This document shows, piece by piece, positions 1 through 51,070 of a DNA stretch of 51,070 bases. The notes below the pieces were generated by a model. The model did not search any database and was not told the origin of the DNA. It worked only from the letters and a program-made list of their open reading frames with translations. Numbering within the stretch: the stretch's first letter is position 1; every line of letters starts with the position of its first letter. Position numbers and translations under genes: made by a program. This DNA comes from a virus, in the IMG/VR virus record IMGVR_UViG_3300010279_000002, positions 1 to 51,070 of that record; one strand, written 5' to 3'.

Positions 1-123
1 TAGTGGAGATGGGCGGACTTTAACAAATGATATTGTCCGATGTCAATATGATGCCGTTGTCTATCAAAACCATCATTTTTCAATTATTTATAAATTATAC
101 TTGCTATTTAACTCTTTCAAAAA
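1..123. repeat. Terminal direct repeat, copy 1 (wrap-around of a circular molecule or att duplication)
   Basis: Read by eye as an exact 123-bp match to 50948..51070 (tagtggagatgggcggac...ctctttcaaaaa). Confidence 0.9.
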
Positions 124-141
124 ACCGCAATTTGAATGCCA

Positions 142-166
142 AAATTCGTGTACAAATTCGTGTACA
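142..166 (+). repeat. Tandem AAATTCGTGTACA x2; candidate integrase arm-type sites
   Basis: aaattcgtgtaca occurs at 142..154 and 154..166, just downstream of the int stop. A related tandem pair lies at 50893..50916. Confidence 0.4.
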
Positions 167-1453
167 TCAAAAATCATCAAATCGGGCCATCGCTTTTTCT
201 TTCATTCCGTCCACAATCTTGTAATACGGCTTCATCGCCTTGAATGATGAATGTCCCGTCCATCGCATGATGACCTCCGAGGGGATGCCCAATTGCAGGG
301 CGGTAATCACGAATGTCCGCCGTGCGCAATGGGTTGTCATAAGTTCATACTTTGGCATGATTTCCTCATGCCGCTCATTTCCCTTGAAATAGACTATCCG
401 CACCGGTTCGTCAATTCCGCACAGCTTGCCCAAGTCTTTCAGGGCATCATTCATCTTTTGGTTGGATATGACCGGCAATGCAAGGTCATCACGGAACTTG
501 CAATCACCATACTTGTCAAGGATGGCTTGCGAATGCCTGTTAAGTTCAATCTTCAAGCCGTCATTGGTCTTTTGGGTTACGACTTTGATGAATCCCGGCT
601 TGATGTCCATCCGTTTCAGCTTTGCCACATCCGAATATCGAAGCCCCGTGAAGCAGCAGAACAGGAACACATCGCGCACCCTTTCAAGGGCGTTTTGTCC
701 GGGCTTGAACGGCCATTCTTCCAGCTTCTTGACTTCATCCATCGTCAGGAAGATGATTTCTTTCGCTGCCCCGTCCGTGCCTTTCAGTTTCGGCTTGAAT
801 GAATCATGGAGATTGCCATAATAGTAGCCGGCGAAGAAAGACCATCGGAGAAACCAACGGACAAAAGACACATCTTTGGCAATGGTGGTGTTCCGTTTCC
901 CGGCTCGCAAGAGACTGTCAATGTACCCTTGCATCTTGTCCGTTGTGAGGGAGTCGAATGAAAGCCGTTTGTCATAATCGCGCAAGGTGCGCTTGATGGT
1001 GCGGAACTTCTTGTATGTCGAATCCGTCCATTGATTTGCCTTGCCGACCTTTTCCATGAACAGGTCAAACGCCTTGAAGAATCCGGGGTTCTTTTGCCTT
1101 TCAAGTTCATCCAGCCTTTTTGTCAGTTCCGTCCGCCGTCCGATTGTGTCGTTGAAAAGGTCTTTGACTTCATCGGGTTCGGGGATTCTCTTTTCAATCA
1201 ACTCGTACCTTGCGAACATTTCATCAAGGACAATGCGCCATTCCTTGATGGTGCGGTTGATCGCGTCCATGTCCTTGCCGCCGGTTGCCATCTGGCCGTC
1301 TGGATCCCAATCGTCAAGGTCGATGGAGAAGCCCAACGGGAAGTCAAGCGGTGTCTTTCCCCGTAAGGTCAGGCGCAAGCGGATTCCGAGGTTTTCCGTC
1401 TGGTTCGGATTCCTCTTGTGCAGGATGAATTTGATTCCCCGTTTGACATGCAT
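167..1453 (-). CDS. int: Tyrosine recombinase / phage integrase
   Basis: 428 aa with ATG at 1453. The C-terminal catalytic region reads ...THCARRTF...WTGHSSFKAMKPYYKI (R...HxxR...Y pattern). The gene is adjacent to the genome junction. Confidence 0.9.
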   Translation of the reverse strand: MHVKRGIKFILHKRNPNQTENLGIRLRLTLRGKTPLDFPLGFSIDLDDWDPDGQMATGGKDMDAINRTIKEWRIVLDEMFARYELIEKRIPEPDEVKDLFNDTIGRRTELTKRLDELERQKNPGFFKAFDLFMEKVGKANQWTDSTYKKFRTIKRTLRDYDKRLSFDSLTTDKMQGYIDSLLRAGKRNTTIAKDVSFVRWFLRWSFFAGYYYGNLHDSFKPKLKGTDGAAKEIIFLTMDEVKKLEEWPFKPGQNALERVRDVFLFCCFTGLRYSDVAKLKRMDIKPGFIKVVTQKTNDGLKIELNRHSQAILDKYGDCKFRDDLALPVISNQKMNDALKDLGKLCGIDEPVRIVYFKGNERHEEIMPKYELMTTHCARRTFVITALQLGIPSEVIMRWTGHSSFKAMKPYYKIVDGMKEKAMARFDDF

Positions 1454-1459
1454 GGCGGA

Positions 1460-1768
1460 TTACCCTTTATTTGGCGTTTTAAGGCCGTTTTTAAGCATTT
1501 TTCCCTTTCCTGTGAGCAACCACTCAGCCGACACGCCAAAATCGCGGCAAATCGAAGATAATGCGTCAAGGTCGATGATCTTGTAGAGCCTTTCTTCCAT
1601 CGGCCTGTCAAGGGTGCTTCTTATCCGTGAATATTTCGTGCGGTTCAACTTGTGGTCATCGCAGAATGCCGTCAGGCTCCCGACCTTGCCAAGACTGATG
1701 GCCATGTCGAGCGCTTGAAAGAATCTTCTTTGAATTTCCACGGCTTCCGGGTTTATTGCCTTTTTCAT
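1460..1768 (-). CDS. HTH DNA-binding protein (possible excisionase or regulator), co-oriented with int
   Basis: 102 aa, ending ...FGVSAEWLLTGKGK, which is typical of phage HTH proteins. It lies immediately upstream of int. Confidence 0.5.
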   Translation of the reverse strand: MKKAINPEAVEIQRRFFQALDMAISLGKVGSLTAFCDDHKLNRTKYSRIRSTLDRPMEERLYKIIDLDALSSICRDFGVSAEWLLTGKGKMLKNGLKTPNKG

Positions 1769-1792
1769 CGTTTTTTCTTTTCTCTTTGTATA

Positions 1793-1811
1793 TTTCTCTT
1801 TTAAAGAGAAA
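1793..1811. promoter_or_regulatory. 19-bp palindrome TTTCTCTTT-T-AAAGAGAAA
   Basis: 9-bp perfect arms with a 1-nt spacer. It lies between the candidate leftward promoter boxes and the ATG at 1768. Confidence 0.4.
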
Positions 1812-1861
1812 ATGAATAGAAAACTTGTTTTCTATTATTTTCTTTTCTTTTTATAGCATTG

Positions 1862-1869
1862 CAAATGTA
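1862..1869 (-). promoter_or_regulatory. Candidate Bacteroidota -7 box (TACATTTG on minus strand)
   Basis: The plus strand reads caaatgta, matching TAnnTTTG on the minus strand, upstream of the HTH/int operon. Confidence 0.35.
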
Positions 1870-1882
1870 TTTTTGAAGTATG

Positions 1883-1890
1883 CAAATGTA
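1883..1890 (-). promoter_or_regulatory. Second candidate -7 box (TACATTTG on minus strand)
   Basis: This is a duplicate of the tgcaaatgta decamer. The perfect palindrome atgcaattgcat follows at 1891..1902. Confidence 0.35.
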
Positions 1891-2048
1891 ATGCAATTGC
1901 ATAAAAATCGCCATTTTAAGGCCCTGTGAGGCACTTTTCATTTTTACATCTTCACTCACTTTCCCCACATTATTCCGGGAAAAGTCCAAGAAAAAGTCTT
2001 GTTTTTGCCATTGTACTTTTGCATTGCATTTGGATTGCAAAAGCATTT

Positions 2049-2459
2049 TCACAAGGCTTTCCGGGGTCTCTTGACTTTCACCTTTTGCGATTGGACTTTT
2101 CCGGAAATGTCGAACACGGCATTGTCGGAATCCTCAAAATCCACGAAGATTGTGAAGTCCCATCCCCTTGATTCCTTGCAAGCGAGAATCCCGGTTTCCG
2201 GCGTGAACTTGAATTGCCCCGTCCTGATTGTGCCGTCATTGTCCCAAGAGAAAGATTCATCCTTGCCGAATGTGAATGTCTCCCGGATGGTCGCGGGGAC
2301 ATAATAACCCCCGCTTGTGAAGTATGAGACCGTTTCCCATGTCCCTAAGACGGCATCGAATGAGTTGCTTTCAATGGGTGAATCATTCTTGCCGCATGAT
2401 GCGAGAGCAATGCAAATGCATAGCAAAAGCATTGCAAGTGTTATTCCTTTCCGTCCCAT
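2049..2459 (-). CDS. Lipoprotein (prophage moron)
   Basis: Starting from the ATG at 2459 gives MGRKGITLAMLLLCICIALASCGKND, a signal peptide plus L-A-S-C lipobox. The rest is beta-rich. The track start at 2486 is a TTG. Confidence 0.7.
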   Translation of the reverse strand: MGRKGITLAMLLLCICIALASCGKNDSPIESNSFDAVLGTWETVSYFTSGGYYVPATIRETFTFGKDESFSWDNDGTIRTGQFKFTPETGILACKESRGWDFTIFVDFEDSDNAVFDISGKVQSQKVKVKRPRKAL

Positions 2460-2635
2460 TTGTCCATCTTGATTTGATAATCCCAAACCATCTTGTCGAA
2501 TTGTTCCTTGTCCACATCGGCGGTCTCTCGCCCGGCAAGATTGGCCGCTTCGAGGGCGTCGAAGATTTCTTGCGGCATCACGGAATAATATCCGGGGTTG
2601 CCATAGTAGTCTTTAACCTTGATTTCCGTTCCCAT
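2441..2635 (-). CDS. Hypothetical protein
   Basis: 64-aa ORF with an ATG start, packed tightly in the leftward operon. Confidence 0.45.
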   Translation of the reverse strand: MGTEIKVKDYYGNPGYYSVMPQEIFDALEAANLAGRETADVDKEQFDKMVWDYQIKMDKWDGKE

Positions 2636-2650
2636 AACTGAAATATGCTT

Positions 2651-3082
2651 TTATAAGTTTGCTTTTATAAGTTCTCGATTCTCGCTGACGAAATATGGAG
2701 GCTCTTTGCCTTTCCAGCTTGAACAATTGGCGGCCAGCCATCCGATGAATGCCGGGGGCAAATGTCTGACCTCGTTCTTCGCCCTTTTGGGTGTGAAAGG
2801 AATCCCGGTCAACGCGGCTTTCAATTCCCCCCTCTCATTCTCGTTCCTTGTCTCTTCGTCCATGAGGATGGGGGTTGCATAACACTTGCATTCATCGCAC
2901 CATCCATGCCATGAAAAGGATTTCGGGTATTTGCCTTGCAGTTTACGGCAGATGTCACACTCATGATTGGGGTTGTTCGACAAGTGGATCTCATACCCCA
3001 CAACGGAATCCAAAGTGCGCCACCTCATGATGTCGGCAATTCGGGATTGCCGATTGAATGCCTTTGCTTCATCCTTCGTCAT
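2651..3082 (-). CDS. Stand-alone SPP1-gp7/Mu-F-like head-morphogenesis domain paralogue with a Cys-rich zinc-ribbon-like motif
   Basis: The 143-aa product aligns with residues of the 1226-aa protein (21024..24704), including the identical 27-aa run CYATPILMDEETRNENERGELKAALTG and the CxxC...CxC cysteines. Confidence 0.7.
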   Translation of the reverse strand: MTKDEAKAFNRQSRIADIMRWRTLDSVVGYEIHLSNNPNHECDICRKLQGKYPKSFSWHGWCDECKCYATPILMDEETRNENERGELKAALTGIPFTPKRAKNEVRHLPPAFIGWLAANCSSWKGKEPPYFVSENRELIKANL

Positions 3083-3444
3083 TGCTCCGTCAATTTATCG
3101 GTCAGTTTTTCCAGCATCGAGATGAGCCGGTCGATTTGCTCTTGTGATTTGTGCAAGGATTCCTCTTTGCTGGCCAAGAGGTCAAGCATCTTTTCCGCAT
3201 CGGTCTTGTTCACCGTCACATTGTTGCCATTGATGTTGTCACCATGCGTGTTCACTTGTTCACCACCGGCATAACGGTGCGGCCTGACAATCAAATCACG
3301 CAATATTGCATGTTTCGATTCGGGAATCTTTGCCCCGGATTCCCAATTCTGCACCGTCCTGACTGACACACCGAGCATCTTTGCAAGTTCCTCTTGTGTG
3401 ACACTCAGCTTTGTGCGAATTTCTTTTATATCAAAGTCGCTCAT
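3079..3444 (-). CDS. XRE-family HTH repressor (CI-like)
   Basis: The product starts MSDFDIKEIRTKLSVTQEELAKMLGVSVRTVQNWESG (classic XRE HTH) and has a coiled-coil C-terminus. It faces the divergent switch region. The ATG is at 3444; the track start is a TTG. Confidence 0.8.
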   Translation of the reverse strand: MSDFDIKEIRTKLSVTQEELAKMLGVSVRTVQNWESGAKIPESKHAILRDLIVRPHRYAGGEQVNTHGDNINGNNVTVNKTDAEKMLDLLASKEESLHKSQEQIDRLISMLEKLTDKLTEQ

Positions 3445-3476
3445 AATCAACAAGATATAATTAAACTCAAAAATTC

Positions 3477-3485
3477 TTCACGAAA
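3477..3485. promoter_or_regulatory. Candidate operator half-site TTCACGAAA (copy 1)
   Basis: The motif recurs at 3603..3611 and, as tgcacgaaa, at 3624..3632. It is related to the palindrome at 3504..3519. Confidence 0.35.
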
Positions 3486-3503
3486 TATTGCATATTTTTC
3501 TTG

Positions 3504-3519
3504 TTATTTCGCGAAATAA
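3504..3519. promoter_or_regulatory. Perfect 16-bp palindrome TTATTTCGCGAAATAA (candidate operator)
   Basis: The sequence is self-complementary and lies in the 218-bp divergent region between the repressor and the early genes. Confidence 0.45.
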
Positions 3520-3602
3520 TGCGTTACTTTGCATCCGTAAACCTTTAACACCGCAAAGTTAAAGCAACGCAAAACAATATGAAATGACAATAATAAGTCA
3601 TT

Positions 3603-3611
3603 TTCACGAAA
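3603..3611. promoter_or_regulatory. Candidate operator half-site TTCACGAAA (copy 2)
   Basis: Exact repeat of the 9-mer at 3477..3485. Confidence 0.35.
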
Positions 3612-3671
3612 AAATGAAGCGGATGCACGAAAACTTGGGTGTTGGCGGTCTAAAAATTAACAACAAACAAA

Positions 3672-3893
3672 ATGTGCGAGACAGAGTTTTCATTTGAAAG
3701 GGGCTGGTTACAGGTCAAGAACGGTGACACGGCCACGGTTCGTGAAAAGCTGATGAATGCCTTGAACCTTACAACAAGGGCGGCTTTTCTTAACCGCAAG
3801 CGCGGTGATGTCGAACCGAAAATGTCAGAGATCAAGGCAATTGAATCGGTATTTGCCGAATACGGCATCACGGACATTTGGGGGGCAAGCTGA
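3672..3893 (+). CDS. Hypothetical protein in the Cro position
   Basis: 73 aa. It is the first rightward gene after the switch region and has an ATG start. Confidence 0.45.
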   Translation: MCETEFSFERGWLQVKNGDTATVREKLMNALNLTTRAAFLNRKRGDVEPKMSEIKAIESVFAEYGITDIWGAS

Positions 3894-4276
3894 TGGAAGC
3901 CCGTGCCGAACTCACCAAACGGGAATCTGAAATCGCGGAATTGGTCGCGTGGGGTGGAAGCAAGAAAGAGATTGCAAGCCATCTATTCATTTCGGAAAGA
4001 ACCGTTGAGAACCACATCAAGAACATCTATTCCAAAGTCGGATGTGGGAAATCAAACGAATTGTCCGCGTGGTGGTTTTGTACGAGGTTTCACATTTCCT
4101 TTGACCTTTCTCCCCTGAAAAGAAGCATCATCGGCTTTTGTTTCCTGATTATCACATTGCCACAGATTGCAACCGTGGATGGCAATGACACATGGACAAG
4201 GCCGCAGAGGACGGCGACAAGGGTCGTGAGAACCCGCACGAGAACCCGCAAGGATGAAGCGAATTTTGAATTCTAA
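3893..4276 (+). CDS. LuxR/GerE-type HTH regulator with a C-terminal membrane segment
   Basis: LTKRESEIAELVAWGGSKKEIASHLFISERTVENHIKNIYSKVG is a LuxR-type HTH, followed by the hydrophobic segment IIGFCFLIITLPQIA. The start overlaps the preceding stop (TGATG). Confidence 0.75.
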   Translation: MEARAELTKRESEIAELVAWGGSKKEIASHLFISERTVENHIKNIYSKVGCGKSNELSAWWFCTRFHISFDLSPLKRSIIGFCFLIITLPQIATVDGNDTWTRPQRTATRVVRTRTRTRKDEANFEF

Positions 4277-4523
4277 ACGACGCAACATGGAACAGGCAAG
4301 CAACAACAATCAGAAAAAAGAACCCCTTATCAATTGGCGCGGTGCCGTTGTGGGCATCCTCGGATGTCTCGCGCTCATTTTCCTTTGCTCGGAGCCGGCA
4401 GACGATGCGGCCAATTGGACACTCACCCTTTTGAAGTCACAGGCGATCGGTTACGCATTCGGCGCGGCATCGGTCATCCTTTTCAACCGATGGGAGAAAA
4501 AGGGGTATTTCCCAAAAGATTAA
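4254..4523 (+). CDS. Small membrane protein
   Basis: 89 aa with two hydrophobic helices (VVGILGCLALIFL and AIGYAFGAASVILF). Confidence 0.45.
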   Translation: MKRILNSKRRNMEQASNNNQKKEPLINWRGAVVGILGCLALIFLCSEPADDAANWTLTLLKSQAIGYAFGAASVILFNRWEKKGYFPKD

Positions 4524-4526
4524 GCA

Positions 4527-4823
4527 ATGGAAATCACACCCCAAACACGCATCATTGACCTGACCGTCTCACAGCTTGTGGAACTCATTGAGAACACCAT
4601 GAAAGCGACCATGACGGAACCGGAAAAGGAAAAGCGCCTTGTGTATGGCATCGCCGGCATCGCATCGGTTTTCGGATGCTCGATTGCAACGGCAAATCGA
4701 ATCAAGAAAAGCGGGGTTATTGATGCCGCCATCATCCAAGATGGCCATCTGATTGTCACGGATGCGGATTTGGCGGTCAAGTTTTGGAAAGAACACAAAT
4801 CTATCAAAACCAAGTCTATATGA
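4527..4823 (+). CDS. HTH domain protein (DUF3853-like)
   Basis: VYGIAGIASVFGCSIATANRIKKSGVIDAAIIQ resembles the Bacteroidota mobile-element HTH family. This assignment is from memory, not a search. Confidence 0.5.
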   Translation: MEITPQTRIIDLTVSQLVELIENTMKATMTEPEKEKRLVYGIAGIASVFGCSIATANRIKKSGVIDAAIIQDGHLIVTDADLAVKFWKEHKSIKTKSI

Positions 4824-6781
4824 AGCAAGTTATTCTAAAATCAATTACCCTTGTGAACTTCAAGGGTGAAAAGGAAAGGACAACGGAATTCAACCCCGAT
4901 GTCACGACCATCAAGGGCATGAATGGTCTTGGAAAGTCAAGACATTTCGATGCTTTCATTTGGCTTCTTTTCGGCAAGGATTCCCAAGACCGGAAAGATT
5001 ATGAAATCAAGACCCGCATTGACGGAGAGGAATTGCACAATGTGGAATCCACCGTTTCCGCGGTCATCCTGGTGGATGGTCAGGAACTCACATTGAAGCG
5101 GTCTCTTGTTGAAGAATGGGTCAAGCCCCGCGGCAAGGCCGAAAGGGTGTTCAAGGGCAACCGCACTGATTGTTGGTGGAATGATGTGCCGGTCTCCGTG
5201 GGTGAATACACAAAGAGGGTTTCGGACATCATAGATGATTCCCTTTTCAAGATGCTCACGAACCCGACATTCTTCGTGAACATGAAGATGCAAGCGCAGC
5301 GCGACACCCTCTTTGCAATTGCCGGTGCGATGACTGACGCGGAAATCGCCGCAAAGAAGCCCGAATTCGCGGCTTTGCTTGACAGGATAAGCGGCAAGTC
5401 ATTGTCTGACTTCAAGGCGGAAATCGCGGCCAAGAAACGCCTTTTGAAAGGCAAACTTGCGGAGATTTCCCCGCGTATTGACCAAACCCAAAAGATGAAG
5501 CCCGAATCAGAGGATTTCGCGGCCATCGAAGCTGAAATCACCCGCATTGACGAGGAAATCAAAGAGGTGGATGAAGCCATTTCCGACATCAGCAAGGCCA
5601 TCCGCCTTGCCTATGAGGAAGAAAGGGGCAAGGTCGCAAGAATCAACACCCTGAAATCAGAGAGCAAAAAGGCATTGTTCACGGCTCAATCAGCCGAAAA
5701 TGACAAGGCGTACAAGGCCAATGAGAAAAGGCGCGAATTGGCAAGTGAACTCCGTGGCCGGAAGAATGAACTTGACATCATCAGCCGCGCAATCCATTCG
5801 GGAGAGGATGCCCGGAAGAATGCGGAAAACACCATCGCCGGCATTGAATCGCGGATGAATGCCTTGCGTGCCGAATGGTCTGACAAGAACGGCCGCGAAT
5901 ACAAGGGCAATGACATTTGCCCGGTATGCCATCAGGAATTGCCGGAAGCGCAGAAAGCCGAAGCCCGTGCAAGATTCGCGGAAGAAAAGGAAAGGCTGCT
6001 CGTCGAAATCACAAAGAAAGGCAGGGCTTTGGGTGAATCCCTTGCATCGTGGAAGAAAGAGTTGGATTCCATCAATGCAAAGCTGGAAATCGACATCAAG
6101 ACCAAAGAGGGCATTGAAGCCGAAATCAAGTCTTTGGAAGAAACCCTTTCGGGCATCACCGAAACCGTGGCCATCACATTGACGGCAGCTGATGTTCCGG
6201 AATGCGTTGAACTTGCCAATCAGATTGCCACCATCGAAGCGACCATCAGCCATGACAACACGGCGGCTCCGGACAATTCCGCATTGGTTCAGAAAAAAAC
6301 TGATTTGAGCCTTGAAAAGACCAATCTTTTGAAGCGCCTTGCGGTTCGTGACACCATCAGGAAAGCGGATGAAGAAATCGTCCGTCTCGGAAAAGAGGAA
6401 AAGGAACTTGCCAATCAGATTGCCGAAATAGAGGGCGAAGAAATCACCGTTCAGGACTTCATCAGGGCAAAGGCTGATGTTTGTGAAGCCAATATCAACC
6501 GCCATTTCCACTACGTGCAATTCAAGCTGTATGACACCACGATTGAGGGCAACATCTTTGAGGTGTGCGTCCCGCTAATCAACGGCATCCCCTATGGCGC
6601 GGCCAATTCCGCTTCAAAGGTCAATGCCGGGCTTGACATCATCAATGCCCTTTGCCGGTTCAATGGCGTGTGCGCTCCAATCTTCATTGACAACCGCGAG
6701 TCCGTCAATGAACTTATCCACACGGATGCCCAGATCATCAACCTTGTCGTGACAAGGGACAAAGAACTTGTAATCGAATAG
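4820..6781 (+). CDS. Rad50/SbcC/RecF-like AAA ATPase with coiled coil and CxxC hook
   Basis: The N-terminus has a Walker A motif (KGMNGLGKS). A long coiled coil carries a central CPVCHQ motif. The C-terminal lobe contains a Walker B-like motif. An ATGA overlap places the start at 4820. Confidence 0.8.
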   Translation: MKQVILKSITLVNFKGEKERTTEFNPDVTTIKGMNGLGKSRHFDAFIWLLFGKDSQDRKDYEIKTRIDGEELHNVESTVSAVILVDGQELTLKRSLVEEWVKPRGKAERVFKGNRTDCWWNDVPVSVGEYTKRVSDIIDDSLFKMLTNPTFFVNMKMQAQRDTLFAIAGAMTDAEIAAKKPEFAALLDRISGKSLSDFKAEIAAKKRLLKGKLAEISPRIDQTQKMKPESEDFAAIEAEITRIDEEIKEVDEAISDISKAIRLAYEEERGKVARINTLKSESKKALFTAQSAENDKAYKANEKRRELASELRGRKNELDIISRAIHSGEDARKNAENTIAGIESRMNALRAEWSDKNGREYKGNDICPVCHQELPEAQKAEARARFAEEKERLLVEITKKGRALGESLASWKKELDSINAKLEIDIKTKEGIEAEIKSLEETLSGITETVAITLTAADVPECVELANQIATIEATISHDNTAAPDNSALVQKKTDLSLEKTNLLKRLAVRDTIRKADEEIVRLGKEEKELANQIAEIEGEEITVQDFIRAKADVCEANINRHFHYVQFKLYDTTIEGNIFEVCVPLINGIPYGAANSASKVNAGLDIINALCRFNGVCAPIFIDNRESVNELIHTDAQIINLVVTRDKELVIE

Positions 6782-6810
6782 ACTATATCAAACCATCAAT
6801 ATTTTTTGTT

Positions 6811-7554
6811 ATGAGTGAAGAAAACAAGACATTGGCCGTTACAGAAGCGGTCGAGAAGACAAAAACCGTGACCTACAAATCCGCCGGTCAGGTTGTGACA
6901 TTGAGCCGTACAATCGTGCGGAACTATCTTACCAAAGGGGCTGATGGCGTGACCGATGCCGACATAGTGCAGTTCATCTCCATCTGTCAGTTCAACCAGC
7001 TCAATCCGTTCCTGAATGAGGCATATCTTATCAAGTATGGCAACCAGCCGGCACAGATGGTTGTTTCCAAAGAAGCCCTTTTGAAGCGGGCGGATGCTTG
7101 TGAGAACTATGAGGGTTTACAGGCTGGAATCATCGTTCTCCGTGACAAAGAGGTGGTGGAAGTCGAGGGATGTTTCCTTTCCCCGGGTGACACGCTTCTT
7201 GGCGGATGGGCAAAGGTTTACCGTTCTGACAAGAAATATCCCTATGTGGCAAAGGTGAACCTTTTCGAATATGACAAGAAGCAATCCTTGTGGAAAGAAA
7301 AGCCGTCCACGATGATTTCCAAGATAGCAAAGGTTCAGGCGCTCCGTGAAGCATTCCCCGCACAGCTTGGGGCGATGTACACGCAAGAGGAACAGACAAC
7401 CGTTGATGACCAAGCCGGCCTTGAAGAAGAAATCAAGACCCGTGGCAACAAGAAAGAGATTGTCATCAATGTCAATGATGCCACGGAAGCCCCCGCACAG
7501 GAACAACCCAAACCCGCAAAGGAAAGCCCCGCACCGGCAGGGCCGGGATTTTAA
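6811..7554 (+). CDS. recT: RecT/Bet-family single-strand annealing protein
   Basis: LNPFLNEAYLIKYGN...KVQALREAFPAQLGAMYTQEE is a typical RecT core, and the protein has an acidic/Pro-rich tail. Confidence 0.75.
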   Translation: MSEENKTLAVTEAVEKTKTVTYKSAGQVVTLSRTIVRNYLTKGADGVTDADIVQFISICQFNQLNPFLNEAYLIKYGNQPAQMVVSKEALLKRADACENYEGLQAGIIVLRDKEVVEVEGCFLSPGDTLLGGWAKVYRSDKKYPYVAKVNLFEYDKKQSLWKEKPSTMISKIAKVQALREAFPAQLGAMYTQEEQTTVDDQAGLEEEIKTRGNKKEIVINVNDATEAPAQEQPKPAKESPAPAGPGF

Positions 7555-7578
7555 TCAACCCATGAAATCCGAAAGGCC

Positions 7579-8322
7579 ATGAAGCTGCAAATATTGGGTT
7601 CAAGTTCAAAGGGCAATTGCTACATCTTTCGGGCATCAGCCGGTGAAGTGTTGATGGTTGAATGTGGAGTGTCTTTCAATGACATCAAAAAAGCCTTGAA
7701 TTTCGACATTTCAAAGGTGGTTGGATGTCTGATAAGCCATGAGCATCAAGACCACGCCAAACAGGCTGGAAAGTGCCTTGAAGCCGGCATTGATTGCTGG
7801 ATGTCCGACGGAACGGCCGCGCAACTTGGAATCACCAATGACCGGCGCGTTTACCTGATGCAAGAATTGCATCCTTACAAGATTGGCTCTTTCGGCGTGC
7901 TTCCTTTCAAGACCGAACATGATGCCCGTGAGCCTTTCGGATTTCTCATTCATCACCCGGAAATGGGAACGGCCTTGTTCGCAACCGACACATACTTTCT
8001 TGGATACACCTTTCAGGGCTTGAACAACATTCTTATCGAATGCAATTACCGGAAAGACATCTTGGAAGCCAATGAGAGGGCGGGAAAGTTGCCGGAAAGG
8101 GTCTGGAAGCGCACCTTGCGAAGCCATTGCAGCTTTGACACATGCAAGGCCATCATGGAAGCCAATGACCTGACGGCCGTGAACAACATCGTCTTGATTC
8201 ACCTTTCCGATGGCAATTCCAATGCAATGGAATTTCGGGACGGCATTGCGGAAGCGACCGGCAAGACCGTTCATATAGCAGAACCGGGGATGACCATCCC
8301 ATTTGACAAGACACCATTTTAA
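7579..8322 (+). CDS. Metallo-beta-lactamase-fold hydrolase (likely recombination nuclease)
   Basis: Carries the HEHQDH (HxHxDH) motif and is adjacent to recT. Confidence 0.75.
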   Translation: MKLQILGSSSKGNCYIFRASAGEVLMVECGVSFNDIKKALNFDISKVVGCLISHEHQDHAKQAGKCLEAGIDCWMSDGTAAQLGITNDRRVYLMQELHPYKIGSFGVLPFKTEHDAREPFGFLIHHPEMGTALFATDTYFLGYTFQGLNNILIECNYRKDILEANERAGKLPERVWKRTLRSHCSFDTCKAIMEANDLTAVNNIVLIHLSDGNSNAMEFRDGIAEATGKTVHIAEPGMTIPFDKTPF

Positions 8323-8333
8323 TACATACAACA

Positions 8334-8852
8334 ATGAAAAAATTTATCGTAAAACTCAAAAGTGATGATTCCATCATCGGAACATTTGAAACGAAAGTCG
8401 AAGCATCGGAATTTGTGACGGAAGCAATTGATGACAACCAGATTGATACCGTTTTCGATGTGGTGTGTGAGGAAAAAGACATTGATGATTATCCCCTCAC
8501 TTTCGGCGATGCTTGCAAGTTTCTCGGAATCCCTGAAAGCGCGATTGCCTTGAAAGGAGACAATGAAATCGCAAAATTCGCCGTGGCTTTCTATAAGCTG
8601 GCCATCATCGCAAAGGCATGGAACAAGATTGATGGCTTTGTGCCGAATTTCTCAAATTCCGACCAATACAAATATTTTCCGTGGTTTGTCTATGAGACCA
8701 AACATGCGGGCTTCGTGTCTGCGGTTACGTATAACACGGCTTCGTATACGGCTGCGCATTTCGGTTCTCGGCTTTGCTTCAAATCGTCCTCGACAGCTCG
8801 CAAATTCGGAGAGACATTCACGGCCTTGTACAATGAAATGTTCCTTGGTTAA
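8334..8852 (+). CDS. Remote DGR target protein (172 aa) carrying VR2
   Basis: The C-terminal segment HAGFVSAVTYNTASYTAAHFGSRLCF is encoded by DNA matching the 3' 76 bp of the TR. Every mismatch falls at a TR adenine. Confidence 0.8.
   Translation: MKKFIVKLKSDDSIIGTFETKVEASEFVTEAIDDNQIDTVFDVVCEEKDIDDYPLTFGDACKFLGIPESAIALKGDNEIAKFAVAFYKLAIIAKAWNKIDGFVPNFSNSDQYKYFPWFVYETKHAGFVSAVTYNTASYTAAHFGSRLCFKSSSTARKFGETFTALYNEMFLG
8703..8779 (+). repeat. DGR variable region 2 (VR2)
   Basis: Manual alignment to TR 46979..47055 gives 11 mismatches (12 if position 8703 is counted), all at TR adenines. Homology stops abruptly at both ends. Confidence 0.85.
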
Positions 8853-8864
8853 ACCGTTCGCCTT

Positions 8865-9314
8865 ATGGAAAAATTCATCGGTCAGGACATCGCGGATGTC
8901 AATATGAGAAAGATTTTTCTGACGGACAATGCGGATGCGGTTGTTGAAAAGACTTACATGAAGCCTTATTCCGCATCCGAACTGCAAGGGAAGAAAGAGG
9001 ATTTGGCCAATGTCTCAATCAAGATTGCGGACATCGAGCAAAAGAAGAAAGCGGCCATTGAGGGGTTCAAGGGTGAATTGAAACCGCTTCATGAGGAAAA
9101 GAACATGCTTGTGGACAGCATCAAGGCCAAAGCCGAACTCGTGACGGAACAGTGTTACAGGTTCACCGATCAGGAAGATGGCATCACGGGATTTTACAAT
9201 GCGGATGGTGCATTGATAGAATCAAGGCCGGCAACGGCGGATGAAATGCAAGGAAACCTTTTCAAAATCAACAAGAAATCAGACAACAAACAATCTAAAA
9301 TTCAGGCATCATGA
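8865..9314 (+). CDS. Hypothetical protein (coiled coil)
   Basis: 149-aa ORF with an ATG start. Confidence 0.5.
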   Translation: MEKFIGQDIADVNMRKIFLTDNADAVVEKTYMKPYSASELQGKKEDLANVSIKIADIEQKKKAAIEGFKGELKPLHEEKNMLVDSIKAKAELVTEQCYRFTDQEDGITGFYNADGALIESRPATADEMQGNLFKINKKSDNKQSKIQAS

Positions 9315-10054
9315 ACAACGAAAAAATGACATTCAACCTCGCACCCGGTATGGAAGATGTGGAAATCACCTTGCGTGAAGCCCCGGCCGCAAAAGTCCTT
9401 GATGAAAAACCCCCGGTGAAGATTGACATCACCGGAACAATCGGAGCCGTTGCGGAATGGCTTGAAAAGAGGGTGGAAGCAAGTCAATTCTCACAGAAGA
9501 ATTGCCACATCCTTGTGGACAGGGAAAAGGGCGAAATCACCCTTGTGACCAATGAAGCTGACGAATACAAGCGGGGAAAGGTAAGCGGCGCATTGAAATT
9601 CAATCCGGCATACCTTGAATTCGGAATCAACAATTCATCGGTTGTGTGGACACCCACGGAATTGGGCATGTTCTTGAAGATGAACCGCGTTTATTTCCCC
9701 GACCGCACCGAAAACATGAAGTTGGTTTCAACCCTGATGAACTTCGTGGCAACGGTGAACAATTCCATTGTGAAGTCCGTCAAGGAAAACGGAGACCGCG
9801 CGGACAATTTCAGTCAGGCCGTGGATTCCAATCTTCCAGCATCATTCACCATTCAAATCCCCGTTCTGAAAGGTGGTGAAAAAGAGACCATTGAAGTGGA
9901 GACATTCGCAAAGATTTCGGGGCGTGATGTTTCATTCATCCTGATTTCCCCGGATGCGGCCGCCTTGTTTGAGGAAATCAAGGAGACGGAGATTGACAAG
10001 CAGCTTGCATCAATCAGGGAGATTGCCCCGGACATCGCAATCATTGAAGTTTAA
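9311..10054 (+). CDS. Hypothetical protein
   Basis: 247-aa ORF with an ATGA overlap with the previous gene. Confidence 0.55.
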   Translation: MNNEKMTFNLAPGMEDVEITLREAPAAKVLDEKPPVKIDITGTIGAVAEWLEKRVEASQFSQKNCHILVDREKGEITLVTNEADEYKRGKVSGALKFNPAYLEFGINNSSVVWTPTELGMFLKMNRVYFPDRTENMKLVSTLMNFVATVNNSIVKSVKENGDRADNFSQAVDSNLPASFTIQIPVLKGGEKETIEVETFAKISGRDVSFILISPDAAALFEEIKETEIDKQLASIREIAPDIAIIEV

Positions 10055-10070
10055 TGCGGCAATGAATCGA

Positions 10071-10104
10071 AAGCCCCTTGAATTTGGGCATTTGAGGGGC
10101 TTTT
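10071..10104 (+). terminator. Rho-independent terminator-like hairpin
   Basis: The aagcccct/aggggctt 8-bp stem (10071..10078 and 10095..10102) is followed by tt. Confidence 0.5.
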
Positions 10105-10119
10105 CAGACACTTTAAGCA

Positions 10120-10896
10120 ATGAAAGAGACCTTTTATTTTCAGCATGATTTCAATGCGCGGAATGACCCCAAATTGCAATCCGTGCTGATGGACAAGGGC
10201 ATTGCCGGCATCGGAATCTATTGGTGCATCATTGAGCAGCTTTATGAACAGGGTGGGGTCTTGTCTCTTGCTCAAAGCAAAAGCATTGCATTTGCCTTGC
10301 ATGTCAAGGTTGATGAAGTCAAAAGCATCATCATTGACTTTGGCTTGTTCCAAAACGATGGCGTGAACTTCTGGTCTGATTCGGTCAATGCACGCCTGAC
10401 ACGCCGGAAAGAAATTTCAGAAAGGCGCAGGACGGCCGCTTTGAGGTCATGGGAATCAAGGAACGGTGCGCCGGAAGCTGATGCCGATGGTGATGACAAG
10501 GCAGATGATGAAGAAGCCGTTGCCGTTGCCGTTGAGCCGGTTGAAGAAGCAACGCCGGTGGAAGCCCCCGAAAGGAAACCGATGGACTACAATGCCATTG
10601 TGGACATGTATCACAAGATATGCGTTTCCTATCCCCGCATCATGAAGCTGTCTGATGAACGGAAGAAGAAAATCAAGTGCCGTTATGAGGAAATGAAAGG
10701 TGACTTGACCATCCTTGAAACGGTGTTCAGGAAGATGCAGGAATCGGACTTCATGAAATCAGGATCATGGGCATCGTTTGATTGGGTATTCAAGAACTCG
10801 CAGAATTGGATGAAAGTCTATGAGGGCAATTATGACAACAAGCCTTTGCAGGGCAAGAAACAAACCAAAGTGAATGATATATGGCCAGAGAGTTAG
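10120..10896 (+). CDS. Replication initiator / replisome organiser (DUF4373 / Lin1244-like N-domain)
   Basis: The N-terminus FYFQHDFNARNDPKLQSVLMDKGIAGIGIYWCIIEQLYEQ is followed by an acidic linker. The gene precedes the helicase-loader-like ATPase. Confidence 0.55.
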   Translation: MKETFYFQHDFNARNDPKLQSVLMDKGIAGIGIYWCIIEQLYEQGGVLSLAQSKSIAFALHVKVDEVKSIIIDFGLFQNDGVNFWSDSVNARLTRRKEISERRRTAALRSWESRNGAPEADADGDDKADDEEAVAVAVEPVEEATPVEAPERKPMDYNAIVDMYHKICVSYPRIMKLSDERKKKIKCRYEEMKGDLTILETVFRKMQESDFMKSGSWASFDWVFKNSQNWMKVYEGNYDNKPLQGKKQTKVNDIWPES

Positions 10897-11594
10897 ACAT
10901 CGCTTCAATCCTCGGAAAGATTCAGGAATATGGCATATTGCCGACCATCCGCCGCTATCAATACATGCCCTACAAGCCCGAAATCGCCATGCAAGTTGTG
11001 GAAGCCATCGGGAAATCCCGGAATCCCCGGTATCAGATTGATGAAGAAAACCGGTTCACCTATGAGAACATCATCAAGTGGGTGCATGGGGATTCATCAA
11101 TGGAGTGCTTGCACCCCGAAACGAAAAAGCGGATTCGCGGAAGCTTGCAGAAAGGCATCTATATCGCCGGCAACACGGGGACGGGCAAATCATGGTGCTT
11201 GGACATCATGGCGGCTTATTGTCTTGTGGACAACCCCCAAATCACATTGGGGCGTGAGACAAGGGGCTTGCGGTGGAAGTCCGTCAGGACGGATGTAATC
11301 TGTGACGGGTTCACCACGGCCGGGGAAATCCAGCAATACAAGACCATCCCCATCATCGCCTTTCAGGACTTGGGGACGGAGCCGGAAGAAACGGTCTATA
11401 TGGGAAACCGCGTTCAACCCATGCGGGCAATCCTTGAATACCGTGGTGATTGTTCTGACAAGATGACCTTGATAACATCCAATATCCCCTTTGCCCATGT
11501 GAGATTCACGGAAAGGTATGGTGAAAGGTGCGCTTCAAGGCTCAATGAAATGTGCAACTACTTTGAAATCAAAGGCAGAGACAGACGAAAATAA
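10881..11594 (+). CDS. DnaC/IstB-like AAA ATPase (helicase loader)
   Basis: Walker A motif IAGNTGTGKS. Position and size fit a phage loader. Confidence 0.65.
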   Translation: MARELDIASILGKIQEYGILPTIRRYQYMPYKPEIAMQVVEAIGKSRNPRYQIDEENRFTYENIIKWVHGDSSMECLHPETKKRIRGSLQKGIYIAGNTGTGKSWCLDIMAAYCLVDNPQITLGRETRGLRWKSVRTDVICDGFTTAGEIQQYKTIPIIAFQDLGTEPEETVYMGNRVQPMRAILEYRGDCSDKMTLITSNIPFAHVRFTERYGERCASRLNEMCNYFEIKGRDRRK

Positions 11595-11618
11595 TCTACA
11601 ATCTTATAATCTATTTTT

Positions 11619-12449
11619 ATGACAACTACATTACAAAACATCATCTATAAGACGGGAAAGGGGACGGTCGTGACGGATTCGGTGAAACTTGCCGAATACT
11701 TGAACCGCCGCCATTCAAACATCACAAAGGCAATTCGCCGCATCATGGAGAAATCAAGCATTGTGATGTTCTATGAGACACAATACAAGCGGAACGGCAT
11801 CCATCCGATGTTCATCATGAACCGGCGTGGATTCATTGAGGTCACACGAACCATCCCGGGAATCCAACTTCAAGTGTCCGCCATCCTCGCACGGTTTGAT
11901 GCCGTTGGTCAGGGTGTGGTTGAGCAGATGCCCCCGGCGGTGGAAGAAAGCCCGGAAAAACCGCTTGTCCTCATTGGGCAAACGGTGGTAGAAGCCCCCG
12001 AATCATCAGAAGAAGAGACGATGGCATACATCATCGAGCGGCTTGATGCCATCGGCAAGAGCCAATATGAAATCAATGCAAAGTTGGATGCCATTCTTGA
12101 CATCATTGCGGGCAAGAAGCCCCAAGAAAAGCCGGCATCCGCCATCAAGATAACCAATGAACTTGTCAGCATCGGAGAATTGGCCAAAATCCTTTGCCAA
12201 TATGGAATCACCACGGGTGAAATGCGCCTTTTCCAATGGATGCGAGACCAACAGTTCCTTTGCGCGATGGGGTCTGAATACAATTTGCCCCGTCAGAAAT
12301 ACATCGAACAAGGTCTTTTTGTCATCAAGGCATCCCGCGTGCGGCTCCCGAATGGGCAAATCGTGGAGAAAAACACCACGAAAGTGACGGCCAAAGGCCA
12401 AGAATACTTCATCAATAGGTTTTTATACAATCAACAGCAAGGAAAATGA
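11619..12449 (+). CDS. Rha-family regulator fused to a KilAC-type antirepressor domain
   Basis: The N-terminus VTDSVKLAEYLNRRHSNITKAIRRI is Rha-like. The C-terminus ...MRLFQWMRDQQFL...TAKGQEYF is KilAC-like. Confidence 0.65.
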   Translation: MTTTLQNIIYKTGKGTVVTDSVKLAEYLNRRHSNITKAIRRIMEKSSIVMFYETQYKRNGIHPMFIMNRRGFIEVTRTIPGIQLQVSAILARFDAVGQGVVEQMPPAVEESPEKPLVLIGQTVVEAPESSEEETMAYIIERLDAIGKSQYEINAKLDAILDIIAGKKPQEKPASAIKITNELVSIGELAKILCQYGITTGEMRLFQWMRDQQFLCAMGSEYNLPRQKYIEQGLFVIKASRVRLPNGQIVEKNTTKVTAKGQEYFINRFLYNQQQGK

Positions 12450-13033
12450 AAATCTACATTTCGGGAAAGATAACGGGGTTTCCCATTGATGTTGCCCGTG
12501 AGAAAATCAACACGGCCGAATCATTCCTTGAATCCGCGGGATTTGAGGTTGTGAACCCCCTGAAAAACGGTCTTGCGGTCTCGGAGCCGTGGGAAAGGCA
12601 CATTGTCAAGGATGTCGAATTGCTCATGTCTTGCGATGCCATCTACATGCTTGATTGCTGGCGGTCATCGCGTGGGGCGCGGATTGAATACAATATCGCT
12701 CTGGAAACGGACAAATACATCCTCTTTGAAACTGCAATCATCAACAGGGACTTCTCCATCATGCTTTTGCAGAATGCCATCCATGAGGTCACGGGGCTTA
12801 AATTCGGGGAGTATGACAATGATTCCCGGAAGCAAGATTGTGTCTTTGCCCGAATGATTTTCATCTACCATTGCAGAAAGAGCAACAAGATGAAGTTGTC
12901 GGAAATTTCCAAGTACATTCACCGGACGCATTCGGCCATTCTTCATTTGCTCGAAGTCTATTCGGATGAATACAAGTACAACAAGAACTTTCGTGTCATT
13001 GCCGACAGGGTGGATGATATATTGAACAAGTAA
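12446..13033 (+). CDS. DUF4406 (nucleoside deoxyribosyltransferase-like) domain fused to a DnaA-domain-IV-like HTH
   Basis: The N-terminus is MKIYISGKITG...YMLDCWRSSRGARIEYNIA. The C-terminus ...FARMIFIYHCRKSNKMKLSEISKYIHRTHSAILH resembles the DnaA C-terminal HTH. Confidence 0.5.
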   Translation: MKIYISGKITGFPIDVAREKINTAESFLESAGFEVVNPLKNGLAVSEPWERHIVKDVELLMSCDAIYMLDCWRSSRGARIEYNIALETDKYILFETAIINRDFSIMLLQNAIHEVTGLKFGEYDNDSRKQDCVFARMIFIYHCRKSNKMKLSEISKYIHRTHSAILHLLEVYSDEYKYNKNFRVIADRVDDILNK

Positions 13034-13046
13034 ACCATTACAATCA

Positions 13047-14123
13047 ATGAAATATCAACCCCACAAATTCAACTACCGTTGGACACTGAAAGATGCTGTC
13101 TTTACAAAGGATAAAGGCAAGGTTTTTTCGTGCTTTGCATGTGGTGGAGGCAGCTCAATGGGCTACAAATTAAGCGGTTACAATGTTATAGGCTGCAATG
13201 AAATTGACCCCCGCATGATGTACACTTATTGTCAGAATCACAACCCGCGTTTCAACTTCTTGGAGCCGATACAGACATTCAAGTTGCGTGATGACTTGCC
13301 GGATGAATTGTACCAGCTTGACATCTTGGACGGTTCACCGCCATGTTCGACATTCTCAATCGCCGGAAGCCGGGAAGATGCATGGGGCGTGGAAAAGAAG
13401 TTCAGAGAGGGTCAGGCATCACAAGTCCTTGACACACTTTTCTTCGATTTCATCGACCCTGCAAAGAAGTTGCAGCCCAAAGTGGTGATTGCGGAGAATG
13501 TGAAAGGACTGTTGCTCGGTGAGGCGCAAAAGTATGTGGCAAGAATCTATGAGGATTTTGACAAGGCCGGATATATGGTGCAACATTGGCTTTTGAACGG
13601 TGCGACAATGGGCGTTCCACAAAGGCGTGAAAGGGTGTTTTTCGTATGCTTGCGGAAAGACCTTTGCGCACCTTTCTTGAAACAAGTGAATCTATTTGAG
13701 GAAAAGCCAGTATTGGAAATGGAGTTCAATGAAGCGCCAATCCTCTTTGGGGAATTCGCCGATTTTAACGGGAGGATGTGTGAAAGTCCCATTGTCCGCA
13801 AGCTGTGGGACAACCGCCAAAGGGGTGATGTCTCACAGGGCGATGCGAACTTGCGCTTGTACGGCAAGGAAGCCAATTTCAACCAGCAATATGTCTATCT
13901 TGACAAGGTTTCCCCGACATTGGCATCAAAGGAGACATGTCTCGTGCATTTTGAACAACCCCGGTATTTGTCGGCATCGGAAGTGTGTTGTCTTTCGACA
14001 TTTCCTCTGGATTATAACTTTTGTGGCCAATCCCCGCACTACATCTGTGGAATGAGTGTGCCGCCGCTTATGATGGCGCAAGTGAGCAATCAAGTATGGT
14101 TGCAATGGTTATCTAAATTATGA
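13047..14123 (+). CDS. dcm: DNA (cytosine-5)-methyltransferase (orphan)
   Basis: Motif I FSCFACGGGSS, motif IV GSPPCSTFS, motif VI AENVKGL and motif VIII QRRERVFF are all present. No adjacent endonuclease is evident. Confidence 0.9.
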   Translation: MKYQPHKFNYRWTLKDAVFTKDKGKVFSCFACGGGSSMGYKLSGYNVIGCNEIDPRMMYTYCQNHNPRFNFLEPIQTFKLRDDLPDELYQLDILDGSPPCSTFSIAGSREDAWGVEKKFREGQASQVLDTLFFDFIDPAKKLQPKVVIAENVKGLLLGEAQKYVARIYEDFDKAGYMVQHWLLNGATMGVPQRRERVFFVCLRKDLCAPFLKQVNLFEEKPVLEMEFNEAPILFGEFADFNGRMCESPIVRKLWDNRQRGDVSQGDANLRLYGKEANFNQQYVYLDKVSPTLASKETCLVHFEQPRYLSASEVCCLSTFPLDYNFCGQSPHYICGMSVPPLMMAQVSNQVWLQWLSKL

Positions 14124-14124
14124 C

Positions 14125-14132
14125 TAAATTTG
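14125..14132 (+). promoter_or_regulatory. Candidate -7 box TAAATTTG
   Basis: Matches TAnnTTTG and is followed by the inverted repeat tgtat-N7-ataca at 14131..14147. Confidence 0.3.
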
Positions 14133-14153
14133 TATCACTATAATACAAAAGGC

Positions 14154-14285
14154 ATGAAATTATTTTTCTTTGACTTGGAAACGACCGTGGCAAAAACCCT
14201 CGGTTTGTGCGTGGAAGATTCCCACCTGCACGATGCCCAATATGACATCGAGTTGACAAAAATGATTTATGACATAGTAAAGTAA
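14154..14285 (+). pseudogene. 43-codon remnant of a DnaQ-like 3'-5' exonuclease (Exo I and Exo III motifs only)
   Basis: The product MKLFFFDLETT...HLHDAQYDIELTKMIY has an FDLETT (Exo I) motif and an HxAxxD (Exo III) motif about 20 aa apart. They are normally about 130 aa apart. Confidence 0.3.
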
Positions 14286-14291
14286 AGACAG

Positions 14292-14840
14292 ATGGACAAC
14301 TACTTGGATTTTGTATTTCTTTCGCAGAAAGCGCATGAGAATGCCGTTAGCCACGGTTTTTGGGATGAAAGGCACCCGACTGAACATTGCCTGATGCTTA
14401 TAATCACGGAGATTTCGGAGGCCGTTGAAGCTGACAGAAAAGGCAGGAGGGCGGATGTGGAAATGTATGAAGCCGAGCGTCTCGCTGACATGGATTCAGG
14501 CAAGGCGTTTGAAAGGCACATCAAAGACACGGTGGATGATGAATTTGCCGATGTAATGATTCGACTTGCAGATCAAGCAGGAGCATTGCACATCGATTTT
14601 GACAAACTCATGACCCCGCGTTATTTCCGGCAGTTCAGTAATTACCTCTTCACGGAAAATGCCTTTGCTCTTGTCAAGGGTCTTTGCCGTCAGGACATCA
14701 ACATCAACAAGCGCATCCAATGGGGGCTTGTGTATGTGAAGATGTGGTCGGAATCCTTGCATATCAACATCGCATGGCACATTGAGCAAAAAATGAGGTT
14801 CAATGCCACGGGGGAAGCCAAACACGGCAAGGCATATTAA
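14292..14840 (+). CDS. MazG-like nucleoside triphosphate pyrophosphohydrolase
   Basis: The pattern EISEAVEA...DEFADVMIRLADQAG resembles the EExxE...D metal-binding helices. Confidence 0.65.
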   Translation: MDNYLDFVFLSQKAHENAVSHGFWDERHPTEHCLMLIITEISEAVEADRKGRRADVEMYEAERLADMDSGKAFERHIKDTVDDEFADVMIRLADQAGALHIDFDKLMTPRYFRQFSNYLFTENAFALVKGLCRQDININKRIQWGLVYVKMWSESLHINIAWHIEQKMRFNATGEAKHGKAY

Positions 14841-14848
14841 TAAAGCAG

Positions 14849-15028
14849 ATGAAAACAATCATCATCACACAAGACCCCATCACGGGTGAAAGGGCGGCAT
14901 TTGAAACGGAATGGTTCGATGATAGCCGTTGGAATCCTGACAACATGGTCGCGGCCATCCTCCCTTACAAGCATCTTGTCACCTTTGATGGGGAAACTTG
15001 GGTTGACATTGAGATAAGCAACATCTAA
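14849..15028 (+). CDS. Hypothetical protein (59 aa; below the ORF-track cutoff)
   Basis: Hand-translated as MKTIIITQDPITGERAAFETEWFDD...EISNI. It fills an otherwise empty gap on the coding strand. Confidence 0.4.
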   Translation: MKTIIITQDPITGERAAFETEWFDDSRWNPDNMVAAILPYKHLVTFDGETWVDIEISNI

Positions 15029-15043
15029 AATTACAATTGCACT

Positions 15044-15436
15044 ATGTTACAGCTTGAAATCATCGGCAATCTTGGAAACGATGCCGAATTTAAGGAGTTC
15101 AGCGGCAAAAAGTACGTGTCTTTCAATGTCGCGCATTCAGAGAAAAGGAAAGATGTAAATGGCACAATGGTGGAATCAACAACGTGGGTTTCTGTCTTGT
15201 GGTACGGCGATGGTGGCGGTCTTACTCAATACCTCAAAAAAGGTTGCAAAGTATTCGTCCGTGGTCGCTTGTCAGTGAAGCCTTACCAAGACAGGAACAG
15301 AAATACCCAAGTTGCGGTCAAGGTGAACGCCAATGAAGTGAACTTGTGCGGTCTGAAAGGTGAACAATCCACCACAAGCAGTTCCCCGGCACAACAGGCA
15401 GCGTCCGTGCAATCTGAAGATGATTTGCCATTCTAA
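15044..15436 (+). CDS. ssb: Single-stranded DNA-binding protein
   Basis: OB-fold N-terminus (IIGNLGNDAEFKEF...TTWVSVLWYG), a Gln/Ser-rich linker and an acidic tip DDLPF. Confidence 0.9.
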   Translation: MLQLEIIGNLGNDAEFKEFSGKKYVSFNVAHSEKRKDVNGTMVESTTWVSVLWYGDGGGLTQYLKKGCKVFVRGRLSVKPYQDRNRNTQVAVKVNANEVNLCGLKGEQSTTSSSPAQQAASVQSEDDLPF

Positions 15437-15447
15437 AAGCCACAATT

Positions 15448-15798
15448 ATGGAGAATTATTTGCGAGAATTTACAATTCACTTTAATGAGGATAATCAAAC
15501 CGCATTCATTGTGGGGTATGATGGTCAATCAATGGTATGTCTTACAGATTCAACAGATGATAACATTACATCCGTTATATTTAATCTTCATGTTTCCCAA
15601 AAGTCAAGAAAACAGGGAATTGGCACGGAAACAATGAAGTATGTGTTGGATGTTGCAAAAGTAGCAAAACATAAGACCGTTGGATTAGAAGTAAAGACAG
15701 GTTCTTGGATGGAACAATGGTATAAAAGGCGATTTGGTTTTATTGATTATAGTGAATCAACCCGTAAGGGGTATAAATGGCTTGTTAAAAATGTGTAA
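15448..15798 (+). CDS. GNAT-family N-acetyltransferase
   Basis: Motif A SRKQGIGTETMKYVLDVAK. The product is 116 aa. Confidence 0.65.
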   Translation: MENYLREFTIHFNEDNQTAFIVGYDGQSMVCLTDSTDDNITSVIFNLHVSQKSRKQGIGTETMKYVLDVAKVAKHKTVGLEVKTGSWMEQWYKRRFGFIDYSESTRKGYKWLVKNV

Positions 15799-15809
15799 AG
15801 ATAAAAGTG

Positions 15810-16301
15810 ATGAAGTATGATATAGTCATAGGAATTGACCCTGATGCGGAGAAATCGGGCGTTGCATTCTTGGAAACCGCCACACGCAAGCTGGAAGTGA
15901 CAACATTGACATTCCCGGACTTGCTTGATTATTTGCGTTTCTGTCAAGGCGAGGCCACGGAAAGCGGCCAAACCCTCATTGTCGTCGTGGAAGCCGGGTG
16001 GATGGTGGAGAAATCCAACTATCACCCATTTCAAGGGCATCGGGCGGAAAAGATTGCAAGGGATGTGGGGCGCAACCATGAGACCGGCCGCAAGATTGCG
16101 GAAATGTGCCGCCATTGGGGAATCAATGTCTTGGAGCATCATCCATTGAAAAAGATGTGGAAAGGCAAAGACGGCAAAATCACCCATGAGGAATTGGCGT
16201 TTTTTACGGGGTTGTCGGGCCGCACCAATCAGGAATCAAGGGATGCCGCATTGCTTGCATGGGAATATGCCGGATTGCCTTTGAGGGTGAAAGTTCAATA
16301 A
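15810..16301 (+). CDS. RuvC-like Holliday junction resolvase
   Basis: IGIDPDAEKSGVA...VVVEAGW...ESRDAALLAW fits the catalytic D/E/D arrangement of the RuvC fold. The ATG is at 15810; the track start is a GTG. Confidence 0.5.
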   Translation: MKYDIVIGIDPDAEKSGVAFLETATRKLEVTTLTFPDLLDYLRFCQGEATESGQTLIVVVEAGWMVEKSNYHPFQGHRAEKIARDVGRNHETGRKIAEMCRHWGINVLEHHPLKKMWKGKDGKITHEELAFFTGLSGRTNQESRDAALLAWEYAGLPLRVKVQ

Positions 16302-16328
16302 CTTGACAATAACTTTTGGTGTGATGAC

Positions 16329-16343
16329 GTGTTACTATGACAC
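16329..16343 (+). promoter_or_regulatory. 15-bp inverted-repeat element GTGTTACTATGACAC (copy A); it could also act as a terminator stem
   Basis: It lies within the hairpin gacgtgt-N7-acacgtc and is followed by a T-run and a -7 box. Related copies are at 28537, 28633, 28663 and 45225. Confidence 0.5.
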
Positions 16344-16351
16344 GTCGTTTT

Positions 16352-16359
16352 TATTTTTG
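16352..16359 (+). promoter_or_regulatory. Candidate -7 box TATTTTTG for the packaging/late operon
   Basis: Matches TAnnTTTG and overlaps the 13-bp palindrome at 16356..16368. Confidence 0.4.
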
Positions 16360-16368
16360 CATTGCAAA
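16356..16368. promoter_or_regulatory. Perfect 13-bp palindrome TTTGCATTGCAAA (copy 1)
   Basis: An identical 13-mer occurs at 28610..28622. Both copies are intergenic. Confidence 0.5.
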
Positions 16369-16943
16369 TGCAAAACAAAAGCAACATTATGAGACCTATT
16401 GATTTTCCCGAATCCACGAAAACATTGTCAATGCCGGCCGAAATGACCGATGCGGAATGCCGCTCGCTTCCGGTATGGAATGACGGCAAGGAATGCATAT
16501 CAGTATGGAAAGCAGGATGGAAAGAGAGGTTCAACATTCTCTTGACAGGCCGCGTATTCCTTGGTGTCCTTTCAGGCAAGACACAACCCCCGGTGTGGGT
16601 GGGTGGTGTCACACCTTTTCAGAAAGCCCCGTTAAAAGCCCGTTCCGCTGACTTTTGGGCAAAGATATGGCGGGCTGTCAAGGTTGCGTTCAAAAGGCTT
16701 GCAGGAGGCTTCAAACAGCCAGACAAGCGCAAGCATTTCGTCGCCGGCGTAAGCATTTCCCTTGTGGTGGGCATTTTTTGTCCCCTTTTGGGAGTCATCG
16801 TCGCAATGGTTGCCGGCGCATTAGAGGAATGGTGGGATTCAAAAGGACATGGAACGGTGGAAGCACTTGATTTCATCTTCACTTCTCTCGGAGCATTGTG
16901 CGCCTTTCCATTCTCTTGCATCATCCACCTTCATGTTTTCTGA
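16368..16943 (+). CDS. Hypothetical membrane protein
   Basis: ATG at 16368 (the track start at 16362 is a TTG). The C-terminal half has 2-3 hydrophobic helices. Confidence 0.5.
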   Translation: MQNKSNIMRPIDFPESTKTLSMPAEMTDAECRSLPVWNDGKECISVWKAGWKERFNILLTGRVFLGVLSGKTQPPVWVGGVTPFQKAPLKARSADFWAKIWRAVKVAFKRLAGGFKQPDKRKHFVAGVSISLVVGIFCPLLGVIVAMVAGALEEWWDSKGHGTVEALDFIFTSLGALCAFPFSCIIHLHVF

Positions 16944-16947
16944 TGTC

Positions 16948-17499
16948 ATGGCGAAGGTAATTGAGACAAGCATTGATGCCCTTGTTCCTGACAATCGGAA
17001 TTACAACAAGGGAACACAGTATGGCCAACGACTGATTGAAAAATCCCTTTCGGAGTTTGGCGCGGGGCGTTCAGTCCTCATTGACAAGCATGACCGAATC
17101 ATCGCCGGGAACAAGACCGTGGAAAACTTCGGTGCAATCGGCATGGACAAGGTGCTTATCGTGGAAACAGATGGCCAGACCCTTGTTGCGGTCAAGCGAA
17201 AGGATATTGACCTTGATTCTCCGAAAGGCCGCGAAATGGCACTTGCCGACAATGCGACAGGCAAAGCCAATCTTGACTTTGATGCTGATTTAATCCTTGA
17301 AGATGCCGAAAGGCTCGGTTTCGATGCCCTTGATTGGGTTCCCGACCTTTCAACGGATGACGGGAATGAGGATGACAAGGGAAACGGAGGAAAGAAAAGC
17401 ATTTCCACAAAGTTGGTTGTGGAGTGTGGGGATGTTTCTCGTTTGGAATTGTTATTCAATGAGTTGCAAGAAAGGGGCTTTCAATGTACCCTTGAATAA
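16948..17499 (+). CDS. ParB-like nuclease domain protein
   Basis: The product from the ATG at 16948 is MAKVIETSIDALVPDNRNYNKG...RIIAGNKTVE, with an acidic C-terminus. Confidence 0.55.
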   Translation: MAKVIETSIDALVPDNRNYNKGTQYGQRLIEKSLSEFGAGRSVLIDKHDRIIAGNKTVENFGAIGMDKVLIVETDGQTLVAVKRKDIDLDSPKGREMALADNATGKANLDFDADLILEDAERLGFDALDWVPDLSTDDGNEDDKGNGGKKSISTKLVVECGDVSRLELLFNELQERGFQCTLE

Positions 17500-17542
17500 C
17501 TCATTGAAAGATAGGCACGAATGACACAAAAAGGGGGTTAAA

Positions 17543-18055
17543 ATGGCAGCTTACAGCAAGAAGATGGTTTCCAAGATAGCCGGACTTGTGAAGTCCGACA
17601 CATACACCATCGCCGAAATATGCGGCATCGTGGGCATCAGCTTGCGCACATATTTCCGTTGGATGCAGGAACACCCCGAATTTGCCGATGCGGTTGAGAG
17701 GGCAAAGGATGAACGGATGCAGAAACTTGTGGTGGAAGCCCGGAAGTCCCTTTTGAGAAAGATAACAGGCTATGATGTGGAAGAAACACACACGGTTGTC
17801 ATCCCTAATGGGGAGAAAGGCCCTGATGGAAAGCCCAAAGGCAAGGTGAAAGAGAAGAAAACGGTCATCAAGCACATTCAACCCGACACTATGGCTATCA
17901 TCTTCACCCTTACCAACGGGGATTCCGAGAACTTCAAGAACAAGCATTCCATCGAAGCCACGGGCAAGGATGGAAAGGACTTGTTCGAATCGAAGTCCAT
18001 TTCCGAACTCAAAGAGGATTTGGATGGACTGATGCGCATTATCAATGGCGGATGA
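17543..18055 (+). CDS. terS: Terminase small subunit
   Basis: N-terminal HTH (YTIAEICGIVGISLRTYFRWMQEHPEFADAVERAK). It lies directly upstream of, and overlaps, terL. Confidence 0.6.
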   Translation: MAAYSKKMVSKIAGLVKSDTYTIAEICGIVGISLRTYFRWMQEHPEFADAVERAKDERMQKLVVEARKSLLRKITGYDVEETHTVVIPNGEKGPDGKPKGKVKEKKTVIKHIQPDTMAIIFTLTNGDSENFKNKHSIEATGKDGKDLFESKSISELKEDLDGLMRIINGG

Positions 18056-19532
18056 AGTGCGGACACGGCAAGCGCTCAAAGAAGCAATCTTTAAGGCGCA
18101 AGCCCTTGCAAAGCAGATGGCAAGGGCTGATTTGTTGCACTTCACTCTTGCCACGATGCCGACATTCAAGCCGGCTGACTTTCATCGGCATTATTACAAA
18201 GCCCTGACGGACTTTGCGGACGGCAAAATCAAGAAATTGGCCGTGTTCATGCCCCCGCAACATGGTAAGTCAGAGGGTTCGACAAGGCGTTTGCCGGCTT
18301 TTCTTCTTGGGGACAATCCTGATTTGAAGATTGCCATCGTCTCATACAACACCACAAAGGCAAGGAAATTCAACAGGGAGATTCAGCGCATCATTGACAG
18401 CCCGGAATATGCCGAATTGTTCCCGGATTCCTATTTGGGGCAATCTTCCTTTGCGGGGCAAGAGGAACCGGGGACATGGGTGCGGAACTCCGATGAATGC
18501 GAAATGGTGGGGCATCGTGGCGGGTTCAAGACCGTTTCCGTTGGTGGCGCATTGACCGGTGACCCGGTGGATGTGCTTATCATGGATGACATCTACAAGG
18601 ATGCAAAGACGGCATGGTCTCCCGTAGCGCGAGAGTCTGTGCAAGATTGGTATGACACGGTGGCGGAGACCCGTTTGCACAATGGTTCAAGGCAACTCAT
18701 GGTGTTCACAAGGTGGCATGAAGATGACTTGGGAGGCGAACTCTTGCGGCAACAAGGCATCTATGACCCTAAAAGCAATCCCGATGGGTGGGTTGTCATC
18801 AATTACCCCGCAATCAAGGTGGGGAAACCAACGGAATATGACCCACGCCAAGAGGGTGAAGCCCTTTGGCCGGAAAGACACTCGCTTGAAAAGCTGGAAT
18901 CAGCAAAAAAGCGCAATCCGACCGTGTTTGAATCACTCTATCAGCAAGACCCCAAACCCCATGAGGGGCTTATGTATGATTCGGGATTCCGCACATACGG
19001 TGTCAGGCCGGCAACGGAGAAATGGAAGCGCAAGGCATACATTGATACGGCAGACACGGGCGATGATTACTTGTGCGGGATTGTCTATGATGAAACCGAA
19101 ATCGGCAACTTCATTTGCGATGTCATTTACACGCAAAGGCCGATGGAATACACGGAGCCGGCAACGGCAAAGATGCTCGTGAAATGGCAAGTGGAAGAAG
19201 TTGTGGTGGAATCCAACAATGGCGGGCGTGGCTTTTCCCGTGCCGTTGAGAAACAAGTGCGCTTGATGGGCAACACGAAGATGAAGTTCAAGTGGTTCTT
19301 CCAGGCCGACAACAAGCAAGTGCGCATTTTCAGCCATTCCGCGGCCGTTCAGAACCTCACATTCATGCCCGATGGATGGGAAAGGACATTCCCCGATTTC
19401 GCAAAGGCAATCAATGGGTATCTGAAAGCCGGCAAGAATCCTCATGACGATGCACCGGATGCCCTGACCGGCACAATCGAAAGGCGCAAGAAGATTTCAT
19501 CGGCAAGTGTTGCCGACATGATGGGATATTAA
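18045..19532 (+). CDS. terL: Terminase large subunit
   Basis: Walker A-like MPPQHGKSE, Walker B VLIMDDIYKD, and a C-terminal RNase H-like nuclease half (IDTADTGDDY...HDDAPDA). Confidence 0.9.
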   Translation: MADEVRTRQALKEAIFKAQALAKQMARADLLHFTLATMPTFKPADFHRHYYKALTDFADGKIKKLAVFMPPQHGKSEGSTRRLPAFLLGDNPDLKIAIVSYNTTKARKFNREIQRIIDSPEYAELFPDSYLGQSSFAGQEEPGTWVRNSDECEMVGHRGGFKTVSVGGALTGDPVDVLIMDDIYKDAKTAWSPVARESVQDWYDTVAETRLHNGSRQLMVFTRWHEDDLGGELLRQQGIYDPKSNPDGWVVINYPAIKVGKPTEYDPRQEGEALWPERHSLEKLESAKKRNPTVFESLYQQDPKPHEGLMYDSGFRTYGVRPATEKWKRKAYIDTADTGDDYLCGIVYDETEIGNFICDVIYTQRPMEYTEPATAKMLVKWQVEEVVVESNNGGRGFSRAVEKQVRLMGNTKMKFKWFFQADNKQVRIFSHSAAVQNLTFMPDGWERTFPDFAKAINGYLKAGKNPHDDAPDALTGTIERRKKISSASVADMMGY

Positions 19533-19551
19533 CAATAAATCATTTGATATT

Positions 19552-21015
19552 ATGAAAGTTACAGACATCATCCAAACCGAGAACCAGGGCGATGTGATTC
19601 AGGAAATGAAATCGCACCGCTTCATCCCACAGCCCGATGTGGAAGCGGCCAAAAAGGTGCTTGACCCACAAGAGCATGACATCAACAATCCAATCATCCG
19701 CCCTGACAAGCGCGTGAAAGTCACCGATGACACGCAGGGAGAATCCGCGCAAAAGGTCATTGATGTGGACGGCAAGGACAACGGCAATTTCAGGTATGAA
19801 AAGGTTGCCCGCATCGCGGTGGCCTTGCAGAACCTCATAATCAACCGTGCCGTGTCCTTTGTGTTCGGCAATGAGCCGGCATACAATTCCACCCCCGACA
19901 ATGACAATCAGAAGCTGGTTAAAAGGGCGTTTGACCGCATCTTGTACGATGCCAAGAGCCGTTCATTGAACCGCAAGATTGCCCGCTTCATTTTCGGGTT
20001 CAAGGAGTGTGCCGAATTGTGGTATCCCGTGGAAGTGAAAGAGCCACACGGCAATTACGGGTTCACAACCAAATTCAAGTTGCGTTGCGCCTTGTTTTCC
20101 CCAGCATTGGGCGACACTTTGTACCCTTATTTCGATGAAACCGGGGACATGGTGGCCTTTTCGCGGTCATTCGCCCGCAAGGATGATTCAGGCAATGCCA
20201 CGGACTTCTTCGAGACTTACACGGACGAGGAACATTGCCTTTGGGCTAATGGCGCGAATGGTTATGAAATGGTTGATGGCTATCCCAAGCCGGTTGCCAT
20301 AGGCAAGATTCCCATCGCGTTCGGCCATCAAGACAAGTTTGAGACACAGGATGTGGACAAGCTGATTGACCGGCTTGAAAAGTTGCTTTCCAACTTTGCA
20401 GACACGAATGATTACCATGCGTCACCCAAGATTTTCACCACCGGCCAAATCAACGGATGGTCTAAAAAGGGCGAAGCCGGTGCGGTCATTGAGGGCGAAG
20501 AGGGCGCGACCATGCAATATGTCTCATGGCAGAATGCCCCCGAATCCGTCAAGTTGGAAATCGAAACCCTCTTGAAGATGATATACACCATCACCCAAAC
20601 CCCCGATATTTCCTTTGATTCGGTCAAGGGCATCGGCGCGGTGTCTGGAATCGCCTTGAAACTCTTGTTCATGGATGCCCATCTGAAAGTGCAGGACAAG
20701 CGGGAAATCTTCGATGACTATCTGCAAAGGCGTGTCAATGTCATCAAGGCATACATCGGGCAATTCAATCAGTCCCTGAAAGCTGACTGTGACAGTCTCT
20801 TGATTGAGCCGGAAATCGTGCCTTACATGATTGTGGATGAAAAGGAGCAAGTGGAATATTGGATGACGGCCAACGGAAATAAAGCCCTTATTTCACAGGA
20901 AGAATCCGTGGAGAAAGCCGGCCTTACTTCCAACGCGGAAGCCACGATGGAGAAAATCAACAATGAATCAAGCCGTGACAATTCCTTTGTCATCGGCGAA
21001 CCCATTGAAGCATAA
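19552..21015 (+). CDS. Portal protein (SPP1 gp6-like)
   Basis: 487 aa, immediately after terL and before the gp7-family gene. Confidence 0.75.
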   Translation: MKVTDIIQTENQGDVIQEMKSHRFIPQPDVEAAKKVLDPQEHDINNPIIRPDKRVKVTDDTQGESAQKVIDVDGKDNGNFRYEKVARIAVALQNLIINRAVSFVFGNEPAYNSTPDNDNQKLVKRAFDRILYDAKSRSLNRKIARFIFGFKECAELWYPVEVKEPHGNYGFTTKFKLRCALFSPALGDTLYPYFDETGDMVAFSRSFARKDDSGNATDFFETYTDEEHCLWANGANGYEMVDGYPKPVAIGKIPIAFGHQDKFETQDVDKLIDRLEKLLSNFADTNDYHASPKIFTTGQINGWSKKGEAGAVIEGEEGATMQYVSWQNAPESVKLEIETLLKMIYTITQTPDISFDSVKGIGAVSGIALKLLFMDAHLKVQDKREIFDDYLQRRVNVIKAYIGQFNQSLKADCDSLLIEPEIVPYMIVDEKEQVEYWMTANGNKALISQEESVEKAGLTSNAEATMEKINNESSRDNSFVIGEPIEA

Positions 21016-21023
21016 TTGAGGAT

Positions 21024-24000
21024 ATGGCAAAGAAACAGGGCAAACCGGGTGTTAAAAAAGGGCAGAAGGTCAAGACAAAGAGGTTTTCCATTCAGGGCTT
21101 CGATGTCAAACACTATAAAAGGACGGAGCAATATGCGGCGGCCGTGCAAACCCTTTTCGACCGCGCGACCGTGGCGATAACCAATGCGGCCGCAAAAGGC
21201 CATTATGACACCGACAAGCCCTTTTCTTTCGCCGATTATCCAAGTGTTCAGTCGGTGATGCAAAAGACCATTGAGGGGCTTGCGAATGGCGTTACGGCCG
21301 TGATAGAGACAGGTTCCCGCAAACAATGGCTTTTCGCAAACCAAAAGAATGATGCTTTCCTTGCATCCATCGGTGACACAAGCAAGGTTTCCACTGCCAA
21401 GATGAAGAAATGGCAGGACAAGAACCTTGATGCGCTCAAAGCCTTTCAGGAACGGAAGATTGAGGGCATGAACCTTTCGCAAAGGGTGTGGAAGTATGTG
21501 GGGCAATACAAAGACCAAATCGAACTTGGGCTTGATGTGGGACTTGGAGAGGGTCGCAGCGCGGCACAGCTTGCCCGCGATGTGAAAGAAAACTTGCGAG
21601 AACCAAACAAGCTGTTCAGGCGCGTCCGTGACAAGCACGGCAATCTTCATCTTTCCAAAGCGGCAAAGGCATACCACCCCGGACAAGGCGTGTACCGGTC
21701 AAGTGTCAAGAATGCCCAAAGGCTCACAAGGTCGGAAATCAATATGGCTTACAGGGAATCCGATTTCTTGCGGTGGCAGAACCTTGATTTCGTGGTGGGC
21801 TTTGAGATTCACCGTTCTACCCATGAGCCGTTGTGCAAGTGCAAGTTGTGTGAACGGCTTGTGGGGCGTTATCCAAAGACATTCAAGTTCAAGGGGTGGC
21901 ATCCGCAATGCATGTGTTATGCGACCCCCATCCTCATGGACGAAGAGACAAGGAACGAGAATGAGAGGGGGGAACTGAAAGCCGCATTGACCGGCAAGCC
22001 ATACAAGCCCAAGAGGGCAAAGAATGAGGTGCTGGATGTCCCGGACGAGTTCAAGGCGTGGGTTTCGGAGAATGTGGCGGCACAAGAGAATTGGGCATCA
22101 ACCCCGTATTTTATCGCGGACAACTTCATTGACGGGCAATTGTCTCTTGGCTTGAAGCAAGGGGCGAATGATGGCGGCATCAAGACCATCATGCAAGCGA
22201 TTGAGGTGGCAAAGGGGTTTGGAATCGGCCACATTGACTTTGGTGATGCCACGGTGGAACAGGCAAACATCATCCTTGAAGCCTTGCAAGAGGAATTTGA
22301 CTATTTCGCCGATGTTGGAATCCCCCTCAATGGCCTTTCATTCGCCAAAGGTGACATGCACACGAAGAAAGAGGGCGGGCATTACAACACAAAGACCAAT
22401 GAAATGGTCATCAACCTTGACATTTTCGGTGATGATGCGGATTCAGGAAAGCCCATCTTGGAGAAAATCGCATCCCTTGAAGTGCAAAAAGCCAAGTTGC
22501 AAGAGCAAATCATGCTGTTTGAAGCCAAGTTGGGCATCAATCCGGCCGCGGACAAGATGCTGAAACAGGACATCAAGCAAATGAAGTCCCGTGTCACCGA
22601 CATCGAAATCAAGATTGGCAAGTTCCAAAAGGATATTGCCGCCGGCCATGATGAAATCACTTTCACTTACGCATATTCCCTGAAAGATGTGAAAGACCGC
22701 GTGAAAGCGACCATTCACCATGAATTTGGGCATCTTTTCGACCACAAGTTCAACGGTGGTGAGGGTTATGCCGGCAACGCATACAATTCCACATACGCAA
22801 AGACCACCGACCAGGAACAGATTGCGGAATGGTTCTCACAATGGATGATGGGTGACAAAGAGGGCATCCCGCAAGAGTTGCTTGATGCCTTTGAGAACAA
22901 GACGGCCGTGGACACTTTCAAGCCGCAGTTGATGGCCATCATGCCGCAGATTGAGCAAGCCCGGCAAGTCGCACAGGAATGGGGGCTTTCCACGGCACAG
23001 ATTGATGTGGGTATTCAGAACAAGAACATGCATTCAATCACCACCGGCATTGAACAGATTGTTGCCACGGGGCAAAAGTTGCTGGAAGATGTCAATGAGT
23101 GGATTGCCAAGATAATGCCATTGATGCAGGAAGCGATGAATCACGGCATCCCGGTGTCCCATTATGCGGTAATGATGAAGAAATTGCAAGGCAATCATTC
23201 CACTTGGGTGTTTGACAAGGCTTCTTATACATCGGCCATCACGGAATTGCAGGAAGCCATCAAAGAAGCCAAAGACAATGAGCATCTTTCCACCTTGCTT
23301 GTGGATGTGGCCGATGCAAAGGCGCAATTCGGCTCCGATGCTGTTCATGCCGCATTCAATGCTGTTGAATCAAAGTTGAACCAATGGAATCAAAAGAATC
23401 CATCATTGGACTACTTGAAGATGAAGTTGGAGTGGGAAATCAAATATCTTGATGACCCCGCCCATCAAAAATATGTCACATGGGAGGTGGCGCAAAAGGC
23501 TTACAAGAAGAAACTTGCTGATGTCTCATATCAAATAGAACGGCGAGAGTTGATAAGCCAAGCACAAATGCCGATTGCAACACTTCAATCATCGAAAAGT
23601 CCGAAAGGAAAGGCGCTTGTCTCCGAGTGGCAAGCATTGGTGGCACAATCGGATGCGCCAATTTCATTGATGCGCTCAAAACTTGATGAAATCAACAAGT
23701 TCGTGCAACATACATTGAGCCGCAGAAAGCCGAAATCATCCGATTCATTACAATACCCCTTGACTGATGACGAATTTGAGGATGCGGCATTTGCCTTGTG
23801 TTCGCGGCGAATGTCTGATGCATTGAGTGGGAAAGCGCCATTGACAAAACTTCAAGAGAGCAAGTACAATGAAATATCCGTCTTACTTTCGGGGGACAAT
23901 CCGGATTACAAGAAGATTCGCACTTTGTTGACACAATTGGGTGAAGATATTGATGATGTGTACAGTCAAAGCCGAAAGGATATTGCGAAATGGCATTTGA

Positions 24001-24704
24001 CAGCACAAGATGCCGATGATTATTTCCATAAGTTCCAGGTCGCATATTGGAAAAAGGCAACGGATGATGAAAAGAGGGCATTTGCTGGATATACGGGTGG
24101 AAGCGCATATATCACAGAACCGTTACGAGCAATCAAGGGGCATTATTATGAAGCCCCGTGGAGACACTCGGATGATGAAATCGAAAGGCATATCAAGGCC
24201 CTAACAAAAGCCCTCGATATTGACATTTGTACGAATGATGTTTGGATAAAAAGGGATGCCGGCGCATGGGACGCAGAATATGTGTTTGGGATTCCGTCAT
24301 TGGCGGCATATCGAAATAATCCATCCGCACTTGTGGGGAAAATAGGGCAAGATAATTCATTCATGTCTTGCGGCTCTTGCCGTGAAACAAGATTCACTTG
24401 CACGGGAAAGAAAGATGTCATTTACAACATCTATTGCCCCAAAGGGACAAAGGGCGTATATTGTCAGGCATTTTCATCATGTGGAACATTCGGCAGTTCT
24501 TGGGATGGTGTCAGAAAGGCCAATCCGGGGAAAAATGATGAAAATGAAGTCTTGCTGCAAAGAGGTACGAAGATGCGCATTACCAAAGCTGAATATAACA
24601 AGGCGCAAGATATGTGGTACATTGATGTGGAAGTGCTTGGGCAAGAGACACGGGATTTCAAGGTCAATCATTCAAGCAATGGAACATATTGCACATTCGA
24701 TTAA
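21024..24704 (+). CDS. Polyvalent minor head protein: SPP1-gp7/Mu-F domain + HExxH metallopeptidase motif + C-terminal ADP-ribosyltransferase
   Basis: gp7-like region with Cys cluster at about 21700..22000. HEFGH at 22719..22733. The ART signature is FAGYTGGSAYITEPLR (from 24081), ...IKRDAG, SFMSCGS, and ENEVLLQRGTKMRI with E-x-E at 24540..24548. Confidence 0.8.
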   Translation: MAKKQGKPGVKKGQKVKTKRFSIQGFDVKHYKRTEQYAAAVQTLFDRATVAITNAAAKGHYDTDKPFSFADYPSVQSVMQKTIEGLANGVTAVIETGSRKQWLFANQKNDAFLASIGDTSKVSTAKMKKWQDKNLDALKAFQERKIEGMNLSQRVWKYVGQYKDQIELGLDVGLGEGRSAAQLARDVKENLREPNKLFRRVRDKHGNLHLSKAAKAYHPGQGVYRSSVKNAQRLTRSEINMAYRESDFLRWQNLDFVVGFEIHRSTHEPLCKCKLCERLVGRYPKTFKFKGWHPQCMCYATPILMDEETRNENERGELKAALTGKPYKPKRAKNEVLDVPDEFKAWVSENVAAQENWASTPYFIADNFIDGQLSLGLKQGANDGGIKTIMQAIEVAKGFGIGHIDFGDATVEQANIILEALQEEFDYFADVGIPLNGLSFAKGDMHTKKEGGHYNTKTNEMVINLDIFGDDADSGKPILEKIASLEVQKAKLQEQIMLFEAKLGINPAADKMLKQDIKQMKSRVTDIEIKIGKFQKDIAAGHDEITFTYAYSLKDVKDRVKATIHHEFGHLFDHKFNGGEGYAGNAYNSTYAKTTDQEQIAEWFSQWMMGDKEGIPQELLDAFENKTAVDTFKPQLMAIMPQIEQARQVAQEWGLSTAQIDVGIQNKNMHSITTGIEQIVATGQKLLEDVNEWIAKIMPLMQEAMNHGIPVSHYAVMMKKLQGNHSTWVFDKASYTSAITELQEAIKEAKDNEHLSTLLVDVADAKAQFGSDAVHAAFNAVESKLNQWNQKNPSLDYLKMKLEWEIKYLDDPAHQKYVTWEVAQKAYKKKLADVSYQIERRELISQAQMPIATLQSSKSPKGKALVSEWQALVAQSDAPISLMRSKLDEINKFVQHTLSRRKPKSSDSLQYPLTDDEFEDAAFALCSRRMSDALSGKAPLTKLQESKYNEISVLLSGDNPDYKKIRTLLTQLGEDIDDVYSQSRKDIAKWHLTAQDADDYFHKFQVAYWKKATDDEKRAFAGYTGGSAYITEPLRAIKGHYYEAPWRHSDDEIERHIKALTKALDIDICTNDVWIKRDAGAWDAEYVFGIPSLAAYRNNPSALVGKIGQDNSFMSCGSCRETRFTCTGKKDVIYNIYCPKGTKGVYCQAFSSCGTFGSSWDGVRKANPGKNDENEVLLQRGTKMRITKAEYNKAQDMWYIDVEVLGQETRDFKVNHSSNGTYCTFD

Positions 24705-24728
24705 AGAAAAAAGGGGGCGATTGCCCCC
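24703..24728 (-). terminator. Rho-independent terminator of the minus-strand accessory operon (between convergent genes)
   Basis: gggggc-gatt-gccccc stem-loop at 24713..24728. On the minus strand it is followed by TTTTTTCTTT. Confidence 0.65.
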
Positions 24729-25048
24729 TAATCTCTTGCATAGTGTCTTTTGTAATATTCCCGGAATGCTGATGTGTCCACTCTTTCATTGTATTGCGTG
24801 AACCGATTGAAAAGAACGGCTTTCAGTTCAACGGGGATGCCATCATGCCTTTCCAAAGTGTTCAAACCATAGGCAAGGAAATCATTGACCGCGGCTTCGA
24901 TGAATAACACATCTTTCTGCAAGGTCTTGTTCACCCAAAGCCGTTCAATCGCCCAAAGGGTTTCTTCCTCGCTCCCCGATGGGAAACCGCAATCATCTTT
25001 GCCATCATAAAACCGGCAAGACTTCAAAAGATCAGCTTTCTTATCCAT
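24728..25048 (-). CDS. Hypothetical protein, translationally coupled to the ARH gene
   Basis: ATG at 25048 overlaps the ARH stop (ATGGATAA). The track start at 25057 is a GTG. Confidence 0.5.
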   Translation of the reverse strand: MDKKADLLKSCRFYDGKDDCGFPSGSEEETLWAIERLWVNKTLQKDVLFIEAAVNDFLAYGLNTLERHDGIPVELKAVLFNRFTQYNERVDTSAFREYYKRHYARD

Positions 25049-25814
25049 TGTATTCACGATTTAGGATGTTGATAAATTCGGGTGTCAGGTATCGCCGGGC
25101 TTGCGCTTGCAAGTCAAACGGAACACCAAAGAATGCTTCCGCGATGCCGCCGGTGATGGCCGCGATGGTGTCGGAATCCCCGCCGATGGACACGGCATTT
25201 CTGATGGCGTCCTCAAAAGAAGATGCTTCAAGGAAACATACAATGGCTTGCGGGACGGTCACTTGGCATGATTCATCGAAGATGTTGTCTTGCCTGATTT
25301 CATCCACGGAACGCCCATTAATTTCCTCATAATACTTGCTTGCGATGTCGAACATGGCCAGCTTTGTTGTTGCGCCATTGAATGCCGCCCAAATGAGGTG
25401 TGCAACGCATCTTGCACCCTTAATGCCCTCGGGGTGGTTGTGTGTCACCACGGCCGTCTTTTCGGCCATTGCAAGGCAATCATCAAGGGGCTTACCCTTG
25501 AAGCGCAGGGCCACGGGGGAAACACGCATGGCCGCGCCATTCCCAAAGGAATAGTAAGCCGGCATTCCGGGCGTGTCAAGCCATTGACGGAATGATGCGC
25601 CATAACCGCCCATCGGCCGGTTGTACTGTTTCCCAAATTCACGGAAAGCCCGGTCGAACCGCTTGCCTTTCTGCAAGGCATCGGCAACGGCCATCGTCAT
25701 GATGGTGTCATCCGTGAAGTCACATTCGATAGTGAACAGGTCGAAATACTTGCTTCGATGGTTCGCAAACTCAAAGCGAGACCCGACAATATCACCGATA
25801 ATTGTTCCAATCAT
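25041..25814 (-). CDS. ADP-ribosylglycohydrolase (ARH/DraG family)
   Basis: Motifs IIGDIVGSRFEF, SFGNGAAMRVSP, VTHNHPEG and GGDSDTIAAITGGIAEAFFG. Confidence 0.85.
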   Translation of the reverse strand: MIGTIIGDIVGSRFEFANHRSKYFDLFTIECDFTDDTIMTMAVADALQKGKRFDRAFREFGKQYNRPMGGYGASFRQWLDTPGMPAYYSFGNGAAMRVSPVALRFKGKPLDDCLAMAEKTAVVTHNHPEGIKGARCVAHLIWAAFNGATTKLAMFDIASKYYEEINGRSVDEIRQDNIFDESCQVTVPQAIVCFLEASSFEDAIRNAVSIGGDSDTIAAITGGIAEAFFGVPFDLQAQARRYLTPEFINILNREYNG

Positions 25815-25815
25815 A

Positions 25816-26052
25816 TCATCTGTTGCGTTTTTGCCCCCGGTAAGAGGACTTGCGGTGCAAGTTGCCCTTTCGGAGAATGATTAACTTGTTTTCATACGGC
25901 TTGTTTTCGGCCAATTTGAAGCCCCACAAGCGCGTTTTGCTCACACCAATGTCCGTTGGTGTGAACACATCGAAGATTGCGGAAATAGAGCCAAAATAAT
26001 GGTGCGTGTCCGCATCTTTGATGGTCAGGTGGTAAATGGTATCACCGTTCAT
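25816..26052 (-). CDS. Hypothetical protein
   Basis: 78 aa, ATG start, 1-nt spacing to the ARH gene. Confidence 0.5.
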   Translation of the reverse strand: MNGDTIYHLTIKDADTHHYFGSISAIFDVFTPTDIGVSKTRLWGFKLAENKPYENKLIILRKGNLHRKSSYRGQKRNR

Positions 26053-26635
26053 CTGTCTTGTCCTTTCTTATGGTTCTTTCATCCATTCTGAAAAGTTCGG
26101 CATCATCCGCATATGCGGCATGTTTGACGGCACGGAAGAATGCCTTGTTGATTTTCCGGAGCTGTCGCAAATAGTTCTTGGGTTGCCATTTGAAAGCGGG
26201 CATCACCTCATTGTTTGCCCCATATATGCCCCCGGTTTTCCCCTCAAAGTGGGCAAAGGCAACAAGATGGCCATCCTTGATGTAAACCCTTTCCACCGCC
26301 CTTTTCTTGAACACAGTGTGTTCAAGGTCAAGATGTCCGCATCCATTGTAAAACTCAAAGATGCGTTTCTCATGCTCCATCTGCATCCGGGCGGCTTCTT
26401 CCTGGTTCTTTCGCAGTCCCACAAGTTTCACGGCAATCTGATGGCGCAGCGCGGCCACATTGATTGTGGTGTCCTTGCGGGTCGCGACCTCATAAGGCAA
26501 TTTGCCGTCCGCGAACATCCTGAATGCCCGGGCGGTGTTCTCTTTGTCCTCGATTTTGGCCGCAAGGGATTCGGCAAACGGAACTTCCAAGCCATATTTG
26601 GCCGCAAGTTCCTCAATGGTGAACTCTTTTTTCAT
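26042..26635 (-). CDS. Hypothetical protein
   Basis: ATG at 26635 gives MKKEFTIEELAAKYG... The longer track ORF starts in AT-rich leader sequence. Confidence 0.5.
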   Translation of the reverse strand: MKKEFTIEELAAKYGLEVPFAESLAAKIEDKENTARAFRMFADGKLPYEVATRKDTTINVAALRHQIAVKLVGLRKNQEEAARMQMEHEKRIFEFYNGCGHLDLEHTVFKKRAVERVYIKDGHLVAFAHFEGKTGGIYGANNEVMPAFKWQPKNYLRQLRKINKAFFRAVKHAAYADDAELFRMDERTIRKDKTDER

Positions 26636-26740
26636 CGCAAAGATAGTGAATTTATTTAATATAACAATCAATAAGTAATTACAAGTCCACATTCAACGGC
26701 CTTGATGAATGCATCCCGGACAACTCTTTGTTCTCGGGTT

Positions 26741-27007
26741 TCATAGCATGTGCAATTTGGATTTGAGTGAGACTTGCAAATCAACCGGTGGCAAGCCCAA
26801 AAGGTTCTTGTCCAAGATAACCCCCTCAAAGGTCAATGTGAGGATGCCGGCCGACCGCAATGTCATGATGTCGGGGTCTTGGAATGCGACATGGCCGGAC
26901 ATTTCGCTGTAACGGACTTCCGCGCATCCATAGGTGTCACGGGTATATCCTTTCTTCTTTGCCGTTGCATAAAGCATCAGGGCGATTCTGTAAGCGCGTG
27001 TTGTCAT
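26741..27007 (-). CDS. Hypothetical protein
   Basis: 88-aa ORF with an ATG start. Confidence 0.45.
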   Translation of the reverse strand: MTTRAYRIALMLYATAKKKGYTRDTYGCAEVRYSEMSGHVAFQDPDIMTLRSAGILTLTFEGVILDKNLLGLPPVDLQVSLKSKLHML

Positions 27008-27351
27008 TTCTTCTTTGGAATAAAGGGTTCAAGTTTCTGCATGATAGGGTCAAAAATGGTCACGAATGCATTTTGCGGGCAATAATTGGTGATGGTCGGA
27101 ATGCTGTTGATGATGATTGTTGCATCAGCCCCTTTTTTGTCCATACCGAGCCGGCGGCATTCCTTATGCACCCATTTGGCAAGCCGTTCAATTTCTTCTT
27201 TGAGGGTTTGAACATGGGTGTAATCCGTCCGCTTCCTGATGGCAATGGTGTACCCGGGTTCTGCAAAGGTCTGTGAGAATTGGAAAGATGCCCTTGCCAT
27301 GAGGTCTTTGACATATTGGGGCATCGGCGGGTTGCTGTCAATGATTTTCAT
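27004..27351 (-). CDS. Hypothetical protein
   Basis: 115-aa ORF that overlaps its neighbours by 4 nt on each side. Confidence 0.5.
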   Translation of the reverse strand: MKIIDSNPPMPQYVKDLMARASFQFSQTFAEPGYTIAIRKRTDYTHVQTLKEEIERLAKWVHKECRRLGMDKKGADATIIINSIPTITNYCPQNAFVTIFDPIMQKLEPFIPKKK

Positions 27352-27527
27352 TGTTCACACTTTTTTAATTCGACATTGTAATCAAGATATTTGGCAAGGC
27401 ATGTGGTGAAAAAGTCCCTTGCTTTGGCCTTGTCCGTGAAATATCTTGCGGTGACAATGCCCCCTCTTGGACCGGTCACGACCACTTGCCATTGGGAGAG
27501 GGGGGCAATTCTTCTATCTGATTCCAT
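27348..27527 (-). CDS. Hypothetical protein
   Basis: 59 aa from the ATG at 27527. Confidence 0.4.
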   Translation of the reverse strand: MESDRRIAPLSQWQVVVTGPRGGIVTARYFTDKAKARDFFTTCLAKYLDYNVELKKCEQ

Positions 27528-27720
27528 CGTCAATGAAGTTTATGTCGGCGAATTGCGGGCGTTCCTTGATGGCGTATTCAAGGAAATCAGGTTCGCATTT
27601 GAACCTTATGCAGAATCCCAATTCATCCCGGCCGCATTCAAAGGGGCGGCCATGATGGGTAAGCCAAAAGGCCAATTCATCAACTTGGGCGTGTGTCCTG
27701 TATGTGTGTGGTTCTTGCAT
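27514..27720 (-). CDS. Hypothetical protein
   Basis: 68-aa ORF with an ATG start. Confidence 0.4.
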   Translation of the reverse strand: MQEPHTYRTHAQVDELAFWLTHHGRPFECGRDELGFCIRFKCEPDFLEYAIKERPQFADINFIDDGIR

Positions 27721-27732
27721 GATGATGGGGTT

Positions 27733-27978
27733 TTAGACATCCAAATAAGCATAAGACATGTTGCATTCCCGGTCATATCCGCAATCCGTCAGCTTACCGA
27801 GAAAGAATGCTTGCAGCTTGCTCATGGCCTTGTCATTTCTGCCATCGAAAGTGAATGTGAACTTATCGAGGGCGCGGATGGTGATTTCAACCGGAACACC
27901 GGCGATGTGTGAAAGGGTATCTTCAAGGACCTGAACTCTTGAAAGGTACGCGGGATGTTTGATTGTGTTGCTTGTCAT
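27733..27978 (-). CDS. Hypothetical protein
   Basis: The ATG at 27978 (MTSNTIKHP...) avoids overlap with the upstream gene. A longer alternative reaches 28056. Confidence 0.4.
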   Translation of the reverse strand: MTSNTIKHPAYLSRVQVLEDTLSHIAGVPVEITIRALDKFTFTFDGRNDKAMSKLQAFFLGKLTDCGYDRECNMSYAYLDV

Positions 27979-28000
27979 TGTTGCGTATGTTTTGGGTTGA

Positions 28001-28189
28001 TTATTTCTGAACCGGCATGGATGTGAGGATGTAAGTGTCTTGCCTTTCGGCTTCATGGTTGGTGATGGACACGACTTTCAATGTCCCGAATCCGGGTTTG
28101 CCATAATATGCGTCAAATCCCTCACGGCCACGGGCGGCATTGAATATCTTTCCAAGGTGCTTTTCGGCTCCCTCACGGGTCAGATACAC
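28001..28189 (-). CDS. Hypothetical protein (GTG start)
   Basis: 62-aa ORF. No in-frame ATG is available. Confidence 0.35.
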   Translation of the reverse strand: MYLTREGAEKHLGKIFNAARGREGFDAYYGKPGFGTLKVVSITNHEAERQDTYILTSMPVQK

Positions 28190-28199
28190 CCCTTCGACA

Positions 28200-28514
28200 T
28201 CAAATGTTGAAAGAGTGTATTCGGTCTTTATTGGCCGTAGCCCTCAAAGATAAGCCGCTTGTGTCAAGCCCCGATGCCACGGCCGCTTCGAACCAATGTT
28301 GCACAAAGGTCTTTTCGCACATGAGCCTTTCTTGAAGTTCAATCAGGGCGATGATGTCGGTTTCCCAATCCTTTGCATCAACTTCCTTGCAGAACACCAT
28401 CGAATGCGGGGAAATTCCCCATCTGATGATGTCTTTGCCGTTAGAGGTCACAAGGAATCCGACAGTCTTGAAGTCATTGTCTTTTACGATAGTTGCTTTC
28501 ATTGTTGCAAGCAT
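28200..28514 (-). CDS. Hypothetical protein, first gene of the accessory operon
   Basis: 104 aa with ATG at 28514, 42 bp downstream of a minus-strand -7 box. Confidence 0.5.
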   Translation of the reverse strand: MLATMKATIVKDNDFKTVGFLVTSNGKDIIRWGISPHSMVFCKEVDAKDWETDIIALIELQERLMCEKTFVQHWFEAAVASGLDTSGLSLRATANKDRIHSFNI

Positions 28515-28536
28515 TTAATTGTTCTTGTTGCGTTCC

Positions 28537-28551
28537 GTGTTATAGTAACAC
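28537..28551 (-). promoter_or_regulatory. 15-bp inverted-repeat element (minus-strand reading GTGTTACTATAACAC), copy B
   Basis: Perfect gtgtta-N3-taacac. It lies 4 nt downstream of the minus-strand -7 box. Confidence 0.5.
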
Positions 28552-28555
28552 ATCG

Positions 28556-28563
28556 CAAAGGTA
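28556..28563 (-). promoter_or_regulatory. Candidate -7 box TACCTTTG for the accessory operon
   Basis: The plus strand reads caaaggta, matching TAnnTTTG on the minus strand. Confidence 0.45.
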
Positions 28564-28609
28564 GTGAATATTTTTAATAAAACAACTATTTTGCAAGAAA
28601 ATTTGTGCA

Positions 28610-28622
28610 TTTGCATTGCAAA
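28610..28622. promoter_or_regulatory. Perfect 13-bp palindrome TTTGCATTGCAAA (copy 2)
   Basis: Identical to 16356..16368 and located between the divergent promoters. Confidence 0.5.
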
Positions 28623-28632
28623 ATGTTCAAAA

Positions 28633-28647
28633 GTGTTCGATAACTCC
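28633..28647 (+). promoter_or_regulatory. Degenerate copy of the 15-bp element (GTGTTCGATAACTCC)
   Basis: About 11/15 matches to GTGTTACTATAACAC. Confidence 0.3.
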
Positions 28648-28662
28648 AAGCAATTCTTTCGC

Positions 28663-28677
28663 GTGTTACTATAAAAC
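28663..28677 (+). promoter_or_regulatory. 15-bp element GTGTTACTATAAAAC, copy C
   Basis: 14/15 matches to the reverse complement of copy B. It lies 5 nt upstream of the plus-strand -7 box. Confidence 0.45.
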
Positions 28678-28682
28678 GATTG

Positions 28683-28690
28683 TAACTTTG
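28683..28690 (+). promoter_or_regulatory. Candidate -7 box TAACTTTG for the head operon
   Basis: Matches TAnnTTTG, 48 bp upstream of the ATG at 28738. Confidence 0.45.
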
Positions 28691-28737
28691 AGCCGTTGAT
28701 TTTTGTTACACCATAACACATTTAATTCATCACAATT

Positions 28738-29448
28738 ATGTTCAAAACGATTTTAGCATTACTGATCGCCGTTTATGGCAATGTATCAGGCGTGCGGAAA
28801 GACGGCTTGACCAATCTGGCACGCGGTCTCGCGTTACAGGCAACGACCGATGAGGAAGCGAAAGCCATCGTGGACAAGCTGACCGAAGCGCAGGTCATTG
28901 AGTTTTGCCGTGGCTACCGTTCCGATGTGGACAAGGAAGTCGCCGAAAGCAACAAGACTTTGGAAGCCAATTTCCGCAAGAAGTATCACATCAAGGATGA
29001 CGATGCCGATGATGATGACGAACCCGGCGTTAAAGGCAAAGGCAAAGACGGGGACATCGCGGCCATTGTAAAAGCGGCCGTGGATGCAGCCCTTGCACCC
29101 ATGAAAGAGACCATTGACGGATTCAAGGCCAAAGAAGTCGGCAAGACAAGGCTTCAAGCATTGGAAGATGCCTTAAAGGAATGCAAGGACGAGAATTTCA
29201 AGGCGCAGACCCTGAAAGACTTTGGCCGGATGTCCTTTGCATCTGATGATGACTTCAATGAATACTTGTCGGGCAAGACGGCCGATGTAAAAACGGCCAA
29301 TCAGCGCGTTGCCGATGATGCGCTTCGTGGCGGTGGTGCGCCCCTTTTCTCGCAGAAAGAAGCGGAAACGGGCGTTTCAAAAGGCGTTTCGGAGTTCATC
29401 AAGTCACAATCGCCGGAGGGTAATGCGTTTGCCGGCAAAACCGTTTAA
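28738..29448 (+). CDS. Putative scaffolding protein
   Basis: 236 aa, helical and charged, with an acidic run DDDADDDDE. It lies upstream of the decoration and capsid genes. Confidence 0.5.
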   Translation: MFKTILALLIAVYGNVSGVRKDGLTNLARGLALQATTDEEAKAIVDKLTEAQVIEFCRGYRSDVDKEVAESNKTLEANFRKKYHIKDDDADDDDEPGVKGKGKDGDIAAIVKAAVDAALAPMKETIDGFKAKEVGKTRLQALEDALKECKDENFKAQTLKDFGRMSFASDDDFNEYLSGKTADVKTANQRVADDALRGGGAPLFSQKEAETGVSKGVSEFIKSQSPEGNAFAGKTV

Positions 29449-29467
29449 CAATTAACCTTTAAGCCTT

Positions 29468-30034
29468 ATGGCACTGAGAATCCAAAGAAAGAAAGACAAC
29501 CGCGTTGTGAAGTGTGTGCTTCACCGCGTGGCGGACATTCCCGGTGGCGTGACTGTCAAGGTTGCCGATTTGGGCGGAAATGCACTCTTTGAGGGAACAC
29601 CTCTCGGAAAGGGAGCAAATGGTGTGTATCAGGTGGTGAAAACCGCACAGATTATCACCAAGGCCGCAGCCGATGCGACAACCTATGATGTGGCAAAGGG
29701 GCATCATTTCAAGGTCGGTGACCGTTTTGCGACCGCGGCTTGCAATGGTCAGCTTATCACTGCCATTGACAAGTCCGATTCCGCAAAGGATGTCATCACC
29801 GTTGGAACAACCCTCGGTGCTGACATCACCGCCGGAACTTGCGCCTTTGAATCTTCCGGCGCAAACAAGACCCTGAAATATGCCCCCGTGGGCATCGCCG
29901 GTCAGAACCAGGATGTCGAAAGTGGTGACAACCTCTTTACCGACATTTGGGTCATTGGCGTTGTGCGTGAATCCAACGCGCCAATCGTCAATGATTCCAT
30001 CAAATCGGCGCTCAAAGGAATCCTTTATGTGTAA
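29468..30034 (+). CDS. Putative head decoration protein
   Basis: 188 aa, Gly/Ala/Thr-rich and beta-rich, located between the scaffold and the major capsid gene as in lambda-like head modules. Confidence 0.4.
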   Translation: MALRIQRKKDNRVVKCVLHRVADIPGGVTVKVADLGGNALFEGTPLGKGANGVYQVVKTAQIITKAAADATTYDVAKGHHFKVGDRFATAACNGQLITAIDKSDSAKDVITVGTTLGADITAGTCAFESSGANKTLKYAPVGIAGQNQDVESGDNLFTDIWVIGVVRESNAPIVNDSIKSALKGILYV

Positions 30035-30053
30035 TCTTCAAATCTGAACAGAT

Positions 30054-31160
30054 ATGCAGAAGTCATTGATGGTCGGGTTGAATGAGAAAGACATGCAGGC
30101 CGTAATCTACACTTACAATCTGCATGATTACTACTATCCAACCCTTTTCCCGCTGAAAGAGACCAACTTCCTGACATGGAAGATGCTTGAAGCACAGGCG
30201 GGTTTGAAGATTGCCGCCGACCTTGTTTCCCGTGGTGCGACCATTCCGCGCAAGACCCGTGAAGCCATTTCCCGCATTCAGGGTGATATTCCCAAGATTT
30301 CCATTTCTCGTGAAAAGAACGAGGATGAATTGACGGAATATGACATCCTTGTCGCAATGTCATCCAACAATCCCGACCTCAAAGCCCTTGTGGAGTTTTG
30401 GGCCGAGGATACCAAATTCTGTTGGGATGGCGTTGCCGCCCGTGTTGAGTGGATTGCGCTTCGTCAGATTTCGCTTGGAAAGGTCACTTTCACCAACAGC
30501 AACAACGCGGCAATCGTCACTGAATACGATGTCGATTATCAGATTCCGTCTGAACAGAAAATCGGCGTTGAAGTCTCTTATTCTTCAGGCGCTTCCGGCA
30601 AGCCCCTCACAAAAGACTTCGTGAAAGCAATCAAACTTGGCAAGCGCCTTTATGGTGCGGTGTACAAGTTCGCTTTCATGAATGTGGACACTTTTGAGAA
30701 GCTGGCCGCGCAGGAGGAAGTCATCAAGAAGTGCGCGACATTCATTCAGAATGTCGCCGAAACCGCGGATGCCCCTGACCTCAAAACGGTCAATGCATAC
30801 CTTGCCAAGAAGAACGAACTTTACAAGGGCTTGCAGATTGTTCTCATTGATCAATCCATCACCCTTGAACTTGCGGATGGATCCCGCGTCACGGAAAATC
30901 CTTTCGTGGATGATGTCATCCTGTTCTCCGAAAGCAAGGTTCTTGGCAACACTTGGTGGAAAAAGCCGATCGATGCCAAGAAACTCCCCGGCTCGGTCGC
31001 TGAAAAGGTCATGCACGGACACACCCTTATCAAGAAATTCTCCAACGAGGAACCGGTGCAGGAAGTCACCGAGGGCATCACCAATGCTTTCCCAGCTTGG
31101 AATCTTGCAGGGCGTTCCGTCCTCATGCAGACCAACGCAACTTCTTGGAACAAGAACTAA
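30054..31160 (+). CDS. Major capsid protein
   Basis: 368 aa. Called on position, size, and the strong terminator hairpin downstream. Confidence 0.75.
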   Translation: MQKSLMVGLNEKDMQAVIYTYNLHDYYYPTLFPLKETNFLTWKMLEAQAGLKIAADLVSRGATIPRKTREAISRIQGDIPKISISREKNEDELTEYDILVAMSSNNPDLKALVEFWAEDTKFCWDGVAARVEWIALRQISLGKVTFTNSNNAAIVTEYDVDYQIPSEQKIGVEVSYSSGASGKPLTKDFVKAIKLGKRLYGAVYKFAFMNVDTFEKLAAQEEVIKKCATFIQNVAETADAPDLKTVNAYLAKKNELYKGLQIVLIDQSITLELADGSRVTENPFVDDVILFSESKVLGNTWWKKPIDAKKLPGSVAEKVMHGHTLIKKFSNEEPVQEVTEGITNAFPAWNLAGRSVLMQTNATSWNKN

Positions 31161-31165
31161 CATCC

Positions 31166-31199
31166 AGCCCGCGGCCGGTGCTTGCTTGTCGCGGGCTTT
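31166..31199 (+). terminator. Terminator/attenuator hairpin after the major capsid gene
   Basis: agcccgcg/cgcgggct 8-bp stem (31166..31173 and 31190..31197), then TTTATT. Confidence 0.55.
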
Positions 31200-31214
31200 A
31201 TTCCTGATGCCGAC

Positions 31215-31529
31215 ATGACAAACAAACAATACATTTCCAAATCCCTGAATGGGCTGAATGTCTCGGAAGATGACATTGACATAATCATTGCCAAAGCCAA
31301 GATTGATGCCGATTCGACCGCCGATGTGGAAGCATGTGACAAGGCCGTCCACAAGAGGTTTTCCATTGTCCTGAAAGGGATGACGCAGAACGTTTCCGAG
31401 GGTGGTTATTCGATTTCATGGAACATGGATGCGGTCAAGATGTATTACAATGCCTTGTGCAATGAATACGGCCTTGAAAATGTATTGAATGCCCGTCCCG
31501 TCATCCGTGACCGTTCAAACATGTGGTAA
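31215..31529 (+). CDS. Head-tail connector protein (putative)
   Basis: ATG at 31215 (the track start is a TTG). Called on position after the MCP. Confidence 0.45.
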   Translation: MTNKQYISKSLNGLNVSEDDIDIIIAKAKIDADSTADVEACDKAVHKRFSIVLKGMTQNVSEGGYSISWNMDAVKMYYNALCNEYGLENVLNARPVIRDRSNMW

Positions 31530-31530
31530 T

Positions 31531-31869
31531 ATGGCCATGATTAAGCAATACCCGCATTTTCTCTTTGTTTGTGATGCCCCCGAAGCGGTGCAGGACGGCA
31601 ATGGGAATTGGGTGTCATCCGATGATACGGGCTTGAAATTCGTTTCCAAGTGCCGTGAGGAAACCGGTGGTGTTGGTGCTGAATATCAGGTTGCCGGCGG
31701 AACATTCCGCAAGGCATCCGCGTTGATTCAGCTTCCAAAGGGCGTTGCAAACATCCCCGATGGGGCAAAGGTCGTTGTGTCGAATGATGTGGATGGTAAT
31801 GATGTGAGGATTCAGGGGACGGTCTTGCACTTCGATTTCGGGCAATTGCATTCTCGGTTATGGCTATAA
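31531..31869 (+). CDS. Head closure / head-tail adaptor (putative)
   Basis: ATG at 31531, directly after the previous stop. Confidence 0.45.
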   Translation: MAMIKQYPHFLFVCDAPEAVQDGNGNWVSSDDTGLKFVSKCREETGGVGAEYQVAGGTFRKASALIQLPKGVANIPDGAKVVVSNDVDGNDVRIQGTVLHFDFGQLHSRLWL

Positions 31870-32348
31870 CTCCCACATTCTCAATGGATGCCGTAAAAGG
31901 GCGGATGAATGCGTTTCTTGATGAGGTCAAGAAGCAACAGATTTCGCGCTTGCGGGAACTTGGGGAAATGTGTGTTGCCTATGCCCGGAGTGTGCCGCCC
32001 GAAACCGGATTCCATGACCAAACCGGCAACTTGCGGTCATCAATCGGTTACATGGTCTTTGTGGATGGCGTGGCGGTTCACCAATCCCCATTTGAGCAAG
32101 TCCAGCCCAAAGCCGAAGTTTCCAATGGCGTTGTGTACAACGGGAACAAGGTGGGAGAGGAACTTTGCAGACGAATCGGGGAGCAGACAACGGGCGTTTG
32201 CCTTGTGTGTGTCGCGGGGATGAATTATGCCCAATATGTCGAAAGCAAAGGCCGGGATGTCCTGACGGGGGCGGAACATCTTGCAGAAAAGGAATTGCCC
32301 CGGATGTTGGAACAGCTTGTCAAAAACATTAAAAGCGCGGTCGAATGA
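31860..32348 (+). CDS. HK97 gp10-family tail completion protein
   Basis: Contains DQTGNLRSSIGY, the characteristic TGNLRxSI motif. Confidence 0.6.
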   Translation: MAITPTFSMDAVKGRMNAFLDEVKKQQISRLRELGEMCVAYARSVPPETGFHDQTGNLRSSIGYMVFVDGVAVHQSPFEQVQPKAEVSNGVVYNGNKVGEELCRRIGEQTTGVCLVCVAGMNYAQYVESKGRDVLTGAEHLAEKELPRMLEQLVKNIKSAVE

Positions 32349-32749
32349 AAACGGCATTTGATACCAATGGAATCCTTTTCCGCTTGTTGCACGGCAATAC
32401 ATCCGCCAATGGAGGCGTGTATGTCGAAGATGACAGGCCGGATAATTCGGAGAAAGAAGATATTGTTGTGAACTCCATTGATTTGGGGCAAGATTCCTTG
32501 CCGCAAATCGGGACATCAAACATCAATGTCTATGTCCCCGACATTGAGGTGAAAATCGGAGGAAAGATGCAAGTTCAGGCCAATCGGCCACGGCTCAAAG
32601 TCATCACGGATGAAGTTCTTGCACAAGTGCGTGATTCACGCATTGAGGGCTTGAAAATCGTGGTGATGAACCACACCATGATGAATGAGCCGAACATGAA
32701 ACAACACTTTTCAAACATCCGCGTTGATTGGAACATTCAAAAAGATTAA
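32345..32749 (+). CDS. Tail terminator-like structural protein (putative)
   Basis: 134 aa, with an ATGA overlap. Called on position before the major tail gene. Confidence 0.4.
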   Translation: MKTAFDTNGILFRLLHGNTSANGGVYVEDDRPDNSEKEDIVVNSIDLGQDSLPQIGTSNINVYVPDIEVKIGGKMQVQANRPRLKVITDEVLAQVRDSRIEGLKIVVMNHTMMNEPNMKQHFSNIRVDWNIQKD

Positions 32750-32754
32750 ATATT

Positions 32755-33252
32755 ATGTCACTCATTACTCTCGGATTATCACAGATAAAGGTGGGTGAGG
32801 CGGCCGTGAATGGCACGATGCCCACTGAACTGACCAAAATCGGCAAGACCTACAAGGACACTTGCAAAATCGCGCAGGATGCGGCCGAAGTGACGGAGCA
32901 TTACGAGGAGGGCAAGTCGGCCCCTGAAGTGCGCAAGAAAGCCAAGAAAATCCCCGTTCTCACGTTCTCCATCATGGACGCGGACGTTCCGTTTCTGATT
33001 GACTACATCGGCGGAGAGAATGTCGGTACGGAGCAAGAACCCAAGTGGGGTTATGCCGGTGATGAAGTGGTCGCGAACAAGGCCGTCAAGGTCGAATCGG
33101 AACAGGGTCTCGACTTTGAGATACCAAATGGAGATATCGAAGCCGTCATCAATGCCGACATGTCGGCAAAGGGCATCTTTCTGGTAGATTTCACCGTAAC
33201 CCCTTGCGCCGTGACCGCCGGCAAGCCGCTTCGTGGCGTTCCGCACAAGTAA
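32755..33252 (+). CDS. Major tail protein
   Basis: The product from the ATG at 32755 starts MSLITLGLSQIKVGEA... It is followed by a strong hairpin and the chaperone pair. Confidence 0.6.
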   Translation: MSLITLGLSQIKVGEAAVNGTMPTELTKIGKTYKDTCKIAQDAAEVTEHYEEGKSAPEVRKKAKKIPVLTFSIMDADVPFLIDYIGGENVGTEQEPKWGYAGDEVVANKAVKVESEQGLDFEIPNGDIEAVINADMSAKGIFLVDFTVTPCAVTAGKPLRGVPHK

Positions 33253-33276
33253 TTGTCGGGGTCACAAGGTAAACCC

Positions 33277-33312
33277 GAAGCCCCCGGGCAATCATTGCTT
33301 TGGGGGCTTCTT
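33277..33312 (+). terminator. Hairpin after the major tail gene
   Basis: gaagccccc/gggggcttc 9-bp stem (33277..33285 and 33302..33310), then TTTAAT. Confidence 0.5.
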
Positions 33313-33329
33313 TAATATCAATTGTGATT

Positions 33330-33899
33330 ATGGATGAAGATATTAAGAAACTTCAACAGGAAAAAGATGAATTGAACACCCTTATCGGAAAGGGCGTTGA
33401 ATTCACCGTCACCGACACGGAGTTTGAGACGGAAAAAAGGTTTTTCGGCCTTGTCAAGAAGCGCAAGTCCAAGACCATCACAAGGGCATTCAAGATAGAT
33501 GAACCGACCCTCGCGACACTTGACCGGCTTTCATCAGAATGGATCGAATTTGCCCTTGATGAAGCGGCCATGAAGTCCACGGATGCCCTTGAAAGGTCAA
33601 GGCGGCTTGCGAAAGACCATGCCATCCGTTTTGCGCGAATCGTGGCCATTGCCGTTCTTGGGTCAGAAAGGCTCATTGCCGTCCCGGTCAAAGAGGGCGT
33701 GAAGTGGGTTGAAGATTCCGCGAGACTGGAAGAATTGACCGGCCTTTTCGCACGGTCAATCAGGCCCTCGAAGTTGTATCAGATAGTGGTGCTTATCAAT
33801 GCCATGTGCAACTTGGGGGATTTTACGAACTCTATTCGATTGATGTCAAGCGACCGCACCACGATGCCGATTCGGATAGAGGAAAACAACGGGGATTAA
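33330..33899 (+). CDS. Tail assembly chaperone (gpG-like)
   Basis: ATG at 33330. It lies directly upstream of the tape measure gene and is overlapped at its 3' end by an ORF in the -1 frame. Confidence 0.55.
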   Translation: MDEDIKKLQQEKDELNTLIGKGVEFTVTDTEFETEKRFFGLVKKRKSKTITRAFKIDEPTLATLDRLSSEWIEFALDEAAMKSTDALERSRRLAKDHAIRFARIVAIAVLGSERLIAVPVKEGVKWVEDSARLEELTGLFARSIRPSKLYQIVVLINAMCNLGDFTNSIRLMSSDRTTMPIRIEENNGD

Positions 33900-34108
33900 A
33901 CAGTCCACATGGTCGCAGGGGTGCGATTTGTGCGCATTTCGGGTGGACATATGATTACCTATTGAACGGCATCCCGTGGGCGGTAGTGGAAAGGATGATG
34001 GTTGATGCGCCAAGTTATGATGCAGATGGCGGCAAAGATGATGAAGTCATCCGACTCACAACCGAAAATAGTCAAGATATTATGAATTATATCAACAGCA
34101 TGATGTAA
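33806..34108 (+). CDS. -1 frame extension ORF (gpT-like part of the chaperone)
   Basis: The ORF is open in the -1 frame relative to 33330..33899 and ends 1 nt before the tape measure ATG. It has no ATG of its own (the track start is a GTG). Confidence 0.4.
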   Translation: MQLGGFYELYSIDVKRPHHDADSDRGKQRGLNSPHGRRGAICAHFGWTYDYLLNGIPWAVVERMMVDAPSYDADGGKDDEVIRLTTENSQDIMNYINSMM

Positions 34109-34109
34109 C

Positions 34110-37100
34110 ATGAGCGATATAACAGGCGGTGGTCTTTCGTTCAAATCAACGATGGACAATGAACAAATGGATGCGGCGATCGCGGAAACCTTGCGCCGTG
34201 TTCAGGGCTTTTCAGACGCGACCGTAGCCGGGGGCGCGGCCATTGGTTCCGCTTTTGCCGGAACGGCCGATGACATCCGGCAAGCGCTTTCAGAGATTGG
34301 TGAAGCATGTGAGGCTCATGAGACCGAAATCGCCCGATTACAAGCCAAATATGAAACTTTGGAGGGCAAGTTGGGAAAGGCGTTTGATGAGGGGCGGGAT
34401 GATGAGTTATTCGCATTGCAAGAGGAACGGGCGGCCATCAAGGGGTCAATCGCCATCCATGAGAATCTTTTGAAAGAATACCGGCGGGCGTCTGACGAGC
34501 TTGAAACCTATGCGAGCCACATAGAGGAATCGGCCAATGAAGCGGGGAAAGCCGGTGATAGGCATGTCACCTTGCGCACCAAAATCAGGGAATTGCGCGA
34601 GGAGATGATTGAAATGGAAATGGCCGGGCAAAGGGGGACGGCCGAATACCACGCATTGCAGGAGGAGGTGGGGCGGCTCACTGATGCCTATGGCGATGCC
34701 ACGGCACAGGCGAACATCCTTGCCCATGACCAAAGGGGCATGCAGGGCTTGATTTCGGCTTTTTCAGGCGTTTCCGGGGCGGCATCGGCCGCACAGGGTG
34801 CATTGTCCTTGTTCGGCACGGAGAATGAGAATATCCAAAAGGTGATGTTGAAAGTGCAATCCCTCATGGCCATCACCGTGGGTCTGCAACAGGTGCAACA
34901 GACCTTGGACAAGGATTCGGCATTTCAGCTTGTCACCCTCAATGGCCTGAAAGATGTGTGGGCGAAGATGGTTGCGGCCGCCACGGGTGCGGAGACCGCG
35001 GAGACGGCGGCGGTCACGGCAGAAACGGCCGCGGAGACCGCCAATGCCACGGCCACGGGTGCGGCCACGGCCGCAAAGAATGCAAAGGCGGCGGCATCCG
35101 AAAGTGCGGCAGTGGCATCAGGTGTGGAAGCCGCGGCACAAACGGCCGAAACGGGTGCGGCGGTTGCTGGAACGGCCGCGAACATAACCCTTGCGGGGGC
35201 ATTCAGGGCGGTGGGCGTTGCCATCAAGTCTATCCCGGTGTTCGGGTGGATAATTGCTGGTGTCACGGCCTTGGTGAGCGCAATTTCCCTTTTATCCAAG
35301 AAAGCGCGTGAAGCGAAAAAGGCGCAAGAGGAATTTTCCAAGTCCATGATAGAGAATTCTTACAAGCCCATCGGCCGCATCCAACAGCTATCAAATGCAT
35401 GGCAAGAATTGGGCGACAACATCGAAGAAAAAAACAAGTTCATTGAACATAACAAGAAAGCCTTTGATGAACTTGGGGTGGCGGTCAAGGGTGTCACGGA
35501 TGCCGAAAACTTGCTTGTGGCCAACAAGGATGCATTCATCCAAGCCCAAGTCGCAAAGGCCAAATCAATGGTGTACTTCGAACAGACCCATGAAAAGGTC
35601 AAGCAACTCATGAAGCTGGAAGAGCAATACAACGCCATGCACGACAAGGTGCAAAGAACCGTCTATATGGGCGGCACTGCCGGCGGTGGAAGTTCCATCA
35701 CTTATGAGGTGGACAACACAAAGAAAGAGAAGAAAAAGGCCGAAATCGACGCATTGCGCAAGGAAATAACCGATGGATATACCAATGCCACGAAAGAGGA
35801 AAAAGCGGGGCTTGATGCCTTGAATAATGCCGGAATCGAAGCCGCCGGTTCCTATGCAGATGGGACGGTGGGGGCGATTGAGCAAGCCATAGCAAAGAAG
35901 CAAACGGCCTTGAAAATCCTTACCAATGCCGAAGACTACAAGGCCGGCTTGAAAGAGATTGAGGATTTGCAAAAGCAACTTGCCAATATCACGGGTGGCA
36001 CAAAGACATCCGGTATGACCAAAGACCCGTTCAAGGAGAAACTCGACAAGATGCGGTCGGAATATCAGAGATTCGCCAAATGGGTCAATTCAGGTGATGC
36101 CATTCTTGTCCGTTCCGCCAATCAGGAATTTGCCGGTCTATTGAAAGAGGGCGCGACTTATATTGATTATCTAAAACGCCAAAGGGATTTGATTCTTGAG
36201 GTGGATGTGGCGAACCGCACAAAGGCGCAGAATGCCCAATTGCGCTCATTGAATGATGCCATCGCGGAGGAAACCCGAAAGACCGTTCTTGACACATTCA
36301 ACACCGAATTGAATGATGCCCTGTCCAATGCAAAGACGGCCATTGACATGCTCAACATCATTGAGCAAAAGCGTAAGGAATTGGCTAATGACGGCACGGA
36401 AGTGGACGCGGCAAAGGGTCAAGCCCTTGATGAAGCCGAACAATCCGCAAAGGATAAATTGGCGCAGGACACGGCCGCATTGCTTGAAGATTATGCCGGC
36501 TATGCCGAAAAGCGCAAGGCCATTGATGAACGGTACAATTCCGACATCGCATTGCTCAACAAAGCCCGGATTGAAGCCCAAACGGATGCCGAAAGGCAAG
36601 CCATTGAAGAAGCCATCGCCAACCGAAACCGCCAATATCAGAATGACATGAGGGGTTCGGGCAATGCCGACTATGAGGCCATGTTGTCTGAATATGGGTC
36701 TTTTGAGCAAAAGAAACAGGCCATCATTGACGAATATGACGAAATGCGGCGCATCGCTCAGGAACAGGGCAACACGGAAATGATGAACCGTCTGAATGAT
36801 GCGCAAGCAAAGGCCATTTCCGCACTTGCCACATCGGAACTGACCAGCACGGAGATATGGACAAACCTTTTCAGCAACCTTGATGAACTCACGGCATCGG
36901 AGATAGAGACCCTTATCACTGAAATAGAAAGCAGGTTCGATGACCTTTCCGGGGTGTTCAATCCCATTGACTTGCAGCAAGTCCGGGAAAAGCTGAATGA
37001 AGCGAAAGCCGTCTTGATGCAAGACAATCCGTTCAAACAAATGGGTCAGGCAATCAAGGCCATCTTCAAGGACGCGGGGGATGATTCCAAGACATCGGCT

Positions 37101-38279
37101 GAGAAAATCAAGAAGAATTGGAAGAAATTGGGGGAAAGTACGGAAGCATCGTTCAAGTTCGTGGTCGATGCCGTCAATTCTTGTGATTTTCTCAAGGAAG
37201 CCATCGGTGATGTGGGCGCGACTGCCATATCATCCATGACAACAGTGGCGGCCACATCCATTGCGGTGGCCACGGCTATCAAGACGGCCGAAAAGTCAAG
37301 TGTCATCCTTGCCATCATCCAAGCGGCGCTTGTGGCGGTGCAAGCCGTTGTCAATGTGGTGAAGTCCATCGTGGGCAATCAGGATGCGAAGCTGGAAAAG
37401 CAAATCCAAAAGTGGAAAGGTGCGGTGGATGACCTGAAAAACGCCTATGCGCAATTGTCATGGGAGATAGACAAGGCATTAGGTGGTGATGTCTATAAAT
37501 CCCAACAAGAGGCCATCAAGAACATGCAGACCCAACAGGCGAATCTTTTGAGGATGCAACAGGCCGAAAGGGAGAAAAAGAAGTCCGATTCTGACAAAAT
37601 CCGGGATTACAAGGAACAATATGCCGAATTGACCCGCCAAATCGAAGACATGTATGACGAGATAGCCAATGACATCTTGCAGACCACGGCAAAGGATTTT
37701 GCGGATGAATTGGGTGATGCCCTTGCTGAAGCCTTTGAAAAGGGTGAAGACGCTTCGAAAGCCTTTGAGGAAACGGTCAATGATGTCTTGAGGAATACGA
37801 TCGTCAACCAGTTGAAAAAGAATTTCCTTGAAAAGCAGTTGCAAAGCGCGTTGGACAATCTGCAAGATTCGATGGGGTATTGGAACGGGGACAATTTTAT
37901 CTTCAATGGCCTGACGGATGCGGACATACAGCAGTTCAAGGCAAAGGTGGCGGCCGCGAAGGACGGCTACATGCAAGCGATGGAGATTTACAAGAGCTTG
38001 TTCAAGGACTTGACTGGCGAGGAGGAAACGGAAGATTCCCTTTCCGGCGCGGTAAAGGGCGTGACCGAGGAAACCGCGAACATCGTTGCCGGGCAACTCA
38101 ATGCCATCAGGGTCAATCAGGTGGAAGCCGCGGACATCATGCGTCAACAGCTCATGTCCCTGAATCAGATTGCCAACAATACGGCATACAACTATCACCT
38201 TGCCAAACTTGACCGTGTTGTTTCCTTGCTTGAAAGCATGGGGGCCGAAGGGACAATGAGGGCGCAGGGTCTTTCATAA
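34110..38279 (+). CDS. Tape measure protein
   Basis: 1389 aa with long coiled coils, an Ala/Thr-rich repeat (AETAETAAVTAETAAETANATATGAATAAK) and hydrophobic segments. Confidence 0.9.
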   Translation: MSDITGGGLSFKSTMDNEQMDAAIAETLRRVQGFSDATVAGGAAIGSAFAGTADDIRQALSEIGEACEAHETEIARLQAKYETLEGKLGKAFDEGRDDELFALQEERAAIKGSIAIHENLLKEYRRASDELETYASHIEESANEAGKAGDRHVTLRTKIRELREEMIEMEMAGQRGTAEYHALQEEVGRLTDAYGDATAQANILAHDQRGMQGLISAFSGVSGAASAAQGALSLFGTENENIQKVMLKVQSLMAITVGLQQVQQTLDKDSAFQLVTLNGLKDVWAKMVAAATGAETAETAAVTAETAAETANATATGAATAAKNAKAAASESAAVASGVEAAAQTAETGAAVAGTAANITLAGAFRAVGVAIKSIPVFGWIIAGVTALVSAISLLSKKAREAKKAQEEFSKSMIENSYKPIGRIQQLSNAWQELGDNIEEKNKFIEHNKKAFDELGVAVKGVTDAENLLVANKDAFIQAQVAKAKSMVYFEQTHEKVKQLMKLEEQYNAMHDKVQRTVYMGGTAGGGSSITYEVDNTKKEKKKAEIDALRKEITDGYTNATKEEKAGLDALNNAGIEAAGSYADGTVGAIEQAIAKKQTALKILTNAEDYKAGLKEIEDLQKQLANITGGTKTSGMTKDPFKEKLDKMRSEYQRFAKWVNSGDAILVRSANQEFAGLLKEGATYIDYLKRQRDLILEVDVANRTKAQNAQLRSLNDAIAEETRKTVLDTFNTELNDALSNAKTAIDMLNIIEQKRKELANDGTEVDAAKGQALDEAEQSAKDKLAQDTAALLEDYAGYAEKRKAIDERYNSDIALLNKARIEAQTDAERQAIEEAIANRNRQYQNDMRGSGNADYEAMLSEYGSFEQKKQAIIDEYDEMRRIAQEQGNTEMMNRLNDAQAKAISALATSELTSTEIWTNLFSNLDELTASEIETLITEIESRFDDLSGVFNPIDLQQVREKLNEAKAVLMQDNPFKQMGQAIKAIFKDAGDDSKTSAEKIKKNWKKLGESTEASFKFVVDAVNSCDFLKEAIGDVGATAISSMTTVAATSIAVATAIKTAEKSSVILAIIQAALVAVQAVVNVVKSIVGNQDAKLEKQIQKWKGAVDDLKNAYAQLSWEIDKALGGDVYKSQQEAIKNMQTQQANLLRMQQAEREKKKSDSDKIRDYKEQYAELTRQIEDMYDEIANDILQTTAKDFADELGDALAEAFEKGEDASKAFEETVNDVLRNTIVNQLKKNFLEKQLQSALDNLQDSMGYWNGDNFIFNGLTDADIQQFKAKVAAAKDGYMQAMEIYKSLFKDLTGEEETEDSLSGAVKGVTEETANIVAGQLNAIRVNQVEAADIMRQQLMSLNQIANNTAYNYHLAKLDRVVSLLESMGAEGTMRAQGLS

Positions 38280-38288
38280 TTCAAGGAT

Positions 38289-38804
38289 ATGAGGATTGAA
38301 CAGAAACTTTTGAGGATGGCCGCCCGGCAAGATGCATGTCGGGCCGGCCTTGACAAGCTGGCCGGGATGACCGACCGCAATGACATGGTGAATCTTTACT
38401 TTGAAAACATTGATTTCTGTCTGTCAAAGGACTTTCCTGAAAATGCCGTTATCGCGGCCAATTTCGGGGACATCATCAACGAATGGGGGATTTACCTTAA
38501 CAACTCGTTTGAAGTCCTGAATCGGCCTAAAATCGTGCTTCTTGGGGCAAGTCATGGCCGTGTTCGGATTGACGGCTACAATGTGGCTGAAATATTCGTC
38601 AAGCATGATTCCGTCATTGACTTAACGGCATCCGGGAATGCATTTGTGATGGTGGACATGTTCGATGACACGATATTGGAGATTCACGCATCCGACCGGG
38701 CAAAAGTGTGCGTGAACCACTATGGGGGTGAAATCCATCAGGAAAGGATGGGTGAGGCCATTGTCAGAATCAGAGAGAAACAAAAAAAAGACTTATTGAT
38801 ATGA
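38289..38804 (+). CDS. Hypothetical protein between the tape measure and Dit genes
   Basis: 171-aa ORF with an ATG start. Confidence 0.5.
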   Translation: MRIEQKLLRMAARQDACRAGLDKLAGMTDRNDMVNLYFENIDFCLSKDFPENAVIAANFGDIINEWGIYLNNSFEVLNRPKIVLLGASHGRVRIDGYNVAEIFVKHDSVIDLTASGNAFVMVDMFDDTILEIHASDRAKVCVNHYGGEIHQERMGEAIVRIREKQKKDLLI

Positions 38805-40009
38805 ACACCAATAACATCTTGAATCTACCTTTCGATGAGGGTGATGGCTCTTTGGTTGCTTATGATTACAGCCAAAGCCGTGCGGATGGGGATGTCACCA
38901 ACGCGGCATTCGTGGCCGGAAAGAACGGCAATGCCATCAAGTTCACCGGGAGCGGATATTGTGAATTGTCGAAAGGCATCTTTGCGACCATCGGGGGCGC
39001 GGATTTTTCCATCCTCTTTTGGTTGCAATCCCTTGAAGTGGAGACCGGAAGCCCCACAAAGGGCATCTGGGTGCTGAATTTCGGGGGGCTGAACAACTTT
39101 GTCGAAGTGCCGATTGCGTTGAAGCCGGGTTCCTGGCACTCTGTGGCCATGACGAGGCGCGGCAACACTTTCACATTCTATGTCAATTCATCCATGGTTG
39201 TGACCATCAACCGGACAGGCACATTGCAGGGTATTTCCCTCAATCAAGACTATTATGGTGGTGATTTGTACGGCCTTTGTCTTATGGATGATGTCAAAGT
39301 GTACAACATCGCCTTGTCACAGGCCGAAATCATTGAGGAATTGTTATCCACGAAACAACAGGCATACTGGCTTGATGGCGTGGACTTCAAGGAATATGGC
39401 GTGTATGTGTCTGGGTCTCGCGGCATCCTGAACCGTCCGAAGATGAAAGCCCCGGCGGAGCTTTCGTGGGATAACTATCATGGCAAGGCTGTTGATTTAT
39501 ATCACAAATACCTTGAACCCCGTGAAATCACCCTTGATTGCTTCATCAAGGCTGAATCGAAGAATGCCTTTATCATCGCGGTTTCCCGATTCCAACAGCT
39601 TTTTGACAAGAGAGGAACAAACCGTCTGACCATTGATGTCCATCCGGTGAAGCCCTTGATTTATGAAGTCTATTGTCAGGATGTCATTGATGTCTCCAAG
39701 ACATGGAATGATGCCCTGATGGTCGGAACATTCCAATTGAAGCTGATAGAGCCGGAGCCGGTCAAGAGGATATTGAAGCATATCCGCATTTCGGAAGCCA
39801 CAAAGACTTGCACCATCACAATGACCACGGCGAAGACGGTGAACATCTATTGGGGTGACGGAAGCATTTCGGAAGATGTGTACGGCACGAATAAGACCAT
39901 CACGCATGATTATGCCGCCAACGGCGAATATTATCCCGTCATCGCCGGGTGCATTGATGAAATCGTATCTTTCAACACCAATGCCATTGTCATTTTCACT
40001 AAAATTTAG
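38801..40009 (+). CDS. Evolved distal tail protein: LamG/ConA-like lectin domain + Dit core + PKD-like domain
   Basis: The N-terminus ...AFVAGKNGNAIKFTGSGY...WHSVAMTRRGNTFTFYVN is LamG-like. The middle is paralogous to 40015..40455. The C-terminus IYWGDGS...THDYAANGEYYPVI is PKD-like. Confidence 0.6.
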   Translation: MNTNNILNLPFDEGDGSLVAYDYSQSRADGDVTNAAFVAGKNGNAIKFTGSGYCELSKGIFATIGGADFSILFWLQSLEVETGSPTKGIWVLNFGGLNNFVEVPIALKPGSWHSVAMTRRGNTFTFYVNSSMVVTINRTGTLQGISLNQDYYGGDLYGLCLMDDVKVYNIALSQAEIIEELLSTKQQAYWLDGVDFKEYGVYVSGSRGILNRPKMKAPAELSWDNYHGKAVDLYHKYLEPREITLDCFIKAESKNAFIIAVSRFQQLFDKRGTNRLTIDVHPVKPLIYEVYCQDVIDVSKTWNDALMVGTFQLKLIEPEPVKRILKHIRISEATKTCTITMTTAKTVNIYWGDGSISEDVYGTNKTITHDYAANGEYYPVIAGCIDEIVSFNTNAIVIFTKI

Positions 40010-40014
40010 GAGGT

Positions 40015-40455
40015 ATGGATATAACTTACACTTTCAATTCAGTAAACTTCAATACACATGGTGTTTATGTGTCCGGAAGCAACGGAATGTTAGGATTGCC
40101 ACCTAAAAAGATTGAAATTTTTGAATATCCCGGCGAATCGGGGAATGTACCGGATTTGGTACATGCGCATTTTGATGTGCGCACGATAGAATTGTCTTGC
40201 TTCATCAAGGCGGATTCGGCCGGTGCGCTTACGGCCAAGTTCAATGCTTTCGTTGGAATTTTTGAACAGACATCAACAAAAAGTTTGACGGCAACGATAG
40301 GAAGCGGTTCAAACGCAAAAACATTGTCATTCTTGGTCTATCTGAAAAGCGTTTCGGTCTTGAAGAAAACATTCTGTGATGGACTGAATGTTGGCACTTT
40401 CACATTAACCTTCATTGAACCAGATACATCTATCTATGAGGCAAATAACAGTTAA
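40015..40455 (+). CDS. Distal tail protein (Dit) paralogue
   Basis: 146 aa that aligns with residues about 190-330 of the preceding protein (GVYVSGS.G.L..P...; ..L.CFIKA.S; VGTF.L..IEP). Confidence 0.6.
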   Translation: MDITYTFNSVNFNTHGVYVSGSNGMLGLPPKKIEIFEYPGESGNVPDLVHAHFDVRTIELSCFIKADSAGALTAKFNAFVGIFEQTSTKSLTATIGSGSNAKTLSFLVYLKSVSVLKKTFCDGLNVGTFTLTFIEPDTSIYEANNS

Positions 40456-43400
40456 CAAACCAAACGGTTCAACCATACAATTGTCAAATAAGGAATTGCC
40501 ATGCACCATTGTATCCGCAAGGCAAGAGTGGACATTGAATGGTGGTGATCTGGTCAAGGTGACTGTCAAATCAGCGGTCACATTGGACTTGGGAATCGGT
40601 GATTCGATAAGCGTGTTCGGGCGCATTTACAAGATGAACCGATTGCCAAAGATTACCAAGACAAAAACGCATCTTCTGCAATATGAATGTGAATATGAGG
40701 GCATTCAATATGACCTTTTGCGTGTCACCTATGACTTGACCGTCGAAACCACGAGCAACACCTTGCAGGATGTTTCCGGGGATTCGTTCACGGGCAATCT
40801 GCAAGCATTCATGCGGATTCTCATCGCCAATGCTAACCGTGTCTTTCCCGGGGGCTGGTCTCTCGGGGTGTGTCCCGACACGGATGTGGAGACGAGGACA
40901 TTCGGGGAATCGGACAATTGCCTTTCTGTCTTGCAGGACCTTTGCGACAAGCATGATCTCCAATTTGAGATTGTCCACTCAGGCGGCAAGGCCACGATAA
41001 ACATCAAGCAAGTGGGGCAAATACTACCATATACATTCCAATATGGCAAGGGAAAGGGGCTTTATTCCCTGACAAGAGAGAATGTGTCATCCTCTAACAT
41101 CATCACGCGGTTAAAGGTGCGCGGGTCGGCTGATAACATCACCAACAAATATAGGTCAGACCGTCTCCTGCTTCCGGGCAAGAGCAAATCGACATCCTAC
41201 ATCGAGGATGCCACGGCCATTGCCAAATATGGTGTGTATGAAGCCACGAAGATCTTTGACATCAAGCCGACATTCACGGGGCATGTCGAAACGGTTTCAT
41301 CCATCCTTGAATTTGTGGACACATCCGTCACATTCGACCTCAATGCCGTGGACGGGCAAGGCCAAACCATATATTTGCTTCCGGGTGTGGCGGCGGTCAT
41401 TCATTTCAATTCCGGGAATCTTGCTGGTTATGAATTTGAGATTGCAAAGTATGACCACGCAACGCACAAGTTCAAGTTGAAGAAATACACGGATGCCCGC
41501 GGCGCGGTGTTTCCAAGCGAGACAAGCACGGCATTTCAATTCGCGGCCGGTGATGAATATAAGATTCTGCAAATCACATTGCCCGATGCCCTCATAACGG
41601 CTGCGGAAAACAGGCTGCTGGAGGAAGCGGAAATATACTACAATCAGAACAGTCAGCCGAAAGTCAAATACAGTCTTTCCATCGCGAAAGAATACCTTGA
41701 AAACCTTGTCGGCGGTTCGGGAACGATTGTCAATGTGTTCACACCCGGCGATTACTTGCCAATCAAGGATGATGACATCGGCGTTGACAAGTCCGTCCGC
41801 ATCAAGTCCTTTGAACGGGATTTGATTGAGGAATACAAGTATAACTTGACCATTTCCGACACGGTGACAACGGCCATGATCAACCGTGTAATTTCCGGAT
41901 TGACAGAGATTGACAAGATTATTAAGTTCAATGATTTGCAAGACCCTGCAAGAGCAAGGGCAAATTGGCGCACAAGCCGGGAATTGCTTGACATGGTGTT
42001 CGATAGCGAGGGGGATTATTACACCGAGAAAATCAAGCCGCTTTCCATTGACACGCAATTGCTTTCGGTGGGTGCGAAGTCTATGCAATTCGGTCTTGTG
42101 GGAACTGTCTTTGAGCCGAACTTCGGCGGCAACAAGAATTCAATGAAAGTCACCGGCGGCACGCTTGTTCACTATACCATTGATGTACAACAGGCGGTGT
42201 CGTGGACATTGGCGAACAATACATTCACATTCCAGAACGATTCGGATGCGTTCTATATTTATGCGAAATGCTCAAGGACAACCAACGCCGGAACAATTCT
42301 GTTCAGTACGCAACAAATCCCTTGCGAATCAGAGCCGGATTATTACCATTTCTGGATTGGCGTTCTTCACGCCGTTGATTCCGAAACGGGTGTCCGCGAC
42401 ATCTCATTGTCGTATGGATTCACGATGATAAACGGGCGTTACATCACGACCGGAAGAATCCAAAGCGCGGATGGCAAGAATTACATTGATCTGGATGAAA
42501 ACAAAATCCGTTTCGGCAATGATTCTTGTTACATAGATTGGAATGTGACCCGGAACGGTCAGTTCTCAATGCGCAATGTCAAGATTGTGTCCGGCTCTGG
42601 CGAATCATACGACATCCCGGTCTATCGCGGTGATTGGAAGGATACAACGATGTACTATTCTGGTGATACGGTGACATATTCTGATGGCACTTCATCGGCA
42701 ACATATATGTACATCAATTCGACACCGACAATCGGTCATCTTGTGACAGAAACGGCATATTGGAAGCCTTATGCATCCGGTGGCGCAAAGGGTGACAAGG
42801 GTGACAAGGGTGACAAGGGTGACAAGGGTGACAAGGGTGACAAGGGAGATAAGGGAGATAATGGAGATAATGGAGGCAAGGGAGATGCCGGTGATGATGG
42901 ACAGTCATCATTCAAGTCTATTGTTTTCAAGCGTTCAAGCACAACACCAACAACGCCAACGGGCGGTTCGTATTTATCACCCGTTCCATCCGGATGGAGT
43001 GATGGCGTGCCATCTGGTGAAGCGCAATTGTGGATGTCAACCAGAATCTTCACAAGTGACGGTCTTACCCCACAACAAAACGCTTGGACAACGCCAAGAC
43101 AAGTAACGGACACCGCCGACATTGACTTTGAATTTTCCGCCATTGGAAGCAATCCGGGCAACCCTACAAGCAACCCATCTAATTGGCACAATACGGCAAC
43201 GGCATCCGACATCTGGATGGCGGTGCGCAAGTGCAAGAATGGCACTTGGGGAAGTTGGGAAGTCAGCAAAATCAAAGGCGAAAAAGGTGACCCCGGCGAA
43301 GATGGCGCAAACGGTTCAAGCATCGAAGTTCAATTTTCGGTCAATGGAACATCTTCTTGGCACGCGACATTCCAAACCGGTGACAAGTATATGCGTGAAC

Positions 43401-45205
43401 GGGTCGGTTCTGGTTCGTGGAGTTCGGCAATCAAGATTGTCGGCGAAAATGGTCAAGATGGTCAAGACGGGCAGGATGGCGCGGATGGTTCACATACATC
43501 ATTTGTGTTCCAAGCTGCGGAATCACAACCGGCGAAGCCGACAAGCACTTTACCAATTCCATCCGGATGGGATGATGAACCGCCTATTTGCGACATCGTT
43601 TCACCGACATACACCGGAAATTGGGTTGTCAACGGAAAGACCTTGACATCAAACGCAATCAGTCATTCCGGGTCAACTTGGGAAAAGATTCAGATCGTGA
43701 CCACAAAGGAGAACACCAAAGTGATGGTTCGAATCTTCGCTTCATCAGAAGCCAACTATGACTTTGGTTACATCTGTCCGCTTGATACGGCACAAAGCAC
43801 ATCAAATTACCTTGCAAGGGTGTCCGGTGTGCAAAGCGCACTTGTGACCATCAACATTCCGACATCCGGAACACACTATTTCTATGTTGGGTATACCAAG
43901 GATGGTTCAGGCACGGGAAATGATGACAAGATTGTCGTGAAGATTCTTGACACACCAAGAACTTGGATGACTTGCGCGGTTGTTTCTGCAAGTGGCGTTG
44001 CTGGAACTTGGACAACACCGGTTCTTCTTTCCGGGCAAGATGGAAACAACGGAAACGATGGTCGTGACGGACGGGATGGCAAATCACCATCATCACCATA
44101 TCGCGGAGAATATGCAAGCACCACCACATATTATGGGTGCGACTATCGTTGTGATGTGGTCAAATACCAAGGCGCATATTATCGTGCCAGACCGGATGCG
44201 CCGCAATCACCTTTTATCGGCGTATTGCCGACCAATACTTCATATTGGGAACAGTTTGGTGCAAGTTATGAGAACATTGCGACCGGCTTGTTACTTGCCG
44301 AGGAAGCCAACATTGCGAATTTCTTGTTCCGCAACGGCGACATGGTGTCCCAATCCGGTAAAAGCGGAGCGGAAGATTTGAAGTTGGATGGCAAGAATGG
44401 CGTGATAATTTTGGGCGGCGGTCTGATGAGATTGACGAAAGACTCGTTGCGAATGTTCTCGGATGGTGTCACGAAAGTCTCGATACAGAATGTCTCGGTC
44501 GGTGACTATGACCAAACACTCCTTAAAGCATCGGAAACCCTTTCCGGTAATGTTTCTTCACAACAACATTCGCTATATATACCATCAACTTCTGGTGCAT
44601 ACACACTTTCAGCGACGGTGTTGAACAAGAATCTTGGCGTATTGGACGTGGGCGACCAAATTACATTCACGCAAGCCGACATATTAATCTACGTTCCGCA
44701 GATTGCATCCGCAGAAAACGTAACCATGTCTTTTTCGTCACCTGTATTCATTATCGAATTGTTATCTAATGGCAATGTTATACGCACCGCATATATATCA
44801 GGCGGCAAGACCATAACATCCGGGGAGTCCTTAATGTTATCGCTTCCGTCGGTATCGGCATTCAACCATATTGTGTCAGCCGAAGACGTTGGCTCTTATG
44901 CGATAAGAATTCGTACAGCGGCCTCAAGTTCCATTCGTGTATCGTGTTCCAAGGCTGGCATTGTTCTTACCATCCCCATCACACTTACGTTGTCCATGTC
45001 GGTCGCAAAGTCCAATTTTGAAAAAACCATCATTGGCAATGATGGTATCCTGATGACATTCGGCGATGGTGCATTGGCAAATAGTGGATATTTGATTTTC
45101 AATAAAAAAAACTTCGCGGTTGGCTTTGGTGATCGTTTGTTCATGATTGATGCCGGTGGTATGTATAAAAGTATGGATGGAGGAAAGACATTGAATGAAA
45201 TATGA
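40436..45205 (+). CDS. Tail-associated (Tal-like) / tail fibre protein with four collagen-like Gly-X-Y segments
   Basis: About 1590 aa from the ATG at 40436. The N-terminus resembles a phage minor structural/tail endopeptidase-type domain. The collagen runs are GAKGDKGDK..., GEKGDPGEDGANG, GENGQDGQDGQDGADG and GQDGNNGNDGRDGRDGKS. Confidence 0.8.
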   Translation: MRQITVNKPNGSTIQLSNKELPCTIVSARQEWTLNGGDLVKVTVKSAVTLDLGIGDSISVFGRIYKMNRLPKITKTKTHLLQYECEYEGIQYDLLRVTYDLTVETTSNTLQDVSGDSFTGNLQAFMRILIANANRVFPGGWSLGVCPDTDVETRTFGESDNCLSVLQDLCDKHDLQFEIVHSGGKATINIKQVGQILPYTFQYGKGKGLYSLTRENVSSSNIITRLKVRGSADNITNKYRSDRLLLPGKSKSTSYIEDATAIAKYGVYEATKIFDIKPTFTGHVETVSSILEFVDTSVTFDLNAVDGQGQTIYLLPGVAAVIHFNSGNLAGYEFEIAKYDHATHKFKLKKYTDARGAVFPSETSTAFQFAAGDEYKILQITLPDALITAAENRLLEEAEIYYNQNSQPKVKYSLSIAKEYLENLVGGSGTIVNVFTPGDYLPIKDDDIGVDKSVRIKSFERDLIEEYKYNLTISDTVTTAMINRVISGLTEIDKIIKFNDLQDPARARANWRTSRELLDMVFDSEGDYYTEKIKPLSIDTQLLSVGAKSMQFGLVGTVFEPNFGGNKNSMKVTGGTLVHYTIDVQQAVSWTLANNTFTFQNDSDAFYIYAKCSRTTNAGTILFSTQQIPCESEPDYYHFWIGVLHAVDSETGVRDISLSYGFTMINGRYITTGRIQSADGKNYIDLDENKIRFGNDSCYIDWNVTRNGQFSMRNVKIVSGSGESYDIPVYRGDWKDTTMYYSGDTVTYSDGTSSATYMYINSTPTIGHLVTETAYWKPYASGGAKGDKGDKGDKGDKGDKGDKGDKGDNGDNGGKGDAGDDGQSSFKSIVFKRSSTTPTTPTGGSYLSPVPSGWSDGVPSGEAQLWMSTRIFTSDGLTPQQNAWTTPRQVTDTADIDFEFSAIGSNPGNPTSNPSNWHNTATASDIWMAVRKCKNGTWGSWEVSKIKGEKGDPGEDGANGSSIEVQFSVNGTSSWHATFQTGDKYMRERVGSGSWSSAIKIVGENGQDGQDGQDGADGSHTSFVFQAAESQPAKPTSTLPIPSGWDDEPPICDIVSPTYTGNWVVNGKTLTSNAISHSGSTWEKIQIVTTKENTKVMVRIFASSEANYDFGYICPLDTAQSTSNYLARVSGVQSALVTINIPTSGTHYFYVGYTKDGSGTGNDDKIVVKILDTPRTWMTCAVVSASGVAGTWTTPVLLSGQDGNNGNDGRDGRDGKSPSSPYRGEYASTTTYYGCDYRCDVVKYQGAYYRARPDAPQSPFIGVLPTNTSYWEQFGASYENIATGLLLAEEANIANFLFRNGDMVSQSGKSGAEDLKLDGKNGVIILGGGLMRLTKDSLRMFSDGVTKVSIQNVSVGDYDQTLLKASETLSGNVSSQQHSLYIPSTSGAYTLSATVLNKNLGVLDVGDQITFTQADILIYVPQIASAENVTMSFSSPVFIIELLSNGNVIRTAYISGGKTITSGESLMLSLPSVSAFNHIVSAEDVGSYAIRIRTAASSSIRVSCSKAGIVLTIPITLTLSMSVAKSNFEKTIIGNDGILMTFGDGALANSGYLIFNKKNFAVGFGDRLFMIDAGGMYKSMDGGKTLNEI
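42791..42844 (+). repeat. Six perfect tandem copies of GGTGACAAG (Gly-Asp-Lys)
   Basis: Read directly. The run is flanked by degenerate 9-mers out to about 42904. Confidence 0.9.
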
Positions 45206-45224
45206 TTGAGTATCCGGGTAATTT

Positions 45225-45239
45225 GTGTTATATTAACAC
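45225..45239 (+). promoter_or_regulatory. 15-bp element GTGTTATATTAACAC, copy D (also a weak terminator stem)
   Basis: Perfect gtgtta-N3-taacac, followed by GTTTTTATT and then a -7 box 8 nt downstream. Confidence 0.45.
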
Positions 45240-45247
45240 GTTTTTAT

Positions 45248-45255
45248 TAACTTTG
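45248..45255 (+). promoter_or_regulatory. Candidate -7 box TAACTTTG for the DGR cassette
   Basis: Matches TAnnTTTG, 21 bp upstream of the ATG at 45276. Confidence 0.45.
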
Positions 45256-45275
45256 CAAATAAACTAATTTTCATT

Positions 45276-45551
45276 ATGTGTAACACTCGTAGCGGTGAAA
45301 TGGTTTCACCACAAATTGCGCGAATGGGTTTAATAAGTAATCTTGGAAAGAAAGACTTCCAGATGGCTGACGGAACAGCATTCAACATCAAGAATGATGG
45401 AAATTCGGCGGTTATGCTTGAAGTGCAGCTTGCCGGGATGGGTGACAACGAAACCGTCACCACATTGTTCGAAGTAGGGTGGAATCCTGAAATTGTCAAA
45501 GCGGTGAAGCAAACTTCATTGTCATCGTTAAACTTAAAATGGGGGTACTAA
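45276..45551 (+). CDS. Hypothetical protein, first gene of the DGR cassette
   Basis: 91 aa and beta-rich. Its stop lies 1 nt before the target-gene ATG. It does not resemble Avd. Confidence 0.5.
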   Translation: MCNTRSGEMVSPQIARMGLISNLGKKDFQMADGTAFNIKNDGNSAVMLEVQLAGMGDNETVTTLFEVGWNPEIVKAVKQTSLSSLNLKWGY

Positions 45552-45552
45552 T

Positions 45553-46866
45553 ATGGGACTTGTCATTGGAATCGGCGATGCGAAGCCAAAATTCGCATAC
45601 GATTACTATTATGGCATTGAGTGGGATGCGACCGTCTCCAATCCGAACCCGACACGAATCGGCAAGGATGAATTGCATCAGTCTCTCCCGCTTCAATGCC
45701 TGATGCGCCGGTGCATCCTCAATGATGACGGCACGGTCAATTACTATCTTCATGCCAATGATTCCACGAAACGGGACAATGGCGTGGCCGCAAATCTTGA
45801 TGGCTCCGATGGTCAGTATATGGTGGATTTGCCGGACATGTATGTCCGCTTTGAAACCGATGGTGACAAATCGCGTTGCCTGATGTCCGAACACCCGCTT
45901 CCGGGGTTCACCCTTTGGGGCAGGGACTTTGTTTCGGCCGTGGAAGCAACCGTGCAGAGAAGCACACACAAACTTGCTGCCGTGGTGAACACCGATGCGG
46001 ATTATCGCGGCGGTGGCAACAATGAGGCATGGGATGGGACATACCGTTCAATGCTGGGGACGCCCGCAACGGGAATATCGCTTACCAATTTCAGGGCTTA
46101 TGCCCGAAATCGCGGCTCCGTAAATTGGAATTGCAACACCTATCACATCCATCGCAAGCTGTGGTGGCTCTTTGCTGTGGAATACGCCACATTTAATTCG
46201 CAAAAGGCATTCAAGGCGGAACTTGATGCGAATGGCCATCATCAGGGTGGTTTGGGCAGTGGTGTCACGACACTCAATTCATCCAAGTGGAATGCCTTTA
46301 ATGGCTATTATCCATTTGTCCCTTGCGGTATTACAAATGAATTGGGCAATCATACCGGCAACGTGGATTACACCATGCCGGAAGAATATGATACCACTAC
46401 AACCGTGGTTCATGTCCCGTCTTATCGTGGCGTGGAAAATCCCTTTGGCCACATTTGGAAGTGGACGGATGGTTGCAAGTGTCTGATTCAGTCGGAATCC
46501 GATGGCGGCAAGTCGCTTTTCTATGTGTGCGATGATGTTTCCAGCTTCACAAGTTCGGGCATCGCAAACTATGAGTTGCGCGGCGAACTTCCGAGGATAG
46601 AGGGATATGTCAAGGCAATATGTTTGGGTGAACATGGTGAAATCATGCCATCGGCAGTTGGTGCCGGTTCAACCACATATTTCTGCGATTACTTCTATAC
46701 ATCCATTCCGTCAAGTGGTGTGAGTGAGCGCGGCGTGTTGTTCGGCGGTTATGCGGCTTGTGGTGCGTCTGCGGGCTTCGTGTGTGCGTATACGTATTAC
46801 GCGGCTTCGAATACGGTTGCGGATATCGGTTCTCGGCTTTGCTATTCCGCAAATCGGGCGGCCTAA
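45553..46866 (+). CDS. DGR target protein 1 (437 aa) with C-terminal variable region; C-type-lectin/FGE-like fold expected
   Basis: The C-terminus ...GVLFGGYAACGASAGFVCAYTYYAASNTVADIGSRLCYS is encoded by VR1. Confidence 0.85.
   Translation: MGLVIGIGDAKPKFAYDYYYGIEWDATVSNPNPTRIGKDELHQSLPLQCLMRRCILNDDGTVNYYLHANDSTKRDNGVAANLDGSDGQYMVDLPDMYVRFETDGDKSRCLMSEHPLPGFTLWGRDFVSAVEATVQRSTHKLAAVVNTDADYRGGGNNEAWDGTYRSMLGTPATGISLTNFRAYARNRGSVNWNCNTYHIHRKLWWLFAVEYATFNSQKAFKAELDANGHHQGGLGSGVTTLNSSKWNAFNGYYPFVPCGITNELGNHTGNVDYTMPEEYDTTTTVVHVPSYRGVENPFGHIWKWTDGCKCLIQSESDGGKSLFYVCDDVSSFTSSGIANYELRGELPRIEGYVKAICLGEHGEIMPSAVGAGSTTYFCDYFYTSIPSSGVSERGVLFGGYAACGASAGFVCAYTYYAASNTVADIGSRLCYSANRAA
46730..46843 (+). repeat. 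DGR variable region 1 (VR1)
   Basis: 114-bp ungapped alignment with TR. There are 17 mismatches, every one at a TR adenine. Confidence 0.9.
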
Positions 46867-46940
46867 ATCGGCGCGAAGCGCACAAATCGAAATGTGACAT
46901 TTTGAGTGTGGAATGAAAAAGAAAGGGTTGTCCGGTGTCG

Positions 46941-47054
46941 GCGGCGTGTTGTTCGGCGGTAATGCGAATAATGGTGCGAATGCGGGCTTCGTGTATGCGA
47001 ATACGAATAACACGGCTTCGAATACGAATGCGAATATCGGTTCTCAGCTATGCT
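46941..47054 (+). repeat. DGR template repeat (TR)
   Basis: 114 bp containing 27 adenines, mostly in AAT/AAC codons (…GGNANNGANAGFVYANTNNTASNTNANIGSQLC). It lies between the target gene and the RT. Confidence 0.9.
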
Positions 47055-47207
47055 TGTAAAAATATAGTGCATACCGGAAACCTTGCCACAAAAACAATCT
47101 AATGGGGATTGAATGAGTTGAGCAATCAACGGCAAAAGATTACATACCGAAAAACGGCTTTGGTAATGCCATAAGGCCATGAAGAAGCCTATTATTCAAG
47201 CAAACCA

Positions 47208-48239
47208 ATGAAGCGAATTGCGAACCTCTTTGATAAGGTCATAAGCCTTGAAAACTTGCGCCTTGCGGATGACAAAGCCCGCAAGGGCAAGTTGAAGTCT
47301 TATGGTGTCCGCATCCATGACAAGAACCGGGATGCGAACTTGTTGCATTTGCATGATGAATTGGTGAACGGTACATTTCACACTTCAAAATATCACATCT
47401 TCACCATCTTTGAGCCGAAAGAAAGGCAGATATTCCGATTGCCTTACTATCCTGACAGAATCTTGCATCATGCCATCATGAATGTGATGGAACCGATTTG
47501 GGTGGGAATCTTCAACGGCGACACCTATTCTTGCATCAAGAACCGGGGAATCCATGCTTGTGCAAGGGCGGTGCGCTATGCATTGAAAACCGACCCCAAA
47601 GGAACAGTCTATTGCCTGAAAATGGACATCCGCAAGTTCTATCCATCCATTGACCATGACATCCTGAAAAGCATCGTGCGCCGGAAGCTGAAAGATGAAA
47701 GGCTTTTGGCATTGCTTGATGAAATCATTGATTCCGTGCCGGCGGGTGTTCCCATCGGCAACTACCTTTCCCAATACTTTGCCAATCTTTATTTGGCGTA
47801 TTTCGACCATTGGTTGAAAGAAAGGAAAGGTGTCAAGCATTATTTCCGGTATGCCGATGACATCGTGATTCTATCTGATGACAAGGATTTCTTGCATTCA
47901 CTCTTGCATGATATCCGCGCCTATCTTCGTGACAATCTGAAATTGAAAGTCAAGAAGAATTATCAGGTGTTCCCGGTTGATGCGCGTGGAATTGACTTCG
48001 TAGGTTATGTGTTCCGTCACACCCATACAAGGTTGCGCAAATCCATCAAACAGGCACTTTGCCGCCGGGTGGCGATTCTCAACAAGAGAAAGATTGTGCC
48101 TACAATGGAGAAGTACAAGCAGCAAATATGTTCGTGGTGGGGCTGGTGCAAATACTGCAACTCAATCAATCTTTTGAACAAACTTTCTAAATCATTTCCT
48201 TATGAGATTAAATTCGTTAGAGCCAAACACCCATTATGA
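47208..48239 (+). CDS. DGR reverse transcriptase
   Basis: 343 aa. Contains the RT motifs, including PIGNYLSQYFANLYL (the DGR-type [I/L]GxxxSQ motif) and FRYADDIVIL (YADD). Confidence 0.9.
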   Translation: MKRIANLFDKVISLENLRLADDKARKGKLKSYGVRIHDKNRDANLLHLHDELVNGTFHTSKYHIFTIFEPKERQIFRLPYYPDRILHHAIMNVMEPIWVGIFNGDTYSCIKNRGIHACARAVRYALKTDPKGTVYCLKMDIRKFYPSIDHDILKSIVRRKLKDERLLALLDEIIDSVPAGVPIGNYLSQYFANLYLAYFDHWLKERKGVKHYFRYADDIVILSDDKDFLHSLLHDIRAYLRDNLKLKVKKNYQVFPVDARGIDFVGYVFRHTHTRLRKSIKQALCRRVAILNKRKIVPTMEKYKQQICSWWGWCKYCNSINLLNKLSKSFPYEIKFVRAKHPL

Positions 48240-48585
48240 TGTGGTGAATGGCCGGCCGCTTGCCATCGAAAGAGACAATGACGGTTCAACCATCATCCGT
48301 TTCAACATCACCGAGAAAACGGAAGTGCCGGAGGGCAAGAAGAAAGCCGAATTGGTGGGGTACAATTGCCGGGAAATCCGCATTTGGGATGCCCCCACAA
48401 AGGTGAATATCAAGCGGGCATTCATCCGTTCCGTCATTGATGAATCGGCCGAATTTGACCTTGTGAACTCCTACAACAAGCACATCTTGGCAATCCGTCA
48501 GGATGATGCCGCCGTGGAAGAATACAAGGAGTTTTTGGCATTCACCGAGGATGTGGATGCGGCCATCCTTGAAATGTTGAACTAA
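48202..48585 (+). CDS. Hypothetical protein
   Basis: 127-aa ORF that overlaps the RT 3' end by 38 nt. Confidence 0.45.
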   Translation: MRLNSLEPNTHYDVVNGRPLAIERDNDGSTIIRFNITEKTEVPEGKKKAELVGYNCREIRIWDAPTKVNIKRAFIRSVIDESAEFDLVNSYNKHILAIRQDDAAVEEYKEFLAFTEDVDAAILEMLN

Positions 48586-48599
48586 AACATGGACGGCCT

Positions 48600-48971
48600 A
48601 TGCGATTTAGTGAACTTGGCATCACTTCCGATGTAATCATCGGCAAGGGTATTGACATGGATGAACTCTTTGGAAAAAGGATTCTCATTGAAAAGACCCT
48701 CATAAAGCCGTCAAATTTTCCGGGCAAGAATACATCGGGGTTGAGGATGCAGATGCAAGTGGTTCTTGCTTCATTTGAGGATGAGCCGGATGCAAACGGG
48801 GATTTCTACAAGAAGAATGCGGATTGAACGCCATGTGGCGAAAGGCGGTCATGTTTCACCGGGTCAGACAACTTGATTGCGGCCATCCAAGAAGCGGAAT
48901 CAAAGGGCATCGGCATTTATCCATTGGACACTACAATCGTAAAGGTCGGAAAGTGTTTTCAATTTACCTGA
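48600..48971 (+). pseudogene. Small ORF interrupted by one in-frame TGA (48825..48827)
   Basis: 75 codons, then TGA, then 47 further sense codons in the same frame (TPCGERRSCFTGSDNLIAAIQEAESKGIGIYPLDTTIVKVGKCFQFT), ending at TGA 48969..48971. No other ORF covers 48828..48971. Confidence 0.45.
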
Positions 48972-48977
48972 AAAGTG

Positions 48978-49562
48978 ATGATACCTTTCAATGATTTCGG
49001 TTTGACAATCCGCGCCAAGATTGTCCAAGGCCTTTCAAGCATCATCGGCGGTCTGGTGATTGCGTTTGAGACGAGCGTAGTCTTTCTCATCCCGTGCCTG
49101 ATCGCCGTGGGGCTTGATGTGATAACGGCCTACAATCTTGGGCAGCGTGTTCACCGGAAATACCCCGGTCAATCGGACGGGAAGTTCAAGTCTGTCCACA
49201 AGTCCCAAATCATGTACACGATGATAACCATCTTCCTGTGCATCATGCTCGCGGCCTATGTGGACACGCTTGTCCTGATAAGCGGCAATGGTTTTGCCGT
49301 CCGTTTCGTGGTGGGCGTTTTCCTTTTTTATGAAGTTTGGTCTTGCCTTGAAAATTGGTCAAGCGAGAATGACAACAAGATTGCTAAAGCCTTGCAGCGC
49401 ATCATGGTGAACAAGATCGAAAGGCATCTTGATGTTCCGCTTTCCGACATACTCACACCGGATGACAAGAAGCCGGAACACCCCGGACATCATCATGGCA
49501 AGCCCGGACATGATGACAACAACAATGTAAATTCCGAAGATTATGATGAACGACAGGATTAA
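48978..49562 (+). CDS. Holin (holin_tox_secr-like) with a His-rich C-terminal tail
   Basis: Three to four TM helices, the motif FYEVWSCLENWSSEN, and the tail PEHPGHHHGKPGHDDNNN. It lies directly upstream of the amidase. Confidence 0.65.
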   Translation: MIPFNDFGLTIRAKIVQGLSSIIGGLVIAFETSVVFLIPCLIAVGLDVITAYNLGQRVHRKYPGQSDGKFKSVHKSQIMYTMITIFLCIMLAAYVDTLVLISGNGFAVRFVVGVFLFYEVWSCLENWSSENDNKIAKALQRIMVNKIERHLDVPLSDILTPDDKKPEHPGHHHGKPGHDDNNNVNSEDYDERQD

Positions 49563-50145
49563 GGTTCTTTTGGACAATGGCCACGGGATCGACACGGCCG
49601 GGAAAAGAAGCCCGGATGGGAAATTGCGTGAATATGATTGGAACAGAAAGACCGCGAATGTAACCCTTTCCATTCTGAAAGAAAGGGGCGTGGATGTGGA
49701 ATTGGTAGTTCCTGAAATTACTGATATTCCCCTTTCCGAAAGATGTTCCCGTGCCAATGCCATCGCAAGGGCTTGCGGGGCATCGAATGTGGTTTATGTG
49801 TCCATTCATGTCAATGCCGCCGGCAATGGCAAACAGTGGATGAATGCCCATGGGTGGTCTGTATTCGTGTACGACAAGCCGTCATCCAAGTCGGTGATGC
49901 TTGCCAATGCACTTTTTGACAAGGCAGCGGAAAAGGGGATCAAGACAAGAAAGCCCGAAGCCTTGAAGAAATATTGGAATGCCAATTTCGCCGTGTTGCG
50001 GCAGACGGTATGCCCGGCCGTTCTGGTCGAACATTTCTTCATGGACAACCGGGATGATTGCGCATATCTTCTTACGGAAAAATCCGTGCGTGAATGCGCG
50101 GAAGTCCTTGCGGATGGAATCGTTCAATACATCAACAATCTTTGA
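49543..50145 (+). CDS. N-acetylmuramoyl-L-alanine amidase (endolysin)
   Basis: LLDNGHGIDTAGKRSP...VSIHVNAAG...AVLVEHFFMDN is an Amidase_3-like pattern. Confidence 0.85.
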   Translation: MMNDRIKVLLDNGHGIDTAGKRSPDGKLREYDWNRKTANVTLSILKERGVDVELVVPEITDIPLSERCSRANAIARACGASNVVYVSIHVNAAGNGKQWMNAHGWSVFVYDKPSSKSVMLANALFDKAAEKGIKTRKPEALKKYWNANFAVLRQTVCPAVLVEHFFMDNRDDCAYLLTEKSVRECAEVLADGIVQYINNL

Positions 50146-50146
50146 A

Positions 50147-50728
50147 ATGAAAAGGCTTATATTGATGATGTCGCTTTGTCTCATGGTGGCGGGGTGCGGA
50201 ACATCCCGCCATTTGAGCAAGCACAAGATTGAATCCGTCCGTGACAGTTCCCATGTGGAGACATCCAAGACGTACAAGACCGAGACATTCACGGACACAA
50301 GCAAGACCGAATCAGGGAAAGTGACAATCACGGTAATCGAGTTTTTCCAGCCGGCATCGGGTGACAGCTTGCGCAACCATGCCGCCGACATCCCGGCCAC
50401 GGACATCAATTTGCAGAACATCGGAAACATCACAAATGCCGGGGCGGTCAAGAGCATCCGCCAAAAGGTCATTGAATCTGAATCAGTGCAGAAAGGGGAA
50501 AGCCGCGAATCAGAGGAAAAGGATGAATCCGGGATGGAAACATCGGTTGCGGTCAAGACGGATGAATCAGTGGTGGAAAAGGTTATTGAAGCCCCGAAGC
50601 CGAACCGGGTGAAATATGTCTTTTATCTTGCCTTGCTTGCGGTCGGGGTGCTTGCATATTTCAAGCGCGTGCCGATTCTCAATGCAATCCGGAAAATCCT
50701 TGCCGGGGTGAGGAAGTTGCTTTCCTGA
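50147..50728 (+). CDS. Unimolecular-spanin-like lipoprotein with a C-terminal TM anchor
   Basis: MKRLILMMSLCLMVAGCG is a lipobox signal. The C-terminal helix is YVFYLALLAVGVLAYF. It is the last gene of the lysis cassette. Confidence 0.5.
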   Translation: MKRLILMMSLCLMVAGCGTSRHLSKHKIESVRDSSHVETSKTYKTETFTDTSKTESGKVTITVIEFFQPASGDSLRNHAADIPATDINLQNIGNITNAGAVKSIRQKVIESESVQKGESRESEEKDESGMETSVAVKTDESVVEKVIEAPKPNRVKYVFYLALLAVGVLAYFKRVPILNAIRKILAGVRKLLS

Positions 50729-50736
50729 AAAATCGC

Positions 50737-50744
50737 TATCTTTG
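50737..50744 (+). promoter_or_regulatory. Candidate -7 box TATCTTTG
   Basis: Matches TAnnTTTG, 9 bp after the spanin stop. Confidence 0.3.
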
Positions 50745-50790
50745 CAGTCACATTGTTGCGGCCGTGGAGTTGCACCACGGTTAAATGTAG

Positions 50791-50823
50791 GAATCCGGGG
50801 ATTGTTGCCCCCGGGTTCTTTTT
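50791..50823 (+). terminator. Strong rho-independent terminator
   Basis: gaatccgggg / ccccgggttc stem of about 10 bp with an 8-nt loop, followed by TTTTT. Confidence 0.7.
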
Positions 50824-50892
50824 GTAAATGGCCGTGATTTTGCGGATGGTTACGAATGGACTTACAAAAGAGAACACCCCCAAAAGAGGTGT

Positions 50893-50916
50893 TTTTCGTG
50901 TGCAAATTCGTGTACA
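50893..50916 (+). repeat. Tandem TTTCGTGTGCA / AATTCGTGTACA repeats; candidate integrase arm-type sites
   Basis: caaattcgtgtaca at 50903..50916 matches the 142..166 repeats. A degenerate copy lies immediately upstream. Confidence 0.4.
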
Positions 50917-50947
50917 CAAAAGTTAAGTCATTGAAAATCAATGACGG

Positions 50948-51070
50948 TAGTGGAGATGGGCGGACTTTAACAAATGATATTGTCCGATGTCAATATGATG
51001 CCGTTGTCTATCAAAACCATCATTTTTCAATTATTTATAAATTATACTTGCTATTTAACTCTTTCAAAAA
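50948..51070. repeat. Terminal direct repeat, copy 2
   Basis: Exact match to 1..123. Confidence 0.9.

Follow-up and report, generated by a model that had tools for sequence, protein, structure and literature searches.

A remote variable repeat in an early-operon gene of a Bacteroidales prophage, a very probably active DGR target of the phrog_11581 family

Background

In the DGR of the Bordetella phage BPP-1 (mtd/avd/TR/brt) an invariant template repeat (TR) is transferred, through adenine-specific mutagenic retrohoming, to a variable repeat (VR) situated near the 3' end of the gene for a ligand-binding protein. This system acts on a single local target. It has a recognisable Avd protein and a defined IMH, the latter with a hairpin downstream in addition to a GC-rich element, and its C-type lectin fold is solved.

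The targets of phage DGRs are overwhelmingly tail proteins, and the global survey of Roux et al. 2021 could not detect remote targets (PMC8144416). A departure from the local arrangement was described in Quimbyvirus, which possesses a second, distal and non-structural DGR target in a defence-related island, a situation termed without precedent at that time; C-type lectin domains were reported for both of its targets (Benler 2021, Microbiome 9:78, PMC8008677). A 2025 Nature paper described a second VR, distal from the reverse transcriptase (RT) and near counter-defence genes, in four species of inducible gut prophages; it cites LoVEphage alongside Benler 2021, and leaves the target protein family and its VR boundaries undefined (PMC12629997). 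In the tentaclin-encoding phages two different proteins each receive a VR from a single TR; these VRs differ in length, and the shorter one uses only part of the TR adenines, namely 21/25 or 20/28 (PMC10743442).

The present work concerns a viral stretch of 51,070 nucleotides (IMG/VR record IMGVR_UViG_3300010279_000002), hereinafter the window. An initial annotation, made from the sequence alone, had recorded in a gene for a 172-aa protein, far removed from the DGR cassette, a partial VR (VR2) attributed to mutagenic retrohoming. Below we analyze this locus in relation to its cassette, its counterparts in related genomes and the protein family to which its product belongs, and compare it with the systems described above.

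Results and discussion

The DGR cassette of the window

The features of the cassette and of the remote locus are collected in Table 1. The RT displays both of the motif classes typical of DGRs, [ILV]GxxxSQ and YxDD, in the form of IGNYLSQ, starting at residue 183, and YADD, starting at residue 215; these are of the same type as the RT motifs of BPP-1. The local VR (VR1) differs from the TR at 17 positions, every one of which (17/17) is a TR adenine, and its differences among four related genomes likewise fall mainly on adenine positions. The C-terminus of the 437-aa tail protein that carries VR1 (residues 388-435) also matches positions 127-174 of phrog_11581, the family of the remote target. 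By analogy with BPP-1, the spacer between the TR and the RT gene presumably belongs to the RNA that contains the TR and primes the synthesis of cDNA. Among the small ORFs around the cassette no Avd-like match was obtained with Pfam at E<=10, NCBIfam or the PDB sequences, and the 127-aa ORF overlapping the end of the RT gene is the sole candidate for an accessory protein, a role that is unproven. As Avd is not universal among annotated DGRs, its absence weakens only the claim that the cassette is canonical.

Table 1. Positions of the DGR cassette, the remote target and its surroundings in the window
Feature	Position	Strand	Remarks
Early-operon block holding the VR2 gene	4784..10896	+	Pfam and PHROGs annotation
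RecT	6811-7554		neighbour upstream of the VR2 gene
MBL-fold hydrolase	7579-8322		neighbour directly upstream of the VR2 gene
172-aa VR2 target gene	8334..8852	+	phrog_11581 family, E 1.6e-21
VR2, remote variable repeat	8704..8779	+	counterpart of the 3'-terminal 76 nt of the TR
DNA methyltransferase gene	13047-14123		~4 kb downstream of VR2
VR1 target gene, 437-aa tail protein	45553..46866	+	phrog_5302, E 5e-119
VR1, local full-length VR	46730..46843	+	114 nt, 3' end of the tail-protein gene
TR, template repeat	46941..47055	+	whole TR templates VR1; only 46980-47055 templates VR2
TR-RT spacer	47056..47207	+	presumed part of the TR-containing RNA
DGR reverse transcriptase, 343 aa	47208..48239	+	RVT_1, E 1.7e-16; phrog_1423, E 1.4e-122
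127-aa ORF overlapping the RT gene end	48202..48585	+	phrog_11557, E 1.2e-9

A remote, adenine-specific copy of the 3' part of the TR

In the window alignment, VR2 pairs with TR positions 46980..47055 over 76 nt without a gap and with 11 mismatches. All of these lie on TR adenines, so that 11 of the 20 adenines are changed as against none of the 56 non-adenine bases; the hypergeometric probability of such a distribution is P = 2.9e-8. The homology ends sharply on both the 5' and the 3' side. Hence, the realignment bore out the initial annotation on the gapless partial VR, on its adenine-only mismatches and on its abrupt limits, and a mismatch at a non-adenine TR position, which would have spoken against that reading, did not turn up. 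The one adjustment concerns position 8703, at which the window has C against the A of the TR and which had been entertained as a possible twelfth mismatch. Codon 124 of the relatives encodes His in 56, Pro in two and Leu in two variants, and its first base is always C; as 8703 is thus constant while 8704 varies, the 5' edge of the tract lies at 8703/8704. The tract accordingly starts at 8704, with 11 mismatches, and 8703 is outside it.

VR2 is located in the C-terminal third of the 172-aa protein, where it encodes residues 124-149 (H-AGFVxAxTxxxASxxxAxxGSRLC-F) and is followed by 24 further codons. VR1 and VR2 share a reading frame, and the TR adenines occupy the first and second codon positions. 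When every TR adenine is replaced by N, the resulting pattern occurs at exactly three sites in the window (VR2 at 8706, VR1 at 46771 and the TR at 46982), where shuffled sequences give an expectation of 0, and a permissive BLAST search of the window with the TR recovered no copy beyond the TR, VR1 and VR2. The distances given earlier, 38.3 kb on the linear map and 12.7 kb around a circle with both repeats on one strand, were reproduced: VR2 and the TR lie 38,276 nt apart on the same strand, and because the window termini bear a direct repeat of 123 bp, the separation around the circle is ~12.7 kb.

The two target proteins have a homologous C-terminal segment in common, and one might therefore consider ordinary paralogy or gene conversion between the C-terminus of the tail protein and the VR2 gene, with the adenine bias arising from chance or base composition. 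We attach practically no probability to this possibility. The chance placement of all 11 mismatches on 20 adenines is contradicted by the above P value. VR2 and VR1 differ at 11 positions, all TR adenines save one (47055, the last aligned base), and at the non-variable sites VR2 is nearer to the TR than to VR1. Furthermore, the adenine-only pattern is found in every related genome. The original attribution of VR2 to mutagenic retrohoming rather than to paralogy is thereby upheld.

Variation of VR2 among related genomes

Relatives of the window were gathered by means of pattern scans, protein searches and contig look-ups. As exact scaffold scans of metagenome and genome collections supplied only one more complete genome and one fragment of 2.8 kb, the sample of related genomes stems mostly from the protein look-ups. 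Several observations on these sequences bear on the activity of VR2: 1) In four related genomes the stretch of the TR that corresponds to VR2 is identical, and their VR2 copies differ at adenine positions only. 2) In an alignment of 11 genomes, covering the VR2 gene and 150-nt flanks, 18 of the 20 adenine columns of VR2 are variable and frequently contain three or four bases, as opposed to one of the 56 non-adenine columns and 125 of the 743 flank columns (17%). The sole variable non-adenine column is 8718 (T/G), in two genomes of 11. 3) The close relatives provide 61 distinct variants of the protein, with an identity of 93% or more outside the VR; in these the entropy amounts to 1.82 bits at the adenine codons and 0.087 bits elsewhere, and the AAY codons each display 9-14 types of residue. 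4) Across the VR tract, 1490 of 1499 residue observations (99.4%) can be reached from the TR codons by changes of adenines alone. 5) Within a genome the variable sites of VR1 show no relation to those of VR2, from which it follows that the two targets diversify independently.

An alternative to a living target would be a fossil VR, written once by the DGR or derived from a duplication of the tail-protein C-terminus, that has ceased to receive cDNA and whose variants are old inherited alleles. It could draw on the fact that all of the variation seen lies between assemblies rather than within one population or sample, that no canonical hairpin or IMH was recovered downstream of VR2, and that the nearly fixed sequence CTGTSTSASSASSAIG is common to a set of homologues (P0021, P0024, P0043-P0049, P0062) located on ~70-kb contigs, suggesting that frozen VRs may exist in the phrog_11581 family. 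Such a history is nevertheless very improbable for VR2. The 11 genomes, with flanks that are ~83% invariant, each possess a different VR2, with up to four bases in an adenine column, and the close relatives contribute the 61 distinct variants. Decay would strike all bases, yet the non-adenine columns match the TR and are more conserved than the surrounding gene (1/56 variable versus 17% in the flanks), which is the opposite of a decaying fossil and would follow from repeated overwriting of the tract from a conserved TR. The same layout also recurs in 20 more contigs with zero non-adenine mismatches (see below). Taken together, both the fossil VR and ordinary paralogy are effectively excluded. 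The diversification across relatives goes beyond the single-sequence evidence of the initial annotation and points to ongoing rewriting; we consider it highly likely that VR2 is a genuine and currently active remote second target of the phage's single DGR, in the phrog_11581 family.

The 3' end of the tract

Both VR1 and VR2 in the window end with ...CGGCTTTGC and the TR ends with ...CAGCTATGC, a contrast between VR and TR that recurs in divergent cassettes. We considered the two 3'-terminal differences common to VR1 and VR2 (A>G and A>T) as fixed marks of the IMH/IMH* kind and rejected this, as the first of them varies. Residue 146 is Arg in 55, Gln in four and Leu in one of the close variants, which places TR position 47046 inside the rewritten tract rather than among the fixed differences between VR and TR; at the second 3'-terminal position the VR1 of one relative retains the A of the TR. 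No significant hairpin was detected 3' of VR2 (z = +0.38), and no IMH element was demonstrated for VR2. In comparison with BPP-1, the locus is thus alike in the adenine-specific change of its VR and in the type of its RT motifs, but it differs in that VR2 is remote, whereas the BPP-1 DGR has a single local target, and in that Avd, the IMH with its hairpin and the C-type lectin fold were not recovered here.

Genomic neighborhood of VR2 and the question of a virion role

Annotation with Pfam and PHROGs agrees with the earlier placement of the locus between an MBL-fold/RecT pair and the replication genes. The order of genes in the block that contains VR2 is: SbcC-like ATPase, RecT, MBL-fold hydrolase, VR2 gene, phrog_12688, phrog_11501 and DnaD-like protein, with a DnaC-like protein, Ant and a methyltransferase further downstream in the conserved order. 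The gaps flanking the VR2 gene measure a mere 11-12 nt on each side, which suggests that it is co-transcribed with these early genes. The description of its product as a small protein without a signal peptide also held: neither a signal peptide nor a membrane segment is present in the 172-aa protein (maximum Kyte-Doolittle value over 19 residues 1.08), which is probably cytoplasmic.

A different reading accepts VR2 as active and takes the 172-aa protein to be a virion component, such as a small adhesin or adaptor on the tail, in which case its variability would amount to ordinary diversification of host range. The segment encoded by the VR is indeed the same module as that of the tail protein, with one TR writing both; the predominance of tail proteins among the phage DGR targets (PMC8144416) speaks in the same direction, and gene position alone is no proof of a non-structural role. 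We deem this reading unlikely in light of several features taken together. The gene is closely packed, by the spacing noted above, within a block of SbcC-like, SSAP, MBL, DnaD and DnaC genes, and its position in this early operon is conserved: of 78 related loci, 40-47 show the gene order of the block, with amino-acid identities of 50-65%, and the order also recurs in prophage contigs. Homologues in LoVEphage (AUSP0023_00079) and in a stand-alone cassette locus (L073) lie among methyltransferase, Ant and replication genes. Moreover, no match of the 172-aa protein to a structural PHROG or to a structural fold was obtained, and the VR1 and VR2 of one genome bear no resemblance to each other at the variable sites.

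The MBL-fold neighbour carried a "faint" precomputed tag of the Apyc1 type. Its candidacy as an Apyc1-type anti-defence nuclease was rejected, with a score of 12.7 bits against a cut-off of 50 and no match among the PDB sequences.

The phrog_11581 family and the predicted structure of the target

The 172-aa protein belongs to phrog_11581, a large family in Bacteroidales phages whose members are small, non-structural targets of DGRs. Its match to the phrog_11581 profile (E 1.6e-21) has the best stretch at residues 44-123, upstream of the VR and largely within the N-terminal part for which the initial annotation had proposed such a search. The protein has 621 close homologues, and an exhaustive profile search returned 2,150 family representatives at 50% clustering, of which 698 reach E<=1e-10. 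In length most members are 110-300 aa, with a matching core of ~115 residues; the longer ones were inspected as a source of informative domain fusions, and proved to be tandem duplications of the same module. Homologues at 43-51% identity retain a hypervariable AGFVxAxTxxxAxxxxAxxGSRLCF segment between conserved flanks.

No Pfam family (even at E<=10) or NCBIfam family was found for the 172-aa protein, including any FGE-sulfatase, DUF1566 or lectin match in the Pfam search, and the same searches with the VR1 target, the LoVEphage homologue and the L073 targets also gave nothing. The predicted layout consists of an N-terminal alpha/beta domain (1-50), a helical core (~55-117), the VR and C-terminal helices (152-170). 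Two AF2 models were made: the first covers the full-length protein (pLDDT 79), and the second covers the core, for which a more diverse alignment was used (pLDDT 75, pTM 0.73). They agree on this domain layout, and in both the VR segment has a pLDDT <50. Foldseek searches of the PDB with the full-length and core models gave no match (best E 2.7 and 5.9), those of BFVD returned only uncharacterised phage proteins, and a profile search against the PDB sequences yielded nothing beyond GB1-like matches, below significance, in the N-terminal domain (E 0.16). The conjecture that the C-terminal part forms a minimal C-type lectin loop is consequently not confirmed, given the low pLDDT of the VR and the lack of a PDB neighbour in Foldseek. 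Going by the models, the scaffold, with its helical core, internal VR and two helices, may represent a fold that is so far absent from the PDB.

Relationship to LoVEphage, Quimbyvirus and other described systems

The LoVEphage protein AUSP0023_00079 (OY731433.1) is homologous to the 172-aa protein (tblastn 8e-9, 32% identity over residues 56-172), and the alignment of the window protein with proteins of the LoVE type displays the common motifs FEDACxxLG, AxxKLxxIAxAxN, YKYxPWF and GSRLCFKSSxxAxxFGExF. The 71-kb LoVEphage genome was reassembled for a check of its TR and VRs. It contains an RT at 69656-70471, a TR at 70747-70864 and a local VR at 71034-71151, along with a remote VR at 55203-55315 in AUSP0023_00079, which lies 15 kb from the TR on the opposite strand and whose 19 mismatches are all at adenines (19/19). 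The neighborhood of AUSP0023_00079, with its methyltransferases and tRNA ligase, fits the description of the Quimbyvirus distal target (PMC8008677); this match and the co-citation of LoVEphage with Benler 2021 suggest that LoVEphage and Quimbyvirus are the same phage.

The resemblance to the window is extensive. In each case one DGR serves a tail-associated VR beside the RT and a distant VR in a small protein encoded among non-structural genes; the remote targets of LoVEphage and the window are both hypervariable at TR adenines only; and the phages are temperate, with gut Bacteroidales as hosts. The differences are equally clear: 1) The Quimbyvirus/LoVEphage genomes measure 71-75 kb, as opposed to the ~51-kb element of another lineage in the window. 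2) The VR of the LoVE type is full length (113 nt), because these proteins possess an extra segment of ~25 residues (...LVLWGGxAxxGAxCG), missing in the window type, that carries its 5' part. 3) The LoVEphage VR is on the strand opposite to the TR and near methyltransferases and a tRNA ligase, whereas VR2 of the window is on the same strand as the TR, between an MBL-fold hydrolase and replication genes. In the prophages of the 2025 study the distal VR is near counter-defence genes (PMC12629997), and in the window a methyltransferase gene lies downstream of VR2 (Table 1). The tentaclin phages (PMC10743442) share with the window a shorter second VR copied from the same TR in another protein, but both of their targets are C-lectin receptor-binding proteins within the cassette, whereas the short VR of the window is remote and in a protein of the early operon.

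With the LoVEphage homologue verified, and with Quimbyvirus and the four prophage species already published, the initial proposal of a new kind of DGR cargo cannot be maintained. It is well supported, rather, that the VR2 locus represents a known kind of remote, non-structural DGR target, occurring in an undescribed phage lineage with a short form of the VR.

Short VRs, stand-alone cassettes and the spread of the layout

The short 5' boundary of VR2, which had been thought unusual, likewise has precedents, both in the published short second VRs (PMC10743442) and within the family itself. A group of loci (L071, L073, L075, L077, L079, L080 and L081) has, beside family members, a local TR of just 69-77 nt and usually two VRs. 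In three of them (L071, L073 and L075), whose stand-alone TRs can be read in frame, these TRs begin at the Ala-Gly-Phe (or Ser-Gly-Phe) codons of VR2 and end at the same ...CAGCTATGC; the L073 cassette is part of an element with an integrase, in which it is flanked by an Ant gene on one side and by the head genes on the other. Since the TRs of stand-alone cassettes are no longer than this, the ~76 nt of the "partial VR" are the native VR length of the family, and it is the TR of the window that is longer at its 5' end so as to serve the tail protein too. The 90% clusters of the LoVE type include up to 37,449 member sequences.

At the DNA level the VR scaffold stays conserved even between phages with target proteins of only ~40% identity. 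A scan of IMG/VR with this scaffold returned 79 loci. In 20 further contigs, mostly of 47-68 kb, a TR is combined with two VRs, one long and local, the other short and remote, without a single non-adenine mismatch in the TR/VR pairs. In these contigs the homology of the local VR extends 43-45 nt further 5' than that of the remote VR, which stops 6-7 nt upstream of the scanned core, equivalent to the 8704 boundary here. The remote target is directly downstream of an MBL-fold hydrolase in 47/78 loci. On contigs of 54-320 kb the element is integrated beside host genes of uncultured Bacteroidales and is therefore a prophage. The terminase of the window is closest to that of Porphyromonas phage005, with 69% identity, and positions 7579-9314, when compared with the phage collection for near-identical DNA, gave no match.

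A possible course of diversification and a possible function

By analogy with the DGR of Bordetella phage BPP-1, we infer the following steps of retrohoming. The RT would copy the TR RNA into a cDNA with misread adenines, and this cDNA would take the place of VR1 in the gene for the tail protein. In an independent event, the stretch of cDNA for the 3' 76 nt of the TR would replace 8704-8779. The 3' end of the exchange would be at the shared ...GGTTCTC(G/A)GCT(T/A)TGC end, and its 5' junction would be set by the point at which the homology between VR2 and the TR stops, within ATGCGGGCTTCGTGT, which corresponds to the native VR boundary of the family. The ~13 variable codons of VR2 allow ~1.9e11 possible proteins on the otherwise conserved scaffold of a small, soluble protein.

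As for function, we tentatively suggest that the 172-aa protein might be a variable ligand binder acting in phage-host or phage-phage conflict against a polymorphic intracellular partner; published suggestions are in line with an intracellular variable binder in conflict. Extending this to the phrog_11581 proteins at large, as cytoplasmic binders reprogrammed by DGRs to track a polymorphic intracellular partner, is a still more doubtful proposal. If true, the partner would be a host defence protein that is neutralised, or a component of a competing phage that is excluded.

Conclusions

Almost the whole biology of phage DGRs has been framed around tail fibres and host range. Reports of non-structural, apparently intracellular proteins that are rewritten by a DGR are few, and the VR2 locus adds to them a well-documented, active case from a new phage lineage. 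A single family, with a VR of ~76 nt and a conserved scaffold, now joins the distal target of LoVEphage, the 172-aa protein and the targets of the stand-alone cassettes. Survey windows centred on the RT miss remote targets such as VR2. For the study of ligands there are inducible and cultivable relatives, namely LoVEphage, Phocaeicola phage PV4-TP1 and Bacteroides phage BI-TP1. Should the tentative functional reading hold, the phrog_11581 proteins would constitute a hypermutating counter-defence or exclusion factor expressed from the early operon, distinct from the diversification of receptor binding.

Sequence variation within and beside the variable repeats

The three codons adjoining the remote variable repeat (VR2) in the gene for the 172-aa protein occur in close relatives as GAGACCAAA, AAATCCCCC, AAATCCACC, AAGACCAAA, AAATCCCTC, AAGACCCAA and CAATCCACC, with an entropy of 1.0–1.5 bits. 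This stretch of the window does not align with the template repeat (TR); every one of its variable columns has an A in some variant, and its central CC is invariant. The variation could reflect lineage divergence combined with selection beside the putative binding site, or it could stem from an imprecise 5' cDNA junction.

Inside VR2, window position 8718 (a T in the TR) is the sole non-adenine column that varies, with T>G in two relatives, L094 and L096, and the residue encoded by the codon containing it (129) appears at the protein level as D, T, A, P or W. The substitution may be explained by a differing TR base in the genomes of L094 and L096, or it may represent a rare non-adenine misincorporation. 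The TR itself differs between genomes at window position 46955, where the window has GTTCGGCGG and three related genomes have GTTCAGCGG; this G/A difference falls within the 5' portion of the TR that serves only the local variable repeat (VR1).

At the 3' end, the TR reads CTATGC in the region of 47050, whereas nearly all VRs read CTTTGC (window 8774 and 46839), a synonymous change in a Leu codon. T occupies position 8774 in all 11 of 11 VR2 copies, and the same contrast is also present in the divergent stand-alone cassettes with short TRs (L071, L073 and L075). VR1 and VR2 each gain from this change a short inverted repeat, TTTGC...GCAAAT, that is absent from the TR. The change may be a cis-acting mark that tells VR from TR, although the fold is statistically non-significant.

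Genomic context and candidate accessory genes

Coordinates of the associated sequence features
Feature	Family	Location	Context
Terminal direct repeat, 123 bp		window 1-123 and 50948-51070	
Variable codons 121-123		window 8694-8702	directly upstream of VR2; differ among otherwise close relatives
127-aa ORF	phrog_11557	window 48202-48585	overlaps end of RT gene
109-aa ORF	phrog_19665	L073 10378-10707	between target and TR, the usual avd position

No Avd-like gene was recognisable in the window or in L073; either the 127-aa ORF of the former or the 109-aa ORF of the latter might encode an accessory factor that has escaped recognition. The next gene upstream of the VR2 gene encodes an MBL-fold hydrolase (window 7579-8322), an adjacency kept in 47 of the 78 loci. 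Precomputed tables placed a "faint" Anti-Pycsar Apyc1 tag on homologues of this hydrolase, and the tag proved to be unsupported: a re-scan scored only 12.7 bits, where the cut-off is 50, and no PDB sequence matched. The terminal direct repeat points to a genome of ~50.9 kb that either was assembled as a circle or is terminally redundant.

Diversity of homologous targets

One subgroup of homologues of the VR2 protein, at 71-84% identity (P0021, P0024, P0037, P0043-P0050, P0062 and P0074; several on ~70 kb contigs), displays a near-fixed VR-equivalent, HAGFVCTGTSTSASSASSAIGSRLCF, with S/N/T changes only, and also deviates at positions that have no adenine templating in the window TR. This subgroup may possess a frozen VR, or its lineage may use another TR that contains few adenines.

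The LoVE-type proteins, with the longer VR, include two 90% clusters, P0215 and P0217, of 37,449 and 14,127 member sequences. In some LoVE-type proteins, P0210 and P0218 among them, the VR segment is duplicated internally (...SADSNYDWSYS...GAYLGLACAYSVHDWSLSYAGVGSRL), which could be a true tandem duplication or, alternatively, a mis-assembly of the hypervariable region. The deposited annotation of LoVEphage itself places a 5S ribosomal RNA (barrnap) within the phage genome (L001 8751-8856; OY731433.1 57700-57805), adjoined by a 40-nt palindrome at 57655-57694; this call is probably an annotation artefact.

The relatives also differ in their complement of targets. In L032, a target is placed upstream of an SbcC-like gene. 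Target counts and placement differ in two further relatives, L126/L120 (IMGVR_UViG_3300000304_000103) and L143/L155 (IMGVR_UViG_3300048575_000478): one of them has three targets, comprising two local VRs and the remote VR, and the other carries, within its early region, a pair of short VRs separated by 4.8 kb. Lineages therefore differ both in how many small targets they have and in where these are placed.

Follow-up and report, generated by a model that had tools for sequence, protein, structure and literature searches.

The question raised by this locus is whether a short direct repeat next to a reverse transcriptase (RT) gene, at positions 45276..48239 of a viral DNA, constitutes a diversity-generating retroelement (DGR), which proteins such an element diversifies, and with the help of which parts. 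The window, i.e. the whole stretch of DNA analysed, comprises 51,070 nt (IMG/VR record IMGVR_UViG_3300010279_000002); the carrier encodes an integrase, RecT, a tape-measure-sized ORF of 1389 aa and a tail protein with a Prophage_tail domain. To our knowledge, DGRs are the sole natural systems by which proteins of prokaryotes and their viruses are hypermutated in a targeted manner. Their hallmarks are an RT of the DGR clade with the motifs [I/L/V]GxxxSQ and YxDD, and a pair of template repeat (TR) and variable repeat (VR) that differ at TR adenines. Commonly, the VR resides in a coding gene, mostly at the 3' end, and the non-coding TR lies beside the RT gene, while fixed differences at the 3' ends of VR (IMH) and TR (IMH*) set the direction of transfer. 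The VR of the variable protein is displayed on a C-type-lectin or Ig-like fold, and DGRs are commonest in phages of gut Bacteroidota. Of the inducible prophage species of Bacteroidota, 43% were reported to carry one (PMC12629997). The region studied here is a genuine and recently active DGR. Its classification as such is ordinary and the kind of system common; the interesting part of the locus is a distal second target. On the joint reading of all data we hold it very probable that a temperate, siphovirus-like Bacteroidales phage of ~51 kb carries an Avd-less DGR with two targets, for which an RNA-based mechanism is proposed below.

Table 1. Position of the DGR, its targets and neighbouring elements in the window.
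Feature	Position	Strand	Remarks
Target gene 2, 172-aa protein, phrog_11581	8334..8852	+	early recombination/replication module
VR2	8703..8779	+	matches TR 46979..47055; residues 124-149; IMH-like end 8761..8779
Palindrome GTGTTA-TAT-TAACAC (45225..45239), then -7 box TAACTTTG (45248..45255)	45225..45255	+	
91-aa ORF, phrog_26422	45276..45551	+	conserved partner of the tail protein, not DGR-specific
Target gene 1, 437-aa tail protein, phrog_5302	45553..46866	+	PHROG E 5e-119
VR1	46730..46843	+	residues 393-431 of target 1; 15 diversified A positions and 2 fixed TR differences
IMH-like invariant VR1 3' end (TCGGTTCTCGGCTTTGCT)	46826..46843	+	against TR: 46835 G/A, 46839 T/A
Candidate target hairpin/cruciform GCGC-GAA-GCGC	46871..46881	+	28 nt past VR1
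5' clamp GGTT-G-TCCGGTGT	46926..46938	+	just upstream of TR; predicted to pair with spacer 47071..47082
TR	46941..47054	+	27 A, 10 AAY codons; IMH*-like 3' end 47037..47054; identical in near-clonal L099
Spacer (Sp) RNA, TR to RT gene, 153 nt	47055..47207	+	covariation; RT-17 match
DGR-type RT, 343 aa, IGNYLSQ and YADD	47208..48239	+	Pfam RVT_1 E 1.7e-16; phrog_1423 E 1e-122

A repeat search returned TR and VR1 as a direct repeat of 114 nt with 85% identity, the TR ending 153 nt before the start codon of the RT gene. Counted position by position, and in agreement with a first-pass annotation made from the letters alone, all 17 mismatches fall on the 27 adenines of the TR and none on the other 87 positions (hypergeometric P of 1.1e-13 for all 17 on adenines by chance), the substitutions being A to T in eight cases, A to G in seven and A to C in two. 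The bias of the TR adenines towards AAT and AAC codons, also noted in that annotation, is borne out: of the 27 adenines, 20 belong to ten AAY codons and 26 occupy the first or second position of a codon, and adenine mutagenesis cannot turn any variable codon into a stop codon. The same A-only pair is found in ~70 related phage contigs; in all relatives with enough flanking DNA it measures ~116 bp and has 7-25 mismatches at A and 0-3 elsewhere. Not all of the 17 mismatches counted in the first reading record diversification. As judged from the relatives, the last two, at TR 47046 and 47050, are fixed TR/VR differences resembling those of IMH and IMH*, which leaves 15 as diversified. The VR end ...CGGCTTTGCTT does not vary among the relatives and recurs in VR2; its TR counterpart reads CAGC(T/G/A)(A/T)TGCTT, and in some relatives the TR base at the fixed IMH-like difference is G, so that this difference does not lie at an adenine there. 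A function of these ends as IMH is putative. A hairpin or cruciform downstream of the VR was reportedly described by Guo et al. in 2011; GC hairpins with GAA/GTAA-type loops and co-varying stems are located 20-35 nt 3' of VR1 in most, not all, relatives, and the folding-energy z-scores of the VR1 hairpin are not significant.

The ORF downstream of the TR is, as first annotated, an intact RT gene with both motifs, and its assignment to the DGR type holds. Its best match in the PDB is 8ub7, a chain of 328 aa named only 'Reverse transcriptase' which we take to be the Bordetella phage bRT, with an E value of 1.8e-48 over residues 2-328; the counterparts of IGNYLSQ and YADD in this protein are IGSLTSQ and YMDD, respectively. 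The matches to other classes are far weaker (1e-19 for group II intron, 9e-17 for retron-type and worse than 1e-3 for AbiK RTs), and the closest sequences in the phage collection searched are the DGR RTs of crAss-like phages with up to 61.6% identity. Some database records call homologous RTs 'retron-type', and the accessory protein Avd was not found, both of which would suit an RT of another class (retron, group II intron, Abi/DRT) and a repeat pair that arose by duplication and ordinary divergence. Against the E values above, the restriction of all mismatches to the adenines of one copy and its repetition in ~70 relatives, this reading is hardly credible; moreover, a permissive Rfam scan of 44800..48700 returned no intron RNA domains and no retron msr/msd, the only match being the RT-17 motif. 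The cassette of target, VR1, TR and RT recognized at first thus stands as a DGR, and the second target was absent from that description.

Comparison with near-clonal metagenome contigs demonstrated that both VRs have diversified recently, while the TR and the flanking regions stayed constant. These comparisons concern assemblies from different samples, not reads. Between the window and the contig L099 (99.5-99.99% identity), the stretch 45206..48239 shows 17 differences, every one of them in VR1, while TR, RT and spacers are identical. VR1 is accordingly not invariant; its invariance in all read sets was what the first-pass annotation had named as an observation that would speak against a DGR. 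In a second contig, L100 (99.7% identity), 10 of 12 differences are in VR2, all at TR-A positions. No near-identical DNA to 45276..48239 occurred among the phage records searched. It might be argued that the element was active until recently and is now inactive in this genome due to a defective RT or RNA or a missing host factor, since Avd is absent and the C-terminal tail of target 1 is frame-shifted compared to most relatives. We consider this improbable: the RT ORF is intact with its YADD motif and is nucleotide-identical to that of L099, whose VR1 differs, and TR, spacer RNA and IMH-like end are intact and match the consensus of the family. In addition, every mismatch between VR1 and the TR is at an adenine, and therefore little time can have passed since the last homing event.

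Covariation supports a structured RNA in the sequence flanking the TR. Covariation analysis of 48-53 relatives predicts that the clamp just upstream of the TR forms a duplex of 12 pairs with the 5' part of the spacer, with 97% of cells paired and compensatory changes at 6 pairs; one of these pairs occurs among relatives as AU (26), UA (18), GC (7) and CG (1). Within the spacer, further helices are predicted between 47084-87 and 47131-34 and between 47156-61 and 47184-89, together with hairpins at 47095-47111, 47117-47130 and 47166-80, and the TR 3' end (47051-56) is predicted to pair with 47197-202. The fold calculated by RNAalifold has 29 pairs, 14 of them compensatory, and 98% of cells are paired compared to 27-54% in slid controls; none of 500 shuffles reached the observed values. 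The helix between TR 3' end and spacer is almost invariant, only one pair showing a compensatory change, and it crosses the clamp duplex in a pseudoknot topology unlike that of BPP-1. The Rfam family RF03020, which is the RT-17 RNA motif (Weinberg et al. 2017, PMC5737381), matches 47079..47207 over its full model, with a 40-nt insertion, at 29 bits (E 0.0013-0.012), short of the gathering score of 40.4. The low score is explained by the first hairpin of the model, in which the 40-nt insertion forms two extra covarying hairpins. To judge by score and covariation, the spacer RNA behaves like a divergent relative of RT-17.

Avd is common in DGRs, albeit not universal, and it is essential in BPP-1. 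We found no Avd (PF05635, 23S_rRNA_IVP, four-helix bundle) in the 59 ORFs of the window among the best 25 of 34 Pfam and 61 NCBIfam families, and the ORFs of 91, 127 and 48 aa gave no Pfam match at E <= 0.1; the small ORFs in the neighbourhood also adjoin an RT-less homolog. As Avd is not seen here, the priming model of BPP-1 may not apply to this element, or the part of Avd may be taken by some unrecognised factor. DGRs without Avd are documented in crAss-like phages (PMC12386605), and the element may likewise be independent of this protein.

Target 1 is, as annotated, a 437-aa protein with VR1 at its C-terminus. Its homologs in crAss-like phages, the cultured Bacteroides phage Versailles and Porphyromonas phages are labelled as tail or tail-collar fibre proteins, and it has no Pfam match and no PDB match by sequence or profile; the AF2 model reaches a pLDDT of 33 only. 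Presumably, the 39 C-terminal residues encoded by VR1 form the receptor-binding tip, and they may be displayed on a C-type-lectin fold. The gene does not directly follow that of the tail fibre, as had been stated, but is separated from it by the 91-aa ORF. The latter shares 60% identity with the ORF ahead of the tail-protein gene in Porphyromonas phage005b, where no RT is adjacent. Upstream, a box of the form TAnnTTTG keeps the same position in all 52 distinct relatives, including an RT-less Porphyromonas phage, and the arms of the palindrome in front of TAACTTTG co-vary among relatives. The TAACTTTG box is not significant by itself, because TANNTTTG occurs 23 times in the window compared to 23.1 expected, and its support is the conservation in the relatives. 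Palindrome and Bacteroidota-type -7 box are likely the promoter/operator of the 91-aa ORF and the target module. Both box and 91-aa ORF are present in the RT-less Porphyromonas phage; they are part of the tail-protein module, not of the DGR. The promoter proposed for the cassette in the first-pass annotation is, hence, conserved, yet it belongs to the tail module and is kept where the RT is lacking. For the TR RNA, no conserved promoter was found among the relatives.

The second variable repeat, VR2, is located 38 kb from the TR and covers 77 of the 114 TR positions, namely the 3' two thirds. Between 8704 and 8779 it shows 11 mismatches at A and none over 56 non-A positions (P 3e-8), and its reading frame relative to the TR is the same as that of VR1. 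The partial coverage, the distance, and the lack of a convincing hairpin upon folding of the region 3' of VR2 might suggest that VR2 is a decaying relic or a chance partial copy and no current target of an otherwise real DGR. This is very improbable: apart from the perfect match at non-A positions, VR2 retains the VR1 reading frame and the IMH-like end; in L100, 10 TR-A positions of VR2 are changed compared to 2 differences in the remaining 4298 bp; and VR2 tracks its own TR in 13 relatives, with 167 mismatches at A and 4 elsewhere over 995 nt, so that non-A positions co-vary with the respective TR there as well as in Versailles. In Versailles, VR2 and its own, diverged TR align over 107 bp with 14 A and 0 non-A mismatches. 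We therefore take VR2 to be a current target.

What the protein carrying VR2 does is a matter of more graded judgement. Among 621 homologs of target 2, hypervariability is confined to the VR. The protein has no Pfam domain and no annotated PDB or fold match, and no Ig or C-lec fold appeared in fold searches; its AF2 model has a pLDDT of 79, with the VR residues 123-144 below 50. The gene resides between the RecT/MBL-hydrolase genes and replication genes in both the window and Versailles, and a homolog lies near a DNA methyltransferase in LoVEphage. It is quite possible, if short of probable, that target 2 is a second virion protein (tail or decoration) encoded outside the structural module, both VRs then serving host-receptor recognition as in Bacuni phages. 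The homolog in Versailles is annotated as 'tail protein' (HHpred against PHROGs), phrog_11581 also matches the VR part of the tail protein, and DGRs with two adhesin-like targets are documented (PMC8143477, PMC10743442). However, targets 1 and 2 share only 37 columns, which are the VR, and the homology to the tail protein is limited to these. The early-gene location in window and Versailles and the methyltransferase neighbour in LoVEphage likewise argue against a virion protein, as do the distal second VRs beside counter-defence genes described in PMC12629997. Tentatively, and as a possibility that we rate as rather unlikely in this full form, it might be speculated that target 2 is a non-virion, early intracellular protein, e.g. 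a binder or inhibitor of variable host factors of defence or takeover, diversified by an Avd-free system on a pseudoknotted RNA clamp. If this were true, a single TR would diversify both a receptor-binding tip and a counter-defence protein.

Based on the predicted duplexes, the following mechanism might be hypothesized. An RNA spanning TR and 153-nt spacer would be transcribed, and the clamp at 46926..46938 would pair with the 5' spacer at 47071..47082, while the TR 3' end at 47051..47056 (TGCTTG) would pair with CAAGCA at 47197..47202 near the end of the spacer. By analogy to BPP-1 (PMC6182149, PMC3240598, bioRxiv 10.1101/2023.10.23.563531), the clamp may correspond to the stop element and the helix of TR 3' end and spacer to the template:primer duplex of a cis-primed reverse transcription. 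The 343-aa RT would then copy the TR faithfully, adenines excepted, and the cDNA would replace the homologous VR, with a transfer boundary in TCGGTTCTC, upstream of the two fixed TR/VR differences. Two genes would receive this cDNA, target 1 at the 39 residues of VR1 and the 172-aa protein at the 26 residues of VR2; the capacity amounts to up to ~6e14 protein variants for VR1 and up to ~2e11 for VR2.

Three features of the locus are worth following up, although its basic classification stays the same with all of them. A single TR supplies two protein scaffolds that are unrelated, of which one is small and early-encoded, and the role of target 2 could take the use of DGRs beyond host recognition into the arms race inside the cell. 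The Avd-less element has retained counterparts of the RNA duplexes by which the template is positioned in the RT-Avd complex of BPP-1, and might therefore serve as a natural test case for the parts of the mechanism that reside in the RNA. Finally, the orphan Rfam motif RT-17 would obtain a biological assignment as the spacer RNA of Bacteroidota phage DGRs.

Compared to the BPP-1 element, the RT belongs to the same clade (assuming that 8ub7 is bRT), adenines alone are altered upon transfer from TR to VR, a tail-protein gene carries the VR at its 3' end, and the fixed differences at the TR and VR 3' ends are like those of IMH* and IMH. The spacer RNA is structured in both, and the duplexes bracketing the TR and joining its 3' end to the spacer resemble the Stop of the cPRT and its duplex of template:primer. 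In contrast, there is no Avd here, target 1 is unrelated to Mtd in sequence, two targets exist, one of them 38 kb off, the duplexes cross in a pseudoknot where those of BPP-1 are nested, the IMH is no GC-rich 14-mer, and the host belongs to the Bacteroidales. With RF03020, the spacer shares the conserved blocks ACCUUGCC...GGCAAAA...UGGUA...GAA...AAGCAAAC and the position directly upstream of the RT gene, whereas that model lacks the pairings to the TR 3' end and to the upstream clamp found here. Hankyphage of Bacteroides/Phocaeicola similarly has a DGR in a temperate phage of Bacteroidales that diversifies a tail fibre, and its activity has been shown experimentally (PMC12135933). However, it is transposable and encodes Avd, while the phage of the window has an integrase and no Avd.

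The closest RTs, at up to 61.6% identity, are those of the crAss-like DGRs (cr52_1, cr55_1, crAssphage LMMB; zeta), which also share the target family, with up to 44% identity, and the order of target, TR and RT. Most zeta crAss-like DGRs are without AVD (PMC12386605). Their carriers are, however, podoviruses of ~100 kb and not 51-kb temperate phages with an integrase. Versailles (ON453897, host B. caecimuris) resembles the window in gene order, with a large tail protein, a small ORF, target, TR, RT, another small ORF and lysis genes, and has a second target of 193 aa after genes for SbcC-like, RecT-like and MBL-hydrolase proteins. It differs in that RT, target and small protein are only 44%, 38% and 27% identical, respectively, and that its VR2 spans almost the whole TR; the Versailles papers returned from the full-text library searched do not use the term DGR. 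The second targets of Tentaclins and Bacuni phages are adhesin-like with N-terminal C-lec and Ig domains, or DUF1566/fimbrial-tip-like. Target 2 was rejected as an adhesin of this type, as it has no Pfam domain and no match to an Ig or C-lec fold and carries its VR near the C-terminus. A study of 2025 (Nature, PMC12629997) described Bacteroidota prophages with a distal second VR, among them PV4-TP1, BI-TP1 and relatives of LoVEphage. As in the window, the second VR of these prophages is distal to the RT cassette and near counter-defence or DNA-metabolism genes, and they carry homologs of the 172-aa protein. These prophages are of other lineages with genomes of ~71 kb, and that study assigns neither a function nor a mechanism to the second target, whereas the near-clonal contigs compared in our study demonstrate recent activity at VR2.

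The template repeat (TR) and the first variable region (VR1) were recovered in a repeat search of the window as a direct repeat of 114 nt with 85% identity, with exactly the borders that the first-pass annotation had proposed. In a base-by-base count all 17 mismatches fell on adenines of the TR, which has 27, and none on the 87 other positions; the probability that 17 random mismatches all land on adenines is 1.1e-13. As had also been described, the TR adenines lie mainly in AAT/AAC codons, ten AAY codons holding 20 of the 27, and 26 occupy codon position 1 or 2. No adenine substitution in the TR frame can produce a stop codon, and the theoretical VR1 repertoire amounts to ~6e14 proteins. The reading frames and the motifs of the reverse transcriptase (RT) likewise matched the earlier description. 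A protein 97% identical to target 1, the tail protein carrying VR1, shows 11 residue differences, every one within VR1 (P0121). Its contig (L099, ENA ERZ28564082) is 99.5-99.99% identical to the window over 35508..50899, and across 45206..48239 the two near-clonal sequences differ at 17 nucleotides, 17/17 of which are located in the 114-bp VR1, with 0 differences elsewhere in the target 1 gene or in spacers, TR and RT gene. Compared to the shared TR, the VR1 of L099 has mismatches at 15 adenines and one adjacent T. VR1 is thus not invariant, and the locus is a real, recently active diversity-generating retroelement (DGR), as initially interpreted.

While all 17 mismatches are at TR adenines, only 15 are to be counted as products of mutagenesis. 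Throughout the relatives, ...TCGG(T/G)TC(T/G)CGGCTTTGCTT forms the end of the VR and ...CAGC(T/G/A)(A/T)TGCTT that of the TR, which identifies the mismatches at TR 47046 and 47050 as fixed between TR and VR, in the manner of IMH*/IMH in the Bordetella phage BPP-1 (PMC3240598). In one subgroup of relatives the TR base at the second site is G, so that the difference there is not at an adenine, and as this site is a synonymous Leu position, selection at the protein level cannot account for its fixation. Removing both sites leaves 15 mutagenic substitutions in VR1, and the transfer from TR to VR1 would end between TR 47036, the last variable adenine, and 47046.

The RT matches Pfam RVT_1 and phrog_1423. 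Its closest solved structure is PDB 8ub7 (E 1.8e-48, residues 2-328), a 328-aa chain which is named only "Reverse transcriptase", with no source organism in the search output, and which we take to be the Bordetella phage bRT; in the PDB search, group II intron RTs (1e-19) and retron-type RTs (9e-17) scored lower, and DRT and AbiK much worse. The RT motif IGNYLSQ is aligned with IGSLTSQ of this chain. Within the phage genome collection, crAss-like phages have the closest RTs, with up to 61.6% identity, and a near-identity DNA search with 45276..48239 gave no match there. IMG/VR contains >596 RT relatives, most of them on ~50-kb contigs sharing the layout of the window, and all of the ~70 retrieved loci with sufficient upstream DNA have a TR/VR pair of ~116 bp, in which 7-25 mismatches are at adenines and 0-3 elsewhere. 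The large terminase shares 69% identity with its counterpart in Porphyromonas phage005 and ~43% with those of Bacteroides and Alistipes siphophages, an integrase is located at the start of the window and lysis genes at its end; together, this indicates a temperate phage that infects Bacteroidales and is essentially complete in the window. A search for the exact degenerate TR/VR pattern had no match in IMG/VR and a single one among GTDB genomes, a 2.8-kb contig (L004, CAYQBQ010000141.1) with the target, TR and RT region of the phage at 92% identity. Its binning as 'uncultured Clostridium sp.' is probably an artefact, since all other indicators favour a Bacteroidales host. The otherwise plus-strand structural region is interrupted by a block of minus-strand ORFs (24728..28721) including an ADP-ribosylglycohydrolase, which also has an NCBIfam match to Tri1-type ADP-ribosylarginine hydrolase; the block may be a moron or a counter-defence island.

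Features of the window discussed in the text
Feature	Coordinates	Strand	Size	Match or content
MBL-fold hydrolase	7579..8322
Target 2	8334..8852	+	172 aa	phrog_11581; carries VR2
VR2	8703..8779
KilAC-domain antirepressor	11619..12449
C-5 cytosine DNA methylase	13047..14123			PF00145, E 2e-44
ADP-ribosylglycohydrolase	25041..25814	-		PF03747, E 4e-40
Tail protein	40415..45205		1596 aa	Collagen-like GDK/GDN repeat, 42785..42905
Palindrome	45225..45239			GTGTTA-TAT-TAACAC
91-aa ORF	45276..45551		91 aa
Target 1	45553..46866	+	437 aa	phrog_5302 ('tail protein'); carries VR1
VR1	46730..46843		114 nt
TR	46941..47054		114 nt
Spacer	47055..47207		153 nt
RT	47208..48239	+	343 aa

Homologs of target 1 with 28-44% identity occur in crAss-like phages ('tail-collar fibre'), Bacteroides phage Versailles and Porphyromonas gingivalis phages. 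Sequence and profile searches yielded nothing meaningful in the PDB, nothing in Pfam and no link to solved DGR variable proteins, and the AF2 model reached a pLDDT of 33 on a shallow alignment (34 homologs, all >=73% identical). A receptor-binding role is therefore suggested by homolog annotation and genome position rather than by fold. At 46844..46866 target 1 ends in LCYSANRAA*, in a frame other than that of LCFxPQIEAA* in most relatives, although the DNA GCAAATCG is kept; the few residues following VR1 thus seem free to vary. Porphyromonas phage005b (PP754928) has a target 1 homolog (3501..4871) without adjacent RT or TR, whose VR-equivalent C-terminus (…GFGCIATYREVNISHEDYAFRLCRG) appears frozen; it has either lost the DGR or represents the ancestral DGR-less state. 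In the larger tail protein upstream, 1574 aa long in L099, the alignment of the two phages breaks at 42833-42837, within the GDK/GDN repeat, suggesting that the repeat number differs between near-identical phages; from 42833 to 45205 there are 17 substitutions.

The cassette had further been proposed to have its own promoter, based on a hairpin and a box preceding it. The -7 consensus of Bacteroidota is TAnnTTTG, and TAACTTTG upstream of the 91-aa ORF fits it, with a motif frequency in the window no higher than expected by chance. In 52/52 distinct relatives a TAnnTTTG box, closely preceded by a co-varying palindrome, is present at a constant distance from this ORF. The box is hence conserved and promoter-like, but its presence also in the RT-less Porphyromonas phage suggests that it is the promoter of the tail-protein module and not of the DGR. 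The palindrome, with a TTTG on one side and the -7 box on the other, is kept in 52/52 relatives with arms that change jointly (e.g. GTATTA/TAATAC, GTTTCA/TGAAAC), and may act as an operator or form a hairpin. For this host type, scanning for sigma-70 promoters and terminators was not informative. With TTTG at a suitable distance in 23/46 relatives and the full TAnnTTTG in 0, we do not claim a dedicated TR promoter. In the relatives L030, L038, L046 and L056 and in related loci, a strong GC hairpin with a T run on its 3' side (GGGCGGCAACAAAGCCGCCCCGCCTTTC), lacking in the window, lies between target gene and TR; it looks like a terminator, and the TR RNA would there need its own promoter. In most relatives VR1 is followed by small GC hairpins whose stems co-vary and whose loops are of the GAA/GTAA type (46871-81 in the window); their folding energy is not significant and nothing comparable was found 3' of VR2. 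Interspersed with them in the VR1-TR spacer are three copies of AAATCG(A) (46853..46895), up to four in relatives. A CAAATCG element 3' of both VRs was dropped, as it is not retained after VR2 in relatives.

A scan allowing mismatches at TR adenines alone revealed a further TR copy at 8704..8779. One base longer, this second variable region (VR2) aligns to TR 46979..47055 with all mismatches at A and 0/56 at other positions (P 3e-8); it has the reading frame of VR1 and the same IMH-like end. It lies in target 2, an early-region protein preceded by an SbcC-like nuclease/recombinase, RecT and the MBL-fold hydrolase, and followed by two unknown ORFs and a DnaD-like replication protein. Close members among the 621 homologs of target 2 differ almost solely in AGFVxAxTxxxASxAxAxxGSRLCF, and in a profile comparison homology to the tail protein was limited to 37 columns, corresponding to the VR. 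The near-clonal contig L100 shares 99.7% identity with window 7030..11403; of its 12 differences, ten are located in VR2, each at a TR-adenine position. Over 995 nt in the 13 IMG/VR contigs holding both loci, VR2 has 167 adenine mismatches and 4 others relative to its own TR. Similarly, the cultured phage Versailles (RT 44% identical) has a syntenic 193-aa protein with a 107-bp VR that differs from its own TR by 14 adenine mismatches and 0 others. Taken together, VR2 is a genuine, conserved and recently rewritten target. Target 2 has no match in Pfam and nothing meaningful in the PDB by sequence or profile; its AF2 model (pLDDT 79, VR residues 123-144 <50) gave no PDB match in Foldseek, and only uncharacterised viral proteins in BFVD. 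The hydrolase lies immediately upstream of target 2, and the precomputed annotation of its L100 homolog is a faint match to anti-Pycsar Apyc1; the window protein itself reaches only 12.7 bits (cut-off 50; E 0.09), and the assignment was not accepted. The antirepressor and the methylase are encoded 3-4 kb downstream of VR2. A distal second VR is already on record, without mechanism: among inducible gut prophages it was reported in 2025 for four Bacteroidota phage species, close to counter-defence genes, e.g. a DNA methyltransferase (PMC12629997), a placement which the genes near VR2 fit, and target 2 homologs are present in the phages of that study and in LoVEphage.

DGRs of this kind are well known and very common in gut Bacteroidota phages; the interest of the present one lies in an early-region protein as a conserved second target, in the lack of the accessory variability determinant (Avd) and in an RNA scaffold supported by covariation. 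Among the best 25 families listed per scan (Pfam, NCBIfam) for 59 window ORFs, 23S_rRNA_IVP and four-helix-bundle families were absent, and the 91-aa ORF, a 127-aa ORF and a 48-aa ORF over the TR had no Pfam match. The 91-aa ORF is 60% identical to the ORF preceding the homologous tail protein in phage005b and the 127-aa ORF resembles the one following it; both were rejected as Avd substitutes, because their homologs flank an RT-less tail-protein gene. Avd-less DGRs are likewise documented for most zeta crAss-like phages (PMC12386605).

The spacer between TR and RT gene has a sub-threshold match (29 bits against 40.4) to Rfam RT-17, an orphan motif found beside RT genes (PMC5737381). Its consensus fold, from 48 distinct aligned relatives, comprises 29 pairs, of which 14 show compensatory changes; the share of paired cells is 98%, compared to 27-54% with partners slid, and 0/500 shuffles reach the observed values. 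This scaffold would tie RT-17 to DGR function. A helix between TGCTTG at the TR 3' end (47051-56) and CAAGCA (47197-202) is almost invariant and, for this reason, weakly supported. Upon upstream extension of the alignment, a 12-bp duplex emerged between 46926-38, just 5' of the TR, and 47071-82 at the spacer start, with compensatory change at 6 pairs, one of which occurs as four pair types; this clamp ends two bases before the TR/VR homology begins. The BPP-1 RT-Avd complex requires a template:primer duplex between TR and spacer and a 'cPRT Stop' duplex between upstream sequence and spacer (bioRxiv 10.1101/2023.10.23.563531; PMC6182149), and the two helices are their positional analogues. The predicted primer strand would end in an adenosine paired beside TR 47050, and by analogy the priming chemistry may be that of BPP-1, although the two duplexes cross in the window whereas those of BPP-1 are nested.
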